DNA of 64,000 nucleotides from the IMG/VR virus record IMGVR_UViG_3300050132_000112, positions 9,356-73,355 of that record. One strand, written 5' to 3'. Below are positions 1-64,000 of this stretch, in pieces (position 1 is the first letter of the stretch; the number at the start of each line of letters is the position of its first letter). Below the pieces are notes generated by a model. It was given only the letters and a program-made list of their open reading frames with translations, had not been told where the DNA came from and ran no database searches. Source of the stretch: a virus. The translations under genes and the position numbers were made by a program.

Positions 1-92
1 GTTACATATTCGCCTATTGTATCAAATCCATTATGGTCTAACACTTGATACTCATTTGTTGAGTGTTTTGTAAATGATGCTTGAAGTGACAT
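1..92 (-). CDS. Partial hypothetical early protein (runs off left edge)
   Basis: ATG at 92, open frame MSLQASFTKHSTNEYQVLDHNGF... to the window edge; CATCTTTG promoter-like motif upstream. Confidence 0.5.
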   Translation of the reverse strand, partial: MSLQASFTKHSTNEYQVLDHNGFDTIGEYV

Positions 93-598
93 GCTTGAGA
101 GCGTTAAGTCAGTAGCGTTATTGCTGATTGACAATACAAAGATGAAACACTTTACAACACTTTCCCACATTATCAATATTTGGAATAACCTAACACCTTT
201 ATACCTATAACAACATCACAACTAAGGCATTTATTATAACAAAAAGTAATGACCTCTAAAACAACTCTTATTCCTACCTGCCGGAGGCTATTAACAAACC
301 AAACTCTACCAATATAACCAACAATCAATTATACGCCCCAAATATTCCCTACAACTAATCATCACCACTTAACCACACCAATCTATCACCAATAGCCCAA
401 AGTTGCTACAACCGCCTTAAACAGCGTTATAACCGATAACCATAAGTTATGATACTTTACCCTATCCATTACTTTTTGTTATGATTTGATGTTTTGTGTC
501 GAAGGGATTATCCACACCCTTTTAACCAGCCTTTCCCCCTCTAAACCAACACGATAGGGTAGGGGAGAGGCATAAACAAACTGCATAGTAAAGCAGAC

Positions 599-626
599 AG
601 TTAACATAATATGTATTATGAGGACG
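599..626 (-). other. dif: dif-like XerC/XerD recombination site
   Basis: - strand reads CGTCCTCATAA-TACATA-TTATGTTAACT: 11-6-11 layout, near-consensus XerD arm (TTATGTTAAAT) and CATAA inner XerC arm. Confidence 0.75.
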
Positions 627-1027
627 ATTATTACCAAGCAATTACCCACCAATCAAGCGGGCACAACAAAGGTTTACCAAGCGCTTAGCAACACCATCCA
701 ATTAGCGACCTGCAAAGTGGTTTACCTTTACCATAGCCCAACAGTCCAACGGGATTAGGTTGTCGAACCTCTTGCCGAAACATTTACAGACGGGGTACGG
801 GTTAGGTCGGCCATCCCCTTTCCCATTTACACGGTGACGGGCTATCCATGGGGGATAATGCCTAATCATTGACTCTGTAAAAAAAATTATAAAAATATTT
901 TTGGCACCAAACCTAAGGCAAGTGTGCATTTCTATTTGGTGACATTATTAATAAAAGATAGTTTGATTATAATAGAATAAGTAAGTATTGGTGATAATGG
1001 TAGTTATCAATTAGTTACAAAGGTGTA

Positions 1028-1080
1028 AATGCTGGATTTGGGCACTTTAATGCTGGGATTCGATACAGCAGATGCTGACT
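1028..1080 (+). repeat. Three phased ATGCTG direct repeats (iteron-like) upstream of repL
   Basis: ATGCTG at 1029, 1050 and 1072 (21-22 bp spacing), followed by an AT-rich tract. Confidence 0.45.
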
Positions 1081-1126
1081 ATTTATCTTTTTATTAGTTT
1101 TATTTGGATAGATGTATAATAGTTTG

Positions 1127-1134
1127 TACATTTG
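1127..1134 (+). promoter_or_regulatory. Bacteroidota sigma-A -7 promoter element
   Basis: TACATTTG matches TAnnTTTG, upstream of the 1161 ORF. Confidence 0.6.
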
Positions 1135-1160
1135 TTATACAATAATAAAGACAAAGAAAT

Positions 1161-1679
1161 GTGGATAGTAATAAAGGATTGCCAAAGCGTTCAGCTAAAA
1201 AGAATGTCTTTAAAGGCAGGCAAGAGTACTTCGATGCTGCAACAGGCGCTAAGGTTGGTGAGAAGCTTATTTACCGTTCACAGGCCATTAAAACAATATT
1301 TGTAACTATGTATCTGAACGACGATAATATGTATGAGTTTATCTCTGGATTAGGAAATCCGGGGAAAGTGTTGGCTTACATACTGAAAGACTACAATGAT
1401 AAAACTGGTATGTTTTATTTCAGCAACACGACAAAAGAATTGATGATTAAAGAATTGAAATTGTCAATTGGAACCGTTAGAGGAATAGTAAAAGAGTTCG
1501 CCACCAAAAAGACCATTATACATGTTGGTGGTAGCGAGTATATGGTTAACCCTCGCCTGTTTTATAAAGGCGCTCAGATCAACTACGATGCACAGGTAGA
1601 GGCTTTTGATGGGCTACACAAAATATCATCCTTTAAAGAAATTGAACGTGCTATTGAAAGTAAGGTTGTTAAAGCATAA
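1161..1679 (+). CDS. repL: RepL-like replication/maintenance protein (wHTH)
   Basis: HTH region followed by the C-terminal YMVNPRLFYKG motif typical of the RepL family. Confidence 0.7.
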   Translation: MDSNKGLPKRSAKKNVFKGRQEYFDAATGAKVGEKLIYRSQAIKTIFVTMYLNDDNMYEFISGLGNPGKVLAYILKDYNDKTGMFYFSNTTKELMIKELKLSIGTVRGIVKEFATKKTIIHVGGSEYMVNPRLFYKGAQINYDAQVEAFDGLHKISSFKEIERAIESKVVKA

Positions 1680-1685
1680 ATTGAG

Positions 1686-2219
1686 ATGGGTTACGTTTAT
1701 TGCCTGCATGATTTTACAAATAATATTTGCCGTATAGGTAAAACAAAGGCGCATAAAGCGGGTAGAATTAGATCACAGACTGGTTATTATCCATTTGAAT
1801 TAACACCTGTTAGTGTATATTTTATTGATGAAAGTGCGGCAGAAAAACATTTTCACAAGACGTTTAAATCTAAAAATGTTAGGGCCGATTGGTTTAAAAT
1901 AACGCCCGATGATTTTGATGAAGAAGTTAGAAAATATAAATTAATAGTAGGAGAGGTAGTTGCTTCAAGGCCTATAGGCGTACAATCAAATGGAACTATT
2001 AAATACTGGCGGGTTTTATCTGAAAGTGTAGAACACAAATGTGATTTTGTTCACATCAACATTGGCGATGGGCTTTTAAAATTAAAATGCAAGGATAAGT
2101 TTGTAAGCCTTCAGTTGGAAGGTGCCCACGGCTATAGAATAGCTAAAGATGGTAATTGGGTTAAGGCTTTCGCATCAAGAAAGAATAGTTTTAAATTTGT
2201 TAAAGTAAGATTTAAATGA
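1686..2219 (+). CDS. T5orf172/MUG113-like GIY-YIG domain protein
   Basis: GYVYC...RIGKT...R...AEKHFHKTF...RADWF. Confidence 0.7.
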   Translation: MGYVYCLHDFTNNICRIGKTKAHKAGRIRSQTGYYPFELTPVSVYFIDESAAEKHFHKTFKSKNVRADWFKITPDDFDEEVRKYKLIVGEVVASRPIGVQSNGTIKYWRVLSESVEHKCDFVHINIGDGLLKLKCKDKFVSLQLEGAHGYRIAKDGNWVKAFASRKNSFKFVKVRFK

Positions 2220-2446
2220 ATAAGCGAGATAAGCAACAGTTAGAAATTTGGCATAACATTTATCAGTTTATGTCGGCAAGTTTTCAAATACAGGATGATG
2301 CGTTGCAAATTGATAAAGACAGAGAAGCGTATCATAACGAACAACATAATCGTGAAAAGTGGTTATTAGATAATTGGCAGATAGTTAGGCCGAATAAATC
2401 AACAAGGCAACGACGAAATCCTATAAGCATTTTTAATATTAAATAA
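2216..2446 (+). CDS. Hypothetical protein
   Basis: ATGA overlap with the upstream gene. Confidence 0.55.
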   Translation: MNKRDKQQLEIWHNIYQFMSASFQIQDDALQIDKDREAYHNEQHNREKWLLDNWQIVRPNKSTRQRRNPISIFNIK

Positions 2447-2484
2447 CCAAAAACCCAATTTCCAATATTAAAACGCAATAAATC

Positions 2485-2667
2485 ATGAAACTTAACCTAC
2501 AAGAACTTATAGATAAACTGCAAAAATTAAGGGAGTGGCACAATGCCGATTCTTTGGTATTTTTTGAGTTAGGTGACGATAATATTTGCGCCATGAAAGA
2601 TTATTGTATCACAGGTGTTTATACACACGATGAAAATGAAATAGGCTTAACTGTTGAAGAAAAATGA
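2485..2667 (+). CDS. Hypothetical protein
   Basis: A-rich start; LQELIDKLQ N-terminus typical of small phage proteins. Confidence 0.6.
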   Translation: MKLNLQELIDKLQKLREWHNADSLVFFELGDDNICAMKDYCITGVYTHDENEIGLTVEEK

Positions 2668-2767
2668 ACCTCATCGACCTACCCATCCGCATACTAACCC
2701 TCATCAACCAAGGCATCGTAAAGGTTTACACTTGGGAGGAATATCAACAATTTAAAAATAGGAAAAA

Positions 2768-3010
2768 ATGAAAACCGAAAAAGAATTATCCTTAAATATA
2801 GACGGATTGCTACACAAAATATCCAATGACAATTTAAGGCACGAAATTAAAGTTGCATTCCACGAATACCGTGATGAAATGTATAAAAGACTATTAAATT
2901 GTAATCAAAACTTAGCCCATCCCGCTTACGGGCACAGTTCGTCAACTTCAATAGGTATTGATAACCTTAGAAACGAAACTTTTGACTTTTTAGAAATTCC
3001 TGAAAAATAA
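2768..3010 (+). CDS. Hypothetical protein
   Basis: ORF in operon, TAATG overlap with the next gene. Confidence 0.55.
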   Translation: MKTEKELSLNIDGLLHKISNDNLRHEIKVAFHEYRDEMYKRLLNCNQNLAHPAYGHSSSTSIGIDNLRNETFDFLEIPEK

Positions 3011-3471
3011 TGCCTAATCGCTCATATAACGCCGTAGTAGTGCATACAGGTGATGATGCTACCTTGCACTTCATTAATGAAAGATATTGCTTCACAGACC
3101 TTAAAAATGCCTTTAAAGACGGCGATAAGGTGACTGTTACCATAGCAACAAGGCGCAAACCTCGTTCATTGAAACAAAACGCAGTCTTGCATTGGTATAT
3201 AAACGCCATTGCCGATGAAACGGGTATTGATAAAAATGATGTAAAGGAGGTTTTAAGACACAAATTTTTGGCTGAGGATATATTAGACCAAAACGGGGAG
3301 ATAATGGCTGACAAAGCCTCTGGTGAGGTTTTAAGGCGGTATAAGAGCACTACTGAACTATCGACAATCGAAATGCTAACGTTTACAGAAGAAATTAGGC
3401 AGTGGAGTTTAGATTTTCTTAACCTACCTCTCCCACTACCAAATGAAGAAATAGAACTTAAATTTAAATAA
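3010..3471 (+). CDS. NinB/YbcN-like recombination accessory protein
   Basis: RSLKQNAVLHW and STTELSTIEM motifs. Confidence 0.75.
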   Translation: MPNRSYNAVVVHTGDDATLHFINERYCFTDLKNAFKDGDKVTVTIATRRKPRSLKQNAVLHWYINAIADETGIDKNDVKEVLRHKFLAEDILDQNGEIMADKASGEVLRRYKSTTELSTIEMLTFTEEIRQWSLDFLNLPLPLPNEEIELKFK

Positions 3472-3473
3472 TT

Positions 3474-3662
3474 ATGAAAAAAGTTTATGCAACAAAAGAC
3501 GACGACGGACACTGGTATGTGATTCCGTTTGAAATGAAAGACGAGTTCATGTCCGATTTGGATGGGCTTAGCGACGATAATATTTACGAATGGGAAGATA
3601 AATATAGTCAATACATGACAGGCGGCGATTTAAACCTTATTCAACTTTACGCTGAAATATAA
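3474..3662 (+). CDS. Hypothetical acidic protein
   Basis: DDDGHWYVIP motif, operonic position. Confidence 0.6.
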   Translation: MKKVYATKDDDGHWYVIPFEMKDEFMSDLDGLSDDNIYEWEDKYSQYMTGGDLNLIQLYAEI

Positions 3663-3685
3663 ATTTTAAACAACAATAATCAAAG

Positions 3686-4135
3686 GTGCTAAGGGCGAGA
3701 AGCCGACCCCAAAAGATTTGTTACACCCTAACTACGGTAAGGACTTTGAACCAAGTGAAGAAAGTTAACATTGTGGCAAAATCTATATTTTTTAAGTTGG
3801 AGATATATCCAGTAGAAGTTTTAGCATCATTTGGACAAACCAATAAGCAACTGTTAAACGATATAACAGAACGTTGGAACGAACCCTCTATATATAGAGA
3901 TATTGAAGACGGTATTATGGATATGGATTGTGCGAATGCATTGGTTAAAATATTCGATTGCCAAGTTATCATATTTCGTTTTCAAAATAATCCTTCAAAC
4001 AGGATAATAGTGCATGAATGTTTCCATGGTGCTTTTAAAATAATGGATAGAATAGGGCAGAAATTAACTAAAGATAGTGAGGAAAGTTATGCCTATTTAA
4101 CAGACTTTTTATTCTCTAAAATAACAGAAAAATAA
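3686..4135 (+). CDS. HExxH metallopeptidase-like phage protein (true start probably further downstream)
   Basis: IVHECFHG...EESYAYL. Confidence 0.6.
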   Translation: MLRARSRPQKICYTLTTVRTLNQVKKVNIVAKSIFFKLEIYPVEVLASFGQTNKQLLNDITERWNEPSIYRDIEDGIMDMDCANALVKIFDCQVIIFRFQNNPSNRIIVHECFHGAFKIMDRIGQKLTKDSEESYAYLTDFLFSKITEK

Positions 4136-4154
4136 ACAAAATAAAATAAATACC

Positions 4155-4451
4155 ATGAACACAAAAACAAAACCATCAATGACCTTTAGAGAGTTAAAGG
4201 ATTTCGTAAATACACTTGAAGATTGGCAATTAGACGAACCAGTATTGGCAAGTGGTGAAGAAAGAGGATTTGGCATACAGTCAGCAAGCGTATTAACAGA
4301 GGATAATTATGTAGATGATTACGCTATGCAACCTGTTTCTGTTTATGAGGAACAGGAAGGTTATCCAATCCCAGAATCACAAGGTTGGGAAATAATACCA
4401 AAGGGGAAACCTTACTTATATTTTGATGAATGGATGGATAGTGCTGAATAA
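4155..4451 (+). CDS. Hypothetical protein
   Basis: A-rich leader, intact ORF. Confidence 0.6.
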   Translation: MNTKTKPSMTFRELKDFVNTLEDWQLDEPVLASGEERGFGIQSASVLTEDNYVDDYAMQPVSVYEEQEGYPIPESQGWEIIPKGKPYLYFDEWMDSAE

Positions 4452-4480
4452 TCCCTACCTTTGAATCGGTTATAAGGTTT

Positions 4481-4511
4481 ATCCCTGTCGGAGTTCGGCA
4501 GGGATTTTTTT
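4481..4511 (+). terminator. Intrinsic terminator
   Basis: ATCCCTGTCG-GAGTT-CGGCAGGGAT hairpin followed by a T-run. Confidence 0.8.
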
Positions 4512-4544
4512 GTGTTTAACAGGGATTTTTTTTTATATTTGTAT

Positions 4545-5075
4545 ATGGAAAAATGGAAAAAAATACCAGACTCAAACTATAGTGTTTCAACGCATGCGAG
4601 GATAAGAAATAATTTAACTAATTATATGTTTAAACTCCATGTTAATAAACAGGGATACCAAAAGATACATATTAAAGTCGGGGTAGTTGAAAAAAATTTC
4701 TTTGTACACAGACTATTGATGGCAGCATTTGTTCCTAATCCCGAAAACAAACCGTGCGTTAATCATATTAATGGCATTAAAAACGATAATAGATTAGAAA
4801 ATTTAGAGTGGTGTACAGTACGGGAAAACAATATTCATGCTTTTAGATGTTTAGGAAAAAGCGCTGAGGGAAACTATTCTAATCTAAAAAATATACCACC
4901 ACCAGTACCAGTTTATAGCATAGATAGTTTAGGAAACAAGGTAAGATTTAATTCCCTAAAGGAAGCCGGTATAAGTATTGGAACTACAGCTGGTCATGTA
5001 TATAATTCGGTTTATAAAAAGAAAAAAAATGGTAGTCCGTATACTGCAAAGGGATATTGTTTTGAGTTGGCATAA
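4545..5075 (+). CDS. HNH homing endonuclease (NUMOD4-HNH-NUMOD1)
   Basis: EKWKKIP..YSVS, VHRL, VNHINGIKNDNRLENLEW; TATATTTG 3 nt before the ATG at 4545. Confidence 0.9.
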   Translation: MEKWKKIPDSNYSVSTHARIRNNLTNYMFKLHVNKQGYQKIHIKVGVVEKNFFVHRLLMAAFVPNPENKPCVNHINGIKNDNRLENLEWCTVRENNIHAFRCLGKSAEGNYSNLKNIPPPVPVYSIDSLGNKVRFNSLKEAGISIGTTAGHVYNSVYKKKKNGSPYTAKGYCFELA

Positions 5076-5151
5076 AATGGCAGGGATTTTTTATTTGAAA
5101 ATAATTGCAGTTTGCTATTGTGATTTAAAAATAATTAAATATCTTTGAACC

Positions 5152-5331
5152 ATGGAAGAATTAAAAAAGAACATTGAAGCCTCTGGATTACTAAAGAGTT
5201 TCATTGCCGACAAGGTAGGTGTTAGTTCTGCTCACCTATCAATGATGCTAAATGAAAAAGCAACAATGCCCGAAGATGTAAGAAATAAGATTACCCTGCT
5301 TTTAAAGCAAGCATCTAAAATAGCTTGTTAA
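5152..5331 (+). CDS. Small XRE/Cro-like HTH regulator (59 aa, not in ORF track)
   Basis: MEELKKNIEASGLLKSFIADKVGVSSAHLSMMLN...; TATCTTTG promoter 4 nt before the ATG. Confidence 0.75.
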   Translation: MEELKKNIEASGLLKSFIADKVGVSSAHLSMMLNEKATMPEDVRNKITLLLKQASKIAC

Positions 5332-5373
5332 TGGGTTTCCTATCACCTAATTTTTAAAAATAATTAAACGCAC

Positions 5374-5973
5374 ATGGAGTTTTCAGAAAAACAAATAGAA
5401 GATTTAATTTATAATTCCGTTAAAGATGGGAAGTTAAAGCAACTTTCAGACAGGGGATTATATGGCATTAGTAAGTATAAATTTTTTTCAAGGCAAGTTA
5501 CGCTTGGCGATTATGGAAGATTAGACTTGGTTGGTCTAAATTATAGGCATACAAGTGGTTTTAACTATTCAGAAAATAAAACTTTGGAGGTCGGTTTATT
5601 TGAAATTAAAAAAGGAATAATAGATGTAAATGCTTTTCTACAAGCAATAAGATATTGTAATGCAATTAGGCATTACTGTGCCGACTATATTAATGTTGAG
5701 TTTAAGATATTTCTTATTGGAACAGGTATTTGCACTGGCGATTTCTGCTATATTGATTCAATCATTGATAATCTTGAAGTTTATTCTATTAAACTTGATT
5801 TAGTAAATGGAATAAACTTTATTAGAGAAACGGGATATAAATTAACAGAACCAAAATTTAAAAAACATGATGATTTAGAATTGTCTATATCAAAAATGAT
5901 TAAAGACAATATAAGGGAACATGTCTTTGGTAAAAAACAGCAGGTAATAGAGGACGACGAACTTCCATTTTAA
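5374..5973 (+). CDS. PD-(D/E)XK nuclease-like protein (NucS/DUF91-like)
   Basis: E..IED, GRLDLVG, LFEIKKG, QAIRY motifs; DDELPF C-terminus. Confidence 0.65.
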   Translation: MEFSEKQIEDLIYNSVKDGKLKQLSDRGLYGISKYKFFSRQVTLGDYGRLDLVGLNYRHTSGFNYSENKTLEVGLFEIKKGIIDVNAFLQAIRYCNAIRHYCADYINVEFKIFLIGTGICTGDFCYIDSIIDNLEVYSIKLDLVNGINFIRETGYKLTEPKFKKHDDLELSISKMIKDNIREHVFGKKQQVIEDDELPF

Positions 5974-5976
5974 GAT

Positions 5977-6708
5977 ATGGCATACCGATTTAGCGATACT
6001 GGAAAATGGGCTGACGAATGGTTTGTAGACCTTTCACCTCTCGAAAAATTACTGTTCCTATACCTTTGCGATAATTGCGATATAGCTGGCTTTTATGAAC
6101 TAAGCCTAAGAAAGCTGAACTTCGACACAGGAATATCACCCGATGAAATTAAAGGGGCTTTAAAGGGGCTTGAAAGGGGCTATATACTTTCGGAAGATAA
6201 AAGGGTTTTGTTTTTAAAGAAGTTTGTAAAGCATCAAAAGAATTTACCACTAAATCCCGACAATAAAGCCCATAGGGGCATAATTTCGAGGTTTGAGAAC
6301 TATTCTGATAGGTTTGAAGACGACTTAATAGCATTCGTAAATAAAGGGGCTTCAATGGGGCTTCAAAGCCCCACAGGTAATGGTATAGGTAATGGTATAG
6401 ATACAGGTACTATTAAACTATTTACTAAAGAGGTGAAATTTTTTAAAATTTTTGAAAGGTGGATTAATTATAAAAAGGCTCGTAAGGAAATGTACAAGAC
6501 GCAAGATTCTTATGAAACAGCATTTAAAAAACTTTTAAAATATAGCGCAGAAGATGCGGTGATGGCAAACGAAATAATTGATAGTGCAATTGGGAATAAT
6601 TATTCTGGTTTTTTTGAATTAAGCCAAAAGGACTTAGCAAAAATACAAGCCCCTAAACAACAAATCTCTACGACCCGAAAAATTGACCATAGAAACCAAC
6701 CACAATGA
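5977..6708 (+). CDS. Phage replication initiator (replisome organizer)
   Basis: N-terminal W.D.WF..L...KLLFLYL..NCD.AG wHTH; directly upstream of dnaB; internal iterons. Confidence 0.8.
   Translation: MAYRFSDTGKWADEWFVDLSPLEKLLFLYLCDNCDIAGFYELSLRKLNFDTGISPDEIKGALKGLERGYILSEDKRVLFLKKFVKHQKNLPLNPDNKAHRGIISRFENYSDRFEDDLIAFVNKGASMGLQSPTGNGIGNGIDTGTIKLFTKEVKFFKIFERWINYKKARKEMYKTQDSYETAFKKLLKYSAEDAVMANEIIDSAIGNNYSGFFELSQKDLAKIQAPKQQISTTRKIDHRNQPQ
6151..6372 (+). repeat. Iteron-like repeats within initiator gene (candidate ori)
   Basis: AAAGGGGCT x3 at 11-bp period (6151, 6162, 6173); AAAGGGGCTTC/AATGGGGCTTC plus inverted AAAGCCCC at 6343-6372. Confidence 0.65.
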
Positions 6709-9224
6709 TTTTTGAGAACGACAAGCAATATAGTGCCGATACACTTTCAGGTAGAACACGAAGCGTTTTAACACCTTACACTGGATTAGGCAAACTACCT
6801 CCGCAAGCAACTGATTTGGAAGAGGCGGTATTGGGCGGCATCCTAATAGACAAAAACGCTTTTATGACCGTGATTGAGGTTTTAAAAGTCGAATGTTTCT
6901 ATCGTGATAACCATCAAAAGATTTTTAATGCCGCTAAGTTATTATTTGAAAAAGGTGACCCGATTGATATTCTAACCGTAACATCACAATTAAGAAAATT
7001 GGGGGAGTTAGAAATGATAGGCGGTGCTTATTACATTACCGAACTAACCAACAGAATAGCTTCAACCTCAAACATTAAAACGCACTCGCTTATTATTTAC
7101 GAAAAGTTTTTGCAGCGGGAGATGATAAGGATAAGCACCGAAACGATTAATTCGGCTTACGAAGATACTACCGATGTATTTGAAATGGTAGAAAAAAACC
7201 AAAAGGAAACCTATTCGCTTATGGCTAATCAGAACGGTAGGGATGTCAAAAATATTGGTGACTTAGGCAGACAACGTTTGAAAGATTATCAAGCAACTAC
7301 ATTAAGTGGTTTAACGGGATTGGGAAGCGGATTTACTTCGATTGATGAAATAACAGGGGGTTGGCAGAAAAAAGATTTGATAATAGTTGCTGCAAGACCC
7401 GCCATGGGTAAGGCGCAACCATTAAACTCTAAGGTATTAACACCTACTGGATTTAAGAAAATTGGCGAACTAAAAATTGGCGATGTTATATGTAATTCAG
7501 GCGGTGGTATTCAAAAAGTTAACGGTGTATTTCCGCAGGGTAAAAAACAAACATATACTGTAATGTTTAATGACGATACTGAAACAAGATGTTGTGACGA
7601 ACACCTTTGGCTAACACATAGCCGCAGCGAAAGAAAAAATAAAATGGACCCGTCTGTTAAGTCTTTAAACGAAATAAGAAACACATTAAAAACAGGTAAG
7701 GATAATAGAAAAAATCATTCTGTTGATTTTGTTGAACCCGTATTCTTTTCAGCCAAAAAACTATTAATTGACCCATATTTAATGGGGGTATTACTTGGTG
7801 ATGGATGTTTATCCCATTTAAGCATAACTAACCCGGAGTTTGATATAATAGAGAGAATATCTAAAGCGTTGCCCGAGGGTTGTGTTATTAAAAGAAAAAA
7901 ATCAAATATCAGGTGCCCGGAATATAGAATAAATGGCGTTACTGTTGGGAAAAACCCACTGATTGGATTATTAAAGCATTATGGACTGGACAGTAAACTA
8001 TCCGCAGATAAAATAATACCGCCCGAGTACCTAAGAAATTCTTTTGCTAACAGGCTGGAATTATTGAGAGGATTATTAGATACCGATGGGTATGTTGTTG
8101 ATAGACATTGTATCGAGTTTTCTACTACTTCAAAATGGATTAAAATTGGAATAATTGATTTGGTTCGGTCGTTGGGAGGAAGGGCAACCTTTAAAGAAAA
8201 ACAAGGTAAATACACAAAAAATGGCATTGAGGTTATTTGCCAAAAATTTTACAGGATAAATATTTCATTTACCACCAACGGGTTTACTCCGGTAACATCT
8301 AAAAAGCACCAAGAAAGGTATGGATTTTCAAAAAATAAACTTCAAAAGTTTATATCAAGTGTTGTTCCTGATAAAATAGAGGATTGTGTTTGTATAAGCG
8401 TATCACACCACGACCAACTTTATATAACCGACGATTACATTTTAACCCACAATACTGCATTAGCGTTACAGATAGCCAAAAACGCCTCTATAAAGCACGA
8501 AACGCCCGTAGCCATATTCTCACTTGAGATGAGTGAAAACCAGTTAACAGACAGGCTTATTTCAAGCGAAACGGGTATATTTCAGGATAAGTTGTTGAAA
8601 AGGCAACTATCAAAGTTTGATTTTGAGGAATTGGAAAGCAAAACGATAAATCTTTTTAAATCTAAAATATTCATTGATGATACTGCATCATTGTCGATAA
8701 CGTCTTTGAGAAGTAAGGCAGTTAGGCTTAAACAACTTTATGGAATTGGATTAATAGTAATTGACTATTTGCAGTTGATGGAGGGTGCTAAAGATAAAAA
8801 CACCAACAGGGAGCAGGAAATAAGTAAAATAAGCCGAGGGTTAAAAGGATTGGCTAAAGATTTGGATATTCCTGTTATTGCCTTATCGCAGTTGAGTAGA
8901 GAGGTTGAAAAACGTGCAGGAAACGCTAAGCGACCAATGTTATCTGATTTACGTGAAAGCGGTTCGATTGAACAAGATGCTGATAGTGTTTTATTCCTTT
9001 ACAGACCCGAATATTATGGCATTGATTATACCGAAAATAATGAAAGCACAATGGGCTTATGTGAGGTTATATTCGCTAAGAACAGAAGCGGGATTTGTGA
9101 TACCGCAAATCTAATTTTTAACGGGGCGTTAATGAAGTTTTCTGATAGGCAAAATATACCTTTTCAAGCCCCGCAACAACCATCTAATTTTATTATACGA
9201 CCTAATTATATGAACGAGGATTAA
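6705..9224 (+). CDS. dnaB: Replicative DNA helicase DnaB, intein-containing
   Basis: GKLPPQATDLEEAVLG, AARPAMGK/T P-loop split by the intein, FSLEMS, IDYLQL, LSQLSR, DLRESGSIEQDAD. Confidence 0.97.
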   Translation: MIFENDKQYSADTLSGRTRSVLTPYTGLGKLPPQATDLEEAVLGGILIDKNAFMTVIEVLKVECFYRDNHQKIFNAAKLLFEKGDPIDILTVTSQLRKLGELEMIGGAYYITELTNRIASTSNIKTHSLIIYEKFLQREMIRISTETINSAYEDTTDVFEMVEKNQKETYSLMANQNGRDVKNIGDLGRQRLKDYQATTLSGLTGLGSGFTSIDEITGGWQKKDLIIVAARPAMGKAQPLNSKVLTPTGFKKIGELKIGDVICNSGGGIQKVNGVFPQGKKQTYTVMFNDDTETRCCDEHLWLTHSRSERKNKMDPSVKSLNEIRNTLKTGKDNRKNHSVDFVEPVFFSAKKLLIDPYLMGVLLGDGCLSHLSITNPEFDIIERISKALPEGCVIKRKKSNIRCPEYRINGVTVGKNPLIGLLKHYGLDSKLSADKIIPPEYLRNSFANRLELLRGLLDTDGYVVDRHCIEFSTTSKWIKIGIIDLVRSLGGRATFKEKQGKYTKNGIEVICQKFYRINISFTTNGFTPVTSKKHQERYGFSKNKLQKFISSVVPDKIEDCVCISVSHHDQLYITDDYILTHNTALALQIAKNASIKHETPVAIFSLEMSENQLTDRLISSETGIFQDKLLKRQLSKFDFEELESKTINLFKSKIFIDDTASLSITSLRSKAVRLKQLYGIGLIVIDYLQLMEGAKDKNTNREQEISKISRGLKGLAKDLDIPVIALSQLSREVEKRAGNAKRPMLSDLRESGSIEQDADSVLFLYRPEYYGIDYTENNESTMGLCEVIFAKNRSGICDTANLIFNGALMKFSDRQNIPFQAPQQPSNFIIRPNYMNED
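7413..8453 (+). mobile_element. Class 3 intein with LAGLIDADG homing endonuclease (347 aa) in the DnaB P-loop
   Basis: Starts with Ala (AQPLNSKV) and ends THN|T; W in HLW, C in CVCISV and T in LTHN; GVLLGDG and RGLLDTDG motifs. Confidence 0.9.
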
Positions 9225-9225
9225 T

Positions 9226-9519
9226 ATGTACACATACCTAATGTCAGACCACACTAAAAAAAATATTCATGCGGGATATTGTGAAAGCGTTTCAAAAATG
9301 GTTGAATGGTATAAGCAATGGAGCGAAATGAGTTTATTTTTAACCGATGATAAATACCTAAACCGATTGGTTTATTTAGAAGAAAATTCAACAGAGGGAC
9401 AGGCGATTGACAGGTTCACATATTTTACATTTATACCGATTAGTGAACGAATTAAAATTATTGAGGGGTGCAACCCAACTTTTATGGATTTAACAACAGC
9501 ATCCAATTTTGACTTTTAA
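9226..9519 (+). CDS. Degenerate small GIY-YIG (UPF0213-like) protein
   Basis: YTYLM...HAGY...LVYLEE...AIDR pattern with catalytic residues altered. Confidence 0.45.
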   Translation: MYTYLMSDHTKKNIHAGYCESVSKMVEWYKQWSEMSLFLTDDKYLNRLVYLEENSTEGQAIDRFTYFTFIPISERIKIIEGCNPTFMDLTTASNFDF

Positions 9520-9579
9520 CCCCCTTAAACAACAAATAGATAATTAATAGAAAACAAACAAAATGTATTATATTTGCAT

Positions 9580-10752
9580 ATGCTAAGGGCTTATAAATAT
9601 CGCATAATGCCAACACCTGACCAATCTATACTTATCAATAAGCATATTGGTAGTTGTCGGTTTGTTTACAACTTGGCATTAGAGGTGAAGAACAATGCTT
9701 ATGCTACCCATAGGAAAAACATTACTTGTTTTGATTTGATGAAGCAATTGCCCGATCTAAAAAAAGAATGTGAATGGTTAAAAGAAGTAGATAGTCAATC
9801 TCTACAACAATCGATAATAAATCTTGATAAGGCATTTACACAATTTTTTAAGGGATATTCAAGATTTCCTAAGTTCAAAAACAAACATTCTGCTCAATCT
9901 TTTCGAAATCCACATGGTGAATTTGTAGAAATAAAAGAAGGAAAACTATATCAACCAAAATTTAGAAGTGGAATTAAAATAATAATAGATAGAGAATTTA
10001 CAGGGGAAATTAAATCAACTACAATTAGTAGAACACCAACTGGCAAATATTTTGTATCCATTTTGGTAGACACCTCTAACAACATACCTGATAAAAAAAC
10101 AATAGTCGAAAAAACATCAATTGGCATAGATTTAGGTATCAAATCGCTAATTGTCACCAGCGATGGAGTGAAAATAGATAACCCAAAACATCTTAAAAAG
10201 CAATTATCTCATTTAAAATACCTACAACGCCAATATTCAAAAAAGAAAAGTGGTAGCAATAATAAAACCAAATCCCGATTGAAATTAGCATTATGCCATG
10301 AAAAAATAGCCAATCAACGAAAAGACTTTTTGCATAAACTTTCAAGTGAACTTATCAAGAACCACGATACGCTTTGCTTTGAAACTCTGCAAATTGATAA
10401 TATGATGAAAAATCATAAATTGGCACAAGCTATTCAAAGTGCAGGCTGGGGTATGTTTGTAGAAATGTGTAAATATAAAGCCGAATGGAACGGGAAAAAT
10501 ATTTTACAGATTCCAACATTTCAGCCGTCAACCAAGATTTGTTCCAATTGCGGAGCCACAAATCATACACTTACTTTGGCAGATAGAGAATGGATTTGCG
10601 CTAACTGTTTGACTTTGCATGATAGGGATGTAAACGCAGCTATCAACATAAAAAATTATTCATTAAGAGATTGCGGTGGGGTACGCCGTGAAAAGCCTGC
10701 GGAACTGCCGACGTTAGTTGGAGTAATGAAACAGGAAAATATTACAGTGTAA
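9580..10752 (+). CDS. tnpB: TnpB RNA-guided endonuclease (IS200/IS605 family), no tnpA
   Basis: AYKYRI HTH; RuvC IGIDLG / FETL / HDRDVNAA; CSNC...CANC zinc finger; TATATTTG 3 nt before ATG 9580. Confidence 0.95.
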   Translation: MLRAYKYRIMPTPDQSILINKHIGSCRFVYNLALEVKNNAYATHRKNITCFDLMKQLPDLKKECEWLKEVDSQSLQQSIINLDKAFTQFFKGYSRFPKFKNKHSAQSFRNPHGEFVEIKEGKLYQPKFRSGIKIIIDREFTGEIKSTTISRTPTGKYFVSILVDTSNNIPDKKTIVEKTSIGIDLGIKSLIVTSDGVKIDNPKHLKKQLSHLKYLQRQYSKKKSGSNNKTKSRLKLALCHEKIANQRKDFLHKLSSELIKNHDTLCFETLQIDNMMKNHKLAQAIQSAGWGMFVEMCKYKAEWNGKNILQIPTFQPSTKICSNCGATNHTLTLADREWICANCLTLHDRDVNAAINIKNYSLRDCGGVRREKPAELPTLVGVMKQENITV

Positions 10753-10780
10753 ACTTATATATTATTACCATAGATAACAT
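10660..10780 (+). ncRNA. Putative TnpB omega/reRNA overlapping the tnpB 3' end
   Basis: GC-rich paired 3' tail (GCGGTGGGGTACGCCGTGAAAAGCCTG...GAAACAGG) at the usual omegaRNA position; boundaries uncertain. Confidence 0.5.
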
Positions 10781-10801
10781 GACTAATTCTATTTTACCTC
10801 T

Positions 10802-10951
10802 ATGCTTGAAAACTTCCTAAAAACCAACAGAGCCTACTATGACTACGCCATAAGCAAGGGACTAACCGCTTTGGCTGCGGCGATTAAACAGTCGATAGAA
10901 AAAACGATTGCCAATAAACAAGTTAAACCGAAACAATTAAAATTATTTTAA
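10802..10951 (+). CDS. 49-aa protein ending in beta-clamp-binding-like motif QLKLF
   Basis: MLENFLKTNRAYY...KPKQLKLF*; abuts the next gene. Confidence 0.6.
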   Translation: MLENFLKTNRAYYDYAISKGLTALAAAIKQSIEKTIANKQVKPKQLKLF

Positions 10952-10952
10952 G

Positions 10953-11564
10953 ATGAAAAAACCGACAAAACAAAACTGCATTGATTTTTTAAATAAAATA
11001 GCAGACATTAAAAAATGGGACCCACAGTATGAGGGTGGTGAACCAATTGACACTTATTATTCAAAAACCGACGGAAGTTATATTTGCTTTGTAAATAATG
11101 CAGAGGATGTCGCATGGATGATTAAAAAGGGAATTACAGACGAAATACAATCAATAAATGATGGTAAGGTTGCCTGTATAGGTTTTAACCCCTTAGAACA
11201 AAAATGGTATGGATGGTCACATAGGGCAGTTTATGGGTTTGGTATAGGTTCTGAATGTAAAAAAGGGGATTGTGGATATGTGCCAACTGATTTAAATGAT
11301 TTTCTTGAGAGAAGTATTAATTTTTGGAGTGACGATGCACACACAAATGTTTCTGCTATTCCCGCCGTAAATGACAAAGGTATTCATGGTGCACAGGTTA
11401 CTTGGGAATATGTACCTGAATTTGTTCCAAATAAAAACCTACACGGAACTATTGGAGAAACATTTGTTTATCCACCTCAAAAATATGGTAAGGGTGAATG
11501 GGTTGCAACGAGCATGGAAGATGCTAAACAAATGGCTATTGATTTTGCAGAAGGAGTATCATAA
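10953..11564 (+). CDS. Conserved phage hypothetical protein
   Basis: IGFNPLEQKWYGWSHRAVYGFGIG motif. Confidence 0.7.
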   Translation: MKKPTKQNCIDFLNKIADIKKWDPQYEGGEPIDTYYSKTDGSYICFVNNAEDVAWMIKKGITDEIQSINDGKVACIGFNPLEQKWYGWSHRAVYGFGIGSECKKGDCGYVPTDLNDFLERSINFWSDDAHTNVSAIPAVNDKGIHGAQVTWEYVPEFVPNKNLHGTIGETFVYPPQKYGKGEWVATSMEDAKQMAIDFAEGVS

Positions 11565-11824
11565 TGAAAAAACCGATTGATTTTTACGGAACGCCAAATA
11601 TAGAAAGTCTAACAAGGCATAAGATATTCCTTGACATACAGCCAATAGATGATTGGGATAACTGGTATTGTAAAATATATTTTCAAGATGCAATGTCACC
11701 ATTTTTTGAAGTGTATAAAAAAGGGGTAAAAAAGCACTTTAAAAGTTATAGGGAGGCATTTAATGATGCAATTGATTGGCTGAGCATTAATGAATATATA
11801 AATATTATCGAATTACCATTTTGA
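11564..11824 (+). CDS. Hypothetical protein
   Basis: Overlapping operonic ORF. Confidence 0.55.
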   Translation: MKKPIDFYGTPNIESLTRHKIFLDIQPIDDWDNWYCKIYFQDAMSPFFEVYKKGVKKHFKSYREAFNDAIDWLSINEYINIIELPF

Positions 11825-12171
11825 CCATGATTAAGCAAAATCTCACCACCCAAAGAACAGAGGAAGTAGACCAAAGCCTATTTAAGTTGGCCATCCTGTC
11901 CGAACTATTTCTATTTGAACACAAAATGGTACTCATGGACACGGCGTTTAAAACTCCTGTCGCTAACAACTTCGCTAAGCGTATAGGAATGGATGCCAAA
12001 GAATTAAAAAGCCGCCTTGGGTCTGTAATAGTCGTTAAGCAGGATGAATATGCAGAGGAATTTATCGGTGTGTTGTGGAACATACTTGACACCTTGTGTA
12101 AACTTGACTTAGAACCATTACAGGAATTTTCAGAATACGTATCACAAGAATTAGAAAAAGTTGGAGTATGA
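11821..12171 (+). CDS. Hypothetical protein
   Basis: Overlapping operonic ORF. Confidence 0.6.
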   Translation: MTMIKQNLTTQRTEEVDQSLFKLAILSELFLFEHKMVLMDTAFKTPVANNFAKRIGMDAKELKSRLGSVIVVKQDEYAEEFIGVLWNILDTLCKLDLEPLQEFSEYVSQELEKVGV

Positions 12172-12371
12172 TTAAAGAAGTAACATTATCAGAAAAACAG
12201 GAGATAGATAAAAAGATGTTTGAATCCTTAAATCCAAAATATTTGAAAATCTATCAACCCGACTTACACCTAATCGCTTTACAAGCCGCTTCAAGCATAA
12301 AATCAGAGGATGTAAACGAGTTATTGAGTAATGCTGACAAGATAGAACGATGGCTAAATAAAACCGTGTAA
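12168..12371 (+). CDS. Hypothetical protein
   Basis: ATGA overlap. Confidence 0.55.
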   Translation: MIKEVTLSEKQEIDKKMFESLNPKYLKIYQPDLHLIALQAASSIKSEDVNELLSNADKIERWLNKTV

Positions 12372-12431
12372 AAATATTTTTGTTAATTTCAATTTTAGTT
12401 CATTAATTTTACATCAACAAATCAACAAGTT

Positions 12432-12593
12432 ATGGCGAAACAGATAAAACACAAAGGATTTAAGGCGGTTCAAAAATCTATTGAAAAAGAAGGTTATGGG
12501 AAAAAGGCAGCAGGAGCGATTTTAGCAGCAAGTTCACGTAACGCCTCAGCTAAAGCAAAAAAGGCTAATCCACGATTAAAAAGGGTAAAATGA
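12432..12593 (+). CDS. Small basic phage protein (53 aa, not in ORF track)
   Basis: MAKQIKHKGFKAVQKSIEKEGYGKKAAGAILAASSRNASAKAKKANPRLKRVK; stop overlaps next ATG. Confidence 0.75.
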   Translation: MAKQIKHKGFKAVQKSIEKEGYGKKAAGAILAASSRNASAKAKKANPRLKRVK

Positions 12594-12997
12594 CCATTGC
12601 GAGCAACATAGAAAACATGATGCAGCACCCTTACTTCAAAGATGCGGTGCAGCGATTTGCAGACGGCGACCCAAAGGACTTAAAGATATTCCTTACCGAC
12701 CTTAACACCTACCTATACCAAACTACTTGCCACAACAATGCGTTAGAGTACCGTAAAAACAAAAACTATTCCCCTACGGAAATATACACCAACATTAAAA
12801 ACATGGAACCCCCGACCAATCTCGACTTTAGGTTACCAATTTACAAAGTAGGCACAATGCCTGAAATGGAAGTATGTAAAGTGGTAAGTTTTGTAGATAA
12901 GGTAATGGCGGTAAAAAAGAAAGTTGCCTCGTATTTTAACCCGACGCAACTTTCAATTGTTTTCCCCGATTACTCCATCATGGAGGTAGAGGCTTAA
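12590..12997 (+). CDS. Hypothetical protein
   Basis: Intact ORF with ATGA overlap. Confidence 0.6.
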   Translation: MTIASNIENMMQHPYFKDAVQRFADGDPKDLKIFLTDLNTYLYQTTCHNNALEYRKNKNYSPTEIYTNIKNMEPPTNLDFRLPIYKVGTMPEMEVCKVVSFVDKVMAVKKKVASYFNPTQLSIVFPDYSIMEVEA

Positions 12998-13230
12998 AGC
13001 CCTGCTAACGTAGCCATCGTATCCGTAACCAAATAATCTACCGTCTCATGGGCATTATTTTGTGCCCTGCTAATACCAATAACAGAGTGAACAGTTGGAT
13101 AAAGAGCGATTTGCTTTGCAGTAGCAGGCTTAATACGTGTAATAGCGTACGGGCTAAAAAGATACTGAGTTGCAGTTGTAAGTACTCCATCTGGGGTTAC
13201 CACAACTGTACATGTGATTGTTGATGCCAT
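12994..13230 (-). CDS. Hypothetical Thr/Val-rich protein, independently transcribed
   Basis: Own TATTTTTG promoter at 13262-13269 (- strand) and A-rich leader. Confidence 0.7.
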   Translation of the reverse strand: MASTITCTVVVTPDGVLTTATQYLFSPYAITRIKPATAKQIALYPTVHSVIGISRAQNNAHETVDYLVTDTMATLAGL

Positions 13231-13261
13231 AAATTTATGTTTTTAAGTTAATTAACTGCTT

Positions 13262-13292
13262 CAAAAATAGTACAAAAATTCTATTACTTTTG
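13262..13292. promoter_or_regulatory. Back-to-back divergent Bacteroidota promoters
   Basis: TATTTTTG on - (13262-13269) and TACTTTTG on + (13285-13292). Confidence 0.6.
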
Positions 13293-13418
13293 AAGAGCGA
13301 AATACAAGATGATAACCGATAAAAAAATTAAAAAAACTCCCCCGCCCAACGTTATCCCAATCAGTCTATTAGTGTTTCGCAATTACTTTTACTTGTTGAG
13401 GGCGGGGGCTTTGTTAGT

Positions 13419-13829
13419 ATGGTAAAATTTATAAAATGCAGTTTAACTAATGATTTTGTTATAACAAATAAAAAAATTAGGACGTATGATTTTCTATTTT
13501 CAGTTTACAATAAAGAGCAAGCTGATTTAGGAATTGATAATGTTTTAATCGAAGTAATAAATGAATTATGTAATGAGGGCTATAAGGTGGCTTTGTTGGG
13601 TAAGTACAAAGAAAATAAACTCCCATTTTACCAACATGAAAATTTCTTTTATGAACTTGATTTGGGTATAACAGATATTGTTACTGTGCTAATTAAGTGT
13701 CAAAACATGTGCATCAGCCTTAATAATGACATTTCAAGAATTTGTTTTGCCTTTGGGTGTAATAACCTCATTTTAGACGGCAAAATAACTAAGAAAAGAT
13801 TGTTGACCATCATTCGCAAACATTCATGA
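13419..13829 (+). CDS. Hypothetical protein, weak GT9 heptosyltransferase C-domain resemblance
   Basis: GYKVALLG...DIVTVLIKCQNMCISLNN...AFGCNNLIL pattern. Confidence 0.4.
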   Translation: MVKFIKCSLTNDFVITNKKIRTYDFLFSVYNKEQADLGIDNVLIEVINELCNEGYKVALLGKYKENKLPFYQHENFFYELDLGITDIVTVLIKCQNMCISLNNDISRICFAFGCNNLILDGKITKKRLLTIIRKHS

Positions 13830-14605
13830 CCGAATTTGTTTCAGAACGTCCACAAATGCGCCCTACCGATAGAGATATGCGGGAGAATTACGTATGGACG
13901 AGGTATGACAAAAAAAGATACTTTTTAGAACGGGTTCATAAGGCATTAATCACCACCCTAAACGCCAAGGTTAAACGATTAACGTTAGCCTCAAAGAAGT
14001 GGCGTAGTGCCTACATTCAACTGAAAAACACGGTTAAGATAAAACATGCCGCAGAGATACGGGAAAAGGACAGGCAGATAAAAATGCAGAAAGCCAGAGC
14101 AGAGAGTTTTAAAGCAACCAGTTGGAAGCGGCGTAACATGCTCATGCTTTATCAGAACAATAGCCGTAAACGAACTAAAAAGTACAAACTTCTTGAAAAG
14201 AAGCAAAAATTCATGGAGCATAACAAACGCTTCTTCACTAAATGCTTCGATTGGAATGAATATACCCCAAGGACGGTACTGCATGGTGAAATATCAATAC
14301 GGGCTATTATTGGCTATGAGCAACTTAGAGAGAACGGTTACATCACTAAAATGGAAATGGTCATATTGGTAACAGGGACACACGTAGAGCATTTTAACCG
14401 AGGCGATTCGGAATATAGATTTGGTTCAGAGAATGTAGTGGGATGGGTGACCACCATGAGGCTAATGATAAAAGCGGGACACGTTAAGAAAATAGCCTAT
14501 CACGACCTTTACTATCTTACTGAGCATGGTAAAACACGGTTGAATAACATTATAGAGCAAATCAGAAAAGTACCATTAAGAAACTATTACCCACCCATTA
14601 TATGA
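13826..14605 (+). CDS. Basic coiled-coil + C-terminal winged-helix protein (possible late regulator)
   Basis: C-terminal L.KAGHV...YYLTEHGK (MarR-like wing). Confidence 0.55.
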   Translation: MTEFVSERPQMRPTDRDMRENYVWTRYDKKRYFLERVHKALITTLNAKVKRLTLASKKWRSAYIQLKNTVKIKHAAEIREKDRQIKMQKARAESFKATSWKRRNMLMLYQNNSRKRTKKYKLLEKKQKFMEHNKRFFTKCFDWNEYTPRTVLHGEISIRAIIGYEQLRENGYITKMEMVILVTGTHVEHFNRGDSEYRFGSENVVGWVTTMRLMIKAGHVKKIAYHDLYYLTEHGKTRLNNIIEQIRKVPLRNYYPPII

Positions 14606-15441
14606 TACCACAAAAAGGAAAATATTTAGTTAAGGGATTTTTAGATCATAAGGAAAAGTATCAACTTACTCCCGACATCGAATTGTACATTGACAAGTCA
14701 TTTGACAGCAATTTAAGGACACGTAACAGCCAATTGGGAGTTATTGCAGAGATTGATGAGGATAATGTATTAAACCTATCTAAAGGCGATATAATCGTGG
14801 TACACCATTTTACCTTTCATGGTGACATTGCGGAGAATAGGGGCTTTGAGGTTCAGCAGCACGTGGTACATAATAACGAATTACTATTCCTTATCGACCC
14901 AAGTAGAATATTCGGAACATACAATGACGGCGTATTAAAACCATTGGGCGAATATGTATTTTGCGATAAGATTAAAAAAGAACAGGGTATCATCTACATG
15001 CCCGAACATTTGTTGGTTGAAAATAACAAAGCATTAGTTACACATGGTAATGGCGATATTGAAAAAGGCGATATACTTATCATGCCCGACAGTTCGATGT
15101 ATGAAATTGAATTGGACAAAGTGTTTTACCAAAGGGTATTTAAGGGCGATATTTTCGCTTACATCCGTAATGGCGAGTTTTACCCTTATAAAGACTATTT
15201 CTTAGCCCAAGACTTGCCACAAAAGGAACATGCTATATTTGATTTGTCAATGACCAAAAAGAAAACGGTGAGGTCGAGGATATTGAATGTTGGCGAAAAG
15301 AACAGGGATGTGCAGGTTGATGAAGTGGTGTTCAGGGGTGCGGATAGTGGGCTTAAATATGAAGATAAAGTTTTGCTTAACTTTGACCACTACCACTTTG
15401 TGATAGACGACCCGAACGGAGAAATTAAAAACATAGCATAA
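14602..15441 (+). CDS. Tandem GroES-like co-chaperonin-fold protein
   Basis: Repeated P...Y.L...G...KGDI..V units; position upstream of terminase as in crAss-like phages. Confidence 0.6.
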   Translation: MIPQKGKYLVKGFLDHKEKYQLTPDIELYIDKSFDSNLRTRNSQLGVIAEIDEDNVLNLSKGDIIVVHHFTFHGDIAENRGFEVQQHVVHNNELLFLIDPSRIFGTYNDGVLKPLGEYVFCDKIKKEQGIIYMPEHLLVENNKALVTHGNGDIEKGDILIMPDSSMYEIELDKVFYQRVFKGDIFAYIRNGEFYPYKDYFLAQDLPQKEHAIFDLSMTKKKTVRSRILNVGEKNRDVQVDEVVFRGADSGLKYEDKVLLNFDHYHFVIDDPNGEIKNIA

Positions 15442-15800
15442 TGGCAAAATCAAACATTAAGGGCATTCAGGATGCCATCGCTTTAGGAAAAAGAAACGGT
15501 CCCGGACCCACAACCCTAAAAACAGTTGAGATTAAATCAACACCAATAGTAAAGGCTGACCCTATTTATCATTTCGGTGATGCTACTGCAAGTCATTCAG
15601 ATATTGTGAGTAAGTTCCCAAGTGAGCAACAACCTGACGTACATAAATTCCTTACTGACAACCGCATATTAAAAAGCCAAACAGAACAGGATGGTGATAA
15701 GGCACAAACCAATACTAATCATTACGTTTTGAATAGTGCGGTTTCTCACAACGATATGTACGATGCGGTAAAGTCTGCAGCCCAATCAGTAAAAAAATAA
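15441..15800 (+). CDS. Hypothetical protein
   Basis: Operonic ORF. Confidence 0.6.
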   Translation: MAKSNIKGIQDAIALGKRNGPGPTTLKTVEIKSTPIVKADPIYHFGDATASHSDIVSKFPSEQQPDVHKFLTDNRILKSQTEQDGDKAQTNTNHYVLNSAVSHNDMYDAVKSAAQSVKK

Positions 15801-16138
15801 TGAAAGCAAAAGAGGAAGAAAACAAATCATCTATCGGGAAACTGTTAAAATCGGTTACGATGTTGTTAGATGCCTATGCAGACAATATGGCTATGGTTGC
15901 TCAGGGTAAAGAACCTAATATTGTCATTGACGAAAAATATACCGCAACCGCTATGAAGTGGATAAACATGACTAAAGAATTGGGTGAGTTTGAAACACTA
16001 TGTAGTGGCGAACGGAAAAAATCAATGGTAGGCACAGGCGAAGTATCCGAGGTTGAAAATACATCTATGGCACAGGGAAATGCCTTTGAGTTGCGAAGTA
16101 AAAAAGTAGAGGCTAAGTTAAATGGCAAAAAAGTTTAA
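15800..16138 (+). CDS. Putative terminase small subunit
   Basis: Helical 112-aa ORF overlapping the terL start. Confidence 0.45.
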   Translation: MKAKEEENKSSIGKLLKSVTMLLDAYADNMAMVAQGKEPNIVIDEKYTATAMKWINMTKELGEFETLCSGERKKSMVGTGEVSEVENTSMAQGNAFELRSKKVEAKLNGKKV

Positions 16139-18281
16139 CATTAATCCTGAATACAAAGAAGGTCAAATACTGACATCGGAAGTGCAAGGGCTTCCTTATG
16201 CAACTCCACCAATCCCCAAATTCTCAACTATACGTGGAATTTACCTGCCGATAGAAGACCAAGTATGGCACAGGCGTGACGAACACGAACAATGGGATAA
16301 CTGGAATACTGACCCCAATAAGGGCGTAATGTGGACGGTTAATGCCTCTCCCGAACAACTCCAATGGTTTGATGAAGAAATAGAACGCCTAATGACAGGC
16401 GAGTGGATAATGATTAATGGCGTTCCCACTTACTTCAATAAATACTGCTACTTTTTTTTTCAATGGTTTCGTTTACTCTCACAACGCTATCCTGAATTTA
16501 AGGACGTATGTCTTGAATATTTTGTCTTTTTCATGCTATGCGAGGAAGACCCCTTATGTTTGGGCGACTTGGGCATTAAAGGACGGCGTGTCGGGCTATC
16601 GTCAATGTCCGCTTCAATAAAAGTTCTTATTGGTATATTGGAAAGCAACACACTATCGGGTATCGTTTCTAAGACAGGTACGGATGCGCAGGAAATGTTT
16701 TTCATGGTTAAGAATGGTATTGAGGGCTTACCTGAATTTTTAATGCCTGACTTAAACAAAGTAACTGAAAGTGAAATTCACATCGCTAAAACCTCCCGTA
16801 AGATTTCTGCTAATAATACCCGTATCAACTCCGATAAAGGAAAGAATAATCGTGTAAATTACTTAGATACCTCCGAAACGGTTTATGACGGTCGAGGGTT
16901 GCGACATTTAACGGTCGATGAGGCAGGAAAATTTATAAAAGCCAATGTAAAGACCCTTTTAGCTAAGATTAGTGACACATTAGTACAGGGTGCAATGATA
17001 ATCGGTAAGATGTCCATGTTCTCTACGGTAGATAAGGGTGACAAGGGAGGTGATAATTTCCGTGAAATTTGGGAAGGCTCTGACCATATTAATGGCAAAA
17101 AAGATATTTACGGTCGTACAAAAACTAAACTTAAACGTTTCTTCCTCCCTGCTTACCGTGGCTACATGGGTTACATAGGCAAGTACGGCGAAAGCATCAT
17201 AGAAAATCCTACCCCACTACAAGTTGTTTGGTTGCAGACGCATGAGTTCATAAACCCAATGACAGGTAAAATGGATAAGTGTCCCGACCCTTTTGTTGGC
17301 GCAAGACAATTCATGCAGGTGACACGGGATATGCTCTCTGACGACCCAGAGGCATTAGCCGACGAAAAGCGTAAAAACCCATTTGAGTGGAAAGAAGTAT
17401 TCCAAGGTGCTAATAACCGTTGTAATTTCGACTTAGAAGCCGTTAAAGCCCAAATAGAACGTGTAGAAGCAAAGATAGAAGCATTAGGCAGAAATGTAGT
17501 CACAGGCGAAAACGGTCGTCGTGGCGTAATGAAAAAACGTGATAATGGTGAGAAATACTTTGAGGACAACAATCAGGGTATGGTTTACATCCTGCAATTT
17601 CCCGATGCTGACTACACCAACAAAACAGTATATAAGAACAGCATTAAATGCCCCGATAACACGGCTTATGGTGCAGCAGGATTAGATACGTTTGCCAATG
17701 CTAAAGCAACCGTAGATAAAGGCTCTGATGCCTGTTTAATGATACACAGGCGATACAATGCGTTAGACCCCGATAATTCCAATATGCCCGTTGCCATGTT
17801 CTTAGGTAGACCTAAAACAAAGGGTGAGTTCCACGACCAAATATTTTGGTTATTGGAGTTTTATGGCGTTAAAATGTTGGCAGAACGTTCCCCTACCGAT
17901 TGGGAAGATTATGCCGTAGATAAGGAAAGACGTTTAGCCTCACCACTTGACCATGTTAAAAAGTATGGTTATTTGATGTCTACCAAGCGTTCTAACAAAA
18001 CAGAGGTTTATGGAGTTGCACCACAGGATAAAGAGGCGAGAGAGCAGCATTTAACCGAAATGATAGAGTATGCTTTGAATAACGTACATAAGATTTGGTT
18101 CTTGCGCTTATTGAAAGATATGATTGACTTTGACATTGATGAACGTACCGATTATGATGCTTGTATGGCATGGGGATATGCGTTAATGGCAATAAAGGAA
18201 CACGTTAACAAACCTGCAGAACCTGAAAGAGAGGAAACGTTTGTAAGGACGTTTAACTTGTACAACAGGCGAAGCGCATAA
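16122..18281 (+). CDS. terL: Terminase large subunit
   Basis: Walker A-like KGRRVGLS, Walker B TVDEAGK, C-terminal RNaseH-like GLD...D. Confidence 0.92.
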   Translation: MAKKFNINPEYKEGQILTSEVQGLPYATPPIPKFSTIRGIYLPIEDQVWHRRDEHEQWDNWNTDPNKGVMWTVNASPEQLQWFDEEIERLMTGEWIMINGVPTYFNKYCYFFFQWFRLLSQRYPEFKDVCLEYFVFFMLCEEDPLCLGDLGIKGRRVGLSSMSASIKVLIGILESNTLSGIVSKTGTDAQEMFFMVKNGIEGLPEFLMPDLNKVTESEIHIAKTSRKISANNTRINSDKGKNNRVNYLDTSETVYDGRGLRHLTVDEAGKFIKANVKTLLAKISDTLVQGAMIIGKMSMFSTVDKGDKGGDNFREIWEGSDHINGKKDIYGRTKTKLKRFFLPAYRGYMGYIGKYGESIIENPTPLQVVWLQTHEFINPMTGKMDKCPDPFVGARQFMQVTRDMLSDDPEALADEKRKNPFEWKEVFQGANNRCNFDLEAVKAQIERVEAKIEALGRNVVTGENGRRGVMKKRDNGEKYFEDNNQGMVYILQFPDADYTNKTVYKNSIKCPDNTAYGAAGLDTFANAKATVDKGSDACLMIHRRYNALDPDNSNMPVAMFLGRPKTKGEFHDQIFWLLEFYGVKMLAERSPTDWEDYAVDKERRLASPLDHVKKYGYLMSTKRSNKTEVYGVAPQDKEAREQHLTEMIEYALNNVHKIWFLRLLKDMIDFDIDERTDYDACMAWGYALMAIKEHVNKPAEPEREETFVRTFNLYNRRSA

Positions 18282-18324
18282 AAAACCAATGTTTTTGTTC
18301 TATTTTTGATTTTCTTAAAGTAAT

Positions 18325-20745
18325 ATGGCAAACACCGACAATTTAGAATTTCATGATGGCGTTTTTCCATCCCCTATATTGGGTAATGATGTAATAAAAA
18401 CCCTTGCTTATGGTAAGGCAGTCGGTCGGGCAATATATAAAACAGCCATAGAAAGCGAGAATAGCTATTATGTTTCCCGCAATAACTCCTTTGCCGAAAC
18501 AAGAACATTTGCCAACGGTAAACAACCCTTTCAGACCTACCTTGACCTTTTAATGGTTGACGGCAAGTCTTCATTCTTAAACTTAGATTACCATCCACGC
18601 CCCGTAGCACCGAAGTTCAGGGATATTCTTATCAATACGATAATGAATAAAACAGAACGCATAGAGTGCTACTCGATGTCGCTCGAAACCCAACTAAAAA
18701 AGCGGAATAAGAAAGATGCAGCGGCTTTTCGCATGGCAAACAAGGATTTCATTAATGCAGCCCAACAACAAACGGGCATGCAAATGGAACAGCCTGATGC
18801 GTTCACTCCTGACAGCGAAGAAGAACTCAACCTATGGGCAGAACTGAACGACAAAGAACGGGAAGAACTGTTGATGGAAGAAGCCGTACAGTTTGTCAAC
18901 TATAACAATGACTTTGACAGCATCAAAAAGGATATTGTTTCCGACATTGTTGATGTGGGCATGGGATGGGGAAAGAACTACTTCGATAGTAAAGGACGCA
19001 TAAAAGAAAAGTCTATCCGTCCTGAAATGATGGTGTACGGAACAACAAATACTTATGACTTTCGCCACATGCCATACATGGCACACTTAGAAAGGATGAA
19101 GATTGTTGACTTCCGTGCCATGTGGCCTAAATACGATGAGGAAGTATTGTATGACCTTGCCTATTCAAGTCGCAATAAGAACGGCAATTCAGCTAATTTA
19201 AGTGATTACAGCAATGACTATGCTACCGCATTAAGCCGCCCTTACGATGGCTATCTGATAGATGTTTTATTTTATGAGTATCGGGTAACTAAATACATTG
19301 ACTACACCAAGGGAACCGACAGAAACGCTAATCCTGTTTTTGAGTTCAAACCCAATACAGGTAAAAAGGCTAACCCTAACAAAAAAGAATATAAAGCCAA
19401 CATTCCTACTATCTATTGTGGTGCATGGCCTGTTGGTGCTGACGATGTTGCTGAATGGCATGAAATGAGTAACCTGTTAAGGAGTAATGCTGATGTTGAA
19501 GAAGTATCTTACAGCTATTCAGGGTACATCATTAACAATAAAGATAACATGCTGCCTAAGTCCCCTATGGACAATATGAAATCATCTATTATTCAGATGG
19601 ATTTGGCTATTCTAAAGATGCAACAGCATTTAGCTATGGCAGCACCCGATGGCATGAACATCGATATTGACAGTATAACCGATATTGATTTAGGTTCAGG
19701 CGTTGGTAAGGTGGGTGCATTAAAGCTACGTGAGATACGATTACAAACTGGTGATACTTATTGGTCGTCAGCTAAAATGAGTGGGGAGAGAAACCAAATG
19801 CCACCAATACAGGATGCTATACACTCATTAGGCGATAAACTGCAACAATTCATTGGCGTTTATAACTTTGAGTTAGGCTGTATAAGAGATTACATTGGCG
19901 TAAACGAATTACGGGACGGCAGTAATACTCCTGATAGGTTAGGGTTGCAGGTTATGCAAACGCAGATACAAGCCTCTAATACCGCCACACAGCACATCTA
20001 TGACGCTTTTGTTAGCATCATGGGCAATATGGCTAAAAAGACCATTATCATGCTTTGGCAGGTCTTAAAGTTCGGCAATCCTAATTCTATGTACATGAAG
20101 ATATTAGGTGCGCAGAATATCGACTTTATCAAGGAAAAAGAGTTATTGACCGCCAACAATTATAGCACTATGGTTACGGTGGATATGTCAATGGATGATA
20201 AACAGTTCCTTGCACAGAACATCACTTTTGCCTTACAGCAAGGCACGATTGAATTACAGGATGCCATCTATGTACGTAAAGTGCCTGATTTAGATTTAGC
20301 TATGCGTTATTTGGCGTTCGTTCAAAAGAAACGTGCTAAGGAAAAGAATGATGCCGAATTACAAAAACAGCAACAAGGCATACAGCAACAGGGGCAGCAG
20401 GCTCAAACATTAATGCAGCAAAAATCCCAAGACCAACAAGCCGCCGACCAACTGGAATTACAAAAGGTACAGGCTAAATCGGAACTTGACCAAAAAAATA
20501 AAGTTCAGGATGCCATATTACAGGCTAACATCGTTCAAATGCAGACAGGTGCAGAAATACCGCCTTACATTCAAATGTTAATGGCGGCACAGATGAAAGA
20601 CATGCAAGAGCAACAATTGGAACACGAGCAGCAAATGGACGCACAGGAACAACAGATGAGGCAACAGCAGTCAAGTGGAATCCCTGACGATAGCGGACAA
20701 CCGCAGCCCCAAGAACAGCAACCCGAGGCTCAAGAGGCTGCATAA
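18325..20745 (+). CDS. Portal protein
   Basis: 806 aa after terL; PKFRDI, IRDYIGVNELRDG motifs and Q-rich tail as in crAss-like portals. Confidence 0.88.
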   Translation: MANTDNLEFHDGVFPSPILGNDVIKTLAYGKAVGRAIYKTAIESENSYYVSRNNSFAETRTFANGKQPFQTYLDLLMVDGKSSFLNLDYHPRPVAPKFRDILINTIMNKTERIECYSMSLETQLKKRNKKDAAAFRMANKDFINAAQQQTGMQMEQPDAFTPDSEEELNLWAELNDKEREELLMEEAVQFVNYNNDFDSIKKDIVSDIVDVGMGWGKNYFDSKGRIKEKSIRPEMMVYGTTNTYDFRHMPYMAHLERMKIVDFRAMWPKYDEEVLYDLAYSSRNKNGNSANLSDYSNDYATALSRPYDGYLIDVLFYEYRVTKYIDYTKGTDRNANPVFEFKPNTGKKANPNKKEYKANIPTIYCGAWPVGADDVAEWHEMSNLLRSNADVEEVSYSYSGYIINNKDNMLPKSPMDNMKSSIIQMDLAILKMQQHLAMAAPDGMNIDIDSITDIDLGSGVGKVGALKLREIRLQTGDTYWSSAKMSGERNQMPPIQDAIHSLGDKLQQFIGVYNFELGCIRDYIGVNELRDGSNTPDRLGLQVMQTQIQASNTATQHIYDAFVSIMGNMAKKTIIMLWQVLKFGNPNSMYMKILGAQNIDFIKEKELLTANNYSTMVTVDMSMDDKQFLAQNITFALQQGTIELQDAIYVRKVPDLDLAMRYLAFVQKKRAKEKNDAELQKQQQGIQQQGQQAQTLMQQKSQDQQAADQLELQKVQAKSELDQKNKVQDAILQANIVQMQTGAEIPPYIQMLMAAQMKDMQEQQLEHEQQMDAQEQQMRQQQSSGIPDDSGQPQPQEQQPEAQEAA

Positions 20746-20792
20746 AAATATTAGATAATTGTCTATACCTTTACGAAAAGACGAAACACTTT

Positions 20793-21896
20793 ATGATTAT
20801 TGAGAACGAAACTACAGAATTAGAAGAAAATGCTATTGAAAAGGTGGAAACCAATGATGGCAAATCTTACGACCCAATGGTGCTTGAATTTTACGGCAAA
20901 CCCGAAGAAAAGCCCGAAAATGAAGAAATTAGCGACAAAATAGAAGAAACGCCACCCGTTGAGGAAGTGCCACCCGTAGAGGAAAAGGTTGTCGAGGAAG
21001 TTAAAGAACCCGTAGTCGTTTCTAAATGGGAAGACAGCATTAGCGACCCTCACGCCCGTTGGATGGCTGATACGCTTGCTAAAGAGGGTGGAGAAGAAGA
21101 AATCTACAACGCTATAAAAGATAAGTACGCTTATAAAGAATATACCCCAGAGCAAAAGGTTATTGCTTATTTAGCCGCTGAAAATCCTGAATTAGATGAT
21201 AATGAATTGTTATTCATGGCAGCACAGGATTATGGTATTGGCATAGAAACCGACGACGAAGCGGAATTAACACCCGAAGAACAAAAGGCTATAAAGGCAC
21301 AAGGCATAGCACGTAAGAAAGCAGTATCACAAGCCGATAAATTCTTTTCAGAACGTGCTGCCGCTATTAAGTTACCTACATTGCCCGACCCATTGCAAAA
21401 TGACGAAGGCTATCAGGCATATAAGGCTAATTTAGCCCAACAAGAAGAAATTAAGGCACAACAGGCAGAAGACCAAAAAAACATCGATGCCGTGTTGACC
21501 GAAATGAATACTACTGCAAAAACGTTTGAAAAGGTTGACATCGACCTTAAATTGGATTTAGACGGTGGCGAGTTTGCCATTAAATCTGACTTTAAATTAG
21601 ATGCAAAGAAACAACAACAGTTAGCCGATTATGCGCTTCGCTATCAACCCTCACCGGATGAAGTGAAAGCGTTTACAGACACAAGTGGCAAGTTTGACAT
21701 GAAGGGTTACATGGCAGTTTTGGCTAAACAATGTTTTTCAGATCAAATCGTAAAAGCAGCAGTAAAACAAGCCCTATCGCAAGACCGGGAACGTTTCATA
21801 GAGAGTGACTTGTATAACAACAAACTCCGTAACAACGACATTAGTGAATCTACTGACCGTCCGTTGGAAATGTGGGAATTGGCGATGGGTAAATAA
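20793..21896 (+). CDS. Capsid scaffolding protein
   Basis: Acidic, coiled-coil, lies between portal and MCP. Confidence 0.7.
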   Translation: MIIENETTELEENAIEKVETNDGKSYDPMVLEFYGKPEEKPENEEISDKIEETPPVEEVPPVEEKVVEEVKEPVVVSKWEDSISDPHARWMADTLAKEGGEEEIYNAIKDKYAYKEYTPEQKVIAYLAAENPELDDNELLFMAAQDYGIGIETDDEAELTPEEQKAIKAQGIARKKAVSQADKFFSERAAAIKLPTLPDPLQNDEGYQAYKANLAQQEEIKAQQAEDQKNIDAVLTEMNTTAKTFEKVDIDLKLDLDGGEFAIKSDFKLDAKKQQQLADYALRYQPSPDEVKAFTDTSGKFDMKGYMAVLAKQCFSDQIVKAAVKQALSQDRERFIESDLYNNKLRNNDISESTDRPLEMWELAMGK

Positions 21897-21929
21897 CAAA
21901 AGTATTAACCCAACTTAATTTAAAAAAAC

Positions 21930-23288
21930 ATGGCAGTTCCTGCTTCTACTCCTTCACACGTGTACATGCCGAATGGCATTAACCGTCAATACTTAACTGA
22001 CTTATCTTTATTGGTGCCAAGGGCATACGATAAGTTCATTGAGATTTATCCAAAACTGGCTTCAAAGAATTACATTGTAATGCGTGAGGCTATGGGTGCT
22101 TTAAAGTACACCAAAAACAAACAGTTCTACCAATGGCAACCAATAGGCAAAAACGCTCCGTCATGGAAAGGTTCTGCTATTACAGGTGCAGCTAACGCCA
22201 ACGTAACAACTACCGTTCAGTCGCCTTATTACATCGATGGTGGAACATTATCACCGCCAGCACCGGGACATTACTACTTCAATGATACCAACGGTCAGTT
22301 GTATCAGGTAGTAAGCGTTAATACAACCTCTGCAAATGCACATACCGTTGTGTTGGCACAGGCATATACTGGTCAGGCTGCAGCAATTGCCGCTACCGAC
22401 TTATTGGTGTTCTACCCTACTGTTGTTGGTGAGAAATCAGGTTCACAATCTACTATCGCTCAAAACGATGTTAAAGTGACCAACTTTTGCGCCACTATCA
22501 AAACAACTAAAGAGTTCACTGATTGGGCAATGTTTGAAACTTTGGACATCCCTAACAGCCCTGCCGGTTTCGACCACATCAAACCACGTCAAATGTACAA
22601 TGAATACGATTTGTTCTTGGCGCAACAAGAGTTGTTAACCATGTTCGGTCAGCCTATCACCAATATCGCAGGTGTGCAAAATCAGCACACAGGTGTAGTT
22701 TGGAACGTTATCAATAACGGTAACGCTGATTTTACCTCAACCACTATTAACGGTGCATTCTTTGATAATCTGCGCAGGAATATTGATGCTTTCGGTTACT
22801 CTGATGAGTATGACTGGTTGATGAACATTGAGTTGCGTATCAAGGTTGAAAACTTCATGGCTTCGACTTACAATGCAGGTGCTATCGTTTACTTGGAGAA
22901 AGATGCGTTTAAAGGTGCAGGTGCGGTTATCAACCGTAACTTCAAGGCTTACAACGTTAATGGTATCAAGGTTAACTTTAAAACCTACGATTATTTCAGT
23001 TCAGCTAACATTTACGGTGGTGCACCGAATGCAGGCTACTGGAACAACGCAGGTTTGATGATACCTTTGGGTACAGGCATTGACCCTGAAAGCGGCGTAA
23101 ACGTGCCGAGGTTCTCTGTAAGGTGGCAAGCACCATCTGAACAAGACGCACCAATCAAGGTACGTCCTACAGGCGGTTGGGCACCTACACCTACTGATGA
23201 TATTGAGCACTTGCTTATATCTCACGTAGCTACTAAGGGTGTACAAATGTTCGGTCTTAACGGATATTTCTTCCAACAGTTACAATAA
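21930..23288 (+). CDS. Major capsid protein
   Basis: 452 aa, strong A-rich leader, highly biased codons, followed by a terminator. Confidence 0.85.
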   Translation: MAVPASTPSHVYMPNGINRQYLTDLSLLVPRAYDKFIEIYPKLASKNYIVMREAMGALKYTKNKQFYQWQPIGKNAPSWKGSAITGAANANVTTTVQSPYYIDGGTLSPPAPGHYYFNDTNGQLYQVVSVNTTSANAHTVVLAQAYTGQAAAIAATDLLVFYPTVVGEKSGSQSTIAQNDVKVTNFCATIKTTKEFTDWAMFETLDIPNSPAGFDHIKPRQMYNEYDLFLAQQELLTMFGQPITNIAGVQNQHTGVVWNVINNGNADFTSTTINGAFFDNLRRNIDAFGYSDEYDWLMNIELRIKVENFMASTYNAGAIVYLEKDAFKGAGAVINRNFKAYNVNGIKVNFKTYDYFSSANIYGGAPNAGYWNNAGLMIPLGTGIDPESGVNVPRFSVRWQAPSEQDAPIKVRPTGGWAPTPTDDIEHLLISHVATKGVQMFGLNGYFFQQLQ

Positions 23289-23296
23289 CAGGTAAA

Positions 23297-23336
23297 AAAA
23301 TGGGTGTGGCTTAATTGTTGCACCCATTTTATTTTT
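23297..23336 (+). terminator. Intrinsic terminator after MCP
   Basis: AAAATGGGTG...CACCCATTTT + T-run. Confidence 0.75.
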
Positions 23337-23357
23337 AACCCATAAAAACTTAAAGTC

Positions 23358-23777
23358 ATGGCAAACGAAACAGTACCAACAGGTACAGACCAAACACAAA
23401 TTACAGTTCCTGCGAATACGGTAGTAACACCGCCCGCTGAAACTCCAGATGCCCCTAAAGCATTTGACCCAGCTACTGACCAACCTACCAATGCTGAACA
23501 GCAAGGACAGGTAAATCAGTTTAAAGCTAATGCCGAGGAAAATGAACCTACGGAAGAACAAAAGGAAGAAGCCGAAAAAGAAGGCACCCACCCATTTAAC
23601 GCAGAATATCGTGATGGCAAATTAGTCGTAAAGATTAAATTAACCGAAGATATTTTGTTTTTAAATCCCGATTTGCGTAGTTTAGGCTATCGTGCAGGCG
23701 AGATAGTGGAGTTTAGCCCTATTGAAGCACCTGACGCTGAAACCGCACAAGAAGATGCCGTAGAAGACAAGAAATAA
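23358..23777 (+). CDS. Acidic hypothetical (head-associated?) protein
   Basis: Low-complexity E/T/P-rich ORF after MCP. Confidence 0.6.
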   Translation: MANETVPTGTDQTQITVPANTVVTPPAETPDAPKAFDPATDQPTNAEQQGQVNQFKANAEENEPTEEQKEEAEKEGTHPFNAEYRDGKLVVKIKLTEDILFLNPDLRSLGYRAGEIVEFSPIEAPDAETAQEDAVEDKK

Positions 23778-23792
23778 TCAAAAAACAACTAT

Positions 23793-24683
23793 ATGGAACA
23801 AGTATTAGAGAAAAGCCCGATTGCGATGAAGGGTAAAAAAGGTTTTCAAAAAAGGGAAGCCAAATCGCCTACTGATAGGGATTTTGGTATTACAATCGAC
23901 CCTACAAAAACCTATGTCTTTGAAACTATTAAAAAGAGCGATGCGCTGAGAACGCAGTCACTTGCAGGCGAATGTCAGATTTTCGATACCGTTGAAGACC
24001 GTATCAGAACCATACGCTACATCCCGCAAGCCGATAGCATTTTTAAAGATGAGCAAGACGAAGCCTACGAGGACTACCATGTTCAAACCCTTTATTTCAG
24101 CCGTGACCAATTGGTTATTAATGGTGCTGACAAAAGAGGTGTAGAGTATTGTATATCTCATGACCGTTATGAAGGCAATAAAAACCCGTTAAGCAAAAAA
24201 GGTGCTTTCTTTAAACTATTGGACAAAGAGCAATTTGAAAAAGTATTGGATGGTGTATTAACGAAAGAGGCATTAGCCTTTGACTTAGTTACCAAAACCG
24301 ATATTGAAGAATTGCGTCCTGTTGCCCGTATAGAATTTGGTATTTTAGATACTTCGGCAATCATTATCCGTAACAGGCTACGTGAAATGGCTAAACGCCC
24401 CGCCAAGGACGGCAAGAAAAGCGGCGCACAGGCTATTATAGACGGCGTGAGCAACCCGCAGATAGTTAGGCGATATAACTTACAGTTAGCAATAGATAAG
24501 GGCATACTGGCAATGGATTTACAACGTGCGCAATGCGTATGGGGTGATACCAAAGTTGCGGTATGTAATCTAAGCAACCTGAAAAGTTCAGAAACGCAAT
24601 TAAGCGAATTGGTAGCGTTTAGCTTTAACGGTCCTGAGGGTAAAGAATTTTACGAATTATTAAAAAACAAAATCTCTGTATAG
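23793..24683 (+). CDS. Conserved crAss-like post-capsid protein
   Basis: R.IRY...SIFKDEQ motif; synteny. Confidence 0.65.
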   Translation: MEQVLEKSPIAMKGKKGFQKREAKSPTDRDFGITIDPTKTYVFETIKKSDALRTQSLAGECQIFDTVEDRIRTIRYIPQADSIFKDEQDEAYEDYHVQTLYFSRDQLVINGADKRGVEYCISHDRYEGNKNPLSKKGAFFKLLDKEQFEKVLDGVLTKEALAFDLVTKTDIEELRPVARIEFGILDTSAIIIRNRLREMAKRPAKDGKKSGAQAIIDGVSNPQIVRRYNLQLAIDKGILAMDLQRAQCVWGDTKVAVCNLSNLKSSETQLSELVAFSFNGPEGKEFYELLKNKISV

Positions 24684-24704
24684 TTCTATCTTCATGTGTT
24701 TTGG

Positions 24705-24739
24705 AAATGCTGACCGTTGTGAAATGGACAGCATTTTTT
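24705..24739 (+). terminator. Intrinsic terminator
   Basis: AAATGCTG...CAGCATTTTTT. Confidence 0.7.
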
Positions 24740-24754
24740 GTTTACTTTTGGTTC

Positions 24755-25657
24755 ATGGTTAATATCGATGAACTCCACCAAATAACATTTGCCATATCCG
24801 CTAAATCACGGGCAGCATTTCCGTCGCCTGACGAGTGGAATAACTTTGCCAATTACGCCAATATTGACCTTTTCAATCAGTATAACGATATACGTAAAGC
24901 GGCTTTATTAAAGAACAAAGAGGGGCACACTCTTAATATGCCAAGTTCTTTAAAGGTATTTGTAGTTAATGAAGCACCGATAACTTTTACAACAGGGGTA
25001 GGGAATATACCCACCGACCAATCAACTAACCTACAACTAACCGTAAATGGCTATCCCGTTAAAAAGGTAGACTATAACAGGCGTGAAGCCTACTTGAAAA
25101 GCACTATTGATGCACCAACTTTAATAGCACCTATTTATTGTGAAACGGGCACATCGTTGCTCATTTATCCGACTACGATTACCAATGGGTTGTTAACCTA
25201 TTTAAAGACCCCTACAACGGTCAAATGGGCTTATGTGCTACGTTCAATCTTAACCATGAATACATTAGTCCCCGGCACAGGATATACCAATACAGGGGCT
25301 TATACGAACGTCCCTTTAATTGGTGGTACGGGTAGTGGCGCAACTGCCGACTTTGCTATTATTGGAGGCGTAGTTAGTTCGGTAAACATCAATCAGGGTG
25401 GTAAGGGATATACAGCAGGTGATTTGTTAACGGCATCTACCGCTAACTTAGGTGGTACAGGAAGCGGATTTACCATTAAAGTAGCTACCATAAGTGCTAA
25501 TAGACCCGTTTACGATAGTGTTAATTCGGTTAACAGCGAGTTTCAAAATGAGGAAAAAGTCAAGTTAGCTTCCCGAATATTAGCCTATATGGGTTTACAG
25601 GTTAGAGACCAACAAATAGAACAGGCGGCGTTATTAATGACTAAACAAGCATCATAA
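24755..25657 (+). CDS. Tail ring/adaptor protein with inserted Gly/Thr-rich domain
   Basis: SPDEWNNFA, LTYLKTP..VKWAY, ILAYMG motifs; start follows a TACTTTTG promoter. Confidence 0.7.
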   Translation: MVNIDELHQITFAISAKSRAAFPSPDEWNNFANYANIDLFNQYNDIRKAALLKNKEGHTLNMPSSLKVFVVNEAPITFTTGVGNIPTDQSTNLQLTVNGYPVKKVDYNRREAYLKSTIDAPTLIAPIYCETGTSLLIYPTTITNGLLTYLKTPTTVKWAYVLRSILTMNTLVPGTGYTNTGAYTNVPLIGGTGSGATADFAIIGGVVSSVNINQGGKGYTAGDLLTASTANLGGTGSGFTIKVATISANRPVYDSVNSVNSEFQNEEKVKLASRILAYMGLQVRDQQIEQAALLMTKQAS

Positions 25658-26280
25658 TGGCAATACAGACAAAACAAAGTTTAGTTGATGAAATAGTTTA
25701 CGAATTATACGACGGTATGCCTCCCGTTGAGCGCAGCCTATCCGACCAATTTATTTTACGGAAAGTCAATAACTACATTGCCGATGCCGCCATGAAAAGC
25801 GCATTTCAAAGTAGCAATATTGAAGGTGTAGTCTATGCTGATGATATTTTCCGTTTAACCTATACAACCCTTTCCCTACAAACTGATAACTTTTACCAAT
25901 TACAGTTTTGCACCTTACCTGCTTTGCCAGTTGGGTTACCACGACAAAGAGCATTTGAGGTGTTTTCCACAGGAACAGACCCCGGATTATTTAAAGTAAC
26001 AAGCAGGGGTAGTTACCAACGTATAAAGGCATTACCATCATTAAAAAAGGTGTTTTGCTTTGTAGAGAATGGTAAGATGTACTTTGACTTTAGCTTCGTT
26101 GACCCGTTGACGGTAGTAGCTACTGTAAACATGTCTATAATCACCTCTGGGGCACTTGATTTAACGGCGACTATAAACTTACCCGATGATATGATAACAG
26201 GACTTAAAGCGTCTATAATTACCGAATTACGTCAAACGATAGGTTTCCCCTTGCAACCTGAAACTTCACCCCAACATTAA
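25657..26280 (+). CDS. Tail ring/tubular protein
   Basis: Synteny and size as in crAss-like ring proteins. Confidence 0.6.
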   Translation: MAIQTKQSLVDEIVYELYDGMPPVERSLSDQFILRKVNNYIADAAMKSAFQSSNIEGVVYADDIFRLTYTTLSLQTDNFYQLQFCTLPALPVGLPRQRAFEVFSTGTDPGLFKVTSRGSYQRIKALPSLKKVFCFVENGKMYFDFSFVDPLTVVATVNMSIITSGALDLTATINLPDDMITGLKASIITELRQTIGFPLQPETSPQH

Positions 26281-26291
26281 TACTGACGATT

Positions 26292-27032
26292 ATGCTCGCA
26301 TTGGATGAAATCATAAATGGGTTCTTATCAGAACAAGACTTGCCTAACTCGCAATTTGACCGCATACAGTCCATAGCTATTCGAGGGTATAGGCAATTAC
26401 ACTATCATTCTATTGGCAGACCAAAGCAATGTGAGTTAGATGTACTACCTAACAAGACCTCCGTATTACCATGCGATCTGACTAACTTGTTAGATATTGG
26501 CGTACTTAACTTTAAGGGCGAATTAGTGTCGTTAACCTATGATGATAAATTAGGTCTATATGACAGTACTAATCCACAAAGAACAGCACAACCCATAGCC
26601 CCTGTTATATTAACCAACGAGGACTACCTATATACAAGCCCTATTGCTAATATTGACTATCCATTTTTCTTTATGAGGCAATATGGAACAGGCTCATCAA
26701 GCGACTTAGGGTTTTATAAGATAGATTGGAAAGAAAGAGTTATCATCTATAATTTCGGCTTTAACTATTCGGAAGTAACACTATCTTATCTACCAATAGC
26801 AGGTGATGATGGGGTTTACTATGTTGACCCATTATTTCAAGAAGCGTTAATAGGCTTTATTACATGGCGACACATGGTAGGGAGCAGAAAGTACACTACT
26901 AATGACAGGGAAGAAGCAAAAGCGTATTACGATAACCAATTAAGGATAGCCCGTAGAGCACAAAGCCCGTTAAACCCGTCTGAAATTTACAACCAGTTTA
27001 ACAGGTCAACAAGGTTAGCACCAAGGTCATAA
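26292..27032 (+). CDS. Tail ring/tubular protein
   Basis: AIRG..QL, LPCD, V.L.Y, EALI..I.W motifs. Confidence 0.65.
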   Translation: MLALDEIINGFLSEQDLPNSQFDRIQSIAIRGYRQLHYHSIGRPKQCELDVLPNKTSVLPCDLTNLLDIGVLNFKGELVSLTYDDKLGLYDSTNPQRTAQPIAPVILTNEDYLYTSPIANIDYPFFFMRQYGTGSSSDLGFYKIDWKERVIIYNFGFNYSEVTLSYLPIAGDDGVYYVDPLFQEALIGFITWRHMVGSRKYTTNDREEAKAYYDNQLRIARRAQSPLNPSEIYNQFNRSTRLAPRS

Positions 27033-27072
27033 AAACAATTAATAAGTTTCACTGTTACTAAAAATAAAAGCC

Positions 27073-27261
27073 ATGTTAGTATCCATCCTTTACTTACTGT
27101 TATATTTAGTTATCGCCGTAGTCATAATAGAAATCGTATTTTGGCTTTTAGCGTTGATAATCCCGACATTTATAGTTAGTTCAAGAATACGTGGACTACT
27201 GTACGCCTTAGTGTTTATCTTACTTTTGTTATGGCTATTGGGTCATTTAGGTATAGTATAA
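27073..27261 (+). CDS. Small two-TM membrane protein
   Basis: Two hydrophobic helices. Confidence 0.65.
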   Translation: MLVSILYLLLYLVIAVVIIEIVFWLLALIIPTFIVSSRIRGLLYALVFILLLLWLLGHLGIV

Positions 27262-27336
27262 AAGTCCCATTATAACTATTTTTTATGACCTACGTATTAA
27301 AATGTTTTGTAGTTTTGTGATAAGCGAAACACAAAC

Positions 27337-28802
27337 ATGAAAAAATACTATTTTATTTATTACAGTTGTTATCGGATTAATTGGCCGAAAAACTTTCCCG
27401 TAAACTCTAATCCCACCTACAATCAGGGCATAATCGACATTCATCCAATTAAATGGCAGTTGGAAACCAACAAGGAATACGACAAAGAAATGCCGTTAGG
27501 CGACGGTAAGTACTCTGAAAACTATAAGATTATTAGTTGGCAGGAATTATCAAAAAAAGAATACGATGAGTTTGAGGGATGGGTTGGTTAATATGGAAAA
27601 TCTTGAAATCGGCGATGTAATTTCAGAATATCGAGTTGGAAACATTATTTATCAAAAAACTTATATAGGTGGTAACAGTTGGGTAATAATACCCTTATTT
27701 TTAGAAATTGAACAATGGAAGAAAATCAAATCGTAAAATCGGGTGCAGATGTAGTTAAAATAGCCAAGACAGGCTTTATCCCAAAAACAGAACCTATAAA
27801 ACAGGTAGCAAGTTATCAACCTGCTTTAAAAGGTCACGTAATTGGCTTACAAGACAAGTTACAACAGTTAAACCATTTCAAGGCGGTTTCAGATGATAGC
27901 ACCGAAACAATGGTGTTATGCCAAATGACGGAAATTGTTAAAATGCAATTACACGCAGGTGCAAAGGCTTTATCGGTATAAGTATGACATGGGAAGAAAT
28001 AGAAATCGAACGTCTTAAAAAAAGAGATGCTCAGTTAAAAAGTGATTTTGTATTAAACAACATTGACTTTTTTATTGAGAATGTCTTGTTATTAGATATA
28101 CAATTACCATTATGAAGTGGTTAATTAACTTATTTGGCAATAAAAGAAAGGTATATGAGCAACGATATATTGTTAAAAATCCTATTTTGTCGGTTATGGG
28201 TATCTATTCAAAATCAGATATGCCATTGGCTTTCAAATTTATTGAAATGGACAAATTTGACGTGGCTATACATAATGAGGTACCGAGAACATGTTGCTAT
28301 ACCTTGGGATTGAATACTATTTATTTCTTTTCAGATTTCAATATCACAAAAGTAATTGTTAACGAGGTTTCCGAGGAGCAAATGAAAGTTGAAATAGAAC
28401 ATTATGAAAAATCACATTTACTATATCTAAAACAAAAATACCCCAATATTTAAAACGCTTCCAATGAAAAAGACTAAATCAGTATTCGATGTTAGGGCAC
28501 TTAGTAATCAAATCGCACAACTTGCATTTAATGATTTGAACGGTAAACCAATTGACCCACTATCTCCCGAAATGTTAAAAGAGTATGCTAATGCTACGGG
28601 TAATTACTATCCAACGCATGACATGATAGAAAACCAAAACAAAATATTTGAGGCATTATATCCATTAACTCCAGAGGAATGTTATCCGATTAGCCAAGAG
28701 GGTATTATAGCACAAGTTGAAATGAATGGTGGTACAGTACCCTATAATAGTTCAAACAACGTAAGTTTTGATGAAGCAGTAAAGAGATTAAAGAATAGGT
28801 AG
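27337..28802 (+). other. Accessory cluster of small hypothetical genes (27337-27591, 27715-27981, 28112-28453, 28464-28802 and smaller) inside the tail operon
   Basis: Own TAGTTTTG promoter near 27309; AT-rich short ORFs. Confidence 0.6.
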
Positions 28803-28876
28803 GTTCGATACCTACAAAGCTGTGAGTAAGGTTCCCTGCAAAGGCTATGTTCACATAGTACCGTAAGACAGCAATT

Positions 28877-28903
28877 AGCCTTGTAGAAATACAGGGCTTT
28901 TTT
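28877..28903 (+). terminator. Intrinsic terminator
   Basis: AGCCTTGTA-GAAA-TACAGGGCT + T-run. Confidence 0.8.
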
Positions 28904-28921
28904 ATGCTATTTTTGGTTCAA

Positions 28922-29734
28922 ATGAATTTACTCTCAAAAGAAAAAAAATACCACTTTACTTATCAGACCAAAAACCTGATTAATGGAAAAACCTATATAG
29001 GTGTTCATAGCACTAATAATGTGTATGATTCTTATTTGGGAAGCGGTGATAAACTTTTTTATAGTATTAAAAAATATGGCAGACATAATTTTAAAAGAGA
29101 AATATTAGATTTTTTTGATACAAAAGAAGAAGCTTTAGCCGAAGAAGAATTTTTAGTTACAAAGGAGTATGTTGCCCTTAGAGATAATTACAATATTAAT
29201 TTAGGTGGATTTATGCCACCAAGTTTTTTAGGAAAGAAATTAAGCCCGGAACATCGACAAAAACTAATTACAAGTAAGATAGGGTATGTGACATCGGAAG
29301 AAACTCGTAGGAGAATAGGGGAGGCCTCTAAAGGGCGACCATGCTCTCAAGAAACAAGAAAAAAAATATCATCTATTACGAAAGGAAAGATAAATTTAGG
29401 ACCCAAATCGCCAGAACACTTAGCCAAACTTCGTGAATCTTGGAAACACAAACCACCTGTATCTGCCGAAACAAGAGCAAAGCAAAGTTTAAGGCAAAAA
29501 GGCAAAAAAATGCCGGAGGGGAATGGGTATAAAATTTGGGAGAAAAGGCGTTTAAGCATTAAGCCGATGTGGATAGTTGTTTATTCTCATGTTGGGAATG
29601 TAAAAATTGGCATGTTCCCGACTATAAAGGAAGCCTCTATTTCGGTTGGAACATCAATCGCAGCAATTACAAAGTTGCTAAATGGCACCACAAAAAAGCA
29701 TAATAAGTTTAGAATAATAAAAGGATTAGCATGA
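28922..29734 (+). CDS. GIY-YIG homing endonuclease with NUMOD3 repeats (SegB-like)
   Basis: FTYQTKNLINGKTYIGVH, YLGSG, repeated SEETRRKI units. Confidence 0.9.
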   Translation: MNLLSKEKKYHFTYQTKNLINGKTYIGVHSTNNVYDSYLGSGDKLFYSIKKYGRHNFKREILDFFDTKEEALAEEEFLVTKEYVALRDNYNINLGGFMPPSFLGKKLSPEHRQKLITSKIGYVTSEETRRRIGEASKGRPCSQETRKKISSITKGKINLGPKSPEHLAKLRESWKHKPPVSAETRAKQSLRQKGKKMPEGNGYKIWEKRRLSIKPMWIVVYSHVGNVKIGMFPTIKEASISVGTSIAAITKLLNGTTKKHNKFRIIKGLA

Positions 29735-32700
29735 GCCAGTTAGATAGTTTGAAGCAATTTATTGGCGGAGGGATGGATAATGAATCTGCTTATCCTGATA
29801 TATTAAAGCAGGATTGGATAACCCAGTTCAATGGTCGTGTGACGGGGACTTCAGAAAGCGAAAGCGGTTACGTAACCAACATAGAAAGCAACGTACTTGT
29901 CCCAAACACACTAAGCACCGGTATCAACCAATGTATAGGGGCAGAGGGATTTGAACTGTTGAGGGGTGCGATAGGCTTTATCTACAACTCCGCAGGCTTT
30001 CACCAAATAGCATGGTTAAACTACGATACCAACACTATCACCACTTTATTTACCGACAAAACCAATTCAGGGGGCATATCTATCCTACCACTTAACCCAC
30101 AGTTTTACGTTTGTGACATTAAGCTAATTGACAACGACTTCATATTTTTTACGGATAACAATTGTGAGCCGGGATTTTTCAACCTGACTAAACTAATGGC
30201 AGGCGGTTATGGAACGTTGCTACCCGAAGACTTAAAGTTGGTTAAGCCACAAATATTACCGCCGCCAACATCTGTTTATAATAACGATGCGGGACGACCA
30301 TCAAACTTATTAAGAGAGAAAATATTTCAGATCATAGCCCAAGCAGAGGGATTTGACTATACTTTTAGTGCATGGTCAACACACTCCAAAAGAACCGTAC
30401 CCACAAGCGAAAGTACACCAACCGTAGGAACAGACGTAACGGTAAACAATAACCTAATTGTAAGTACCGATATAGGCAACTCAAGGGTAATGACCATTAA
30501 TATTGGTGCACGTTATGATAACCTTGATTTTGTCATGGTTAAAGTGGTTGACAGGGCTTATGTATTGGCACTACCAAATACGGCAGTTAATGTCGCTAAT
30601 GAGGTTTATGAGGCTTACGACCCAACAACTAACCTATATTCCTTTGCTTTTTATAATGACGGTGTATATCCCGCTATTGACGTTTTAGAAACTGATTTGG
30701 CGTATGATAAAGTTCCATTGTTGGCAGAAACATGCGAGAATATCAACTCCAACGAGATAGCCTTAGCAGGCATCACAGAGGGCTATACAAGACCAGTAAC
30801 GCCTGTTGTGGTAAAAGCAGTAGGTTATGACCCTAACGTTACGGTAACGCCACCAACGTCTTATATACCATTATCTATCAAGTTTATCTTTCCCGGTGAA
30901 AGTGGTAGTGGTGCAGGTGACCATAAACGCATCATGCAGGTGCTTTATACAGGCGTACCAAAAACGGGCGATATACTCACCATTACACTTGCTGATATCA
31001 GGAACGCTACGGCAACCAACGTTTATTCTTATACCGTTCCATCGTCGCAGAACAACAACTTGGCGGCTGTTATAAATTCATTCGCACAAACCATACCTAA
31101 CGCCTCCCAATTTTCAGATGATGCCTATGCTACCACTAATGGCATATCATTCATTGGGTCGCCTTATTACGGGTTACAATCGGCAACCATAACGTTATTT
31201 AATGCAGGAGTTACAATAAGTAAGTCGGTGCATGGATTTTTAGATAATTCATCCTATCAAGCGGCACTATCATTCAGGGATGCTTACGGACGTTTCTTTC
31301 CTTTAGACACCGATAACACTTTTGTCTTTAATACACCGTCTTTTGCGCAGTTATTAGGGCAGTCCCCTGCAATGTCATGGACAATACAAAATGCCGTTGC
31401 CCCTGTTGGTGCGGTAGATTACCAATGGCTAATATCCAAAAACACAAGTGCCACTAAGGTACTTGATATTATGGCGGGGTTGATAAATTATGTTGGCGGT
31501 TGGAACGCACATACGAATATACCTGCATTAGGACCGTCAAGCGCACCCGCAGGAACAGCCTATCAAATTACCGTACCTAACCTATCTACCGATACTGGCT
31601 ATAATTTAGGTAATGGTTTTGTCAATTATAAAACAGGGGATTATGTGATTTCAGATGGTAATGTGTGGAATGTATTGCCGGGAGAGTTTGGCGACTTAAC
31701 ATCCACAGGTTCTTATTTAGCCTTTAGTTTAGCCCCGTTAGCGGCATTCAACAAAAAGAACGCCTCCAACGTAACGGAAAACTCTATCCTGTTCTATGAT
31801 TTTACCGTTGGCGACAGGTGTACCCTACATTATTACATTGATGGAAGCGGCAATAAAGTTTATATTAATAATCCATGTGTTGATTTGGATGTGGTTGCTT
31901 ATGACCCTTCCACTAATTTAGTTAAGGTGCGCAAGTCTGCATCCTTAGACCCCGCAACCATAGCGGGTAAGGATGTGTTTTTAAGACTATATACGCCCGA
32001 ATTAAAATTAGATGTAGAAAGTACTACCACGGCTAATGAAATTGTCTATTACGAGATTGGAGAGCGTTTTACCATTACTAATGGGCTAATGAATACCTTA
32101 TCAGGAACAATAACCGATGGGGATGTTTATTTCAAAAGCCGTGAAATGGTGGGCTATGTTGACCCGAACACGCTTTATGAACTAAAGGCAACAGATTTTA
32201 ATTTCAGCGATTTCTACATATCTAATTATACGTCTTATGGCAGACCACGTACCTATGATGATGAATTAGAGAGAACATTAAGGGCGGCATCTATACGGTA
32301 TTCTGAAAACTACATTTTAGGTTCTAAAAACAACGGATTAACACGGTTCTTCCCTGAAAATATTTATGGTGACGGACCGGGGGAAAGTTCATCTTCTTAC
32401 GGCACAATTCTAAAGATACAGCAGCGTAACGAAAGCCTGATTTGTATTCAAAAGTTAAAGGTTGGCTATATTCCTGTTTACAGGTCAATATTGGAAGATA
32501 CCGCAGAACAGAAAAACTATGCTATTTCTGAAAAGATATTCAACAAAATCGAATACAATAATAACCTGAATAAAGGTATTGGTATAGCCAAAGAAAGTTA
32601 CACCTACTACAACGGCACAGCTTATTGGATAGACAGCTATCATTGCCAGCCTATACGGGACGGACTTGATGGAATGAGGGTGATAAGTGGTAAAATGAAT

Positions 32701-34380
32701 AAGTACTTCAAAGACACGCTTAAAACCGCTTTCGCCAACAATAACAAGGTAACAAGCTACTATGATGTGTATAACGAAGAATGGGTAGTTACTATTCAAC
32801 TACCACAAAACGTTGTTCAATCCTTCGCCTTTAACACAGATAACTGGCAGTATTTAGAAAGCTATACCATATTACCTACCGATATTACTTTGGTAAATAA
32901 CCCATCACACGGTACAGTTGCTTTTAATGCTACGACAGGCGTTGCCACCTATACCCCAACAACCGGCTATACAGGTGCAGATAACTTTACATTCGTGTTC
33001 AATCAAGGCGGTAACTCTGTTACTAAAAAGGTTTGTATCAATGTAGCCGCAGGGGTAACAACGGTCAACCTATTCACGTTTGCAGCACAAACAGGTGTAC
33101 CGTTAAGTACGGTAATAAACTCCAATACCATATCCATACAGGGCAATACCATAGCCGTACCAATCAGCATTACAGGCGGTCAATATGCTATTAATGGGGG
33201 TTCATTCACTTCATTAGCAGGTATAGTTAACCCTAACGACATCGTACAGGTAAGGCAAACAAGTTCGGCAAGTACCAATACAGAAACCGACACTACCCTA
33301 TCTGTTGGGACACCACCACAGACAGGCGTTTTTGCTGTCACTACAGGAACAACAGCAGTTAATCCATTTTCATTTACACCTAAGGTAAATCAGCCATTAA
33401 GCACTTTAATAACTTCCAATATAATAACAGTAACGGGCAATACTATCCCAGCAGCGATCAGCATCACTGGTGGACAATATAGCATCAACGGAGGCTCATT
33501 TACTAATGTAGCTGGTACTGTTAATGCGGGAGATACAGTACAGGTGGAAGTATTATCATCAGCAACAATAAACACGCTAACATCAACCACTTTGACCATT
33601 GATACGCAAACTGGAACGTTTGATGTTACCACCTTAGAATTTGGTAACGTAGCAATAGATGATAACTATAGGAAGAATGATTGTATCTCTGGCGAAACTG
33701 GTACTTTTGTTCACGTTAGTATTGCCGCTAATACTTATTTTGATAGCACGCAGGCAGGTGCTGATGCGCAGGCACAAACGGCGGCTCAGGCAGAGGCTAA
33801 TTCAGAAGGAACTTGTTTACTTGATACAACCATATCTACTGTATTAGTAGATTACATAACAGATACAACCGCTGATTTATGTTGCTTTGTGGAAACTACT
33901 GGACTATCAGAAAGCGGACAAATAGTAACGGGTACGATAGAAAGTCCAAGTGGCCCACTATTATTGCCTAATGATGGCACAGACCCATCAAATTGTTTCT
34001 TATTATCTTCTGATAAATTAACAGGGGCAGTAGGATGGAGGTTTGGTATCAATACTGCTTATTTTGCCGCTAAATACGGTGGAACAGCATTATTAAGTGT
34101 AACTATCAGGATACAAGGCAGAGATGTATCATCGGGTGCGGTAACATTAAGGGTTGGGCCACGTCCAATAACCGAGGGTTACCTAATATTGGGCGGCAGT
34201 CTGGGGGCAATGGAGCCGGGAGTATCTTCTGGAACGTCTGTACCTACGAATTATACAAGCCATATAGGTTCTGGTGCTGACGGTACAGTCGGTACAGGCG
34301 TAGGTGCACCTGTACTTGATTTAATATATACTTTTGCAGTAGGGATAACACCTGATTCATTAGCAGTAACAACGTATTAA
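29731..34380 (+). CDS. Tail stabilization/muzzle protein (P22 gp10-like) with C-terminal Ig-like and DUF5977-like domains
   Basis: crAss-like gp10 motifs (YQAAL..RDAYGR, IRYSE, YGTI.K), then PSHGTV..TYTP..GYTG.D.F Ig repeat and FGN...RKNDC..G. Confidence 0.75.
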   Translation: MSQLDSLKQFIGGGMDNESAYPDILKQDWITQFNGRVTGTSESESGYVTNIESNVLVPNTLSTGINQCIGAEGFELLRGAIGFIYNSAGFHQIAWLNYDTNTITTLFTDKTNSGGISILPLNPQFYVCDIKLIDNDFIFFTDNNCEPGFFNLTKLMAGGYGTLLPEDLKLVKPQILPPPTSVYNNDAGRPSNLLREKIFQIIAQAEGFDYTFSAWSTHSKRTVPTSESTPTVGTDVTVNNNLIVSTDIGNSRVMTINIGARYDNLDFVMVKVVDRAYVLALPNTAVNVANEVYEAYDPTTNLYSFAFYNDGVYPAIDVLETDLAYDKVPLLAETCENINSNEIALAGITEGYTRPVTPVVVKAVGYDPNVTVTPPTSYIPLSIKFIFPGESGSGAGDHKRIMQVLYTGVPKTGDILTITLADIRNATATNVYSYTVPSSQNNNLAAVINSFAQTIPNASQFSDDAYATTNGISFIGSPYYGLQSATITLFNAGVTISKSVHGFLDNSSYQAALSFRDAYGRFFPLDTDNTFVFNTPSFAQLLGQSPAMSWTIQNAVAPVGAVDYQWLISKNTSATKVLDIMAGLINYVGGWNAHTNIPALGPSSAPAGTAYQITVPNLSTDTGYNLGNGFVNYKTGDYVISDGNVWNVLPGEFGDLTSTGSYLAFSLAPLAAFNKKNASNVTENSILFYDFTVGDRCTLHYYIDGSGNKVYINNPCVDLDVVAYDPSTNLVKVRKSASLDPATIAGKDVFLRLYTPELKLDVESTTTANEIVYYEIGERFTITNGLMNTLSGTITDGDVYFKSREMVGYVDPNTLYELKATDFNFSDFYISNYTSYGRPRTYDDELERTLRAASIRYSENYILGSKNNGLTRFFPENIYGDGPGESSSSYGTILKIQQRNESLICIQKLKVGYIPVYRSILEDTAEQKNYAISEKIFNKIEYNNNLNKGIGIAKESYTYYNGTAYWIDSYHCQPIRDGLDGMRVISGKMNKYFKDTLKTAFANNNKVTSYYDVYNEEWVVTIQLPQNVVQSFAFNTDNWQYLESYTILPTDITLVNNPSHGTVAFNATTGVATYTPTTGYTGADNFTFVFNQGGNSVTKKVCINVAAGVTTVNLFTFAAQTGVPLSTVINSNTISIQGNTIAVPISITGGQYAINGGSFTSLAGIVNPNDIVQVRQTSSASTNTETDTTLSVGTPPQTGVFAVTTGTTAVNPFSFTPKVNQPLSTLITSNIITVTGNTIPAAISITGGQYSINGGSFTNVAGTVNAGDTVQVEVLSSATINTLTSTTLTIDTQTGTFDVTTLEFGNVAIDDNYRKNDCISGETGTFVHVSIAANTYFDSTQAGADAQAQTAAQAEANSEGTCLLDTTISTVLVDYITDTTADLCCFVETTGLSESGQIVTGTIESPSGPLLLPNDGTDPSNCFLLSSDKLTGAVGWRFGINTAYFAAKYGGTALLSVTIRIQGRDVSSGAVTLRVGPRPITEGYLILGGSLGAMEPGVSSGTSVPTNYTSHIGSGADGTVGTGVGAPVLDLIYTFAVGITPDSLAVTTY

Positions 34381-34382
34381 TT

Positions 34383-35300
34383 ATGGTACAAGCACTCGAA
34401 AATACTCCCGTATCTATCGATTTAACTATTTCTGCTCAAGATACAGGGTGGCAAATCGATGGGGTTGTAGCGACACATTCACAATGTAACAGCGGCAATC
34501 TTATAAACAAAAACTACCTTATTGTGCCGGGATTAAGTTATACGTTTACCTACCAAATAATCAGCATATCGGCTGGTCAATTATTACCCTCATTGGGTGG
34601 AGTAAACGGCGTATCACGAACAACAACAGGTTTTTTCAGCGATACCATAGTAGCTACGACAAATGCACCGTTAAAGTTCTTTTCGGACGCTACGATGAGT
34701 ATGCAGACATTTGCTATTCAGCCAACACCTTTGGCACAAACATCGTACATAACAAATACCATAGCCTATGCCGAACTATTAAACAAGTGGACATCGTATT
34801 ACACCTTTGTTCCCGATAAGGGCTTTAGCATGTTTACAGACACGTTCACCTTTAATCAGGGTGCAATGTATAAACATGCCCACGGAAGTAACAGCCGAGG
34901 TAATTTCTATGGAGTTCAGTTTGGTTGGCGGTTAAAGTTTGTAGAGAACGAAAATACTACCATTGCTAAGACTTACGAAAGTTTGGCATATCAGGCAAAT
35001 ACACTGTTGGTAACAACTCCATCAGGCATTTCCACATCATTAGGTCAAATATCAGAATTGATGGATGTAGACTTTTTACAATATACTTTGCAAGACGGTG
35101 CGGTAAGTGTAAATGTTTATACTAAGGACGGACTTTATTCAGCCACGATACTACGGGATAGCAATGACGATATTAATACAGGCGACTATTTAAAAGGCAA
35201 CTATATGTTAGTGGAGTTAACCAATTTTGACCCGACAGCAGCAGTTGAACTATTTACCATTGATATAAAATCTGCTAAATCATTCAATAATATACGTTAA
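34383..35300 (+). CDS. C-terminal part of tail stabilization protein as a separate gene (N-terminal CBM-like domain)
   Basis: TIAY.E..NKWTSYYTFVP, NFYGVQ and LKGNY motifs normally end gp10-like proteins. Confidence 0.65.
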   Translation: MVQALENTPVSIDLTISAQDTGWQIDGVVATHSQCNSGNLINKNYLIVPGLSYTFTYQIISISAGQLLPSLGGVNGVSRTTTGFFSDTIVATTNAPLKFFSDATMSMQTFAIQPTPLAQTSYITNTIAYAELLNKWTSYYTFVPDKGFSMFTDTFTFNQGAMYKHAHGSNSRGNFYGVQFGWRLKFVENENTTIAKTYESLAYQANTLLVTTPSGISTSLGQISELMDVDFLQYTLQDGAVSVNVYTKDGLYSATILRDSNDDINTGDYLKGNYMLVELTNFDPTAAVELFTIDIKSAKSFNNIR

Positions 35301-35325
35301 TAAAAAATCCCTACATTTATACCCA

Positions 35326-35790
35326 ATGGAACAGGTAGCAGAAACACAGGCAAACATAGCTAAACTCAATGCCCAAATTGATGAGATAGAGGCAGAAATG
35401 GCTAAATACCCGCAAGTGGTATGCCCGTTAAAACACACGTTTACCAAAGGCATGTATGCCCGTGAAATATTCATGCCTGCCGGTAGTTGGATAATCAGTG
35501 AAACCCACCTTACACAGCATCAATACGTCATTTCTAAAGGTTCTGTAAGCGTTTGGATAGACGAGGTTGAGTATTTACTTCAAGCACCATATAGCGGCAT
35601 TACAGAGGCTAATACAAGGCGTATGCTGTTTGTTATAGAAGATTGTGTATGGACTTGCTTTCATCCTACCAATGTTATGCCTGAAAATGATAGCCCCGAA
35701 GCAGTTGCCAAGGCTGTTAAGAAAATAGGAAATAAAATTCTAAAACATAGGTTTGGAATAGACAAAAAGAAAATGGAGGTACTCGTATAA
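35326..35790 (+). CDS. Cupin-like phage protein
   Basis: HTFTKGMYAREIFMPAG...H...H...ISKG...ED.VW. Confidence 0.7.
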   Translation: MEQVAETQANIAKLNAQIDEIEAEMAKYPQVVCPLKHTFTKGMYAREIFMPAGSWIISETHLTQHQYVISKGSVSVWIDEVEYLLQAPYSGITEANTRRMLFVIEDCVWTCFHPTNVMPENDSPEAVAKAVKKIGNKILKHRFGIDKKKMEVLV

Positions 35791-36467
35791 TGGCATGGGT
35801 CGGAATAGGCATAGCAGGCGTATCAGCAGGGGCTAAGATAATCAGTGGTATTAGCCAAAAACATCAGGCTAATCAAATTAACGCAAGTAACATACGTCCT
35901 GTTCAGTCGGTTGACCCTGCTTACCAACAAAACGTTAATCAGGCAGAGCAAATGGCGCAAACAGGTATGCCGTCACAACAGTACAACAATTCCTTAAACA
36001 GCATTAACCGCAATCAAACAGGCGGTTTATTGGCATTAAGCAGAAGTCCTAACCCATCAGCGGGAATAGCAAGTACCATACGTGCGGGTAACGACGCTAC
36101 TAATAGCCTCGATGCTACAAGTGCGGGTATGCGAAACCAAAACATATTAAACCTAATGCGCCAAAGGTCAATATTGGCTCAACAGAAACAAAATGCTTTT
36201 GACTATAACAACAAGGATAAGTACTCTGAAAACTTAGCTAAGTCACAGGCACTATTAGGTGCAGGCAATCAGAACATCAACAACGGTCTTAATGACGTTG
36301 GTTCGGTAGCGGGCACAATGTTAAAAGGCAATATGTTCAATAGTGGTAATGGTATGGGAGCGTATAATGCAGTAGCACCACAAGCCGCCGCCTATAACCA
36401 AGGACAGTTAGATAACGGGAATTATAACTTCAATCAATACCTAAATTCTACAAGACGCAATGGATAG
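35790..36467 (+). CDS. Ejection/internal virion protein 1
   Basis: Hydrophobic Gly-rich N-terminus, Q/N-rich body. Confidence 0.7.
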   Translation: MAWVGIGIAGVSAGAKIISGISQKHQANQINASNIRPVQSVDPAYQQNVNQAEQMAQTGMPSQQYNNSLNSINRNQTGGLLALSRSPNPSAGIASTIRAGNDATNSLDATSAGMRNQNILNLMRQRSILAQQKQNAFDYNNKDKYSENLAKSQALLGAGNQNINNGLNDVGSVAGTMLKGNMFNSGNGMGAYNAVAPQAAAYNQGQLDNGNYNFNQYLNSTRRNG

Positions 36468-37860
36468 CAACGCAGCCCTTTACGGTGTCGGGCGTGGAAA
36501 CGCATATGTTATTCAAGGCAATCCCGGTATTGGACTTTTGCAGGACATGCAGAAGAAAACCGCATTGGCACAAGCACAGGCACAAAAACAAGCCGATCTT
36601 GAAAATGCGCAAAATGCAGCGTCCTTACAGAAATTAGATTACAGTAAAACAAGAGAAGCCGACCAACCGCAGTTTATAAGCGACTATGGCGACATACAAG
36701 GCACTTTTAATAAGCTAAGGACAACTACCGACCCTACACAAAGAATAATCCTCAATAACCAACTACAAACCCAACAGAAAGACTTTTTACACAAAGCCGC
36801 TTTATCACAAATGGCGTTGGAGAACCATAAAAACCTACGTCAGTTTGCGCTTAATCACTCTAATGATATACGGGATGGATATACAGGTGATTTAGATAAC
36901 GCTGATAAGGTAAGCACCTTTTCTAATGACTATCAACCCGCTTTGGATAAGTTAAACACCAATCCATTAATTACGCCGTTTGACCAAGCCGCTTATGAGA
37001 AGAAAGTATTGCCTACGGCATTGACACCTGTAAGCGATTATGGCACGTTAAAAACAACTAAATTGGCTAATGGTGCTACAATGACCCAACAGGAAAATGG
37101 TAGTGATGTTGATTTGAATAAGCTAAAAACCCAACTACATAACGACTATCAGTTAAACAATAAAAGCGGCATAAAACAATATATCAATGGTAAGGTGCAA
37201 GCTAACGGTAGCGATGCCAATGCCGAGATAGATAAATATGCACAGGACATCTATAACCGCAGCCAACCTAATTACGGTAGTGAGTTAATAGCCCCTAAAG
37301 GACATATTGTTGAACCACAGAAACCTGATAAGTTCTACGAGCACGCTATGTGGCGTTTAGACCATCCAACAGCATCACAACAAGCCGCCAATGCACCTAC
37401 TTACTTTGACGACCTATCCGAAAGGATGAGAACGGGAGTGCCGGGGTCTGGTGAAGAATTTTCACAGAACTTAGCCCAAAACCCCGACTATAAAAAAGGC
37501 TTGAAGATAGATGATACTAATCCAAAGGCAGTTAGGATTACTGTTCCTGCTAAATACAAGTTTGACCCTAAACAAGTGGAAACAGACGATAACGGAAAAC
37601 CTATACCCAATAGCGGTAGGGTAGTAGTTAAACCTGCTTACACAGCAGTATTGGATAAGACAGACCCTAATCAATGGACGGCAGGATTTTCAAGGATATA
37701 CAAAGACGTAACGGGCGACCAAAACGCTAATCCAACTAAAGCCATGACTATTTATGGTAAGGGTAAAGTACCGGGAGGTTTGTCTAAATTTACCGCACCA
37801 ACAGCAGGCGCAAATCCCGTTAACAAACATAAAAAAGCCGCATCTGATTACGGATTATAG
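36460..37860 (+). CDS. Ejection/internal virion protein 2
   Basis: Synteny, helical Q/D-rich sequence. Confidence 0.65.
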   Translation: MDSNAALYGVGRGNAYVIQGNPGIGLLQDMQKKTALAQAQAQKQADLENAQNAASLQKLDYSKTREADQPQFISDYGDIQGTFNKLRTTTDPTQRIILNNQLQTQQKDFLHKAALSQMALENHKNLRQFALNHSNDIRDGYTGDLDNADKVSTFSNDYQPALDKLNTNPLITPFDQAAYEKKVLPTALTPVSDYGTLKTTKLANGATMTQQENGSDVDLNKLKTQLHNDYQLNNKSGIKQYINGKVQANGSDANAEIDKYAQDIYNRSQPNYGSELIAPKGHIVEPQKPDKFYEHAMWRLDHPTASQQAANAPTYFDDLSERMRTGVPGSGEEFSQNLAQNPDYKKGLKIDDTNPKAVRITVPAKYKFDPKQVETDDNGKPIPNSGRVVVKPAYTAVLDKTDPNQWTAGFSRIYKDVTGDQNANPTKAMTIYGKGKVPGGLSKFTAPTAGANPVNKHKKAASDYGL

Positions 37861-37862
37861 CC

Positions 37863-40800
37863 ATGGCAGAAGAAATAGAAGCACCCGTTCAAGAACAACA
37901 ACCTACACCCTATTTAGATAAGGTGTATTCTGCTTTAAAGGATAATCTGTCAGGTTTCAATAAAACACCCGAACAGTTTAAAGAGGCTATGAAAGATAGT
38001 ACATATGCCGCTAAAGCCTATGGCGCACTTAAAGACAATCTTTCGGGGTTTAATAAACCACAGGAAGAATTTTATAAGGAGGTCGGTATATCAAAAAACG
38101 GCTTGCGCAGCGGTGCGCCAAATACCTCAAACTCATTATCAAATGGATTGGGGCTTATCCCAAATTCCCCGCAAAGTATTGATTATAGTCCTGTACTTCC
38201 TCAAAACAGGGCAGATATAAAAGCACAGCAACAAGCTAAACTACAAGCGCAAACAGACCACTTTAAGCAACTAAGGGCAGAACTTGACCCCGAAGCACAG
38301 AAAGGGTTTGATAAGGCGTTAGAATTAGGCAATACCGCTCATCCTGACCAATTAGGCGCACCCACAAAAGAAGATATCGACCACTATAACTTTATGCAAA
38401 CACCCGTAGGTAAAGTATTAGGTACAGCGGGTTATATTGGTTCGGAAGCAACTCATGGCACATTACAGGTAGCTAAAGGGATAGCCCATTTAGCTAATAT
38501 GGCAAACAACCCTGCCGCAGCGTTAACAGGAATGCCTGAACCAACAGACGAAGCGTTCGCCAAAGCCGATAAATTAGCTGATTTAGGCTTAACCGACAAC
38601 GATAAAGCAGGTATTGAGAATATGTCTATCCCTACTGTTAATGGGCATAGGATAGGAATAGGCACAGGAATACAGGCAGCAGGACAATTGGCAAACTTCG
38701 CACCTATGGTTGCCGCAGGCGAGGAAATGGGGCTACCTAAAACCATGTTGTATTTACAGGGGATGGGGCAAATCAAGGAGATTGCTGATAAAATACCCAA
38801 CTTAAATCCATTAGCAAAAGAGGCACTCATACAGGGAGGCGGTTTAGTCAACATGGCATTAGCGGACTTTGGGGGTAAGTATTTCAACAAAGGAGTTTCA
38901 AACGCTGTTAAAGACAAGGTTATTCAAGGAATAGCCGCAGATGCGTTACAAGAGGCCGCAGAAAAAGGATTAGGGGAAGATGGGTATAAAAACTTGTTAA
39001 CTGGTAAGGCGCAATCATTCGCTGAAAAGTTTGAAAGAGCACCAAGCGAAGTTTTAAAGCACTACGTCGATGCCACCAAGACTTTTACTAAACTCAATGT
39101 TGAAAACTATGCAGTCCATAAAGGGGTTGATGCTTTGCAAACCGCCAATGGTGACAAACCTGTATTCAATGAGAATTTGGGTAATTTAGCCGAGAATGAA
39201 ATGAACACGCTAACTAAGCAAGTACCTCTGTTTGGTAGTATCGGTGCATTAGGTGCTGCATCAAAGCTATTGCCTAATTCGGGTTATGAGAATGAAGTTA
39301 CCAAGTCCATTATAGACAATCCTACGCAGGCTAACATTGATAACGTAAAGTACGCCTTAGAACAGCATGGTAACGAGAAAGGGTGGTCACAGGAAGAGTT
39401 AAATGCTACTCACGACCATGTTGATAAAATAGCCAAAGCCGTTCAATCATTGCCACCGACGATTAAGGATAAAACTAAAGCCGTAGGACTGGTTTTGGAT
39501 AGGAATGAGTTACAATCCGAACTTGACCAATCTATTGCAGAACGTAAAAAATTAGACCCTGCGGTTGCGGAATTGCCTTCACCTAAAGAACAATACCTTA
39601 CCGATAAGGTTGAACAGGCTAATGATAAATTGCGTGGCTTAGTGACCGACCAAAAGCCAACCTATTCAAAAGGATTGGCAGTAAATAATGAAGATGGTAA
39701 GTTCTTTAAAACAACGGGCGATACCAAGGAAGAAATTGAGCCAAGCCGTTATGAACTGGAAAGGACTGAACGGGATGCTAAAAAGAAAAACGAAATAACA
39801 GAAGTATCTAACATAAATCAAACAGAAAATGGCAACAATGATGAAAAAATCGGCGGTGGTAATGAAGAAAAAGAAAGCCCCGAAAGCAAAGGTGAAAAAG
39901 AAAGCAATTCAGGGACTACCGAAAATGGAAAAGAAAATGACCAAGAAAGCGGTAGCAATCGGAAAGCAGAAGGGAATGTAGTTAAAGCGGGTGCGGATGA
40001 AACTGTACCCGTTACTAACGACCCTATCCGTCAAAAAGCCATTGACGCTATTACTCATGGCATAATAGGTGACGGTCAAAGAAAGCCGGGGGACGTATCA
40101 CCACGCTTTGACTTAGATATGACTACCGATGAGCAAGAACGTGCCATACGTCATATCATGCAGGGCAAAACAGATAGTAAATCTGCAAGCAAAATGATTG
40201 ATAAGGTTGTTGGGTTTGAGAAGAAAGGCGAATATCCTATTATTGAGGGATTGGGCGGTACTACCGACCGTTCTAAATTTGCTACACCCGAAGAAATACA
40301 ACAGCACATTGACGATGCCAAGTCATTTAAACTGGCAAAAGAACAAGATATTGAAGCCAACAATAAAGGCTTACACGATTTAGGAATAACACACCAAGAT
40401 GTTGCAAGGCATGAGGAATACCTAAATAGCAAAGAAGCAAATCACCAATCAGATGCAGATATTGAAAAAAGAATGTCTGAATTGGATAATTACCCATCTT
40501 TTTCACCCGAAAGACACGAGTACAATCAACTTGAAAAAGAAATGGAAAAACGAGAAAAAGATAGCGTTTTTTCAGTCCCATTGGACAAAGCAAGCGATGC
40601 CATAGATGCGTTGCTGAAAAAAAATAAAGAAATGCCTAATGGGTATGGGGCTTTCATAGAAAAACGTGATGCAAGAGAATCTAAAGCGGTTATTGAAAGA
40701 TACACAACAGATAGGAATGAATTAAGTGAAAGAGATATTAAATCTGATTTTAAAGGGGCTTTAATGGGCAACCCTGATACATGGTATGCCGATGGGTTAA

Positions 40801-43800
40801 AGTTGAGGGAATCGGCTAATTTGGCTGCTGAAAGAGGTATAAATATAGGCGATTTGCTAAAAAATGTTCAGGATGAATTTACAAAGGACGGTTATGACGA
40901 TAAAACATCAAAACAGGTCATAGCAAGAATGTTATCAACTATAATAAATAAAGAAAATGGAAAACAAAACGCAGGAGAACAAGGAACAACCGATAACGGA
41001 CGACCAACTGAAAACACTGCAAGCGATGTACAACGCCCCGAAAATGACGAAAAGGCAAGCGTACCACAAAGTACAGGCGGTGAAACAACACAAAGCAAGC
41101 CTGAAAGCCGAAAGGGAAGTTTAAGCGAAGATAAGGCGAAGCGACTAAAAGAACTTCGTAAAACATTTTCAGGTCAATTAAACGATGTAACCCGTATTCC
41201 TACCTTATTAGCAAATAAAGAGTTTAGGGAATATGCAGGGTTGGTGTTTGAGGACACTTTGGGTGATTTTAAAGCCTTTTCTAAAGAACTGATAGACAAT
41301 GTTGGTGAAAAGATAAAAGAGCACCTACCGAACTTATATAAGGAATTAGGTGGTAAATTACCCGATGAAGAACCTAAAGAACCAACTGGTATCAGGAATG
41401 CGGATGTTGAGACAGAACGGGGCAAAGTTGTACCTCGTGATAAAATGACCAAAGACCAAATCGAGGCAGAGGGTAAGCGTTTAGTTGATGAGGGTGAGGT
41501 TGACCCCGACGAATTGGCTCAACAGGTTATAAAGGATAAAAAGCCTATTACTGCCGAAGAACAAGCGGCGTTGCTTTACCATAAAACAAAACTGAAAAAA
41601 GAACAGCGTTCTATTTTAAAGGACAATGAAGAAAACCCTGATAATGTAACCGAAAATCAAATTAAATACGCTAAAAACGCAGATTTGATAGATGCTAATC
41701 AACAGGCAACTGAAATAGCGGGTAACGTTACGGGTCGTGCTTTGGGCTTTAGAACCGAAACCATGAACGAGGATTTCTCCCGTAATTCAGTTATGCGCAG
41801 GGCTAAGATGGCGAACCAAAATGAACCATTAGAACCCAAGGACGAAAAGGCATTAGAAGCACATACCAAACGTATTGAGGAACTTGAAAACAAACTGTCT
41901 GACAGGGAACAACAGATACGTAAACTATACGAAGACGGCATTGTAAATAAGGTTAACAGAAATGCTCATGCCGAAGAACGTGCCGCCAAGCGGGATGTAA
42001 CGAAAGCATCGTTGCGTAAAGAACGTGAGGGTTTATTGGCAGACTTACATTTAATTGCTAAAAAATCACGTGGAACATTAGGTGCCAATAAAATACCATT
42101 AGACATGGTTGTACCGCTTACTAAGTTAGCACGTAACTATGTTCTTGACGGCGTAGTAACCCTATCAGGCGTAGTGGATAAACTGTACACAGACCTTAAA
42201 GACCATATTGAAGATTTAAACAAGGAAGATATTAAGGATATTGTCAAAGAGCAATTCTCTAACTACCTGCATGAGCAAAATGCACTTCGTTTAAAGCGAT
42301 CTAAAACTTTATTACAGACCAAGCTTGATAAACTTAAAGAGCAAAACACTACGGGTAATGTAGAAAAGGATGTTAGGCGTAAAATAGAAGTAGATAACGA
42401 CTATTTAAAAATACGTGCTGACATCAATAGGGAGCAAACCTTAATCAATAAGAAGATAGCCGACATAGAACAATCTAATAAGTCTACCCAAAGAAAAGTT
42501 GTTGACCTTGCCGTTAAATATGGTAGACAGGCTAAACTTGCCGCTGTTAAGGTGTTAGGTAAATTGGCGGCTGCAGGATTGACTACGTTGACTTTAAAGC
42601 CCATTACAGAGGGTATAGGCACATTTTATTCAGCATTACTACCAAAGATAGCAGATAAGGCTACAATTGAAGGTAAGGGAAATTTAAAGGTTTTAGCGAA
42701 TGCGTATGCAAAGGCAGCAACATTGGGCATGGAGGATGCTTATAAAGAGTTAAACATTAAAAAAGGCGGTCAATCGGATTTGTCGGCATTATATGGCAAG
42801 TTTCAGGTTTCTAAACTACCTGCGGAAGCGGCAGATTTCTTTGGTCACATTCACTCCGCTATAAAAGCACCTGTTAAAAGATTTGCATGGGAATACTCTT
42901 ATGCCAAACGGATGGAAAACCAAATGCGGCAAGGTATCGATGTTCAAGACCCTGTTATAGATGCTAAGAACCGATTGGATGCCTATAAGGATGCTGAGAG
43001 AGCAATATTCATGGGGGATAACGTAATATCTAAAGCCTACGAAGCCGCTTTGTCGCCGATGGAAAAGGGTAGCAGTAACTTCGGGAAAAACATTGCGGCT
43101 ACTGCCCGTATTCTATTACCTTTCGTTAAAGTACCAACCAATATTGCTTTATCAACAGGTCGCCATGCTTTTGGGTTATTGATGGGTGGTTCTAAATTAG
43201 CACAGATAGGCACATCATCAGCGTTGCGCATGGCGGGTGCTGAAAAAATGGCTAAGATTATCCATACGGGCATGGGTGAGTTAACGCCCGAAGAGAGCGA
43301 TATGGTCATGAGAAATCTCAAAGTAGGTTCAATCGGCGGTGCTGCTTTATTATTGGGGTTCTACAATCCTAAAAATGTAGGTGGCTTTTATCAAGAGAAC
43401 GAACACCGTAAAAAAGGCGATGCTGAGGCAGACGCTTTAAAGATATTTGGACATTCCGTTCCTAAATTCCTGACAGAGCACCCGATATTCCAAGCCATGC
43501 AAGTAGGTGCAACATTCAGAAGGGTATTAGATGCCCATAAACACAAAGATGATAATGTGAATGCAGCTACATTAGCAACAGTTTCGGGATTAGCAGAGGG
43601 CATACCGTTGGCTAATGAGGCGAAAACATTTACCGATTTATTCGGAAGCGATACAAAGAAGTTCAATAAGTTTATTTCAAATGTGGTTAAGGGCGAAGTT
43701 GAACCGTCCGTATTACAGGAAATGGCGCAAGTTACCGATACTAAGAACGGTGCTGTAATGTCATTGAATAGTGATAATCAAAATAAACGCTTCCCCGATA

Positions 43801-43886
43801 AGAAACATGGCTTATTGAAATACATGAAGCAAGACCTAATGATAGGTATTCCCGGTGCTCGCAAATACGTGCCTAAAAAACATTAA
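37863..43886 (+). CDS. Large ejection/polyvalent virion protein (2007 aa)
   Basis: Third ejection-module gene; mosaic domains; C-terminal PFVKVPTNI membrane-associated region. Confidence 0.75.
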   Translation: MAEEIEAPVQEQQPTPYLDKVYSALKDNLSGFNKTPEQFKEAMKDSTYAAKAYGALKDNLSGFNKPQEEFYKEVGISKNGLRSGAPNTSNSLSNGLGLIPNSPQSIDYSPVLPQNRADIKAQQQAKLQAQTDHFKQLRAELDPEAQKGFDKALELGNTAHPDQLGAPTKEDIDHYNFMQTPVGKVLGTAGYIGSEATHGTLQVAKGIAHLANMANNPAAALTGMPEPTDEAFAKADKLADLGLTDNDKAGIENMSIPTVNGHRIGIGTGIQAAGQLANFAPMVAAGEEMGLPKTMLYLQGMGQIKEIADKIPNLNPLAKEALIQGGGLVNMALADFGGKYFNKGVSNAVKDKVIQGIAADALQEAAEKGLGEDGYKNLLTGKAQSFAEKFERAPSEVLKHYVDATKTFTKLNVENYAVHKGVDALQTANGDKPVFNENLGNLAENEMNTLTKQVPLFGSIGALGAASKLLPNSGYENEVTKSIIDNPTQANIDNVKYALEQHGNEKGWSQEELNATHDHVDKIAKAVQSLPPTIKDKTKAVGLVLDRNELQSELDQSIAERKKLDPAVAELPSPKEQYLTDKVEQANDKLRGLVTDQKPTYSKGLAVNNEDGKFFKTTGDTKEEIEPSRYELERTERDAKKKNEITEVSNINQTENGNNDEKIGGGNEEKESPESKGEKESNSGTTENGKENDQESGSNRKAEGNVVKAGADETVPVTNDPIRQKAIDAITHGIIGDGQRKPGDVSPRFDLDMTTDEQERAIRHIMQGKTDSKSASKMIDKVVGFEKKGEYPIIEGLGGTTDRSKFATPEEIQQHIDDAKSFKLAKEQDIEANNKGLHDLGITHQDVARHEEYLNSKEANHQSDADIEKRMSELDNYPSFSPERHEYNQLEKEMEKREKDSVFSVPLDKASDAIDALLKKNKEMPNGYGAFIEKRDARESKAVIERYTTDRNELSERDIKSDFKGALMGNPDTWYADGLKLRESANLAAERGINIGDLLKNVQDEFTKDGYDDKTSKQVIARMLSTIINKENGKQNAGEQGTTDNGRPTENTASDVQRPENDEKASVPQSTGGETTQSKPESRKGSLSEDKAKRLKELRKTFSGQLNDVTRIPTLLANKEFREYAGLVFEDTLGDFKAFSKELIDNVGEKIKEHLPNLYKELGGKLPDEEPKEPTGIRNADVETERGKVVPRDKMTKDQIEAEGKRLVDEGEVDPDELAQQVIKDKKPITAEEQAALLYHKTKLKKEQRSILKDNEENPDNVTENQIKYAKNADLIDANQQATEIAGNVTGRALGFRTETMNEDFSRNSVMRRAKMANQNEPLEPKDEKALEAHTKRIEELENKLSDREQQIRKLYEDGIVNKVNRNAHAEERAAKRDVTKASLRKEREGLLADLHLIAKKSRGTLGANKIPLDMVVPLTKLARNYVLDGVVTLSGVVDKLYTDLKDHIEDLNKEDIKDIVKEQFSNYLHEQNALRLKRSKTLLQTKLDKLKEQNTTGNVEKDVRRKIEVDNDYLKIRADINREQTLINKKIADIEQSNKSTQRKVVDLAVKYGRQAKLAAVKVLGKLAAAGLTTLTLKPITEGIGTFYSALLPKIADKATIEGKGNLKVLANAYAKAATLGMEDAYKELNIKKGGQSDLSALYGKFQVSKLPAEAADFFGHIHSAIKAPVKRFAWEYSYAKRMENQMRQGIDVQDPVIDAKNRLDAYKDAERAIFMGDNVISKAYEAALSPMEKGSSNFGKNIAATARILLPFVKVPTNIALSTGRHAFGLLMGGSKLAQIGTSSALRMAGAEKMAKIIHTGMGELTPEESDMVMRNLKVGSIGGAALLLGFYNPKNVGGFYQENEHRKKGDAEADALKIFGHSVPKFLTEHPIFQAMQVGATFRRVLDAHKHKDDNVNAATLATVSGLAEGIPLANEAKTFTDLFGSDTKKFNKFISNVVKGEVEPSVLQEMAQVTDTKNGAVMSLNSDNQNKRFPDKKHGLLKYMKQDLMIGIPGARKYVPKKH
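39829..39981 (+). CDS. Nested +1-frame Lys-rich micro-protein (50 aa)
   Basis: MATMMKKSAVVMKKKKAPKAKVKKKAIQGLPKMEKKMTKKAVAIGKQKGM; A-rich leader. Confidence 0.5.
   Translation: MATMMKKSAVVMKKKKAPKAKVKKKAIQGLPKMEKKMTKKAVAIGKQKGM
40957..41124 (+). CDS. Nested +1-frame small protein (55 aa)
   Basis: MENKTQENKEQPITDDQLKTLQAMYNAPKMTKRQAYHKVQAVKQHKASLKAEREV; leader ATAATAAATAAAGAAA. Confidence 0.45.
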   Translation: MENKTQENKEQPITDDQLKTLQAMYNAPKMTKRQAYHKVQAVKQHKASLKAEREV

Positions 43887-43927
43887 TCCAAAAACCTATT
43901 TTTACGGCAACAAAAAGCAGTAAAAAT

Positions 43928-44377
43928 ATGGCCGTACTAACCTCAGCAACCATCACGCAAGACCCCACAGGTACGCCAGTGACATATACTGATACCTCTA
44001 CGGGCGTAACAGGCTTAATAAGCCGTACATTAACCATAACAGATGCTAACGGCAACGTTTTACAAGTAGTTAATATGGGTTCCACCTTAGTGTATAATTT
44101 CCCAATGACAAAGGATTTATACCTTTCATTTGGCTTAGTTATTATTGATTCAACAGGAACATATCCGTTAACTAAAAACTATCTATCGACCGTATTTTAC
44201 CAAATAGCCTTTTCTAATGCTATCGCTACGTATGGTGCTAATTGCAATCCTAATAAATGTTCGATATACGATAAGTCTTTACAATATAAGACCGCTGCCG
44301 ATATATTCGCTTCAAGGGGATTAGCACCTGCAGCCCAACAATCAATCGACGCTGCTAATAAATACATAGGAAACTAA
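43928..44377 (+). CDS. Tail-associated structural protein
   Basis: Thr-rich beta protein at the start of the tail-fibre operon. Confidence 0.6.
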   Translation: MAVLTSATITQDPTGTPVTYTDTSTGVTGLISRTLTITDANGNVLQVVNMGSTLVYNFPMTKDLYLSFGLVIIDSTGTYPLTKNYLSTVFYQIAFSNAIATYGANCNPNKCSIYDKSLQYKTAADIFASRGLAPAAQQSIDAANKYIGN

Positions 44378-44379
44378 AA

Positions 44380-44931
44380 ATGCCAACGCAAGCACAAATA
44401 CAGCAAACTATCTATTCAGGTCAACTGATGTTCGCCAATTTGGTTAATGTTGACCGTATCTTAGTTTCTAACGGTTTCCAAACAGAGAATAGCGGCTTAA
44501 TAAAGCAGTATCAAAACAACGTACAGGCACTTATTTACAGGCTTAACCTGACCGACTATACCAGTAAGACAACCCAAACAATATATGACCGATTAAACTC
44601 GCTTATAGGGGTTGATACTACCGTTAATACGTTTGACCCTAATTATACCACACCGGGGGTCGTAATCAACAATATTATTATAAACGAACCAATAACATTG
44701 AATAAAACAGCGGCAGACTTGGTATATGATTCGGTTGCAGATGCCTATTATTTACCGTTCCTTAACAATAATGGTGTTGGATTACCTTTAAATAGTGTTC
44801 CAGTATCAGTAGTTTTAAACGGCGTTCAAATAAGCCCCGCCTTAGACGAAACGCATATGCCGCAAAGGTTGTACGGATTTGCTAACGCAACACCCCCACA
44901 AGTCATCACCGTAACCGTAGTAACACCATGA
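44380..44931 (+). CDS. Tail-associated structural protein
   Basis: Synteny with the tail fibre. Confidence 0.6.
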   Translation: MPTQAQIQQTIYSGQLMFANLVNVDRILVSNGFQTENSGLIKQYQNNVQALIYRLNLTDYTSKTTQTIYDRLNSLIGVDTTVNTFDPNYTTPGVVINNIIINEPITLNKTAADLVYDSVADAYYLPFLNNNGVGLPLNSVPVSVVLNGVQISPALDETHMPQRLYGFANATPPQVITVTVVTP

Positions 44932-47900
44932 GAAAACTATTAACTATATTACTACTATTCATTACTTCGGTAAGTTTTGCGCAAACCTATTCAAACACAG
45001 GTACGGCTAACTTACAACGTGCTTTATTCGGCGGTGACACCTTGTACCGTAATAACATGGGTGCTTTAGGGAATGTTAATTGGTATGATAAATATCAAGT
45101 TGATAGATTAATTAACAGTCTTTCTACTGGCTATGTACCAAACTCAAGAACCCTAACTGTTAATGGCGTATCTTTTGATCTAACCAATAATCGCTCATGG
45201 AACGTAGGTACGGTAACAGCATTAAGTAAAACAGATGGTTATGGATTTCTATCAACCCTAACCAACCCGACCATTACACCTAATTTTGCTGGGCGTATAG
45301 ACACTTCTGTAATTGCAAGCCTACTACACTATAACACAACTATCGGAATGGCTACAGCGGCTTATTTGGCGTTAAAAGCACCTTTAGCAAGCCCTGTATT
45401 AACAGGCATTCCCACAGCACCTACGGCTACGTTGGGAACAAATACCAATCAGATAGCTACCATGGCGGCTATACAGGCGGCTATTGCCGGTTCAGGCGCA
45501 GGAAGCGTGTCAACCGTATCAGTGGTAACGGCTAATGGCGTTTCGGGAACGGTAGCCAATCCAACAACTACACCTGCGATTACCCTAACTTTAGGGGCGA
45601 TAACACCAACATCAACAAACGGAGTAAGTGCCGCTACCATGGCTTTTAACGACGCTACAAGCAGCATACAGACACAATTAAATAGTAAACAAGCATCATT
45701 AGGGTTCACACCTGAAAACATGGCTAATAAGACCGCAACCGCATCAGCAAGCACCACTACTTATCCTAATTGGAATGGATTAGAAACGTATGTTGCAGCA
45801 CAAGGGTTTGGCAATGGCACAGTAACCTCTTTTGGTAAGGTTGACCAATTCGGTATAGTGTCAAGTGTAGCCAATCCGACTACCACTCCTGTTTATACGG
45901 CAAAAGTGGATAGTACGACAGTTGAAAGTAAGGTAAACTTTAACACTACTATTGGTACAGCCACATCAACCGCATTATCGGGGAAGCAAGCGACAATAGG
46001 TTATACTACTGAGAATATTGCTAATAAGGCAACCGATTTTACTACTTTAAATAATACATTATACCCAACAACCCAAGCGGTTTCTAATTATGTTTCTGCT
46101 AACTACGTACCATTAAGTAGAACATTAACTATTAATGGTACGACACAAGATTTATCAACAAACAGAACTTTTACAATATCAAGTCTGCCACCATCAGGAA
46201 CAGCGGGAGGGTCGTTAGGTGGTACATATCCTAATCCCACAGTAGTTACGAATGCCAATCTTACTGGTATTGTTACAAGTATAGGAAATGCCACATCCAT
46301 AGCTAATGGTGCAATAGGAAATTCCTTGCTTACTAATTCAAGTATCACAGTTAATGGTACACCAATATCTTTGGGTAGTTCTGTGACGGCTGTTTCATCA
46401 GTAGGCGGTACAACAAACAGAATCACTTCTACAGGTGGTACAACACCAGTAATAGATATCTCTGCATCTTACATAGGGCAATCAAGTATCACTAATGTTG
46501 GTACTATATCTACGGGTACGTGGAGCGGCTTATTTGGAGCAGTTAGTGGGGCTAATCTTACCAATATAACTCCTGCTAATATAGGTACAGGTACTGCACC
46601 AATAAATATTACAGGGAATGCAGCAAGTGTTACATTTAATAGTGTAGTAGGAGGTGGACCTTACCCATTATTGGTTAATAGTGCTGGTTCGGTTGGTTAT
46701 AATTCACTTATTAATGTAGACCCTATTACGAGTACAATTTTTGCCGACCATTTTGCAGGCTCTGCTCTAAGATTAGACACTCCTCGCCTCATACAAGGTA
46801 TCCCGTTTGATGGAACTGCCAATATTAATATAATTAATGGGACAGGGTATGTAAAGTCTACAGGTACAACACTAAGCTATGATAACTCGGTGTTTAATCT
46901 TCAAACGGTTACTACCTTAGGTAATTCTACTACGATTGCGCCATTTTTTAATGGAGGAGCGATGTTTGATGGGAATATCGGTGGTTTTAGTCCGGGTAGA
47001 TTTGATGCTAAAATTACAGCAACAAATGCCGTTACGGGGGGGCATACAATAGTAGATTTGATAAATGTTCTTGCTAATGATGAGGCAGCAATAAACTTTA
47101 CAGGTATGTTAAGCGATAGCTCCTTTGTTCAAATGGGAGCAATTGGGATGTTTTGGGAGAATTTCGACAATAATCCGAGTACTCGTATCCCTACTCTTTA
47201 CTGGCATGGTAATGGATGGAATGGAGATAATGAACCACTTATTCTTAAAAGCTATAATACAGTAGTTTTAGGAGCAGGTGCAACATCTGCATTGCCATTT
47301 AAAGATGCTTATGCAGCTAATACAACGCTTGTAAAAAACAATCTTGTAACAGAATTAAATAACACGTTTAACGGGAGTATACTTGCAGGAACATCAGGCT
47401 CTAACCTTTTATTAGAAAAGTCAACAGGAGCAAGTGTTGTGTTTAATAGAAGTGGAACAATGAACGCTTTAATGGAAGACGATGGAAATAAATTTGGCTT
47501 TTATTATGGCACGTCGCCAACTTTATCACTTACTGTAGGCTCAACAATAGTGGGAAGCGTCCCTATCTCTGCAACAAACTTATCAGGAACAAATACTGGC
47601 GATGAAACTACAGGAAGAATTAATGCATTATATGGATATACGCCTGCTAATGGTGCAAATTATGTTTTAAAATCAGGGGATGATATGACCGGGCATTTAG
47701 GTATAACTGTTACATCTGGCAGCAACTTATATTTGGATAGGTCTACAGGGGCATCAATGGCCTTTAGGCGTTCAGGAACTTTGGCTGCTTTGATAGAAGA
47801 AGATGGTAATGCTTTTGGTTTTTACACAGGTACGGGAAATACTCCTGCCGCATCCATATCACCAACAGCAGCTACTTTTTATGGTAGTCTTTCTGTGCCA

Positions 47901-48365
47901 TCTATTAAGCCCGCAGTTGTATATCAAACATCAGCGGGAACGGCTGGAACAGATAGTATAGCAGTTAAAATTGGAAGTACTGGTAAGTTAGGAGCTATTG
48001 CCGCTTCATCAGTGCCTATTTACTCAGAAAGTTCATGGACACCTACTGGTTCAACAACAATATCGGTAACTTCAGCCACATATACAAAAATTGGAAATCA
48101 AGTATTTGCAAGGTTTAAAATTAGTATTAACACAAATGTAAGTGGGAGTACATTTTCTATATCAGGATTACCTTTTGCAAACTCATCGAGTAGTTATGGT
48201 TCAGTCAATTTTAGTTTAATAACAAACGGTACACTTTATACAGGCGAGGTACAACCCGGTAATAGCAATTTTAATATGTATACCGCAGCCGGGGTTTTAG
48301 TCACAAATCTACAAGTTAGTAATTCATCTATTGATGGAGTGGTTATTTATAATACAACGAATTAA
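44928..48365 (+). CDS. Tail fibre / receptor-binding protein with N-terminal signal peptide
   Basis: LKAPLASPVLTGIPTAPTA, GGTYPNPTV, duplicated modules, C-terminal YTKIGNQV..GLPF tip; MRKLLTILLLFITSVSFA|Q start. Confidence 0.8.
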   Translation: MRKLLTILLLFITSVSFAQTYSNTGTANLQRALFGGDTLYRNNMGALGNVNWYDKYQVDRLINSLSTGYVPNSRTLTVNGVSFDLTNNRSWNVGTVTALSKTDGYGFLSTLTNPTITPNFAGRIDTSVIASLLHYNTTIGMATAAYLALKAPLASPVLTGIPTAPTATLGTNTNQIATMAAIQAAIAGSGAGSVSTVSVVTANGVSGTVANPTTTPAITLTLGAITPTSTNGVSAATMAFNDATSSIQTQLNSKQASLGFTPENMANKTATASASTTTYPNWNGLETYVAAQGFGNGTVTSFGKVDQFGIVSSVANPTTTPVYTAKVDSTTVESKVNFNTTIGTATSTALSGKQATIGYTTENIANKATDFTTLNNTLYPTTQAVSNYVSANYVPLSRTLTINGTTQDLSTNRTFTISSLPPSGTAGGSLGGTYPNPTVVTNANLTGIVTSIGNATSIANGAIGNSLLTNSSITVNGTPISLGSSVTAVSSVGGTTNRITSTGGTTPVIDISASYIGQSSITNVGTISTGTWSGLFGAVSGANLTNITPANIGTGTAPINITGNAASVTFNSVVGGGPYPLLVNSAGSVGYNSLINVDPITSTIFADHFAGSALRLDTPRLIQGIPFDGTANINIINGTGYVKSTGTTLSYDNSVFNLQTVTTLGNSTTIAPFFNGGAMFDGNIGGFSPGRFDAKITATNAVTGGHTIVDLINVLANDEAAINFTGMLSDSSFVQMGAIGMFWENFDNNPSTRIPTLYWHGNGWNGDNEPLILKSYNTVVLGAGATSALPFKDAYAANTTLVKNNLVTELNNTFNGSILAGTSGSNLLLEKSTGASVVFNRSGTMNALMEDDGNKFGFYYGTSPTLSLTVGSTIVGSVPISATNLSGTNTGDETTGRINALYGYTPANGANYVLKSGDDMTGHLGITVTSGSNLYLDRSTGASMAFRRSGTLAALIEEDGNAFGFYTGTGNTPAASISPTAATFYGSLSVPSIKPAVVYQTSAGTAGTDSIAVKIGSTGKLGAIAASSVPIYSESSWTPTGSTTISVTSATYTKIGNQVFARFKISINTNVSGSTFSISGLPFANSSSSYGSVNFSLITNGTLYTGEVQPGNSNFNMYTAAGVLVTNLQVSNSSIDGVVIYNTTN

Positions 48366-48389
48366 ATCAACACCTTAAACAAATATAAA

Positions 48390-48533
48390 ATGAATGAATC
48401 AGAAAAAAAACCAGAAACCGTAGACAAGTTAGCAGACGATACTTGTCCTACTGGTTACTATTGGGATGAAGAAACCCAAAAATGTATTTTAGATGTCGGT
48501 CCACCGCCAAACAAAGTTGAAGAAAGTGAATAA
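48390..48533 (+). CDS. 47-aa acidic micropeptide with C-x12-C loop (not in ORF track)
   Basis: MNESEKKPETVDKLADDTCPTGYYWDEETQKCILDVGPPPNKVEESE; A-rich leader; stop overlaps next GTG. Confidence 0.65.
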   Translation: MNESEKKPETVDKLADDTCPTGYYWDEETQKCILDVGPPPNKVEESE

Positions 48534-48894
48534 AAGGATTACACTTACAATCATAGCCTTGGCTTTATATGTCGGATTATTCAATCTGTACCTATATCGG
48601 TTACTCACGAATGAGTTATCGCATAGGCGCATCAGTTTAATGTACGACTATATAACTTTGGGCATGATTATATTTTCCTTTTTAGACTTAAAACTTGGGG
48701 TTTATAAAGGACTTCACGAACAGTTTAACCTACTTTGTTTTTTATCAGTTATTTTTAACTTTGTTATAATTATACTAACACAACACACAATATTAACCAA
48801 TCCATTACCAACTTTCGTTTCGTTTAATGGTGGCATATTTATAGCTACAATAATGATAGGCATAAGTTATATAAGACATGGATTCAAAGATTAA
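48526..48894 (+). CDS. Four-TM membrane protein
   Basis: Four hydrophobic segments; likely GTG start at 48526 coupled to the micropeptide stop. Confidence 0.65.
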   Translation: MNKRITLTIIALALYVGLFNLYLYRLLTNELSHRRISLMYDYITLGMIIFSFLDLKLGVYKGLHEQFNLLCFLSVIFNFVIIILTQHTILTNPLPTFVSFNGGIFIATIMIGISYIRHGFKD

Positions 48895-49138
48895 AAATAT
48901 GGCGATACAACCTCAGGCACCAAACCAATGGTTTCAATTTGTTGAAGATTTATTGCCTTGGGCTACGATATTCGGGTTGTGTTTTAAGGCCATAGACTTG
49001 GTGTTTAAATACTATTCTAATGCGCAGGATGCAAGGTTAAGGCAATTGGTTAAGGATGAAGTATCGCCACAGATTGAAAGCCTTACACACGCTATTGATG
49101 CGCTTAGAGAGGAAATAGGCAGACTTAAAGTAAAATAA
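48878..49138 (+). CDS. Putative holin/antiholin (TM + coiled coil)
   Basis: Single TM plus coiled coil directly before the endolysin. Confidence 0.5.
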   Translation: MDSKIKNMAIQPQAPNQWFQFVEDLLPWATIFGLCFKAIDLVFKYYSNAQDARLRQLVKDEVSPQIESLTHAIDALREEIGRLKVK

Positions 49139-49140
49139 AT

Positions 49141-49710
49141 ATGATAGCAAACGATATAGTCAATCTTGCCAATCAATACGCTGCGGCAGGAATAACCGAA
49201 ATTCAGCCCAACAATGGATGGCAACCAAATGCTAAGTTTCCGACCTATGAGCAAGATATGGTTAATCTTACAGGATGGTATCATGGTGCTGAATGGTGTA
49301 GCGCACAGGCTATCTTAACATGGAAAAAGGCTTATGCGGGGAATGCAATCATGTTAGGCATTATTAACCGCCTTGTATCACTTAATTCACAAGCCATGGG
49401 CAATCAGTTCCATGCCGATAAATACTGGCCTACATCGTCTAATGTGCCTCAATTAGGCACTATTGTAATTTGGGCGTTAGGTGATAGTTTAACTACGGGT
49501 CATGCAGGTATTGTAACAGCGATTAATGGTAGCACATTTACATCGGTTGAGGGTAATACTAGCTTGCCCAATGCAGGCAACGAAAGGGAGGGTTGGACAG
49601 TTGCATCCCATATTCATACAATAGGGTTGCCTCATTCAACTTTTAACCTTAATTTGTCACGATTTATTTATCCTTTAGAAAGTTATAACCCATTAGTAAT
49701 TTCAGAATGA
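49141..49710 (+). CDS. CHAP-domain endolysin
   Basis: EWCSA, GHAGIV, SVEGNT catalytic motifs. Confidence 0.88.
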   Translation: MIANDIVNLANQYAAAGITEIQPNNGWQPNAKFPTYEQDMVNLTGWYHGAEWCSAQAILTWKKAYAGNAIMLGIINRLVSLNSQAMGNQFHADKYWPTSSNVPQLGTIVIWALGDSLTTGHAGIVTAINGSTFTSVEGNTSLPNAGNEREGWTVASHIHTIGLPHSTFNLNLSRFIYPLESYNPLVISE

Positions 49711-50333
49711 TAGGAATTTACAAAATTACCTCTCCAAGCGGTAAAATATATATTGGCTCAAGCATCGATATAAAATATCGTATCAAATATTACAAAAACC
49801 TATGTTGCCAAGGACAGGTTAAACTGTATAATTCATTGAAAAAATATGGATGGCATAAGCATAAATTTGAAATTGTAACTGAGTGTTCTGTTGAAGAATT
49901 ATATCTACTTGAAAGAACGTATGGTGAAATGTTTGATGTTCTCAGTAAAAACGGACTTAATTTAATATTACCAAAGGTTGGTGAAAACAAAGTCGGTGTT
50001 TCAGAAGAAACAAGAGAAAGAATGCGTAATAGAAAAGGCGGTTATGCATCTCGACCTCACACCGAATCTGCAAAAGAAAAAATAAGACAATTTCAAACAG
50101 GCAGAAAGCATACTGCCGAACACAGAAGAAAGGTTTCTGAAAACAACGCCCGAAATAATGCCAAGATTGTTGTGGATATGGAAAATGGTATTTTTTATGA
50201 TTCAATAAAAGAAGCGGCTTGGGCAAGAAACGAAAACCATAGTAGTCTTAAAAATAGAGTAAACGGCTATTCACCAACATATACACCTATAAAGATTTGT
50301 GGATGGTTGAATGAAAAAAGAAATGTAGCATAA
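49707..50333 (+). CDS. GIY-YIG homing endonuclease (NUMOD3)
   Basis: GIYKITSPSGKIYIGSS, HTESAKEKI. Confidence 0.9.
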   Translation: MIGIYKITSPSGKIYIGSSIDIKYRIKYYKNLCCQGQVKLYNSLKKYGWHKHKFEIVTECSVEELYLLERTYGEMFDVLSKNGLNLILPKVGENKVGVSEETRERMRNRKGGYASRPHTESAKEKIRQFQTGRKHTAEHRRKVSENNARNNAKIVVDMENGIFYDSIKEAAWARNENHSSLKNRVNGYSPTYTPIKICGWLNEKRNVA

Positions 50334-50584
50334 TGGGTATCAAGAATGAACAAGGTATCGTAATACCTATCTCACATATCACCAAAGGTTACTTAGTATT
50401 CTCTCAAGCGTTTAGTGATTACGGTATTGAAGCTAACCATCCCTATAAGATAGGCTTTGAGCCCGACGGGGGATTAGGTGCTTACTTTTTTGCGGATGGT
50501 TGTATTAACCTTTGGCGAAATGAATTGAGAGAAGATGTATGTGCTACGGCTACACTATATGAAAATAAACCTACTTTAAATTAA
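50333..50584 (+). CDS. Hypothetical protein
   Basis: Operonic ORF. Confidence 0.5.
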   Translation: MGIKNEQGIVIPISHITKGYLVFSQAFSDYGIEANHPYKIGFEPDGGLGAYFFADGCINLWRNELREDVCATATLYENKPTLN

Positions 50585-50589
50585 ACGAT

Positions 50590-50889
50590 ATGAACTCACA
50601 ATCACCACTATTCTCACTTAACTACAAAGATTTAATCAAGGGGCTTGTTATGGCGGCTCTTACAGGCATTTTTAACATTGTAATGGCAGATATCAACCAA
50701 AATATATTTGCGTTCAATGGTGCTGCTCTTTATCACGGTGCTATCGTTGGGTTAGTAGCCTATTTAGCCAAGAATTTCTTTACTCCTGCCGTCGCTACTC
50801 AAACTACAACGACTACTCCCGATGGAACAGTTACCGAAAAGGTTATCAGTACCGATAGTCTGAATGTTAAGGTAGACGCTATCAAATGA
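50590..50889 (+). CDS. Putative holin
   Basis: FSLNYKDLIKGLVMA...AYLAKNFFT, two TMs, lysis context. Confidence 0.65.
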   Translation: MNSQSPLFSLNYKDLIKGLVMAALTGIFNIVMADINQNIFAFNGAALYHGAIVGLVAYLAKNFFTPAVATQTTTTTPDGTVTEKVISTDSLNVKVDAIK

Positions 50890-50920
50890 AAAAAGCCCGA
50901 TGTTTAGTCGGGCTAAAAAA
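50889..50920. terminator. Terminator at the convergence of the two genome arms
   Basis: AGCCCGA-loop-TCGGGCT flanked by A-runs. Confidence 0.7.
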
Positions 50921-51041
50921 ATCCTTTAATCCTGTTATTCTATTTACAGCCGTTTTGTTGCGGCAGGGATTTATTTCAATTATTTACTTCTTCCCATTTA
51001 GTCCATACTTTCACTAATAAGGGTTTTAGCCATGATGGCAG

Positions 51042-51617
51042 TCAAGAAATAGCAGGACTGTCGCCTACAGGTACATTAGTTAAATCCTGAACAACTTCAT
51101 TGGCGGCATTTATATCGTTCGCAACCGCACTATTTGGAGCGACAGCACTTGCAACCTGACTAACCGCAGCACGTATGCTATCTAATAATGTTGGCTTATA
51201 AACCAAAGGAACTGCGACAATAGCTTGTTGGAGTGTAGAATTGCCACCGTTAGCATTACTGGCGGCATCCCCTATAACAGTTGCAAGATTACTTAACGCC
51301 AAAATCCTACTATTACCTGTTAGGTTTCCAATGGCGTTTAAGCCATCTGCCGTAATCTGTGCGGGTGTTTTAGTTACCTCGGCAGCTACCAGTCCAAAAT
51401 CGGTCAGGAATGTATTAATTGCCCCAATAACTGCTGTTCCAGTTCCCGGCAATAGGGCTTCGATAATTGCCTCGACTGTTGTTCCCGTTGCAGAACCTAA
51501 AAAACTCTTGAGTACATTTACTACTGTTGTGGCAGATGTAAAGGCATTTTCTACTACAGGTAATTCTTTCTTGAAGAATCCGCTTATAGCATTTCCAATG
51601 GTGGTGAAGATTGACAT
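51042..51617 (-). CDS. Hypothetical amphipathic Ala/Thr-rich protein
   Basis: Intact ORF, A-rich leader. Confidence 0.65.
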   Translation of the reverse strand: MSIFTTIGNAISGFFKKELPVVENAFTSATTVVNVLKSFLGSATGTTVEAIIEALLPGTGTAVIGAINTFLTDFGLVAAEVTKTPAQITADGLNAIGNLTGNSRILALSNLATVIGDAASNANGGNSTLQQAIVAVPLVYKPTLLDSIRAAVSQVASAVAPNSAVANDINAANEVVQDLTNVPVGDSPAIS

Positions 51618-51813
51618 TTTGATTTTTGTTTAATGTATATGAATGAAATTGTTAATTACTTGATTGAATAACAGGCTTTACTCGCCGCATATAGATAAGC
51701 ACCTGTCGTGGGCTATGTTTTAATTACTTATTTGTCGAGGTGGAAAAGGATGAGTAGCATTATAGTCATAAAACTAACATAGAATATCCACCAACTGTTT
51801 TTATATAGCCACA

Positions 51814-52113
51814 TTATTGAACTATTGCTTGTTTTGCTAAATTACTGTATAAAGCACTACTATCTAAAAACCTTATCTGTGCTTCCTGAAACTCTTTACG
51901 GTCGGCTTCGGGTTGGTTAATGTAAGAAACGCTTTTATCGAGGGCATCAGCGCATTTTAAGAACGTCTTACTGATTGTTTCGAGGCTGTCTGTTTCGCTG
52001 ATATGCTGTTTAACCGTAACTGTGTGCGTCGGTTTTATAAAAATACCTATCAATCCTATAATCACACAAATGCTAAAGGATATAATATATAAAGGCTTTT
52101 CTAACTTTCCCAT
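51814..52113 (-). CDS. Membrane-anchored hypothetical protein
   Basis: N-terminal TM. Confidence 0.6.
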   Translation of the reverse strand: MGKLEKPLYIISFSICVIIGLIGIFIKPTHTVTVKQHISETDSLETISKTFLKCADALDKSVSYINQPEADRKEFQEAQIRFLDSSALYSNLAKQAIVQ

Positions 52114-52117
52114 GGCG

Positions 52118-52396
52118 TTACTTCTTTACAGTCGATTTAACGACCTTTTTAGTAGTGTCGGCAACCAATGCAGGGTAAAGCGATTTAATGACGTTCTGAG
52201 CCGCCGTAATGTCTGTACCTGTCGCTTGTGAGGTAGGTAGGTTGCTATAAGCAAAGCCTAATACCTGTTGTAGCTGTACCAACTGATTTTTTTGTAGTTT
52301 TACGTACACCGTATCGCTTTTAGTTTGAGCGTTGGCGTTTAGTAAGCCCATGGTTAATAACCATGCGATAATGTAAAAAATTGTTTTTTGTTTCAT
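52118..52396 (-). CDS. Secreted hypothetical protein
   Basis: Signal peptide ending ANA|Q. Confidence 0.65.
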   Translation of the reverse strand: MKQKTIFYIIAWLLTMGLLNANAQTKSDTVYVKLQKNQLVQLQQVLGFAYSNLPTSQATGTDITAAQNVIKSLYPALVADTTKKVVKSTVKK

Positions 52397-52407
52397 GATT
52401 TTATAGT

Positions 52408-52854
52408 TTAACGTTTGATTGAATAAATTACTTTGTTGGTTACTTTAGTTTTCTTATCGGCATATAAGAATGTTCCCGATAGCGATTTGCTTTCTTCGTA
52501 TTCGTTTTTATACCAATCTTGTTGGATAAGATATCCAATACTACCGCTGCTGTCTGACGTAAACACACCCATTGTTGATTTAACGTAAGTCTGCCAAACT
52601 ACAAAACCCTTATTCCATTTTTCATAGATAGTTGACCCATCTGAAAATGTAGTTACAATAGCATACATACTGCCATCTTGATTAGGCTTGCCTATTCCTA
52701 ACTCCTTGAAAAAAACAGGAATAGTATCGGGTGTAAAATCAACCCTTTCTTTAACTGTTTTTACCGTATCGTAAAATACGTGTTGTTCAGGTGTTTGTGC
52801 TTTTACGGCAAGTGTTGTGGCAATTACCGCCAGTAGAATAATTGTTCTTTTCAT
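52408..52854 (-). CDS. Secreted hypothetical protein
   Basis: Signal peptide ending VKA|Q. Confidence 0.65.
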   Translation of the reverse strand: MKRTIILLAVIATTLAVKAQTPEQHVFYDTVKTVKERVDFTPDTIPVFFKELGIGKPNQDGSMYAIVTTFSDGSTIYEKWNKGFVVWQTYVKSTMGVFTSDSSGSIGYLIQQDWYKNEYEESKSLSGTFLYADKKTKVTNKVIYSIKR

Positions 52855-52855
52855 G

Positions 52856-53074
52856 TTATTGTTGTTTAAGTGTTAAATTATCTTCGTCGTCGATTTCATG
52901 GCATTTAGGGCAGTAACATGCATCGTCACCAATATGCCAACCCGCACTGCCCATGCTATCCATCATGTAATCTTGGTCTAAAAATGTTGTCCATCCCTCA
53001 AATGGGTGTTCAAAATCTATTTTGCATATATCGCATTCAGCCGAATATACGTGTGTTGGTTCTGTATGTATCAT
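52856..53074 (-). CDS. Small zinc-finger protein
   Basis: CDIC...GW...YCPKC. Confidence 0.7.
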   Translation of the reverse strand: MIHTEPTHVYSAECDICKIDFEHPFEGWTTFLDQDYMMDSMGSAGWHIGDDACYCPKCHEIDDEDNLTLKQQ

Positions 53075-53363
53075 ATTAATGTCGTTTGAAATAATCGTTT
53101 ACATTTTTCTTTGTTTTGTAGTCGCACCATCGTAAGAAAGAATCGATAAGTGCTAATACAATGATTACTACTGTTGAAGTTTCCATTTCTTATCATTTTA
53201 ATTATTTATTTAAAGGTAGTCCTTTTTAGCCGTTTTAAGCCCTTATTAAATACCGAATAGGAATTAGGGCATATCAACTCTTTCTTTGCCTGTACAACTA
53301 TTAATGATAGCCGCATGGCTTGTTTAGCTAACTCGTGGTGTGGTAGTGGTTCGTTATCACTTC

Positions 53364-53753
53364 TCATACTATTTTAAATGTTTTTGATAATGGATGTTTT
53401 GTTCGCCCTACCAGATAATCCCGGAAGCTGCATTTATGAATACCGACAGTTTTTGATGCCATGGATATACTGGTGTAGTAAATACCTGTTTCCAAATTAA
53501 GTACTATAAACGTATCTTGATGCGCCCTATGCTTGATAACGTGTCTTTTCTTACCCACTCTACCCTTTACTAATCTAAACACGGTAGCGGGGCTTATATT
53601 GAGTTTGGTGACAATATCCTTAACTGGGGTATTTTCCCAAAGGCGTAATATCTTTTTAGTTCGCCTATCGTCTAAAGAGGTTTCTAAAACATTATTTACT
53701 TCCTCGTATGAATAGGTAGGTTTTGGGCGTTGATAAAAGACTAATCCTTTCAT
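53364..53753 (-). CDS. HTH + NUMOD1-like DNA-binding protein
   Basis: KLNISPATV HTH; VLNLETGIYYTSISMAS. Confidence 0.6.
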   Translation of the reverse strand: MKGLVFYQRPKPTYSYEEVNNVLETSLDDRRTKKILRLWENTPVKDIVTKLNISPATVFRLVKGRVGKKRHVIKHRAHQDTFIVLNLETGIYYTSISMASKTVGIHKCSFRDYLVGRTKHPLSKTFKIV

Positions 53754-53898
53754 GGCTTATTAATTCTTACGGCGTTAGGAAACAATCTCTTTACTTTTGA
53801 TACCGACTTGTCGCAACTACCAACTATGTGAATGTTAAACGAAGTAGCATTAGGGTTCTCAGAAATCATTTTCTTTATGTCAATTCCTATTCTATTTT

Positions 53899-54306
53899 TC
53901 ATTTGTCTAATCGGTTAAGTGATAAGCCCAATTCCTTTGCCTTGGTTGGATGTAACTCAATCCAATGGTGACAGTTTTCGCAGCAAGCTAAAAACGTTGT
54001 ACTATCAAGTAAATATTCGCCCCGACCTTTTTTATGGTGAATTTGGGTAGAATAATTGGTGCAACCGTCTAACTGTGCCTCACATATAGGATAATTCTTT
54101 AAATAAACTCCTCTAAGCGTTAGATAGGTTGCCATTAGCTTTTTATGCTTGTCTGACATGGGCTTAACCCGGTATGGTTTATTAACCCTTTTGTCACTTT
54201 GTTTTAGAGTTGGCTCTAAAGCCCTCTTAATCTTATAGTGATGTAGGCACAAACCACCGCTAAAGATGGGAGTGTTACAACCTATAATTTTACAGATAGT
54301 TGGCAT
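53899..54306 (-). CDS. HNH-type nuclease (NinG/DUF968-like)
   Basis: CEA...C...QIHHKKGRG...LACCENCHHWI. Confidence 0.75.
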   Translation of the reverse strand: MPTICKIIGCNTPIFSGGLCLHHYKIKRALEPTLKQSDKRVNKPYRVKPMSDKHKKLMATYLTLRGVYLKNYPICEAQLDGCTNYSTQIHHKKGRGEYLLDSTTFLACCENCHHWIELHPTKAKELGLSLNRLDK

Positions 54307-54308
54307 GC

Positions 54309-55944
54309 TTACATGGATATAATTCTTGATTTAACCCACCCATAGTCTTCAAACGGCATTATGGGTAGCGGAATTTGTATTAAACTAAACTTATATTCCA
54401 TTTCCACCCATCCTAACCAATAAAACTCGCCATCGGTATGTAAAAACGGAAACCAAAGAAACGTTCTTTTTATCTTAGTATCGCCAAATTTTGGTTCGGT
54501 AACTTTAGGCTTATCGGGTTGTTTTTTCCATTGTATCATTTCTTTTTTTCCTTATCATTTTCTTTAAACATTCCTCTTGGGATTAGAAATCCAGCCTCCA
54601 TCAGCTTAGTTACTGGTTCATCAAATTCAGGAATTGACATCATATTATAGGTCGTTTCATATTCTTGACCGTATTCGCCACTTGCCTTTAAGCGTTCAAT
54701 CCTTGCATCTATTTCATCCCAATCTTTTTGGGTCATCCATTCCCTTGCTTGGTCACCTATTGGTTCCATGCCTTTGCGTAGTTTTTGTTTATAGGTTTTA
54801 AACTGTTTCATTTCTTCCTCTCTTTCTTAAAAGCATTATCCATGGCAATAGCAAAGTCTGTTTTAATTTTTATATATAAACTCAAGATATGTTATTTTTA
54901 ATAATTCGCCTTTAATATTTTCTTTAACAAATGACCAATAGCTACTGCCACTTTCACCCCATACATACGAAATCCGTTTTACATTTTTATTCCTCACATA
55001 AAACCAATCGTCAATGAGTTGTTTAGAAGTATCTTCTTTGGATAGGAATATTTCTTTAATTCCTAATGCATCCATTGAATTAAAAAGTGCCATGATATCT
55101 TTATGCGTTATTTTTTCCATCTTAATTTCTCCCATTTTTTACTGCCGTATATGTTTAAGTCGCTAATGCTTTTGGCTATTACTTCTTTAATAGGTTGGGG
55201 TTCTTTATCCCGATAGTCCTTTGTGGAGGCAATTAACTCGTATTTAACGCCGTTATAGGTTTTAGTTCTGCTCATGGTTAGTTACCCCCATTGGTTTGGG
55301 TGAGATTAGAAATAAACTGTTTAGCGGCATCATTTGATATTGTGTGGATGCGTTCCCTCCCGTGTTCGTCTGTTTTAAAGTTTATTGAAAAGTTTTTCCC
55401 TTCCATATATTGCCAAAAAGCATCTTGAAATGCCATAGCAATGTTGGCTATCCATGTTTGCTTATATTCATCGTCGCATCTTAATTGATAGGTAAGAACA
55501 TGAACCGCTTGCGGGAGGTTATCAACGAAAGTCCAATCATTACCATTTTTAAGGGTGTCATACTCTTTTCTGTCAATTATTAACAACATAAGGGCTTTCT
55601 TATCGGGGTCAAGCACTATCTCTTGCGCTACATCGCCGGGAATACCGACTTTAACATGTCCATTGTGTCCTTTTTTATCGACCGACACAATTTCACTACA
55701 GATGCCTACGTTAGCAGTCCCGTTTTTAGCATCCCCGTCATTTAGTTTTTGTAAAATTTCAAATAGTTTCATGTTGTGATTTTATTTTGTTAATCATATC
55801 TGTTAGTTCCCTGTCGGTTAGTTCATACCCTGTTAATATTTTGGTGTGAATACGTATGTACTCTCTGTCCTCTAAACACGCTAATTCGTGCCCATTTAAT
55901 GGGCACCCACATTTACGAATCGAACAATAATGGAAATCAGTCAT
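54309..55944 (-). other. Run of small hypothetical early genes (54309-54539, 54536-54811, 54863-55135, 55278-55772, 55759-55944)
   Basis: Tightly packed - strand ORFs. Confidence 0.6.
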
Positions 55945-56009
55945 GTTTACTTAAGTTGCTGTTTTAAGTTTTGGACTATATTGCATGTTTTATATTTTTT
56001 AATTAACTA

Positions 56010-56468
56010 TTTAATAATCGACTTCCTGAGAGAGGGAACTGAAAGAGTAGAGGAGAAAAAGAGGGTTTGCCCCCTTACCCCCAAAGATTAATTGAGGATA
56101 AAGGAACAAACTTCTAAAACCTTTTTCAATCCAACTTCCGTCGGGTCGGTCACAGTATATCGTTTCGGTTCTAACCGGAGAATGGGTTGCCTCACTCCTG
56201 GTATGCGTAATACTAACTTTCGTTACGGGTGCCAATAAACCTATTGGTGTGTAGTTCCTTTTCATCCCGTTATTATATATTCGGGAGTGAGTATTCTTAA
56301 AGGTTAACTTGCCGAGAAAATTATCATTGCTTACCTGTCGGTTGCTATACAACGCTTTGGTAGGACTTACGGCTTTCACCGGAATCTGTACAAACAATCG
56401 TACAGGCAAGCAATTAAATATCTTTAGACTGATGAGGGAATAGCCTACCAAAGCTTGTTCCGACAATG
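56010..56468 (-). ncRNA. Candidate large structured ncRNA
   Basis: TAGATTTG promoter at 56472-56479 (- strand); nested helices, a 10-bp pseudoknot, GNRA loops, terminal GGGGGUAAGGGGG. Confidence 0.6.
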
Positions 56469-56485
56469 ACACAAATCTAGTGAAA

Positions 56486-56800
56486 TTATTTTTCAATTCG
56501 TTTCCTTTTAATTTTTTCTACATTTTGTGCAGGTACGCATTCAGCCTCTACAAGAGGGTAGATACGGTTTCTAACCTTGTCGGGGTTGTCAATTAGCTTT
56601 TGGCGTTGTTCAGCCTCGTATTTAACCAATTCAACGGGCAAATGGTCAAAGGAATATACCTCAACTATATTTGGGTCGTCTGTTTTCTTAAACCAAAAAG
56701 GAATGTATAACCATTCGTTATTTCGGTCTAACTTGACGGCGTTCCATGCGTTTGCAAAGGATGCCATCTCATCTGTTAATTTTATTTTCTGTCCGTTCAT
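56486..56800 (-). CDS. Hypothetical protein
   Basis: Intact ORF. Confidence 0.6.
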   Translation of the reverse strand: MNGQKIKLTDEMASFANAWNAVKLDRNNEWLYIPFWFKKTDDPNIVEVYSFDHLPVELVKYEAEQRQKLIDNPDKVRNRIYPLVEAECVPAQNVEKIKRKRIEK

Positions 56801-56830
56801 AATCTATTTTTGATATAGTAAGCGATTAAC

Positions 56831-57388
56831 CTATTTAGAATCGTAAAGCAATCTGTTAACGAAAGCCTCACATTCTTTTTTATTCTTTAAAATAACAATT
56901 TCAGGTTCTTCGTCATTCAGATGTTTTAAGACACTTTTAAGCATTTTCCACCTAATAGCACCCTGTTGTGTTTGAAAACCCTTAGAATCGGCTATTATGC
57001 CGTGTATTGGCAAAAAGAAATCCACCGTTAATGTCACAGCCCTCACCGCTTCACCACGATACCTAAATTTGTTCTGTAAAATGTATTCTTTCTGAAATTC
57101 AAAATGTATATTGGCATTAGTTAATAAGCCGTGTAGATACGCCTCTAAACGGCTATCAAACTTTATCCCGTCAATCTCGACCTTAACTGCATTTTTAATC
57201 TTACGGTTTTCAGTGGGTTTTTTACACATTGGATGTTGTAATAATGCTTCGTCCCTATTAACGCCCGTAACAGTAATTAACGGCAACTTATCAAGTTTTT
57301 TAGCCACCTGACTTGATGCCTTGTTATCAACCTCAATCAAACCTTTTTTACGGAGATCATCTTGTGACCAATGAGTGTTATTTGCCAT
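56831..57388 (-). CDS. DUF1064-like PD-(D/E)XK nuclease
   Basis: DGIKFDSRLEA...Q..Y.L...VDF...ADSKG. Confidence 0.8.
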   Translation of the reverse strand: MANNTHWSQDDLRKKGLIEVDNKASSQVAKKLDKLPLITVTGVNRDEALLQHPMCKKPTENRKIKNAVKVEIDGIKFDSRLEAYLHGLLTNANIHFEFQKEYILQNKFRYRGEAVRAVTLTVDFFLPIHGIIADSKGFQTQQGAIRWKMLKSVLKHLNDEEPEIVILKNKKECEAFVNRLLYDSK

Positions 57389-57400
57389 GCTTTTTCGTTT

Positions 57401-58469
57401 TCATGCTTCCTTAATTAGTTCATCAATTTTTTGTATGAGCGTTCTTGCACTCTTATTATCATCTGCATAATCAAGTAATTCTTCCCTGCACTCTTTTAGT
57501 AAGGTTAGGTATTGGGAGGCGTATTCTTGCATGGCCTTTTCAATAACCTGTTGGTCTGTGCTTAACTGTATAGCTACAAACAAGGGTATGTCGGCAGATG
57601 GTTCATATATTTCGTTTAATACTGCTTCTTTACTTTTCATATTATGCTTTATTAGATGGGGTTAATCTGGCTAACATATTATTCAAAACTTTTATTGCGA
57701 ACCTATATTTCCCCCTTGTTACGGAGTTTGGTACTTTGCTAAATTCGGTAAGAGTTTTTATTTCTTCTTTTATTATATCGATAGCATTTACGTTGGGTAG
57801 TGAATTTACATCATACCTTATTAAGGGCACATATCATGACACTCATAAATTAATCTTTATTTGTTGTTTCTGTAGGACTTATTTGCAAAACAATCAGTAT
57901 TAACATCAGCCATAATGAAGCATGGTAGATGGCTATGGCAATTATTACCGAAAGTACTACGACGCATGCAAATACGTAATATGCTATAAATATTGAGTTG
58001 TTATTTTTCATCTTTCACAAATATTAATAAGTAACGCCTTGTCATCATCACATAGACTATTCCAATTAATTTTCAATTTTGATTTTAAATTACTTATTCT
58101 GTCTGTTTTTGCCTTTACCAAATCGCTTAGATTGTTGTCTAACAGGTCGTAATTATCATAAAAATAATCAGGCTTTACAGGGTAAAAATGCCAACCTAAT
58201 TTCTCGGAATAAGCCTTAACTATAAAATCTCCAAAAGATGCTAATTGTGTTTCACCATTGCTTTCAGGCGTTTTAAGAAAAATGCCGCCGTCTTTACTTA
58301 CGTAACTTAAATATCTTTCCCATGCTTCCTTTTCTGAATTTGACGGTTTATTATTTAATTCGCCATTTTGCAGAAATTTGGTTACCACTTCAATTGATTG
58401 CCTATTATCCTCTAATAATATTGCTTCAATTGGCTTGTTTGCTTTTTTTATATAATACATTATTTTCAT
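57401..58469 (-). other. Small hypothetical genes (57401-57640, 57642-57830, 58008-58469)
   Basis: Packed ORFs; 58008 has a T.E....A..GDFIVK....FYPVKPD.F phage motif. Confidence 0.6.
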
Positions 58470-58474
58470 CTTCT

Positions 58475-59224
58475 TTATTTTAATGTTGTTGGGGGTGTAG
58501 GAAGTGGTTGCCAGTGTGTTACATTCATAACCTTATCATTAAAGAAATTGTCATTAGCATACCAGCCAATAGCATAACATTCAAAATTATCCGTACACAA
58601 TACGTCAATGCCAATTTCGGGCAAAGCGTCTTCCACACCTATCCACTTCCCCTCACCTGCGTTGTAACCGGCAATCATATTAAAAAATTTAGAAATAGTA
58701 TTAAAATCACCAAATGATAAATGAAGCAAATGTTCACCATATTCCTCGAAGGAAATAATTTTACCTTCCTTGCTAATAATAACATTAAAACTTCCTTCTA
58801 AAGCCAAAATATTATCTTGTTTATCAATTACCTTTTTCATGTAATTCGTTATAGCTTTGGAATCACCCACCGTTCCAGCCTCATCAAACGGGCAACCTAT
58901 TTCAGAGTTTGGCGCAAAGCCGTCTATTGTTTTGGGGATGGTTAATGCATAGGCTTGGCGTGTTTCAAAGCCTGTATGTATAACCTTGCCATCTAACCAT
59001 CTATCAGAGTGCCATTCTTTCGATTGCCAAACCACCTTTCCCATCATTTCACTACCCGGCACTTGTTTATTGCCTATAAGGGGGTAAGATGCGTTGGCTT
59101 TGGTGAAGTCTATCCAGTCTTGGGATATTATTTTCGTACCCCCTAAATAGAAATACTTTTCAAACGGATTTTTCGCCTTTGCAGATACTCCATCTTCACA
59201 TATAATTATTGGTATTAGTTTCAT
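58475..59224 (-). CDS. DUF551-domain protein
   Basis: WIGVEDALPE...VTHWQPLPTPP. Confidence 0.8.
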   Translation of the reverse strand: MKLIPIIICEDGVSAKAKNPFEKYFYLGGTKIISQDWIDFTKANASYPLIGNKQVPGSEMMGKVVWQSKEWHSDRWLDGKVIHTGFETRQAYALTIPKTIDGFAPNSEIGCPFDEAGTVGDSKAITNYMKKVIDKQDNILALEGSFNVIISKEGKIISFEEYGEHLLHLSFGDFNTISKFFNMIAGYNAGEGKWIGVEDALPEIGIDVLCTDNFECYAIGWYANDNFFNDKVMNVTHWQPLPTPPTTLK

Positions 59225-59438
59225 GATGTTTTATTAGTTCTAAGTTTTCAGAATTGTAGTAATTGTTTACGCCATCGGCACTTACCCAAATATTTCGATT
59301 CCCGTTTTCGTAAATACGGTATATTTTACTTGTTTTACCAACTGTTGAGTTTATCTGCAATTGTCGGTATTCGTTATTATCAACTATTGGGGCAGATGAG
59401 ATACGCACCCTATCCCCCACTTTTAATTTCCCTTCCAT
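59196..59438 (-). CDS. Small SH3/KOW-like protein
   Basis: LKVGDRVRI...G..I...LELI. Confidence 0.6.
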   Translation of the reverse strand: MEGKLKVGDRVRISSAPIVDNNEYRQLQINSTVGKTSKIYRIYENGNRNIWVSADGVNNYYNSENLELIKHHETNTNNYM

Positions 59439-59596
59439 AGCTTTATTTAATTACAATACTTTAAACTTATTCCCTATTTTAACCCTTATAGCGGGACACC
59501 GTGAGCATATATCACTATCACCACACTTTATCCAGTTGTGCTTTCTTAGGAAACAGTTAAAGCCTAAATAGTTGAATAGGTTCTTGATGAATGCCA

Positions 59597-60082
59597 TTAC
59601 AGTGTTACTTTATAGCCTTGTGTAGCCTTTTTAACCGCAGGGTTGATAGTTACTATCTCTCCATCGTCTGTTACTATGGTGGTAGGCTTAGTTAGCCCCT
59701 GTAAGAACTTTTTACGGGCATCTAACGCTTTTTTAGCCATTTCAGCCTTTAGGGTAAGTTGAACCACCTCGTCGTCGTTACAGTTTGAGTAATCATACTC
59801 CGTTCCCAATTCTGCAGCCTCAACTTTAGCCTCAAACCTTAGATACGGATTTCCTTTAGTGGCGTATGTTTTGCCATAAGCAAAGTCTTTTACATTATCA
59901 CAAATGCTTTTCGCCAACAATTCAAGTTTCTTCCCCTGTATCAACATGTCCATCGCATCAAGGTTACCCTCGGCTACTTCTGCTACCAAATGCTTGGCTA
60001 AGTCGGTTATATTGTCTTTATTTAGGGTTTGTAGGGATTTAGTTGTTATCTGCAATCCCTGTTCTTTTGTTTCTGTGCTCAT
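59597..60082 (-). CDS. Conserved phage recombination-module protein
   Basis: G..YDYSNC.D, DGEIVTINP motifs. Confidence 0.6.
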   Translation of the reverse strand: MSTETKEQGLQITTKSLQTLNKDNITDLAKHLVAEVAEGNLDAMDMLIQGKKLELLAKSICDNVKDFAYGKTYATKGNPYLRFEAKVEAAELGTEYDYSNCNDDEVVQLTLKAEMAKKALDARKKFLQGLTKPTTIVTDDGEIVTINPAVKKATQGYKVTL

Positions 60083-60092
60083 GGTGGTTTAT

Positions 60093-61454
60093 TTAAAATG
60101 GTAATAAATCGTCTACTTGTGGTTTTGGTACATCCATAGAGGGTGCTTCATATTGCGGTTTAATGCCGCTGCCGATATTCCTACCGAATAATATCTTCTT
60201 AAAGTTACGGTTTCCCATAACAAAACGAATTAGGCGTTTAAAGGCTTTAAAAAAGTTGTGATCTTGTGCGTGGAAGATGCCAATCAATACCGTAGCCTCT
60301 AAATCATCATTTGAAAGGTTTTCCAAAGACGAATTAAATATAACGCTATTGTTATTTACAAACAACTCAAAGTCGCCTGTTTTTGGTACGGCAATGGAGT
60401 ATTTAATACCCGAACCATATTTAACTGCTATGGCTTGAATACGTTGTTGCAATTCGGGGTTAAGCACCTCTTTGTAAGTTATATCACCCTTTTCGGTATA
60501 TCCACCACTACCGCCATAATAACCGCCCGATGATTTTTTAAGGCGTTCTGTCGGTACTCCCGCATCTTTCAATAGCATAAACAGGCTTTCATTTACTATC
60601 AGCGATTTGCCTTTGTTCTCTACCGTTGAACTTGGGTGTAAGAATAGCCATCCCGAAAATATAGACTTTACTGTTTTGGCATCATAGGTTTTATAACTCC
60701 AATCTAATTTAACCTCATACAAATCTGTTTTAGCCTTATCAGCAATAGCCGCCAATAACAGGCTTATTACCTCTTTACAGGACGATAGCAATGCTTCGGC
60801 TATGTCGCCCGATAGATAACCCTGATATTGCCTAAGTTCGTTTAGATTGGCTTGTTTAAGGTCGTATAGGAATAACGATTTATAATAGCCGCTTGACTGA
60901 ATAAGAATACCGTTTTTGTACAGTTTTAAATCTGTTCCTGTATTCCTGTAAATGGCAACCTTTTCATTTTCAAATAATGATTCGCCTTTGAAGAAGTAAT
61001 CATCCCACTTATCAAGCACTTCTTTAATGGCATCTGTTACGCCGATATAGAAAGTTGTTTTACCTGATACTCCTTTAATGATTGCACGTCCGTCAATAAC
61101 CGTTTTACTATCTTCTTCCTCATCCATTGCGTTGCAGTAAATCTCCCTTATCGCTTCCCACGCATTCCATTGATAGCCGTATTGAGTAGTAATATTCATT
61201 GACTTACCGTCACAATAGATTTCCTTAAACTCTTTGCCTGAAATATTCTCATCAGTAACCGAAAACTCAATTTCTTCTTCACCAACAAATAGTTTAAAGT
61301 CTATATCATTACGAAGAAAATAAGCAATGGCATACTTTAAGCCCGTTCCAAATTGGCCTATTTTAGTAGGGTCGTCTGTTTTAGTGCTTGCGCCCATTAA
61401 CATGATGAGGCGAACGTCAAGCATTCCTTGGTTACTAATTTTCAAATATTTCAT
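60093..61454 (-). CDS. GHKL (HATPase) ATPase with rearranged motif order
   Basis: GASTK...IGQFGTGLKYA precedes REIYCNAMDE. Confidence 0.75.
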   Translation of the reverse strand: MKYLKISNQGMLDVRLIMLMGASTKTDDPTKIGQFGTGLKYAIAYFLRNDIDFKLFVGEEEIEFSVTDENISGKEFKEIYCDGKSMNITTQYGYQWNAWEAIREIYCNAMDEEEDSKTVIDGRAIIKGVSGKTTFYIGVTDAIKEVLDKWDDYFFKGESLFENEKVAIYRNTGTDLKLYKNGILIQSSGYYKSLFLYDLKQANLNELRQYQGYLSGDIAEALLSSCKEVISLLLAAIADKAKTDLYEVKLDWSYKTYDAKTVKSIFSGWLFLHPSSTVENKGKSLIVNESLFMLLKDAGVPTERLKKSSGGYYGGSGGYTEKGDITYKEVLNPELQQRIQAIAVKYGSGIKYSIAVPKTGDFELFVNNNSVIFNSSLENLSNDDLEATVLIGIFHAQDHNFFKAFKRLIRFVMGNRNFKKILFGRNIGSGIKPQYEAPSMDVPKPQVDDLLPF

Positions 61455-61458
61455 ATCG

Positions 61459-62142
61459 TTATACTTTAGGTGTTAGTTCAGCCCTACGTTTAGTAACAAG
61501 GCTTTTAAATTCTTCATTGCTTATTAAATGCGCACATGCAGGGTCTTTAACTATTGAGTTTAAAGCGGGGATAGTTTGTGCCATACCTATTGCTTTACGG
61601 TGTGCGTCTGTTACCTCTCCCTCTGGTTGTTTACCGTTCATCATGCTTACCTTTTCGGCGGTTGTGGGTTCGGGAACTATTTTAGGTTGGGTAGGTTCAT
61701 CCGCAGGTTTTCTACCGGGGTTATCTATGTCGTCCTCGTCCGTAGCAATGTGGAAGTACTTTAAAAGGAAATACCGTTCGGCGTATGTGAGGGCAGAACC
61801 AATCCCCTTATCCCAATCATTTTGACCGTTTGCGCCGAATAGATTTTCGTCCTTATCGCCTGTCGCAGCGTCTACCCATGTAAACTTCATCATTACTTTA
61901 GAAAGTATTTCGCTTTTAGGGCGTGGGGTGTTACCACCTACTGTATAATCTTGACGAGTATTTTCAATAGACAATATTTCTTGCTTTAATAGCAATCCTG
62001 CTTCTGTCCATAATGGGCGCAAGTGATCTAAAACCTTATCGCCTGTTGTGTATTTATAGGTCATCGCTTGTTTATCCTTGCCTAACCCCTTTACTTTCTC
62101 TTGAATTGAAAGTAGCTTTTGATATATGTTTAATTTTTCCAT
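61459..62142 (-). CDS. erf: ERF-family single-strand annealing protein
   Basis: IYQKLL.IQ, YKY, DKGIGSALTYAERYFLLKYFHIATDEDD. Confidence 0.85.
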   Translation of the reverse strand: MEKLNIYQKLLSIQEKVKGLGKDKQAMTYKYTTGDKVLDHLRPLWTEAGLLLKQEILSIENTRQDYTVGGNTPRPKSEILSKVMMKFTWVDAATGDKDENLFGANGQNDWDKGIGSALTYAERYFLLKYFHIATDEDDIDNPGRKPADEPTQPKIVPEPTTAEKVSMMNGKQPEGEVTDAHRKAIGMAQTIPALNSIVKDPACAHLISNEEFKSLVTKRRAELTPKV

Positions 62143-62154
62143 GTTTTTATTTAT

Positions 62155-63036
62155 TTAAAAAGGTAATTCTTCTTCTACTGGTGCTGTTTTAGGTTTCTCG
62201 TTAATCTTAATGCCCATTATTTCATCGCAATCTGATTTGTGTTTGCTTTGTTTATTAAGGGCATATTTTAGTTTTGCTTGCATGATAATCTCATAGGCAG
62301 AAACTTTATAGGTAAAGCCGTCGTGCTTAATTAGGTTATACTTTTGGCGTGGGTCAATCCTTAAATCTACACCTACACCATTAAAGTAAAAGCTTTCATC
62401 AAAATCGTTTCCGCTATTCTTACTATCAGACGGTTCTATCTTATCATCCTTGTCACCAACTAAGTAATGATAGAACGGTGAAATCATATCAATATCCGAT
62501 GGACAACCGCCATTTTCTTTAATCCTGTCCAGTTGTATGCCATACAGATATAATGCCGCTGAACCGCCTAAATGTAGAAATGGGTTATGGTATTGTATCT
62601 TACGGATAGTAGCTAAGTTAATGGCACTTTCATACGATAACTTTTCTATTTCGCTTTCGGGTATTTCCCTCAGCACTTTTATTTTAGTGGTAATGGACTT
62701 ATCGCCCTCGTCCGCATGGTTACCTAATATTTGCACTTCACAAAAACGATGACCGTTATCTCTGTGATAATATTTAAAAACGTCATTTAAGTTATTACAA
62801 TAGTGAAACCCATCATTGCTACATGGTTTGGGATTAACCTTTTCGGGCTTCTCATATACTACACCTATTTCGTAGATGTGTTTTTGACTACCGCTATTGC
62901 AGGATAGGTCTTTATTAAACCCTTTGTAGCCCATTTTTAATGGCTTCTGTTCCACTTTTACAGGTTCGGCAATAACTTGCTTAACTGCTTGTGGTTTGTT
63001 TGGATGAATAGCTTTAAATGCGTTATTTCTGTACAT
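62155..63036 (-). CDS. Fusion of GYKGF..C..GFH phage domain with nucleotidyltransferase-like domain
   Basis: GYKGFNKDLSC...YEIG...CSNDGFHYC; then LGGSAALYLYG...SDIDM; likely start MYRNN at 63036. Confidence 0.65.
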   Translation of the reverse strand: MYRNNAFKAIHPNKPQAVKQVIAEPVKVEQKPLKMGYKGFNKDLSCNSGSQKHIYEIGVVYEKPEKVNPKPCSNDGFHYCNNLNDVFKYYHRDNGHRFCEVQILGNHADEGDKSITTKIKVLREIPESEIEKLSYESAINLATIRKIQYHNPFLHLGGSAALYLYGIQLDRIKENGGCPSDIDMISPFYHYLVGDKDDKIEPSDSKNSGNDFDESFYFNGVGVDLRIDPRQKYNLIKHDGFTYKVSAYEIIMQAKLKYALNKQSKHKSDCDEIMGIKINEKPKTAPVEEELPF

Positions 63037-63145
63037 GGTCGTTATTACATTTGCAGTGTGGACAAACAAAACCGTCAACTCTGGCATCAAAAAAAGATGC
63101 GCATTGTTTACAGGTTATCCAAACTTCGTGGTTACTTAATTTCAT
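63023..63145 (-). CDS. 40-aa zinc-ribbon micro-protein (not in ORF track)
   Basis: MKLSNHEVWITCKQCASFFDARVDGFVCPHCKCNNDHVQK. Confidence 0.65.
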   Translation of the reverse strand: MKLSNHEVWITCKQCASFFDARVDGFVCPHCKCNNDHVQK

Positions 63146-63296
63146 CGTTTTTAATTTTTTAATAAATGGGGTTTACGCCTTGCGCTTGTCACCCCATTTT
63201 CCTAAACCTTATCACAGAGAAGCAGAATGCCTCCCCACCGCCAAAGGCTACCCGAAAGTAGCCAATAGACAGATTTAGTATAGAGACGGTCAGAAA

Positions 63297-64000
63297 CTAT
63301 ACGTCAATACCTGTAATTTCTTTGAATACGTCCTTGTTGAAAAATGGAAGTGTAGTAAATACCCTTTTCTTAGCATCGGTTAGGTTATGCCAAAGGTTTG
63401 ACCACGCTTCGTGCATGGAGATTGATTTAAGATAGCCACCTGTTGTTTTATAGGTAGGAAACTTAGTCTTTTCGTCGGCTGTCATTTCACTGTCCCAAAC
63501 CCAAATATTAGGGTTAAGATTGTTCATTATACGACATGCTTCGTGTTGTTCCCAATCTTTTACTAAGATGTCGGTTTGTACGTTGAAAAGTATCAGCTTA
63601 GGATTACGGTCGGTGCAGAATGCACCGCCGTTCCTGTAGCCTGTGTTACTGTCGCCTGTGTTCCTGTCGCCTGTGTTCCAGTTGCCTGTGTTACTGTAGC
63701 CTGTGTTCCTGTAGCCTGTGTTCCTGTCGCCTGTGTTCCTGTCGCCTGTGTTCCTGTAGCCTGTGTTCCAGTCGCCTGTGTTCCTGTCGCCTGTGTTCCT
63801 GTAGCCTGTGTTACTGTCGCCTGTGTTCCTGTCGCCTGTGTTCCAGTTGCCTGTGTTCCTGTCGCCTGTGTTCCTGTAGCCTGTGTTACTGTCGCCTGTG
63901 TTCCTGTCGCCTGTGTTCCAGTCGCCTGTGTTCCTGTCGCCTGTGTTCCTGTAGCCTGTGTTCCAGTCGCCTGTGTTCCAGTTGCCTGTGTTCATGTCGC
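63297..64000 (-). CDS. NTGxx pentapeptide-repeat protein (5' end probably beyond the window)
   Basis: Over 20 NTG(D/N/Y)(W/R/S) repeats; C-terminal GGYLK...EAW...LP.F...F.EITGI domain. Confidence 0.85.
   Translation of the reverse strand, partial: DMNTGNWNTGDWNTGYRNTGDRNTGDWNTGDRNTGDSNTGYRNTGDRNTGNWNTGDRNTGDSNTGYRNTGDRNTGDWNTGYRNTGDRNTGDRNTGYRNTGYSNTGNWNTGDRNTGDSNTGYRNGGAFCTDRNPKLILFNVQTDILVKDWEQHEACRIMNNLNPNIWVWDSEMTADEKTKFPTYKTTGGYLKSISMHEAWSNLWHNLTDAKKRVFTTLPFFNKDVFKEITGIDV
63630..64000 (-). repeat. 15-bp coding tandem repeat
   Basis: GCCTGTGTT(C/A)C(T/A)GT(C/A/T) units on + strand. Confidence 0.9.

Follow-up and report, generated by a model that had tools for sequence, protein, structure and literature searches.

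The most likely identity of a stretch of about 410 bases on the minus strand of this phage genome is that of a new structured RNA rather than an ordinary gene. The window, by which we mean the whole 64,000-nucleotide stretch of DNA that was analysed, spans positions 9356-73355 of a virus record of 73,355 bp, judged complete by CheckV, and the element lies in its early, leftward-oriented block of genes. Any explanation of the element must cover five points: nucleotides that are conserved while the reading register changes, a heavy load of helices, a -7 promoter box, a terminator-like hairpin inside a reading frame, and the openness of that frame. Our best reading, to which we give a probability of roughly 40%, is a composite one that covers all five: an RNA gene of about 413 nt, with its own Bacteroidota-type promoter and its own terminator, embedded in an early operon and overlapped by an open frame that would permit ribosomes to read through the terminator. 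The coordinates of the features discussed are given in Table 1.

Table 1. Features of the element and of its genomic surroundings, in window coordinates
Feature	Position	Strand	Remarks
Open frame of 161 codons, TTG start	56011-56496	-	11-nt overlap with the upstream stop; continues past the terminator-like hairpin
Bacteroidota-type -7 motif TAnnTTTG, TAGATTTG	56472-56479	-	minus-strand reading; predicted transcription start near 56467
Predicted discrete transcript, ~413 nt, from -7 box to U-run	56055-56467	-	inferred from promoter motif and terminator-like site
5' domain	56336-56465	-	MFE helices; P0003 and P0004 share it in frame and P0005 out of frame
Closing helix, 6 bp, UGUCGG/CCGACA	56465-60 / 56341-36	-	pair probability 0.67
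Perfect helix, 11 bp	56454-44 / 56364-54	-	pair probability 0.97; inverted repeat, 100% complementary
Hairpin, 8 bp	56405-398 / 56393-86	-	pair probability 0.96
GAAA-capped stem	56381-78 / 56373-70	-	pair probability 0.94
Alternative helix, 13 bp	56414-02 / 56338-26	-	duplex -18.6 kcal/mol; its first 10 bp are the pseudoknot of the initial annotation
Long-range helix, 12 bp	56461-50 / 56114-03	-	5' end pairs with 5' arm of terminator-like hairpin; duplex -14.6 kcal/mol
Most conserved core	56116-56202	-	28 of 29 translated residues identical in P0002; much of it read in another frame in P0005
Terminator-like hairpin, 20 bp, 7-nt loop, then CCUCUUUUUC tail	56111-092 / 56084-065 (whole 56055-56111)	-	predicted
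G-tract, two G5 runs	56082-56070	-	in 3' arm of the 20-bp hairpin; the 5' arm is a pyrimidine stretch
Pyrimidine-rich tract	56028-56064	-	37 nt with 3 purines; all frames free of stop codons
Holliday-junction resolvase gene	56831-57388		leftward block; recombination gene near the element
Erf gene	61459-62142		leftward block; recombination gene near the element
Replication initiator-like gene and intein-containing DnaB helicase gene	5977-9224	+	~47 kb from the element

Genome setting and probable host

From about 51 kb to 64 kb of the window the genes are oriented on the minus strand. This early leftward block encodes an Erf-like annealing protein, a Holliday-junction resolvase and an HNH endonuclease, and the plus strand of the window carries the structural, lysis and replication genes. 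Downstream of the element, the next gene begins about 110 nt past the U-run, and the downstream early genes occupy the region from 55944 onward. The 104-aa ORF on the upstream side has no relatives among viral contigs, and neither of the two flanking genes has a family match. A search of the window for tRNA and tmRNA genes found none.

The large terminase matches 87 GenBank phage records, of which 68 are Flavobacterium phages, 15 Cellulophaga, two Tenacibaculum, one Maribacter and one unclassified; all of these matches are distant, the best having an identity of 26.6%. Regarding translation signals, a Shine-Dalgarno-like (SD-like) motif was detected upstream of just 9 of the 91 ORFs, and such scarcity is what is expected for Bacteroidota (PMC7366714). 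Taken together, the relatives of the terminase among phages of Flavobacteriia and the scarcity of SD-like motifs indicate that the host of the phage is very probably a member of Bacteroidota.

Predicted transcription signals and fold

The consensus TAnnTTTG is reported as the -7 element of the primary sigma factor of Bacteroidota, the TTTG at -33 being less constant (PMC7366714). The initial annotation had proposed a -7 element of this type a few nucleotides ahead of the first helix, and it is present as placed, within the first 10 codons of the overlapping frame. TTTG is absent at the usual -33 spacing, and the sequence offers just an ATTG that precedes the -7 box by 14 nt. Counted across the entire window, TAnnTTTG shows no enrichment: it occurs 80 times, where 91 +/- 9 occurrences would be expected. 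On the sense strand it is 4.3-fold denser in intergenic than in coding DNA, at 2.41 sites per kb (12 sites in ~5 kb) against 0.56 per kb (33 sites in 59 kb), the intergenic length being slightly inflated by the 104-aa gene, which was mistakenly taken into that set. The site at 56479-72 is the sole sense-strand intergenic TAnnTTTG in the leftward block.

The position of the -7 box is also compatible with conservation in the family of homologous ORFs described below, where a codon-compatible -7 site occurs at the equivalent N-terminal place in all eight members. Every member has a codon that can end in T, a codon that begins with A, a Phe codon and a codon that begins with G. At the two variable codons the residues change non-conservatively (Arg/Met/Ile/Thr and Val/Gly/Ala, respectively) and the first base is kept, suggesting that the conserved N-terminal pattern reflects a nucleotide motif and not the residues themselves. 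The control for this comparison is a modest one, in which 32% of shuffled N-termini also permit some compatible -7 site.

At the other end of the element, the predicted 20-bp stem (hairpin energy -27.8 kcal/mol, duplex energy -27.1 kcal/mol) is a stable hairpin placed directly before a U-run, as in intrinsic terminators. Combining this site with the -7 box, a discrete transcript from 56467 to 56055 can be predicted, and we put its existence at even odds. The G-tract and the pyrimidine tract are both located where the initial annotation had drawn them; judged from its predicted pairing, the G-tract appears to be one arm of the terminator-like hairpin and does not look like an R-loop element. 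Beyond the G-run the RNA is pyrimidine-rich, and a 66-nt AT-rich spacer follows the two G5 runs. In six of the eight family members a Gly-Gly-(Lys/Leu)-Gly-like motif with Leu-Phe codons after it is compatible with the G-runs and the U-run, and in these six the frame continues for 18-30 residues past the G-run before it ends; the G-run motif is absent from the other two. A repeat search of positions 55900-56600 for iterons reported none.

The region is packed with structure beyond chance expectation. The 471-nt RNA has a minimum free energy (MFE) of -132.1 kcal/mol in RNAfold, compared with -111.6 +/- 6.6 for dinucleotide shuffles (z = -3.1), none of the 100 shuffles being as stable. Four stems have an effective length of at least 10 (20, 13, 12 and 11 bp), and the summed effective length of 52.0 exceeds both the 1000 dinucleotide shuffles (36.5 +/- 2.5, maximum 46.5) and 433 other 441-nt windows of the same genome (35.6 +/- 3.3, maximum 48.5). 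A separate inverted-repeat search recovered the 13-, 12- and 11-bp stems. When the MFE is corrected for GC content the region ranks high and is not unique: the nearest grid window is 8th of 455, and several coding windows fold similarly.

Most of the helices that had been listed by eye could be recovered. The 6-bp and 11-bp helices, the CUGUAC/GUACAG hairpin and the GAAA stem all lie where they had been drawn, and the pairing described as a 10-bp pseudoknot (56414-56405 / 56335-56326, duplex energy -12.7 kcal/mol) is present and reaches 13 bp. For the second domain the outcome was divided: its smaller hairpins are present, but the AAGGAAC/GUUCCUU closure is weak (duplex -5.9 kcal/mol), costs about 20 kcal/mol if forced and competes with the terminator hairpin. 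Several of the longer pairings exclude each other. The 13-bp helix uses bases of both the 8-bp hairpin and the 6-bp closing helix, and the 12-bp long-range helix is mutually exclusive both with the 11-bp helix, with which it has 56454-50 in common, and with the terminator, with which it has 56111-03 in common. In the fold of the full transcript (-124.9 kcal/mol) the 11-bp helix and the terminator form; if the transcript is truncated ahead of the terminator's 3' arm, the 12- and 13-bp helices form instead (-97.0 kcal/mol). In these models the alternative pairings look switch-like, which keeps a cis-regulatory attenuator alive as a reading.

Comparison with Rfam, as had been proposed, revealed no known family: the Rfam 15 covariance models, RNase P, tmRNA, 6S, GOLLD, ROOL and HEARO among them, gave no match at gathering score over the whole 64-kb window, and local scans at E <= 10 returned noise alone, the best at 21.6 bits against a 91-bit threshold. 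Group II introns, riboswitches and T-boxes were rejected on the lack of a covariance-model match, and so was a TnpB omega-RNA, the TnpB gene lying 45 kb away. A group I intron, which would interrupt a host gene whose exons join into one conserved protein, likewise had no model match and is probably not present. Retron, DGR and DRT2 systems were likewise rejected, as RVT_1 had no match in the 73,355-bp record and did match in the control genomes. For covariation, the back-translated homologs do not have the power to discriminate: 67% of the forced changes leave the bases able to pair, compared with 60-67% in slid controls, and the compatible helices are equally long in shuffled sequences. By eye, P0004 and P0005 could retain the 11-bp helix with one compensatory swap; no claim is made from this, because degenerate codons permit helices of 14-19 bp in shuffled sequences too.

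The overlapping open frame and its homologs

The source record annotates the 161-aa ORF as a gene (P0001). The frame starts upstream of the -7 box, in agreement with the initial annotation, has no in-frame ATG before codon 78 and ends at a stop codon (56013-56011) located 44 nt past the U-run. It contains no internal stop, compared with 5-16 in the other five frames, and the probability that any of three frames is open by chance is 1.55e-4 (first-order Markov model of the same composition, 200,000 trials). Of the attributes of an ordinary gene, a frame of gene length is present, and neither amino-acid conservation in a single frame nor gene-like codons, periodicity, composition or fold were found.

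The description of this ORF as not protein-like is borne out by each of these measures. Its codon-usage log-odds score is 0.019, against 0.357 +/- 0.113 (minimum 0.086) for 48 phage ORFs, and it is also under the mean of 85 wrong-strand ORFs (0.130). There is no 3-base periodicity (chi-square p = 0.46), compared with p <= 0.016 in eight of ten neighbouring genes, the two neighbours without significant periodicity being the HNH gene (p = 0.55) and a 129-aa ORF. The composition is like that of translated random sequence, enriched in Ser, Leu, Arg and Pro and depleted in Asp, Glu and Lys. Searches of PHROG and Pfam with the ORF assigned it to no family, with one sub-threshold Pfam match. AlphaFold2, given an alignment of eight sequences, returned a pLDDT of 42.1, a pTM of 0.11 and no secondary structure, and the ESM Atlas model of the 161-aa product has a pLDDT of 0.32.

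Seven homologous ORFs of 138-164 aa, P0002-P0008, were identified in metagenomes. A word-indexed protein search found P0002, an exhaustive HMMER search found P0002-P0006, and a profile search added P0007 and P0008. The first five each form a singleton cluster and stem from Logan, JGI or NCBI/ENA assemblies, and the last two come from Logan and JGI. All seven begin with M, mostly followed by K, at the equivalent place. The conservation is a mosaic: the 5' part of the window sequence is common to P0003 (62% identity) and P0004 (54% identity) over 53-57 residues (tblastn), and the middle part is common to P0006 and P0007. P0002 is nearly identical in the most conserved core, and its flanks around that core cannot be aligned to the window. 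P0002, P0007 and P0008 have a different 5' module, and P0004 and P0008 have a different 3' module, about 90% alike, whose C-terminal end includes a hydrophobic stretch of about 30 residues. Overall, the family is modular, with two types of 5' module and three types of 3' module.

The most informative homolog is P0005, which matches the window DNA in the frame of the ORF and in both other frames (tblastn). One off-frame segment has 15 of 20 residues identical, ten of them consecutive, with a tblastn E-value of 5e-8. When frameshifts are allowed in a dynamic-programming alignment, P0005 passes through frames 1>2>0>1>2>0 of the window, and its score rises from 147 (best single frame) to 252. The corresponding rise is 0-23 in the other six homologs and never exceeds 14 when P0005 is shuffled (60 shuffles). 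The amino-acid conservation that would have favoured a protein was therefore not observed, since P0005 reads the same nucleotides in other frames. Nucleotides that are kept while the register changes bear the stamp of selection on RNA or DNA that tolerates single-base indels, and not on a protein. We consider a nucleotide-level function, rather than a protein, to be quite probable.

The openness of the frame in all eight members had not been foreseen, and a pure noncoding RNA would leave it unexplained. It is partly a matter of ascertainment, because the homologs were found via called proteins only and any member lacking a long ORF would have escaped notice; the open frame of the window itself, which was not picked through a protein search, cannot be put down to this. 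Gene callers such as Prodigal reward length in ORFs of poor coding score, which might be why partial ORFs are missing from the family. At the nucleotide level, searches of GenBank phages (blastn in distant mode, and tblastn) and of plasmids found no homologous DNA of the element, nor did scans with the ORF or the family alignments over viral, metagenome and genome contigs. Routes through the neighbouring genes led to distant phages only, in which nhmmer and tblastn found no match to the element. A search with the 44-aa alternative-frame peptide returned nothing at E <= 1; this route is insensitive, as P0005 itself was missed.

Interpretation, rival readings and known systems

In the preferred reading, a sigma-ABfr-type host promoter, with its -7 box in the first 10 codons of the frame, would make a discrete untranslated RNA that ends at the terminator, and this RNA would be the functional product. 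It might act in trans, binding a protein or some other partner early in infection, which is a guess. Transcripts that enter from the upstream gene would carry in addition the start codon, which overlaps the stop of that gene. Ribosomes moving along the stop-free frame could then unfold the RNA and suppress both the terminator and the loading of Rho, so that the embedded RNA gene would not be polar on the genes downstream. Such a role would account for a frame that stays open through the terminator while its amino acids and register are free to change. In E. coli, translating ribosomes have been reported to repress intrinsic terminators located inside ORFs or just after them (PMC4824070; PMC5021804), and attenuation of pyrBI is described as resting on this repression (PMC4824070). 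The documentation of the effect comes from E. coli and not from Bacteroidota. We regard the read-through role as possible, if somewhat doubtful. A more specific proposal, which we hold with still less confidence, is that of an ORF-cloaked RNA gene, tolerated in the operon because selection keeps one stop-free path; the frame would then be selected only for being open, and its register may hop, as P0005 shows.

Two other readings have a part of the evidence on their side. In the first, the switch-like pairings would belong to a cis-acting leader, with the promoter at 56479-72 driving the downstream genes and a 400-nt leader setting terminator formation via its alternative pairings. Segment 56461-44 has two possible partners, 56364-54 (11 bp) and the terminator's 5' arm at 56114-03 (12 bp), the latter pairing excluding the terminator, and a transcript cut before the terminator 3' arm adopts the 12- and 13-bp helices; the isolation of the promoter motif within the leftward block and the short distance from the U-run to the next gene agree with such an arrangement. 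However, the 12-bp antiterminator (-14.6 kcal/mol), which has to form over 340 nt, is much weaker than the terminator (-27.1 kcal/mol), and a stop-free frame starting upstream of the promoter is left without a reason. No riboswitch, T-box or leader family matches, and no ligand or protein sensor can be named, and we consider an attenuator unlikely. The same degree of doubt applies to a fast-evolving small phage protein of about 150 aa, basic, disordered or hydrophobic-tailed, whose mRNA structure would be incidental and whose mosaic would have arisen via recombination. This would explain a frame that is open in eight of eight members across unrelated-looking modules, and that is open in a window not chosen by protein search despite the low chance expectation. 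The start that overlaps the upstream stop, as in neighbouring coupled genes, the shared initial M, mostly followed by K, and the hydrophobic ends of P0004 and P0008 also fit a protein, and the bona fide HNH gene nearby shows that periodicity can be missing from a true gene. Against it, P0005 shifts register repeatedly relative to the window with the nucleotides kept, codon usage is under that of all 48 training ORFs, and the composition looks random. In addition, the predicted model has no secondary structure, no family matches, a 20-bp terminator-like hairpin lies within the frame, and the load of long stems is the highest in the genome.

The reading with the least support is the one that the initial annotation had put forward for the G-tract, namely a replication-primer RNA or R-loop origin in which a persistent hybrid at the G-tract would prime DNA synthesis. 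The primers of ColE1 RNA II and mitochondrial CSB II are promoter-driven, a few hundred nucleotides long and have a G-run near the 3' part. The element is like them in its predicted promoter, its predicted length of about 0.4 kb and its two G5 runs (56082-70), which here have the AT-rich spacer behind them, and the recombination genes for Erf and the resolvase are nearby. In contrast to these primers, its G-runs are sequestered with an upstream pyrimidine stretch in the 20-bp hairpin before the U-run, and two of the eight members do without them. The RNA past the G-run is pyrimidine-rich, and pyrimidine-rich RNA gives weak RNA:DNA hybrids. The origin of lambdoid phages is usually in or beside the initiator gene, and the initiator-like and DnaB genes are far away at 5977-9224; furthermore, no iterons were reported around the element. 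For these reasons a primer is very improbable. Of the overall interpretation first given to this region, therefore, the nucleotide-level element that belongs to no Rfam family has stood, and the replication primer or R-loop has not.

If the preferred reading of an embedded RNA gene is correct, the element defines a previously undescribed family of large structured RNAs in phages of Bacteroidota, whose RNA biology has, to our knowledge, hardly been explored. For annotation the case would be unusual too: what is conserved in the ORF is its openness and not its protein. Comparable RNA genes would be systematically hidden in protein databases, because gene callers file such regions as hypothetical proteins, as with P0001. 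Finally, it would make testable how an RNA gene with a strong terminator lives in an operon without polarity.

Known systems resemble this embedded RNA gene in part. GOLLD and ROOL are large ornate phage-associated RNAs, both of which we take to be Rfam families. The element is like them in being a large multi-helix phage RNA with transcription signals of its own, here predicted, and unlike them in being shorter and modular, in carrying an open frame and in having no match to these families. Dual-function sRNAs encode short conserved peptides, and the noncoding RNA of DRT2-type systems has a stop-free template and needs a reverse transcriptase. Both are comparable to the element as structured RNAs that also carry a selected open frame; the phage element differs from the former because its peptide is not conserved, and from the latter because the 73-kb genome has no reverse transcriptase. 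Bacteroides has intergenic sRNAs with their own transcription start site and intrinsic terminator, of which GibS is an example (PMC7366714). Like them, the element is a self-contained unit in a Bacteroidota setting that joins a structured RNA to a sigma-ABfr -7 promoter and an intrinsic terminator, all of these being predictions in our case. Unlike them, it has no sequence or covariance-model relation to any Rfam sRNA, is several times longer (~413 nt), is phage-borne and lies within an operon, overlapped by a stop-free frame. With pyrBI-type attenuation it has in common a frame that runs through an intrinsic terminator, here a predicted one, and stops after it, an arrangement in which a close ribosome is reported to prevent formation of the hairpin and the peptide is irrelevant (PMC4824070; PMC5021804). 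The pyrBI mechanism is that of E. coli, and the element carries no sign of nucleotide sensing or pause sites; its frame, in contrast, has 161 codons, spans the whole structured RNA and seems to have an internal promoter of its own.

Mobile and selfish elements

Four free-standing homing-endonuclease-like genes were identified in this 73-kb phage, a high selfish-element load. Two of the four are of the HNH type and two match PHROG 314, one of the latter also matching a GIY-YIG family. The DnaB-like helicase is split by an intein-like insert, which has Hom_end / LAGLIDADG_3 homing-endonuclease matches at residues about 442-521.

The TnpB-like protein contains OrfB_IS605, Cas12f1-like TNB and HTH_OrfB_IS605 domains and matches the PHROG 'transposase' (E = 4.6e-125). 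If a guide (omega) RNA accompanies it, the expected location is directly 3' of the gene, at about 10750-10950.

Coordinates of the features in the window
Feature	Position	Strand	Remark
Inverted repeat	233-251 / 467-485		19-nt arms, 95% complementary, 215 nt apart
Two direct repeats	631-692		19 nt
Homing-endonuclease-like gene	4545-5075	+	free-standing
DnaB-like helicase	6705-9224	+	839 aa, intein-like insert
TnpB-like protein	9580-10752	+	390 aa; domain and PHROG matches
Tad6-like protein	10953-11564	+	203 aa; Pfam match
Homing-endonuclease-like gene	28904-29734	+	free-standing
Very large ORF	37863-43886	+	2007 aa, structural region
Very large ORF	44928-48365	+	1145 aa, structural region
Homing-endonuclease-like gene	49707-50333	+	free-standing
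Homing-endonuclease-like gene	53899-54306	-	free-standing
Pentapeptide-repeat protein	63297-63995	-	232 aa; Pentapeptide_2, E = 1.5e-32

Other coding sequences

The gene adjoining that of the TnpB-like protein is likely an anti-defence gene, judging from the match of its product to the Pfam entry Tad6 (E = 3.5e-40), an inhibitor of Type I Thoeris. For the two very large ORFs, the PHROG search gave no match at E <= 1e-5. The leftward block of minus-strand genes is headed by the gene for the pentapeptide-repeat protein, which may be a DNA mimic.

Repeats at the window start

The inverted repeat lies within a gap of 617 nt at the window start, and the segment spanning it (148-588) has a long-stem score (the summed effective length of long stems per 441-nt segment) of 48.5, the second-highest in the genome. 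This repeat-bearing region, which is near the replication module, may be regulatory or origin-like.
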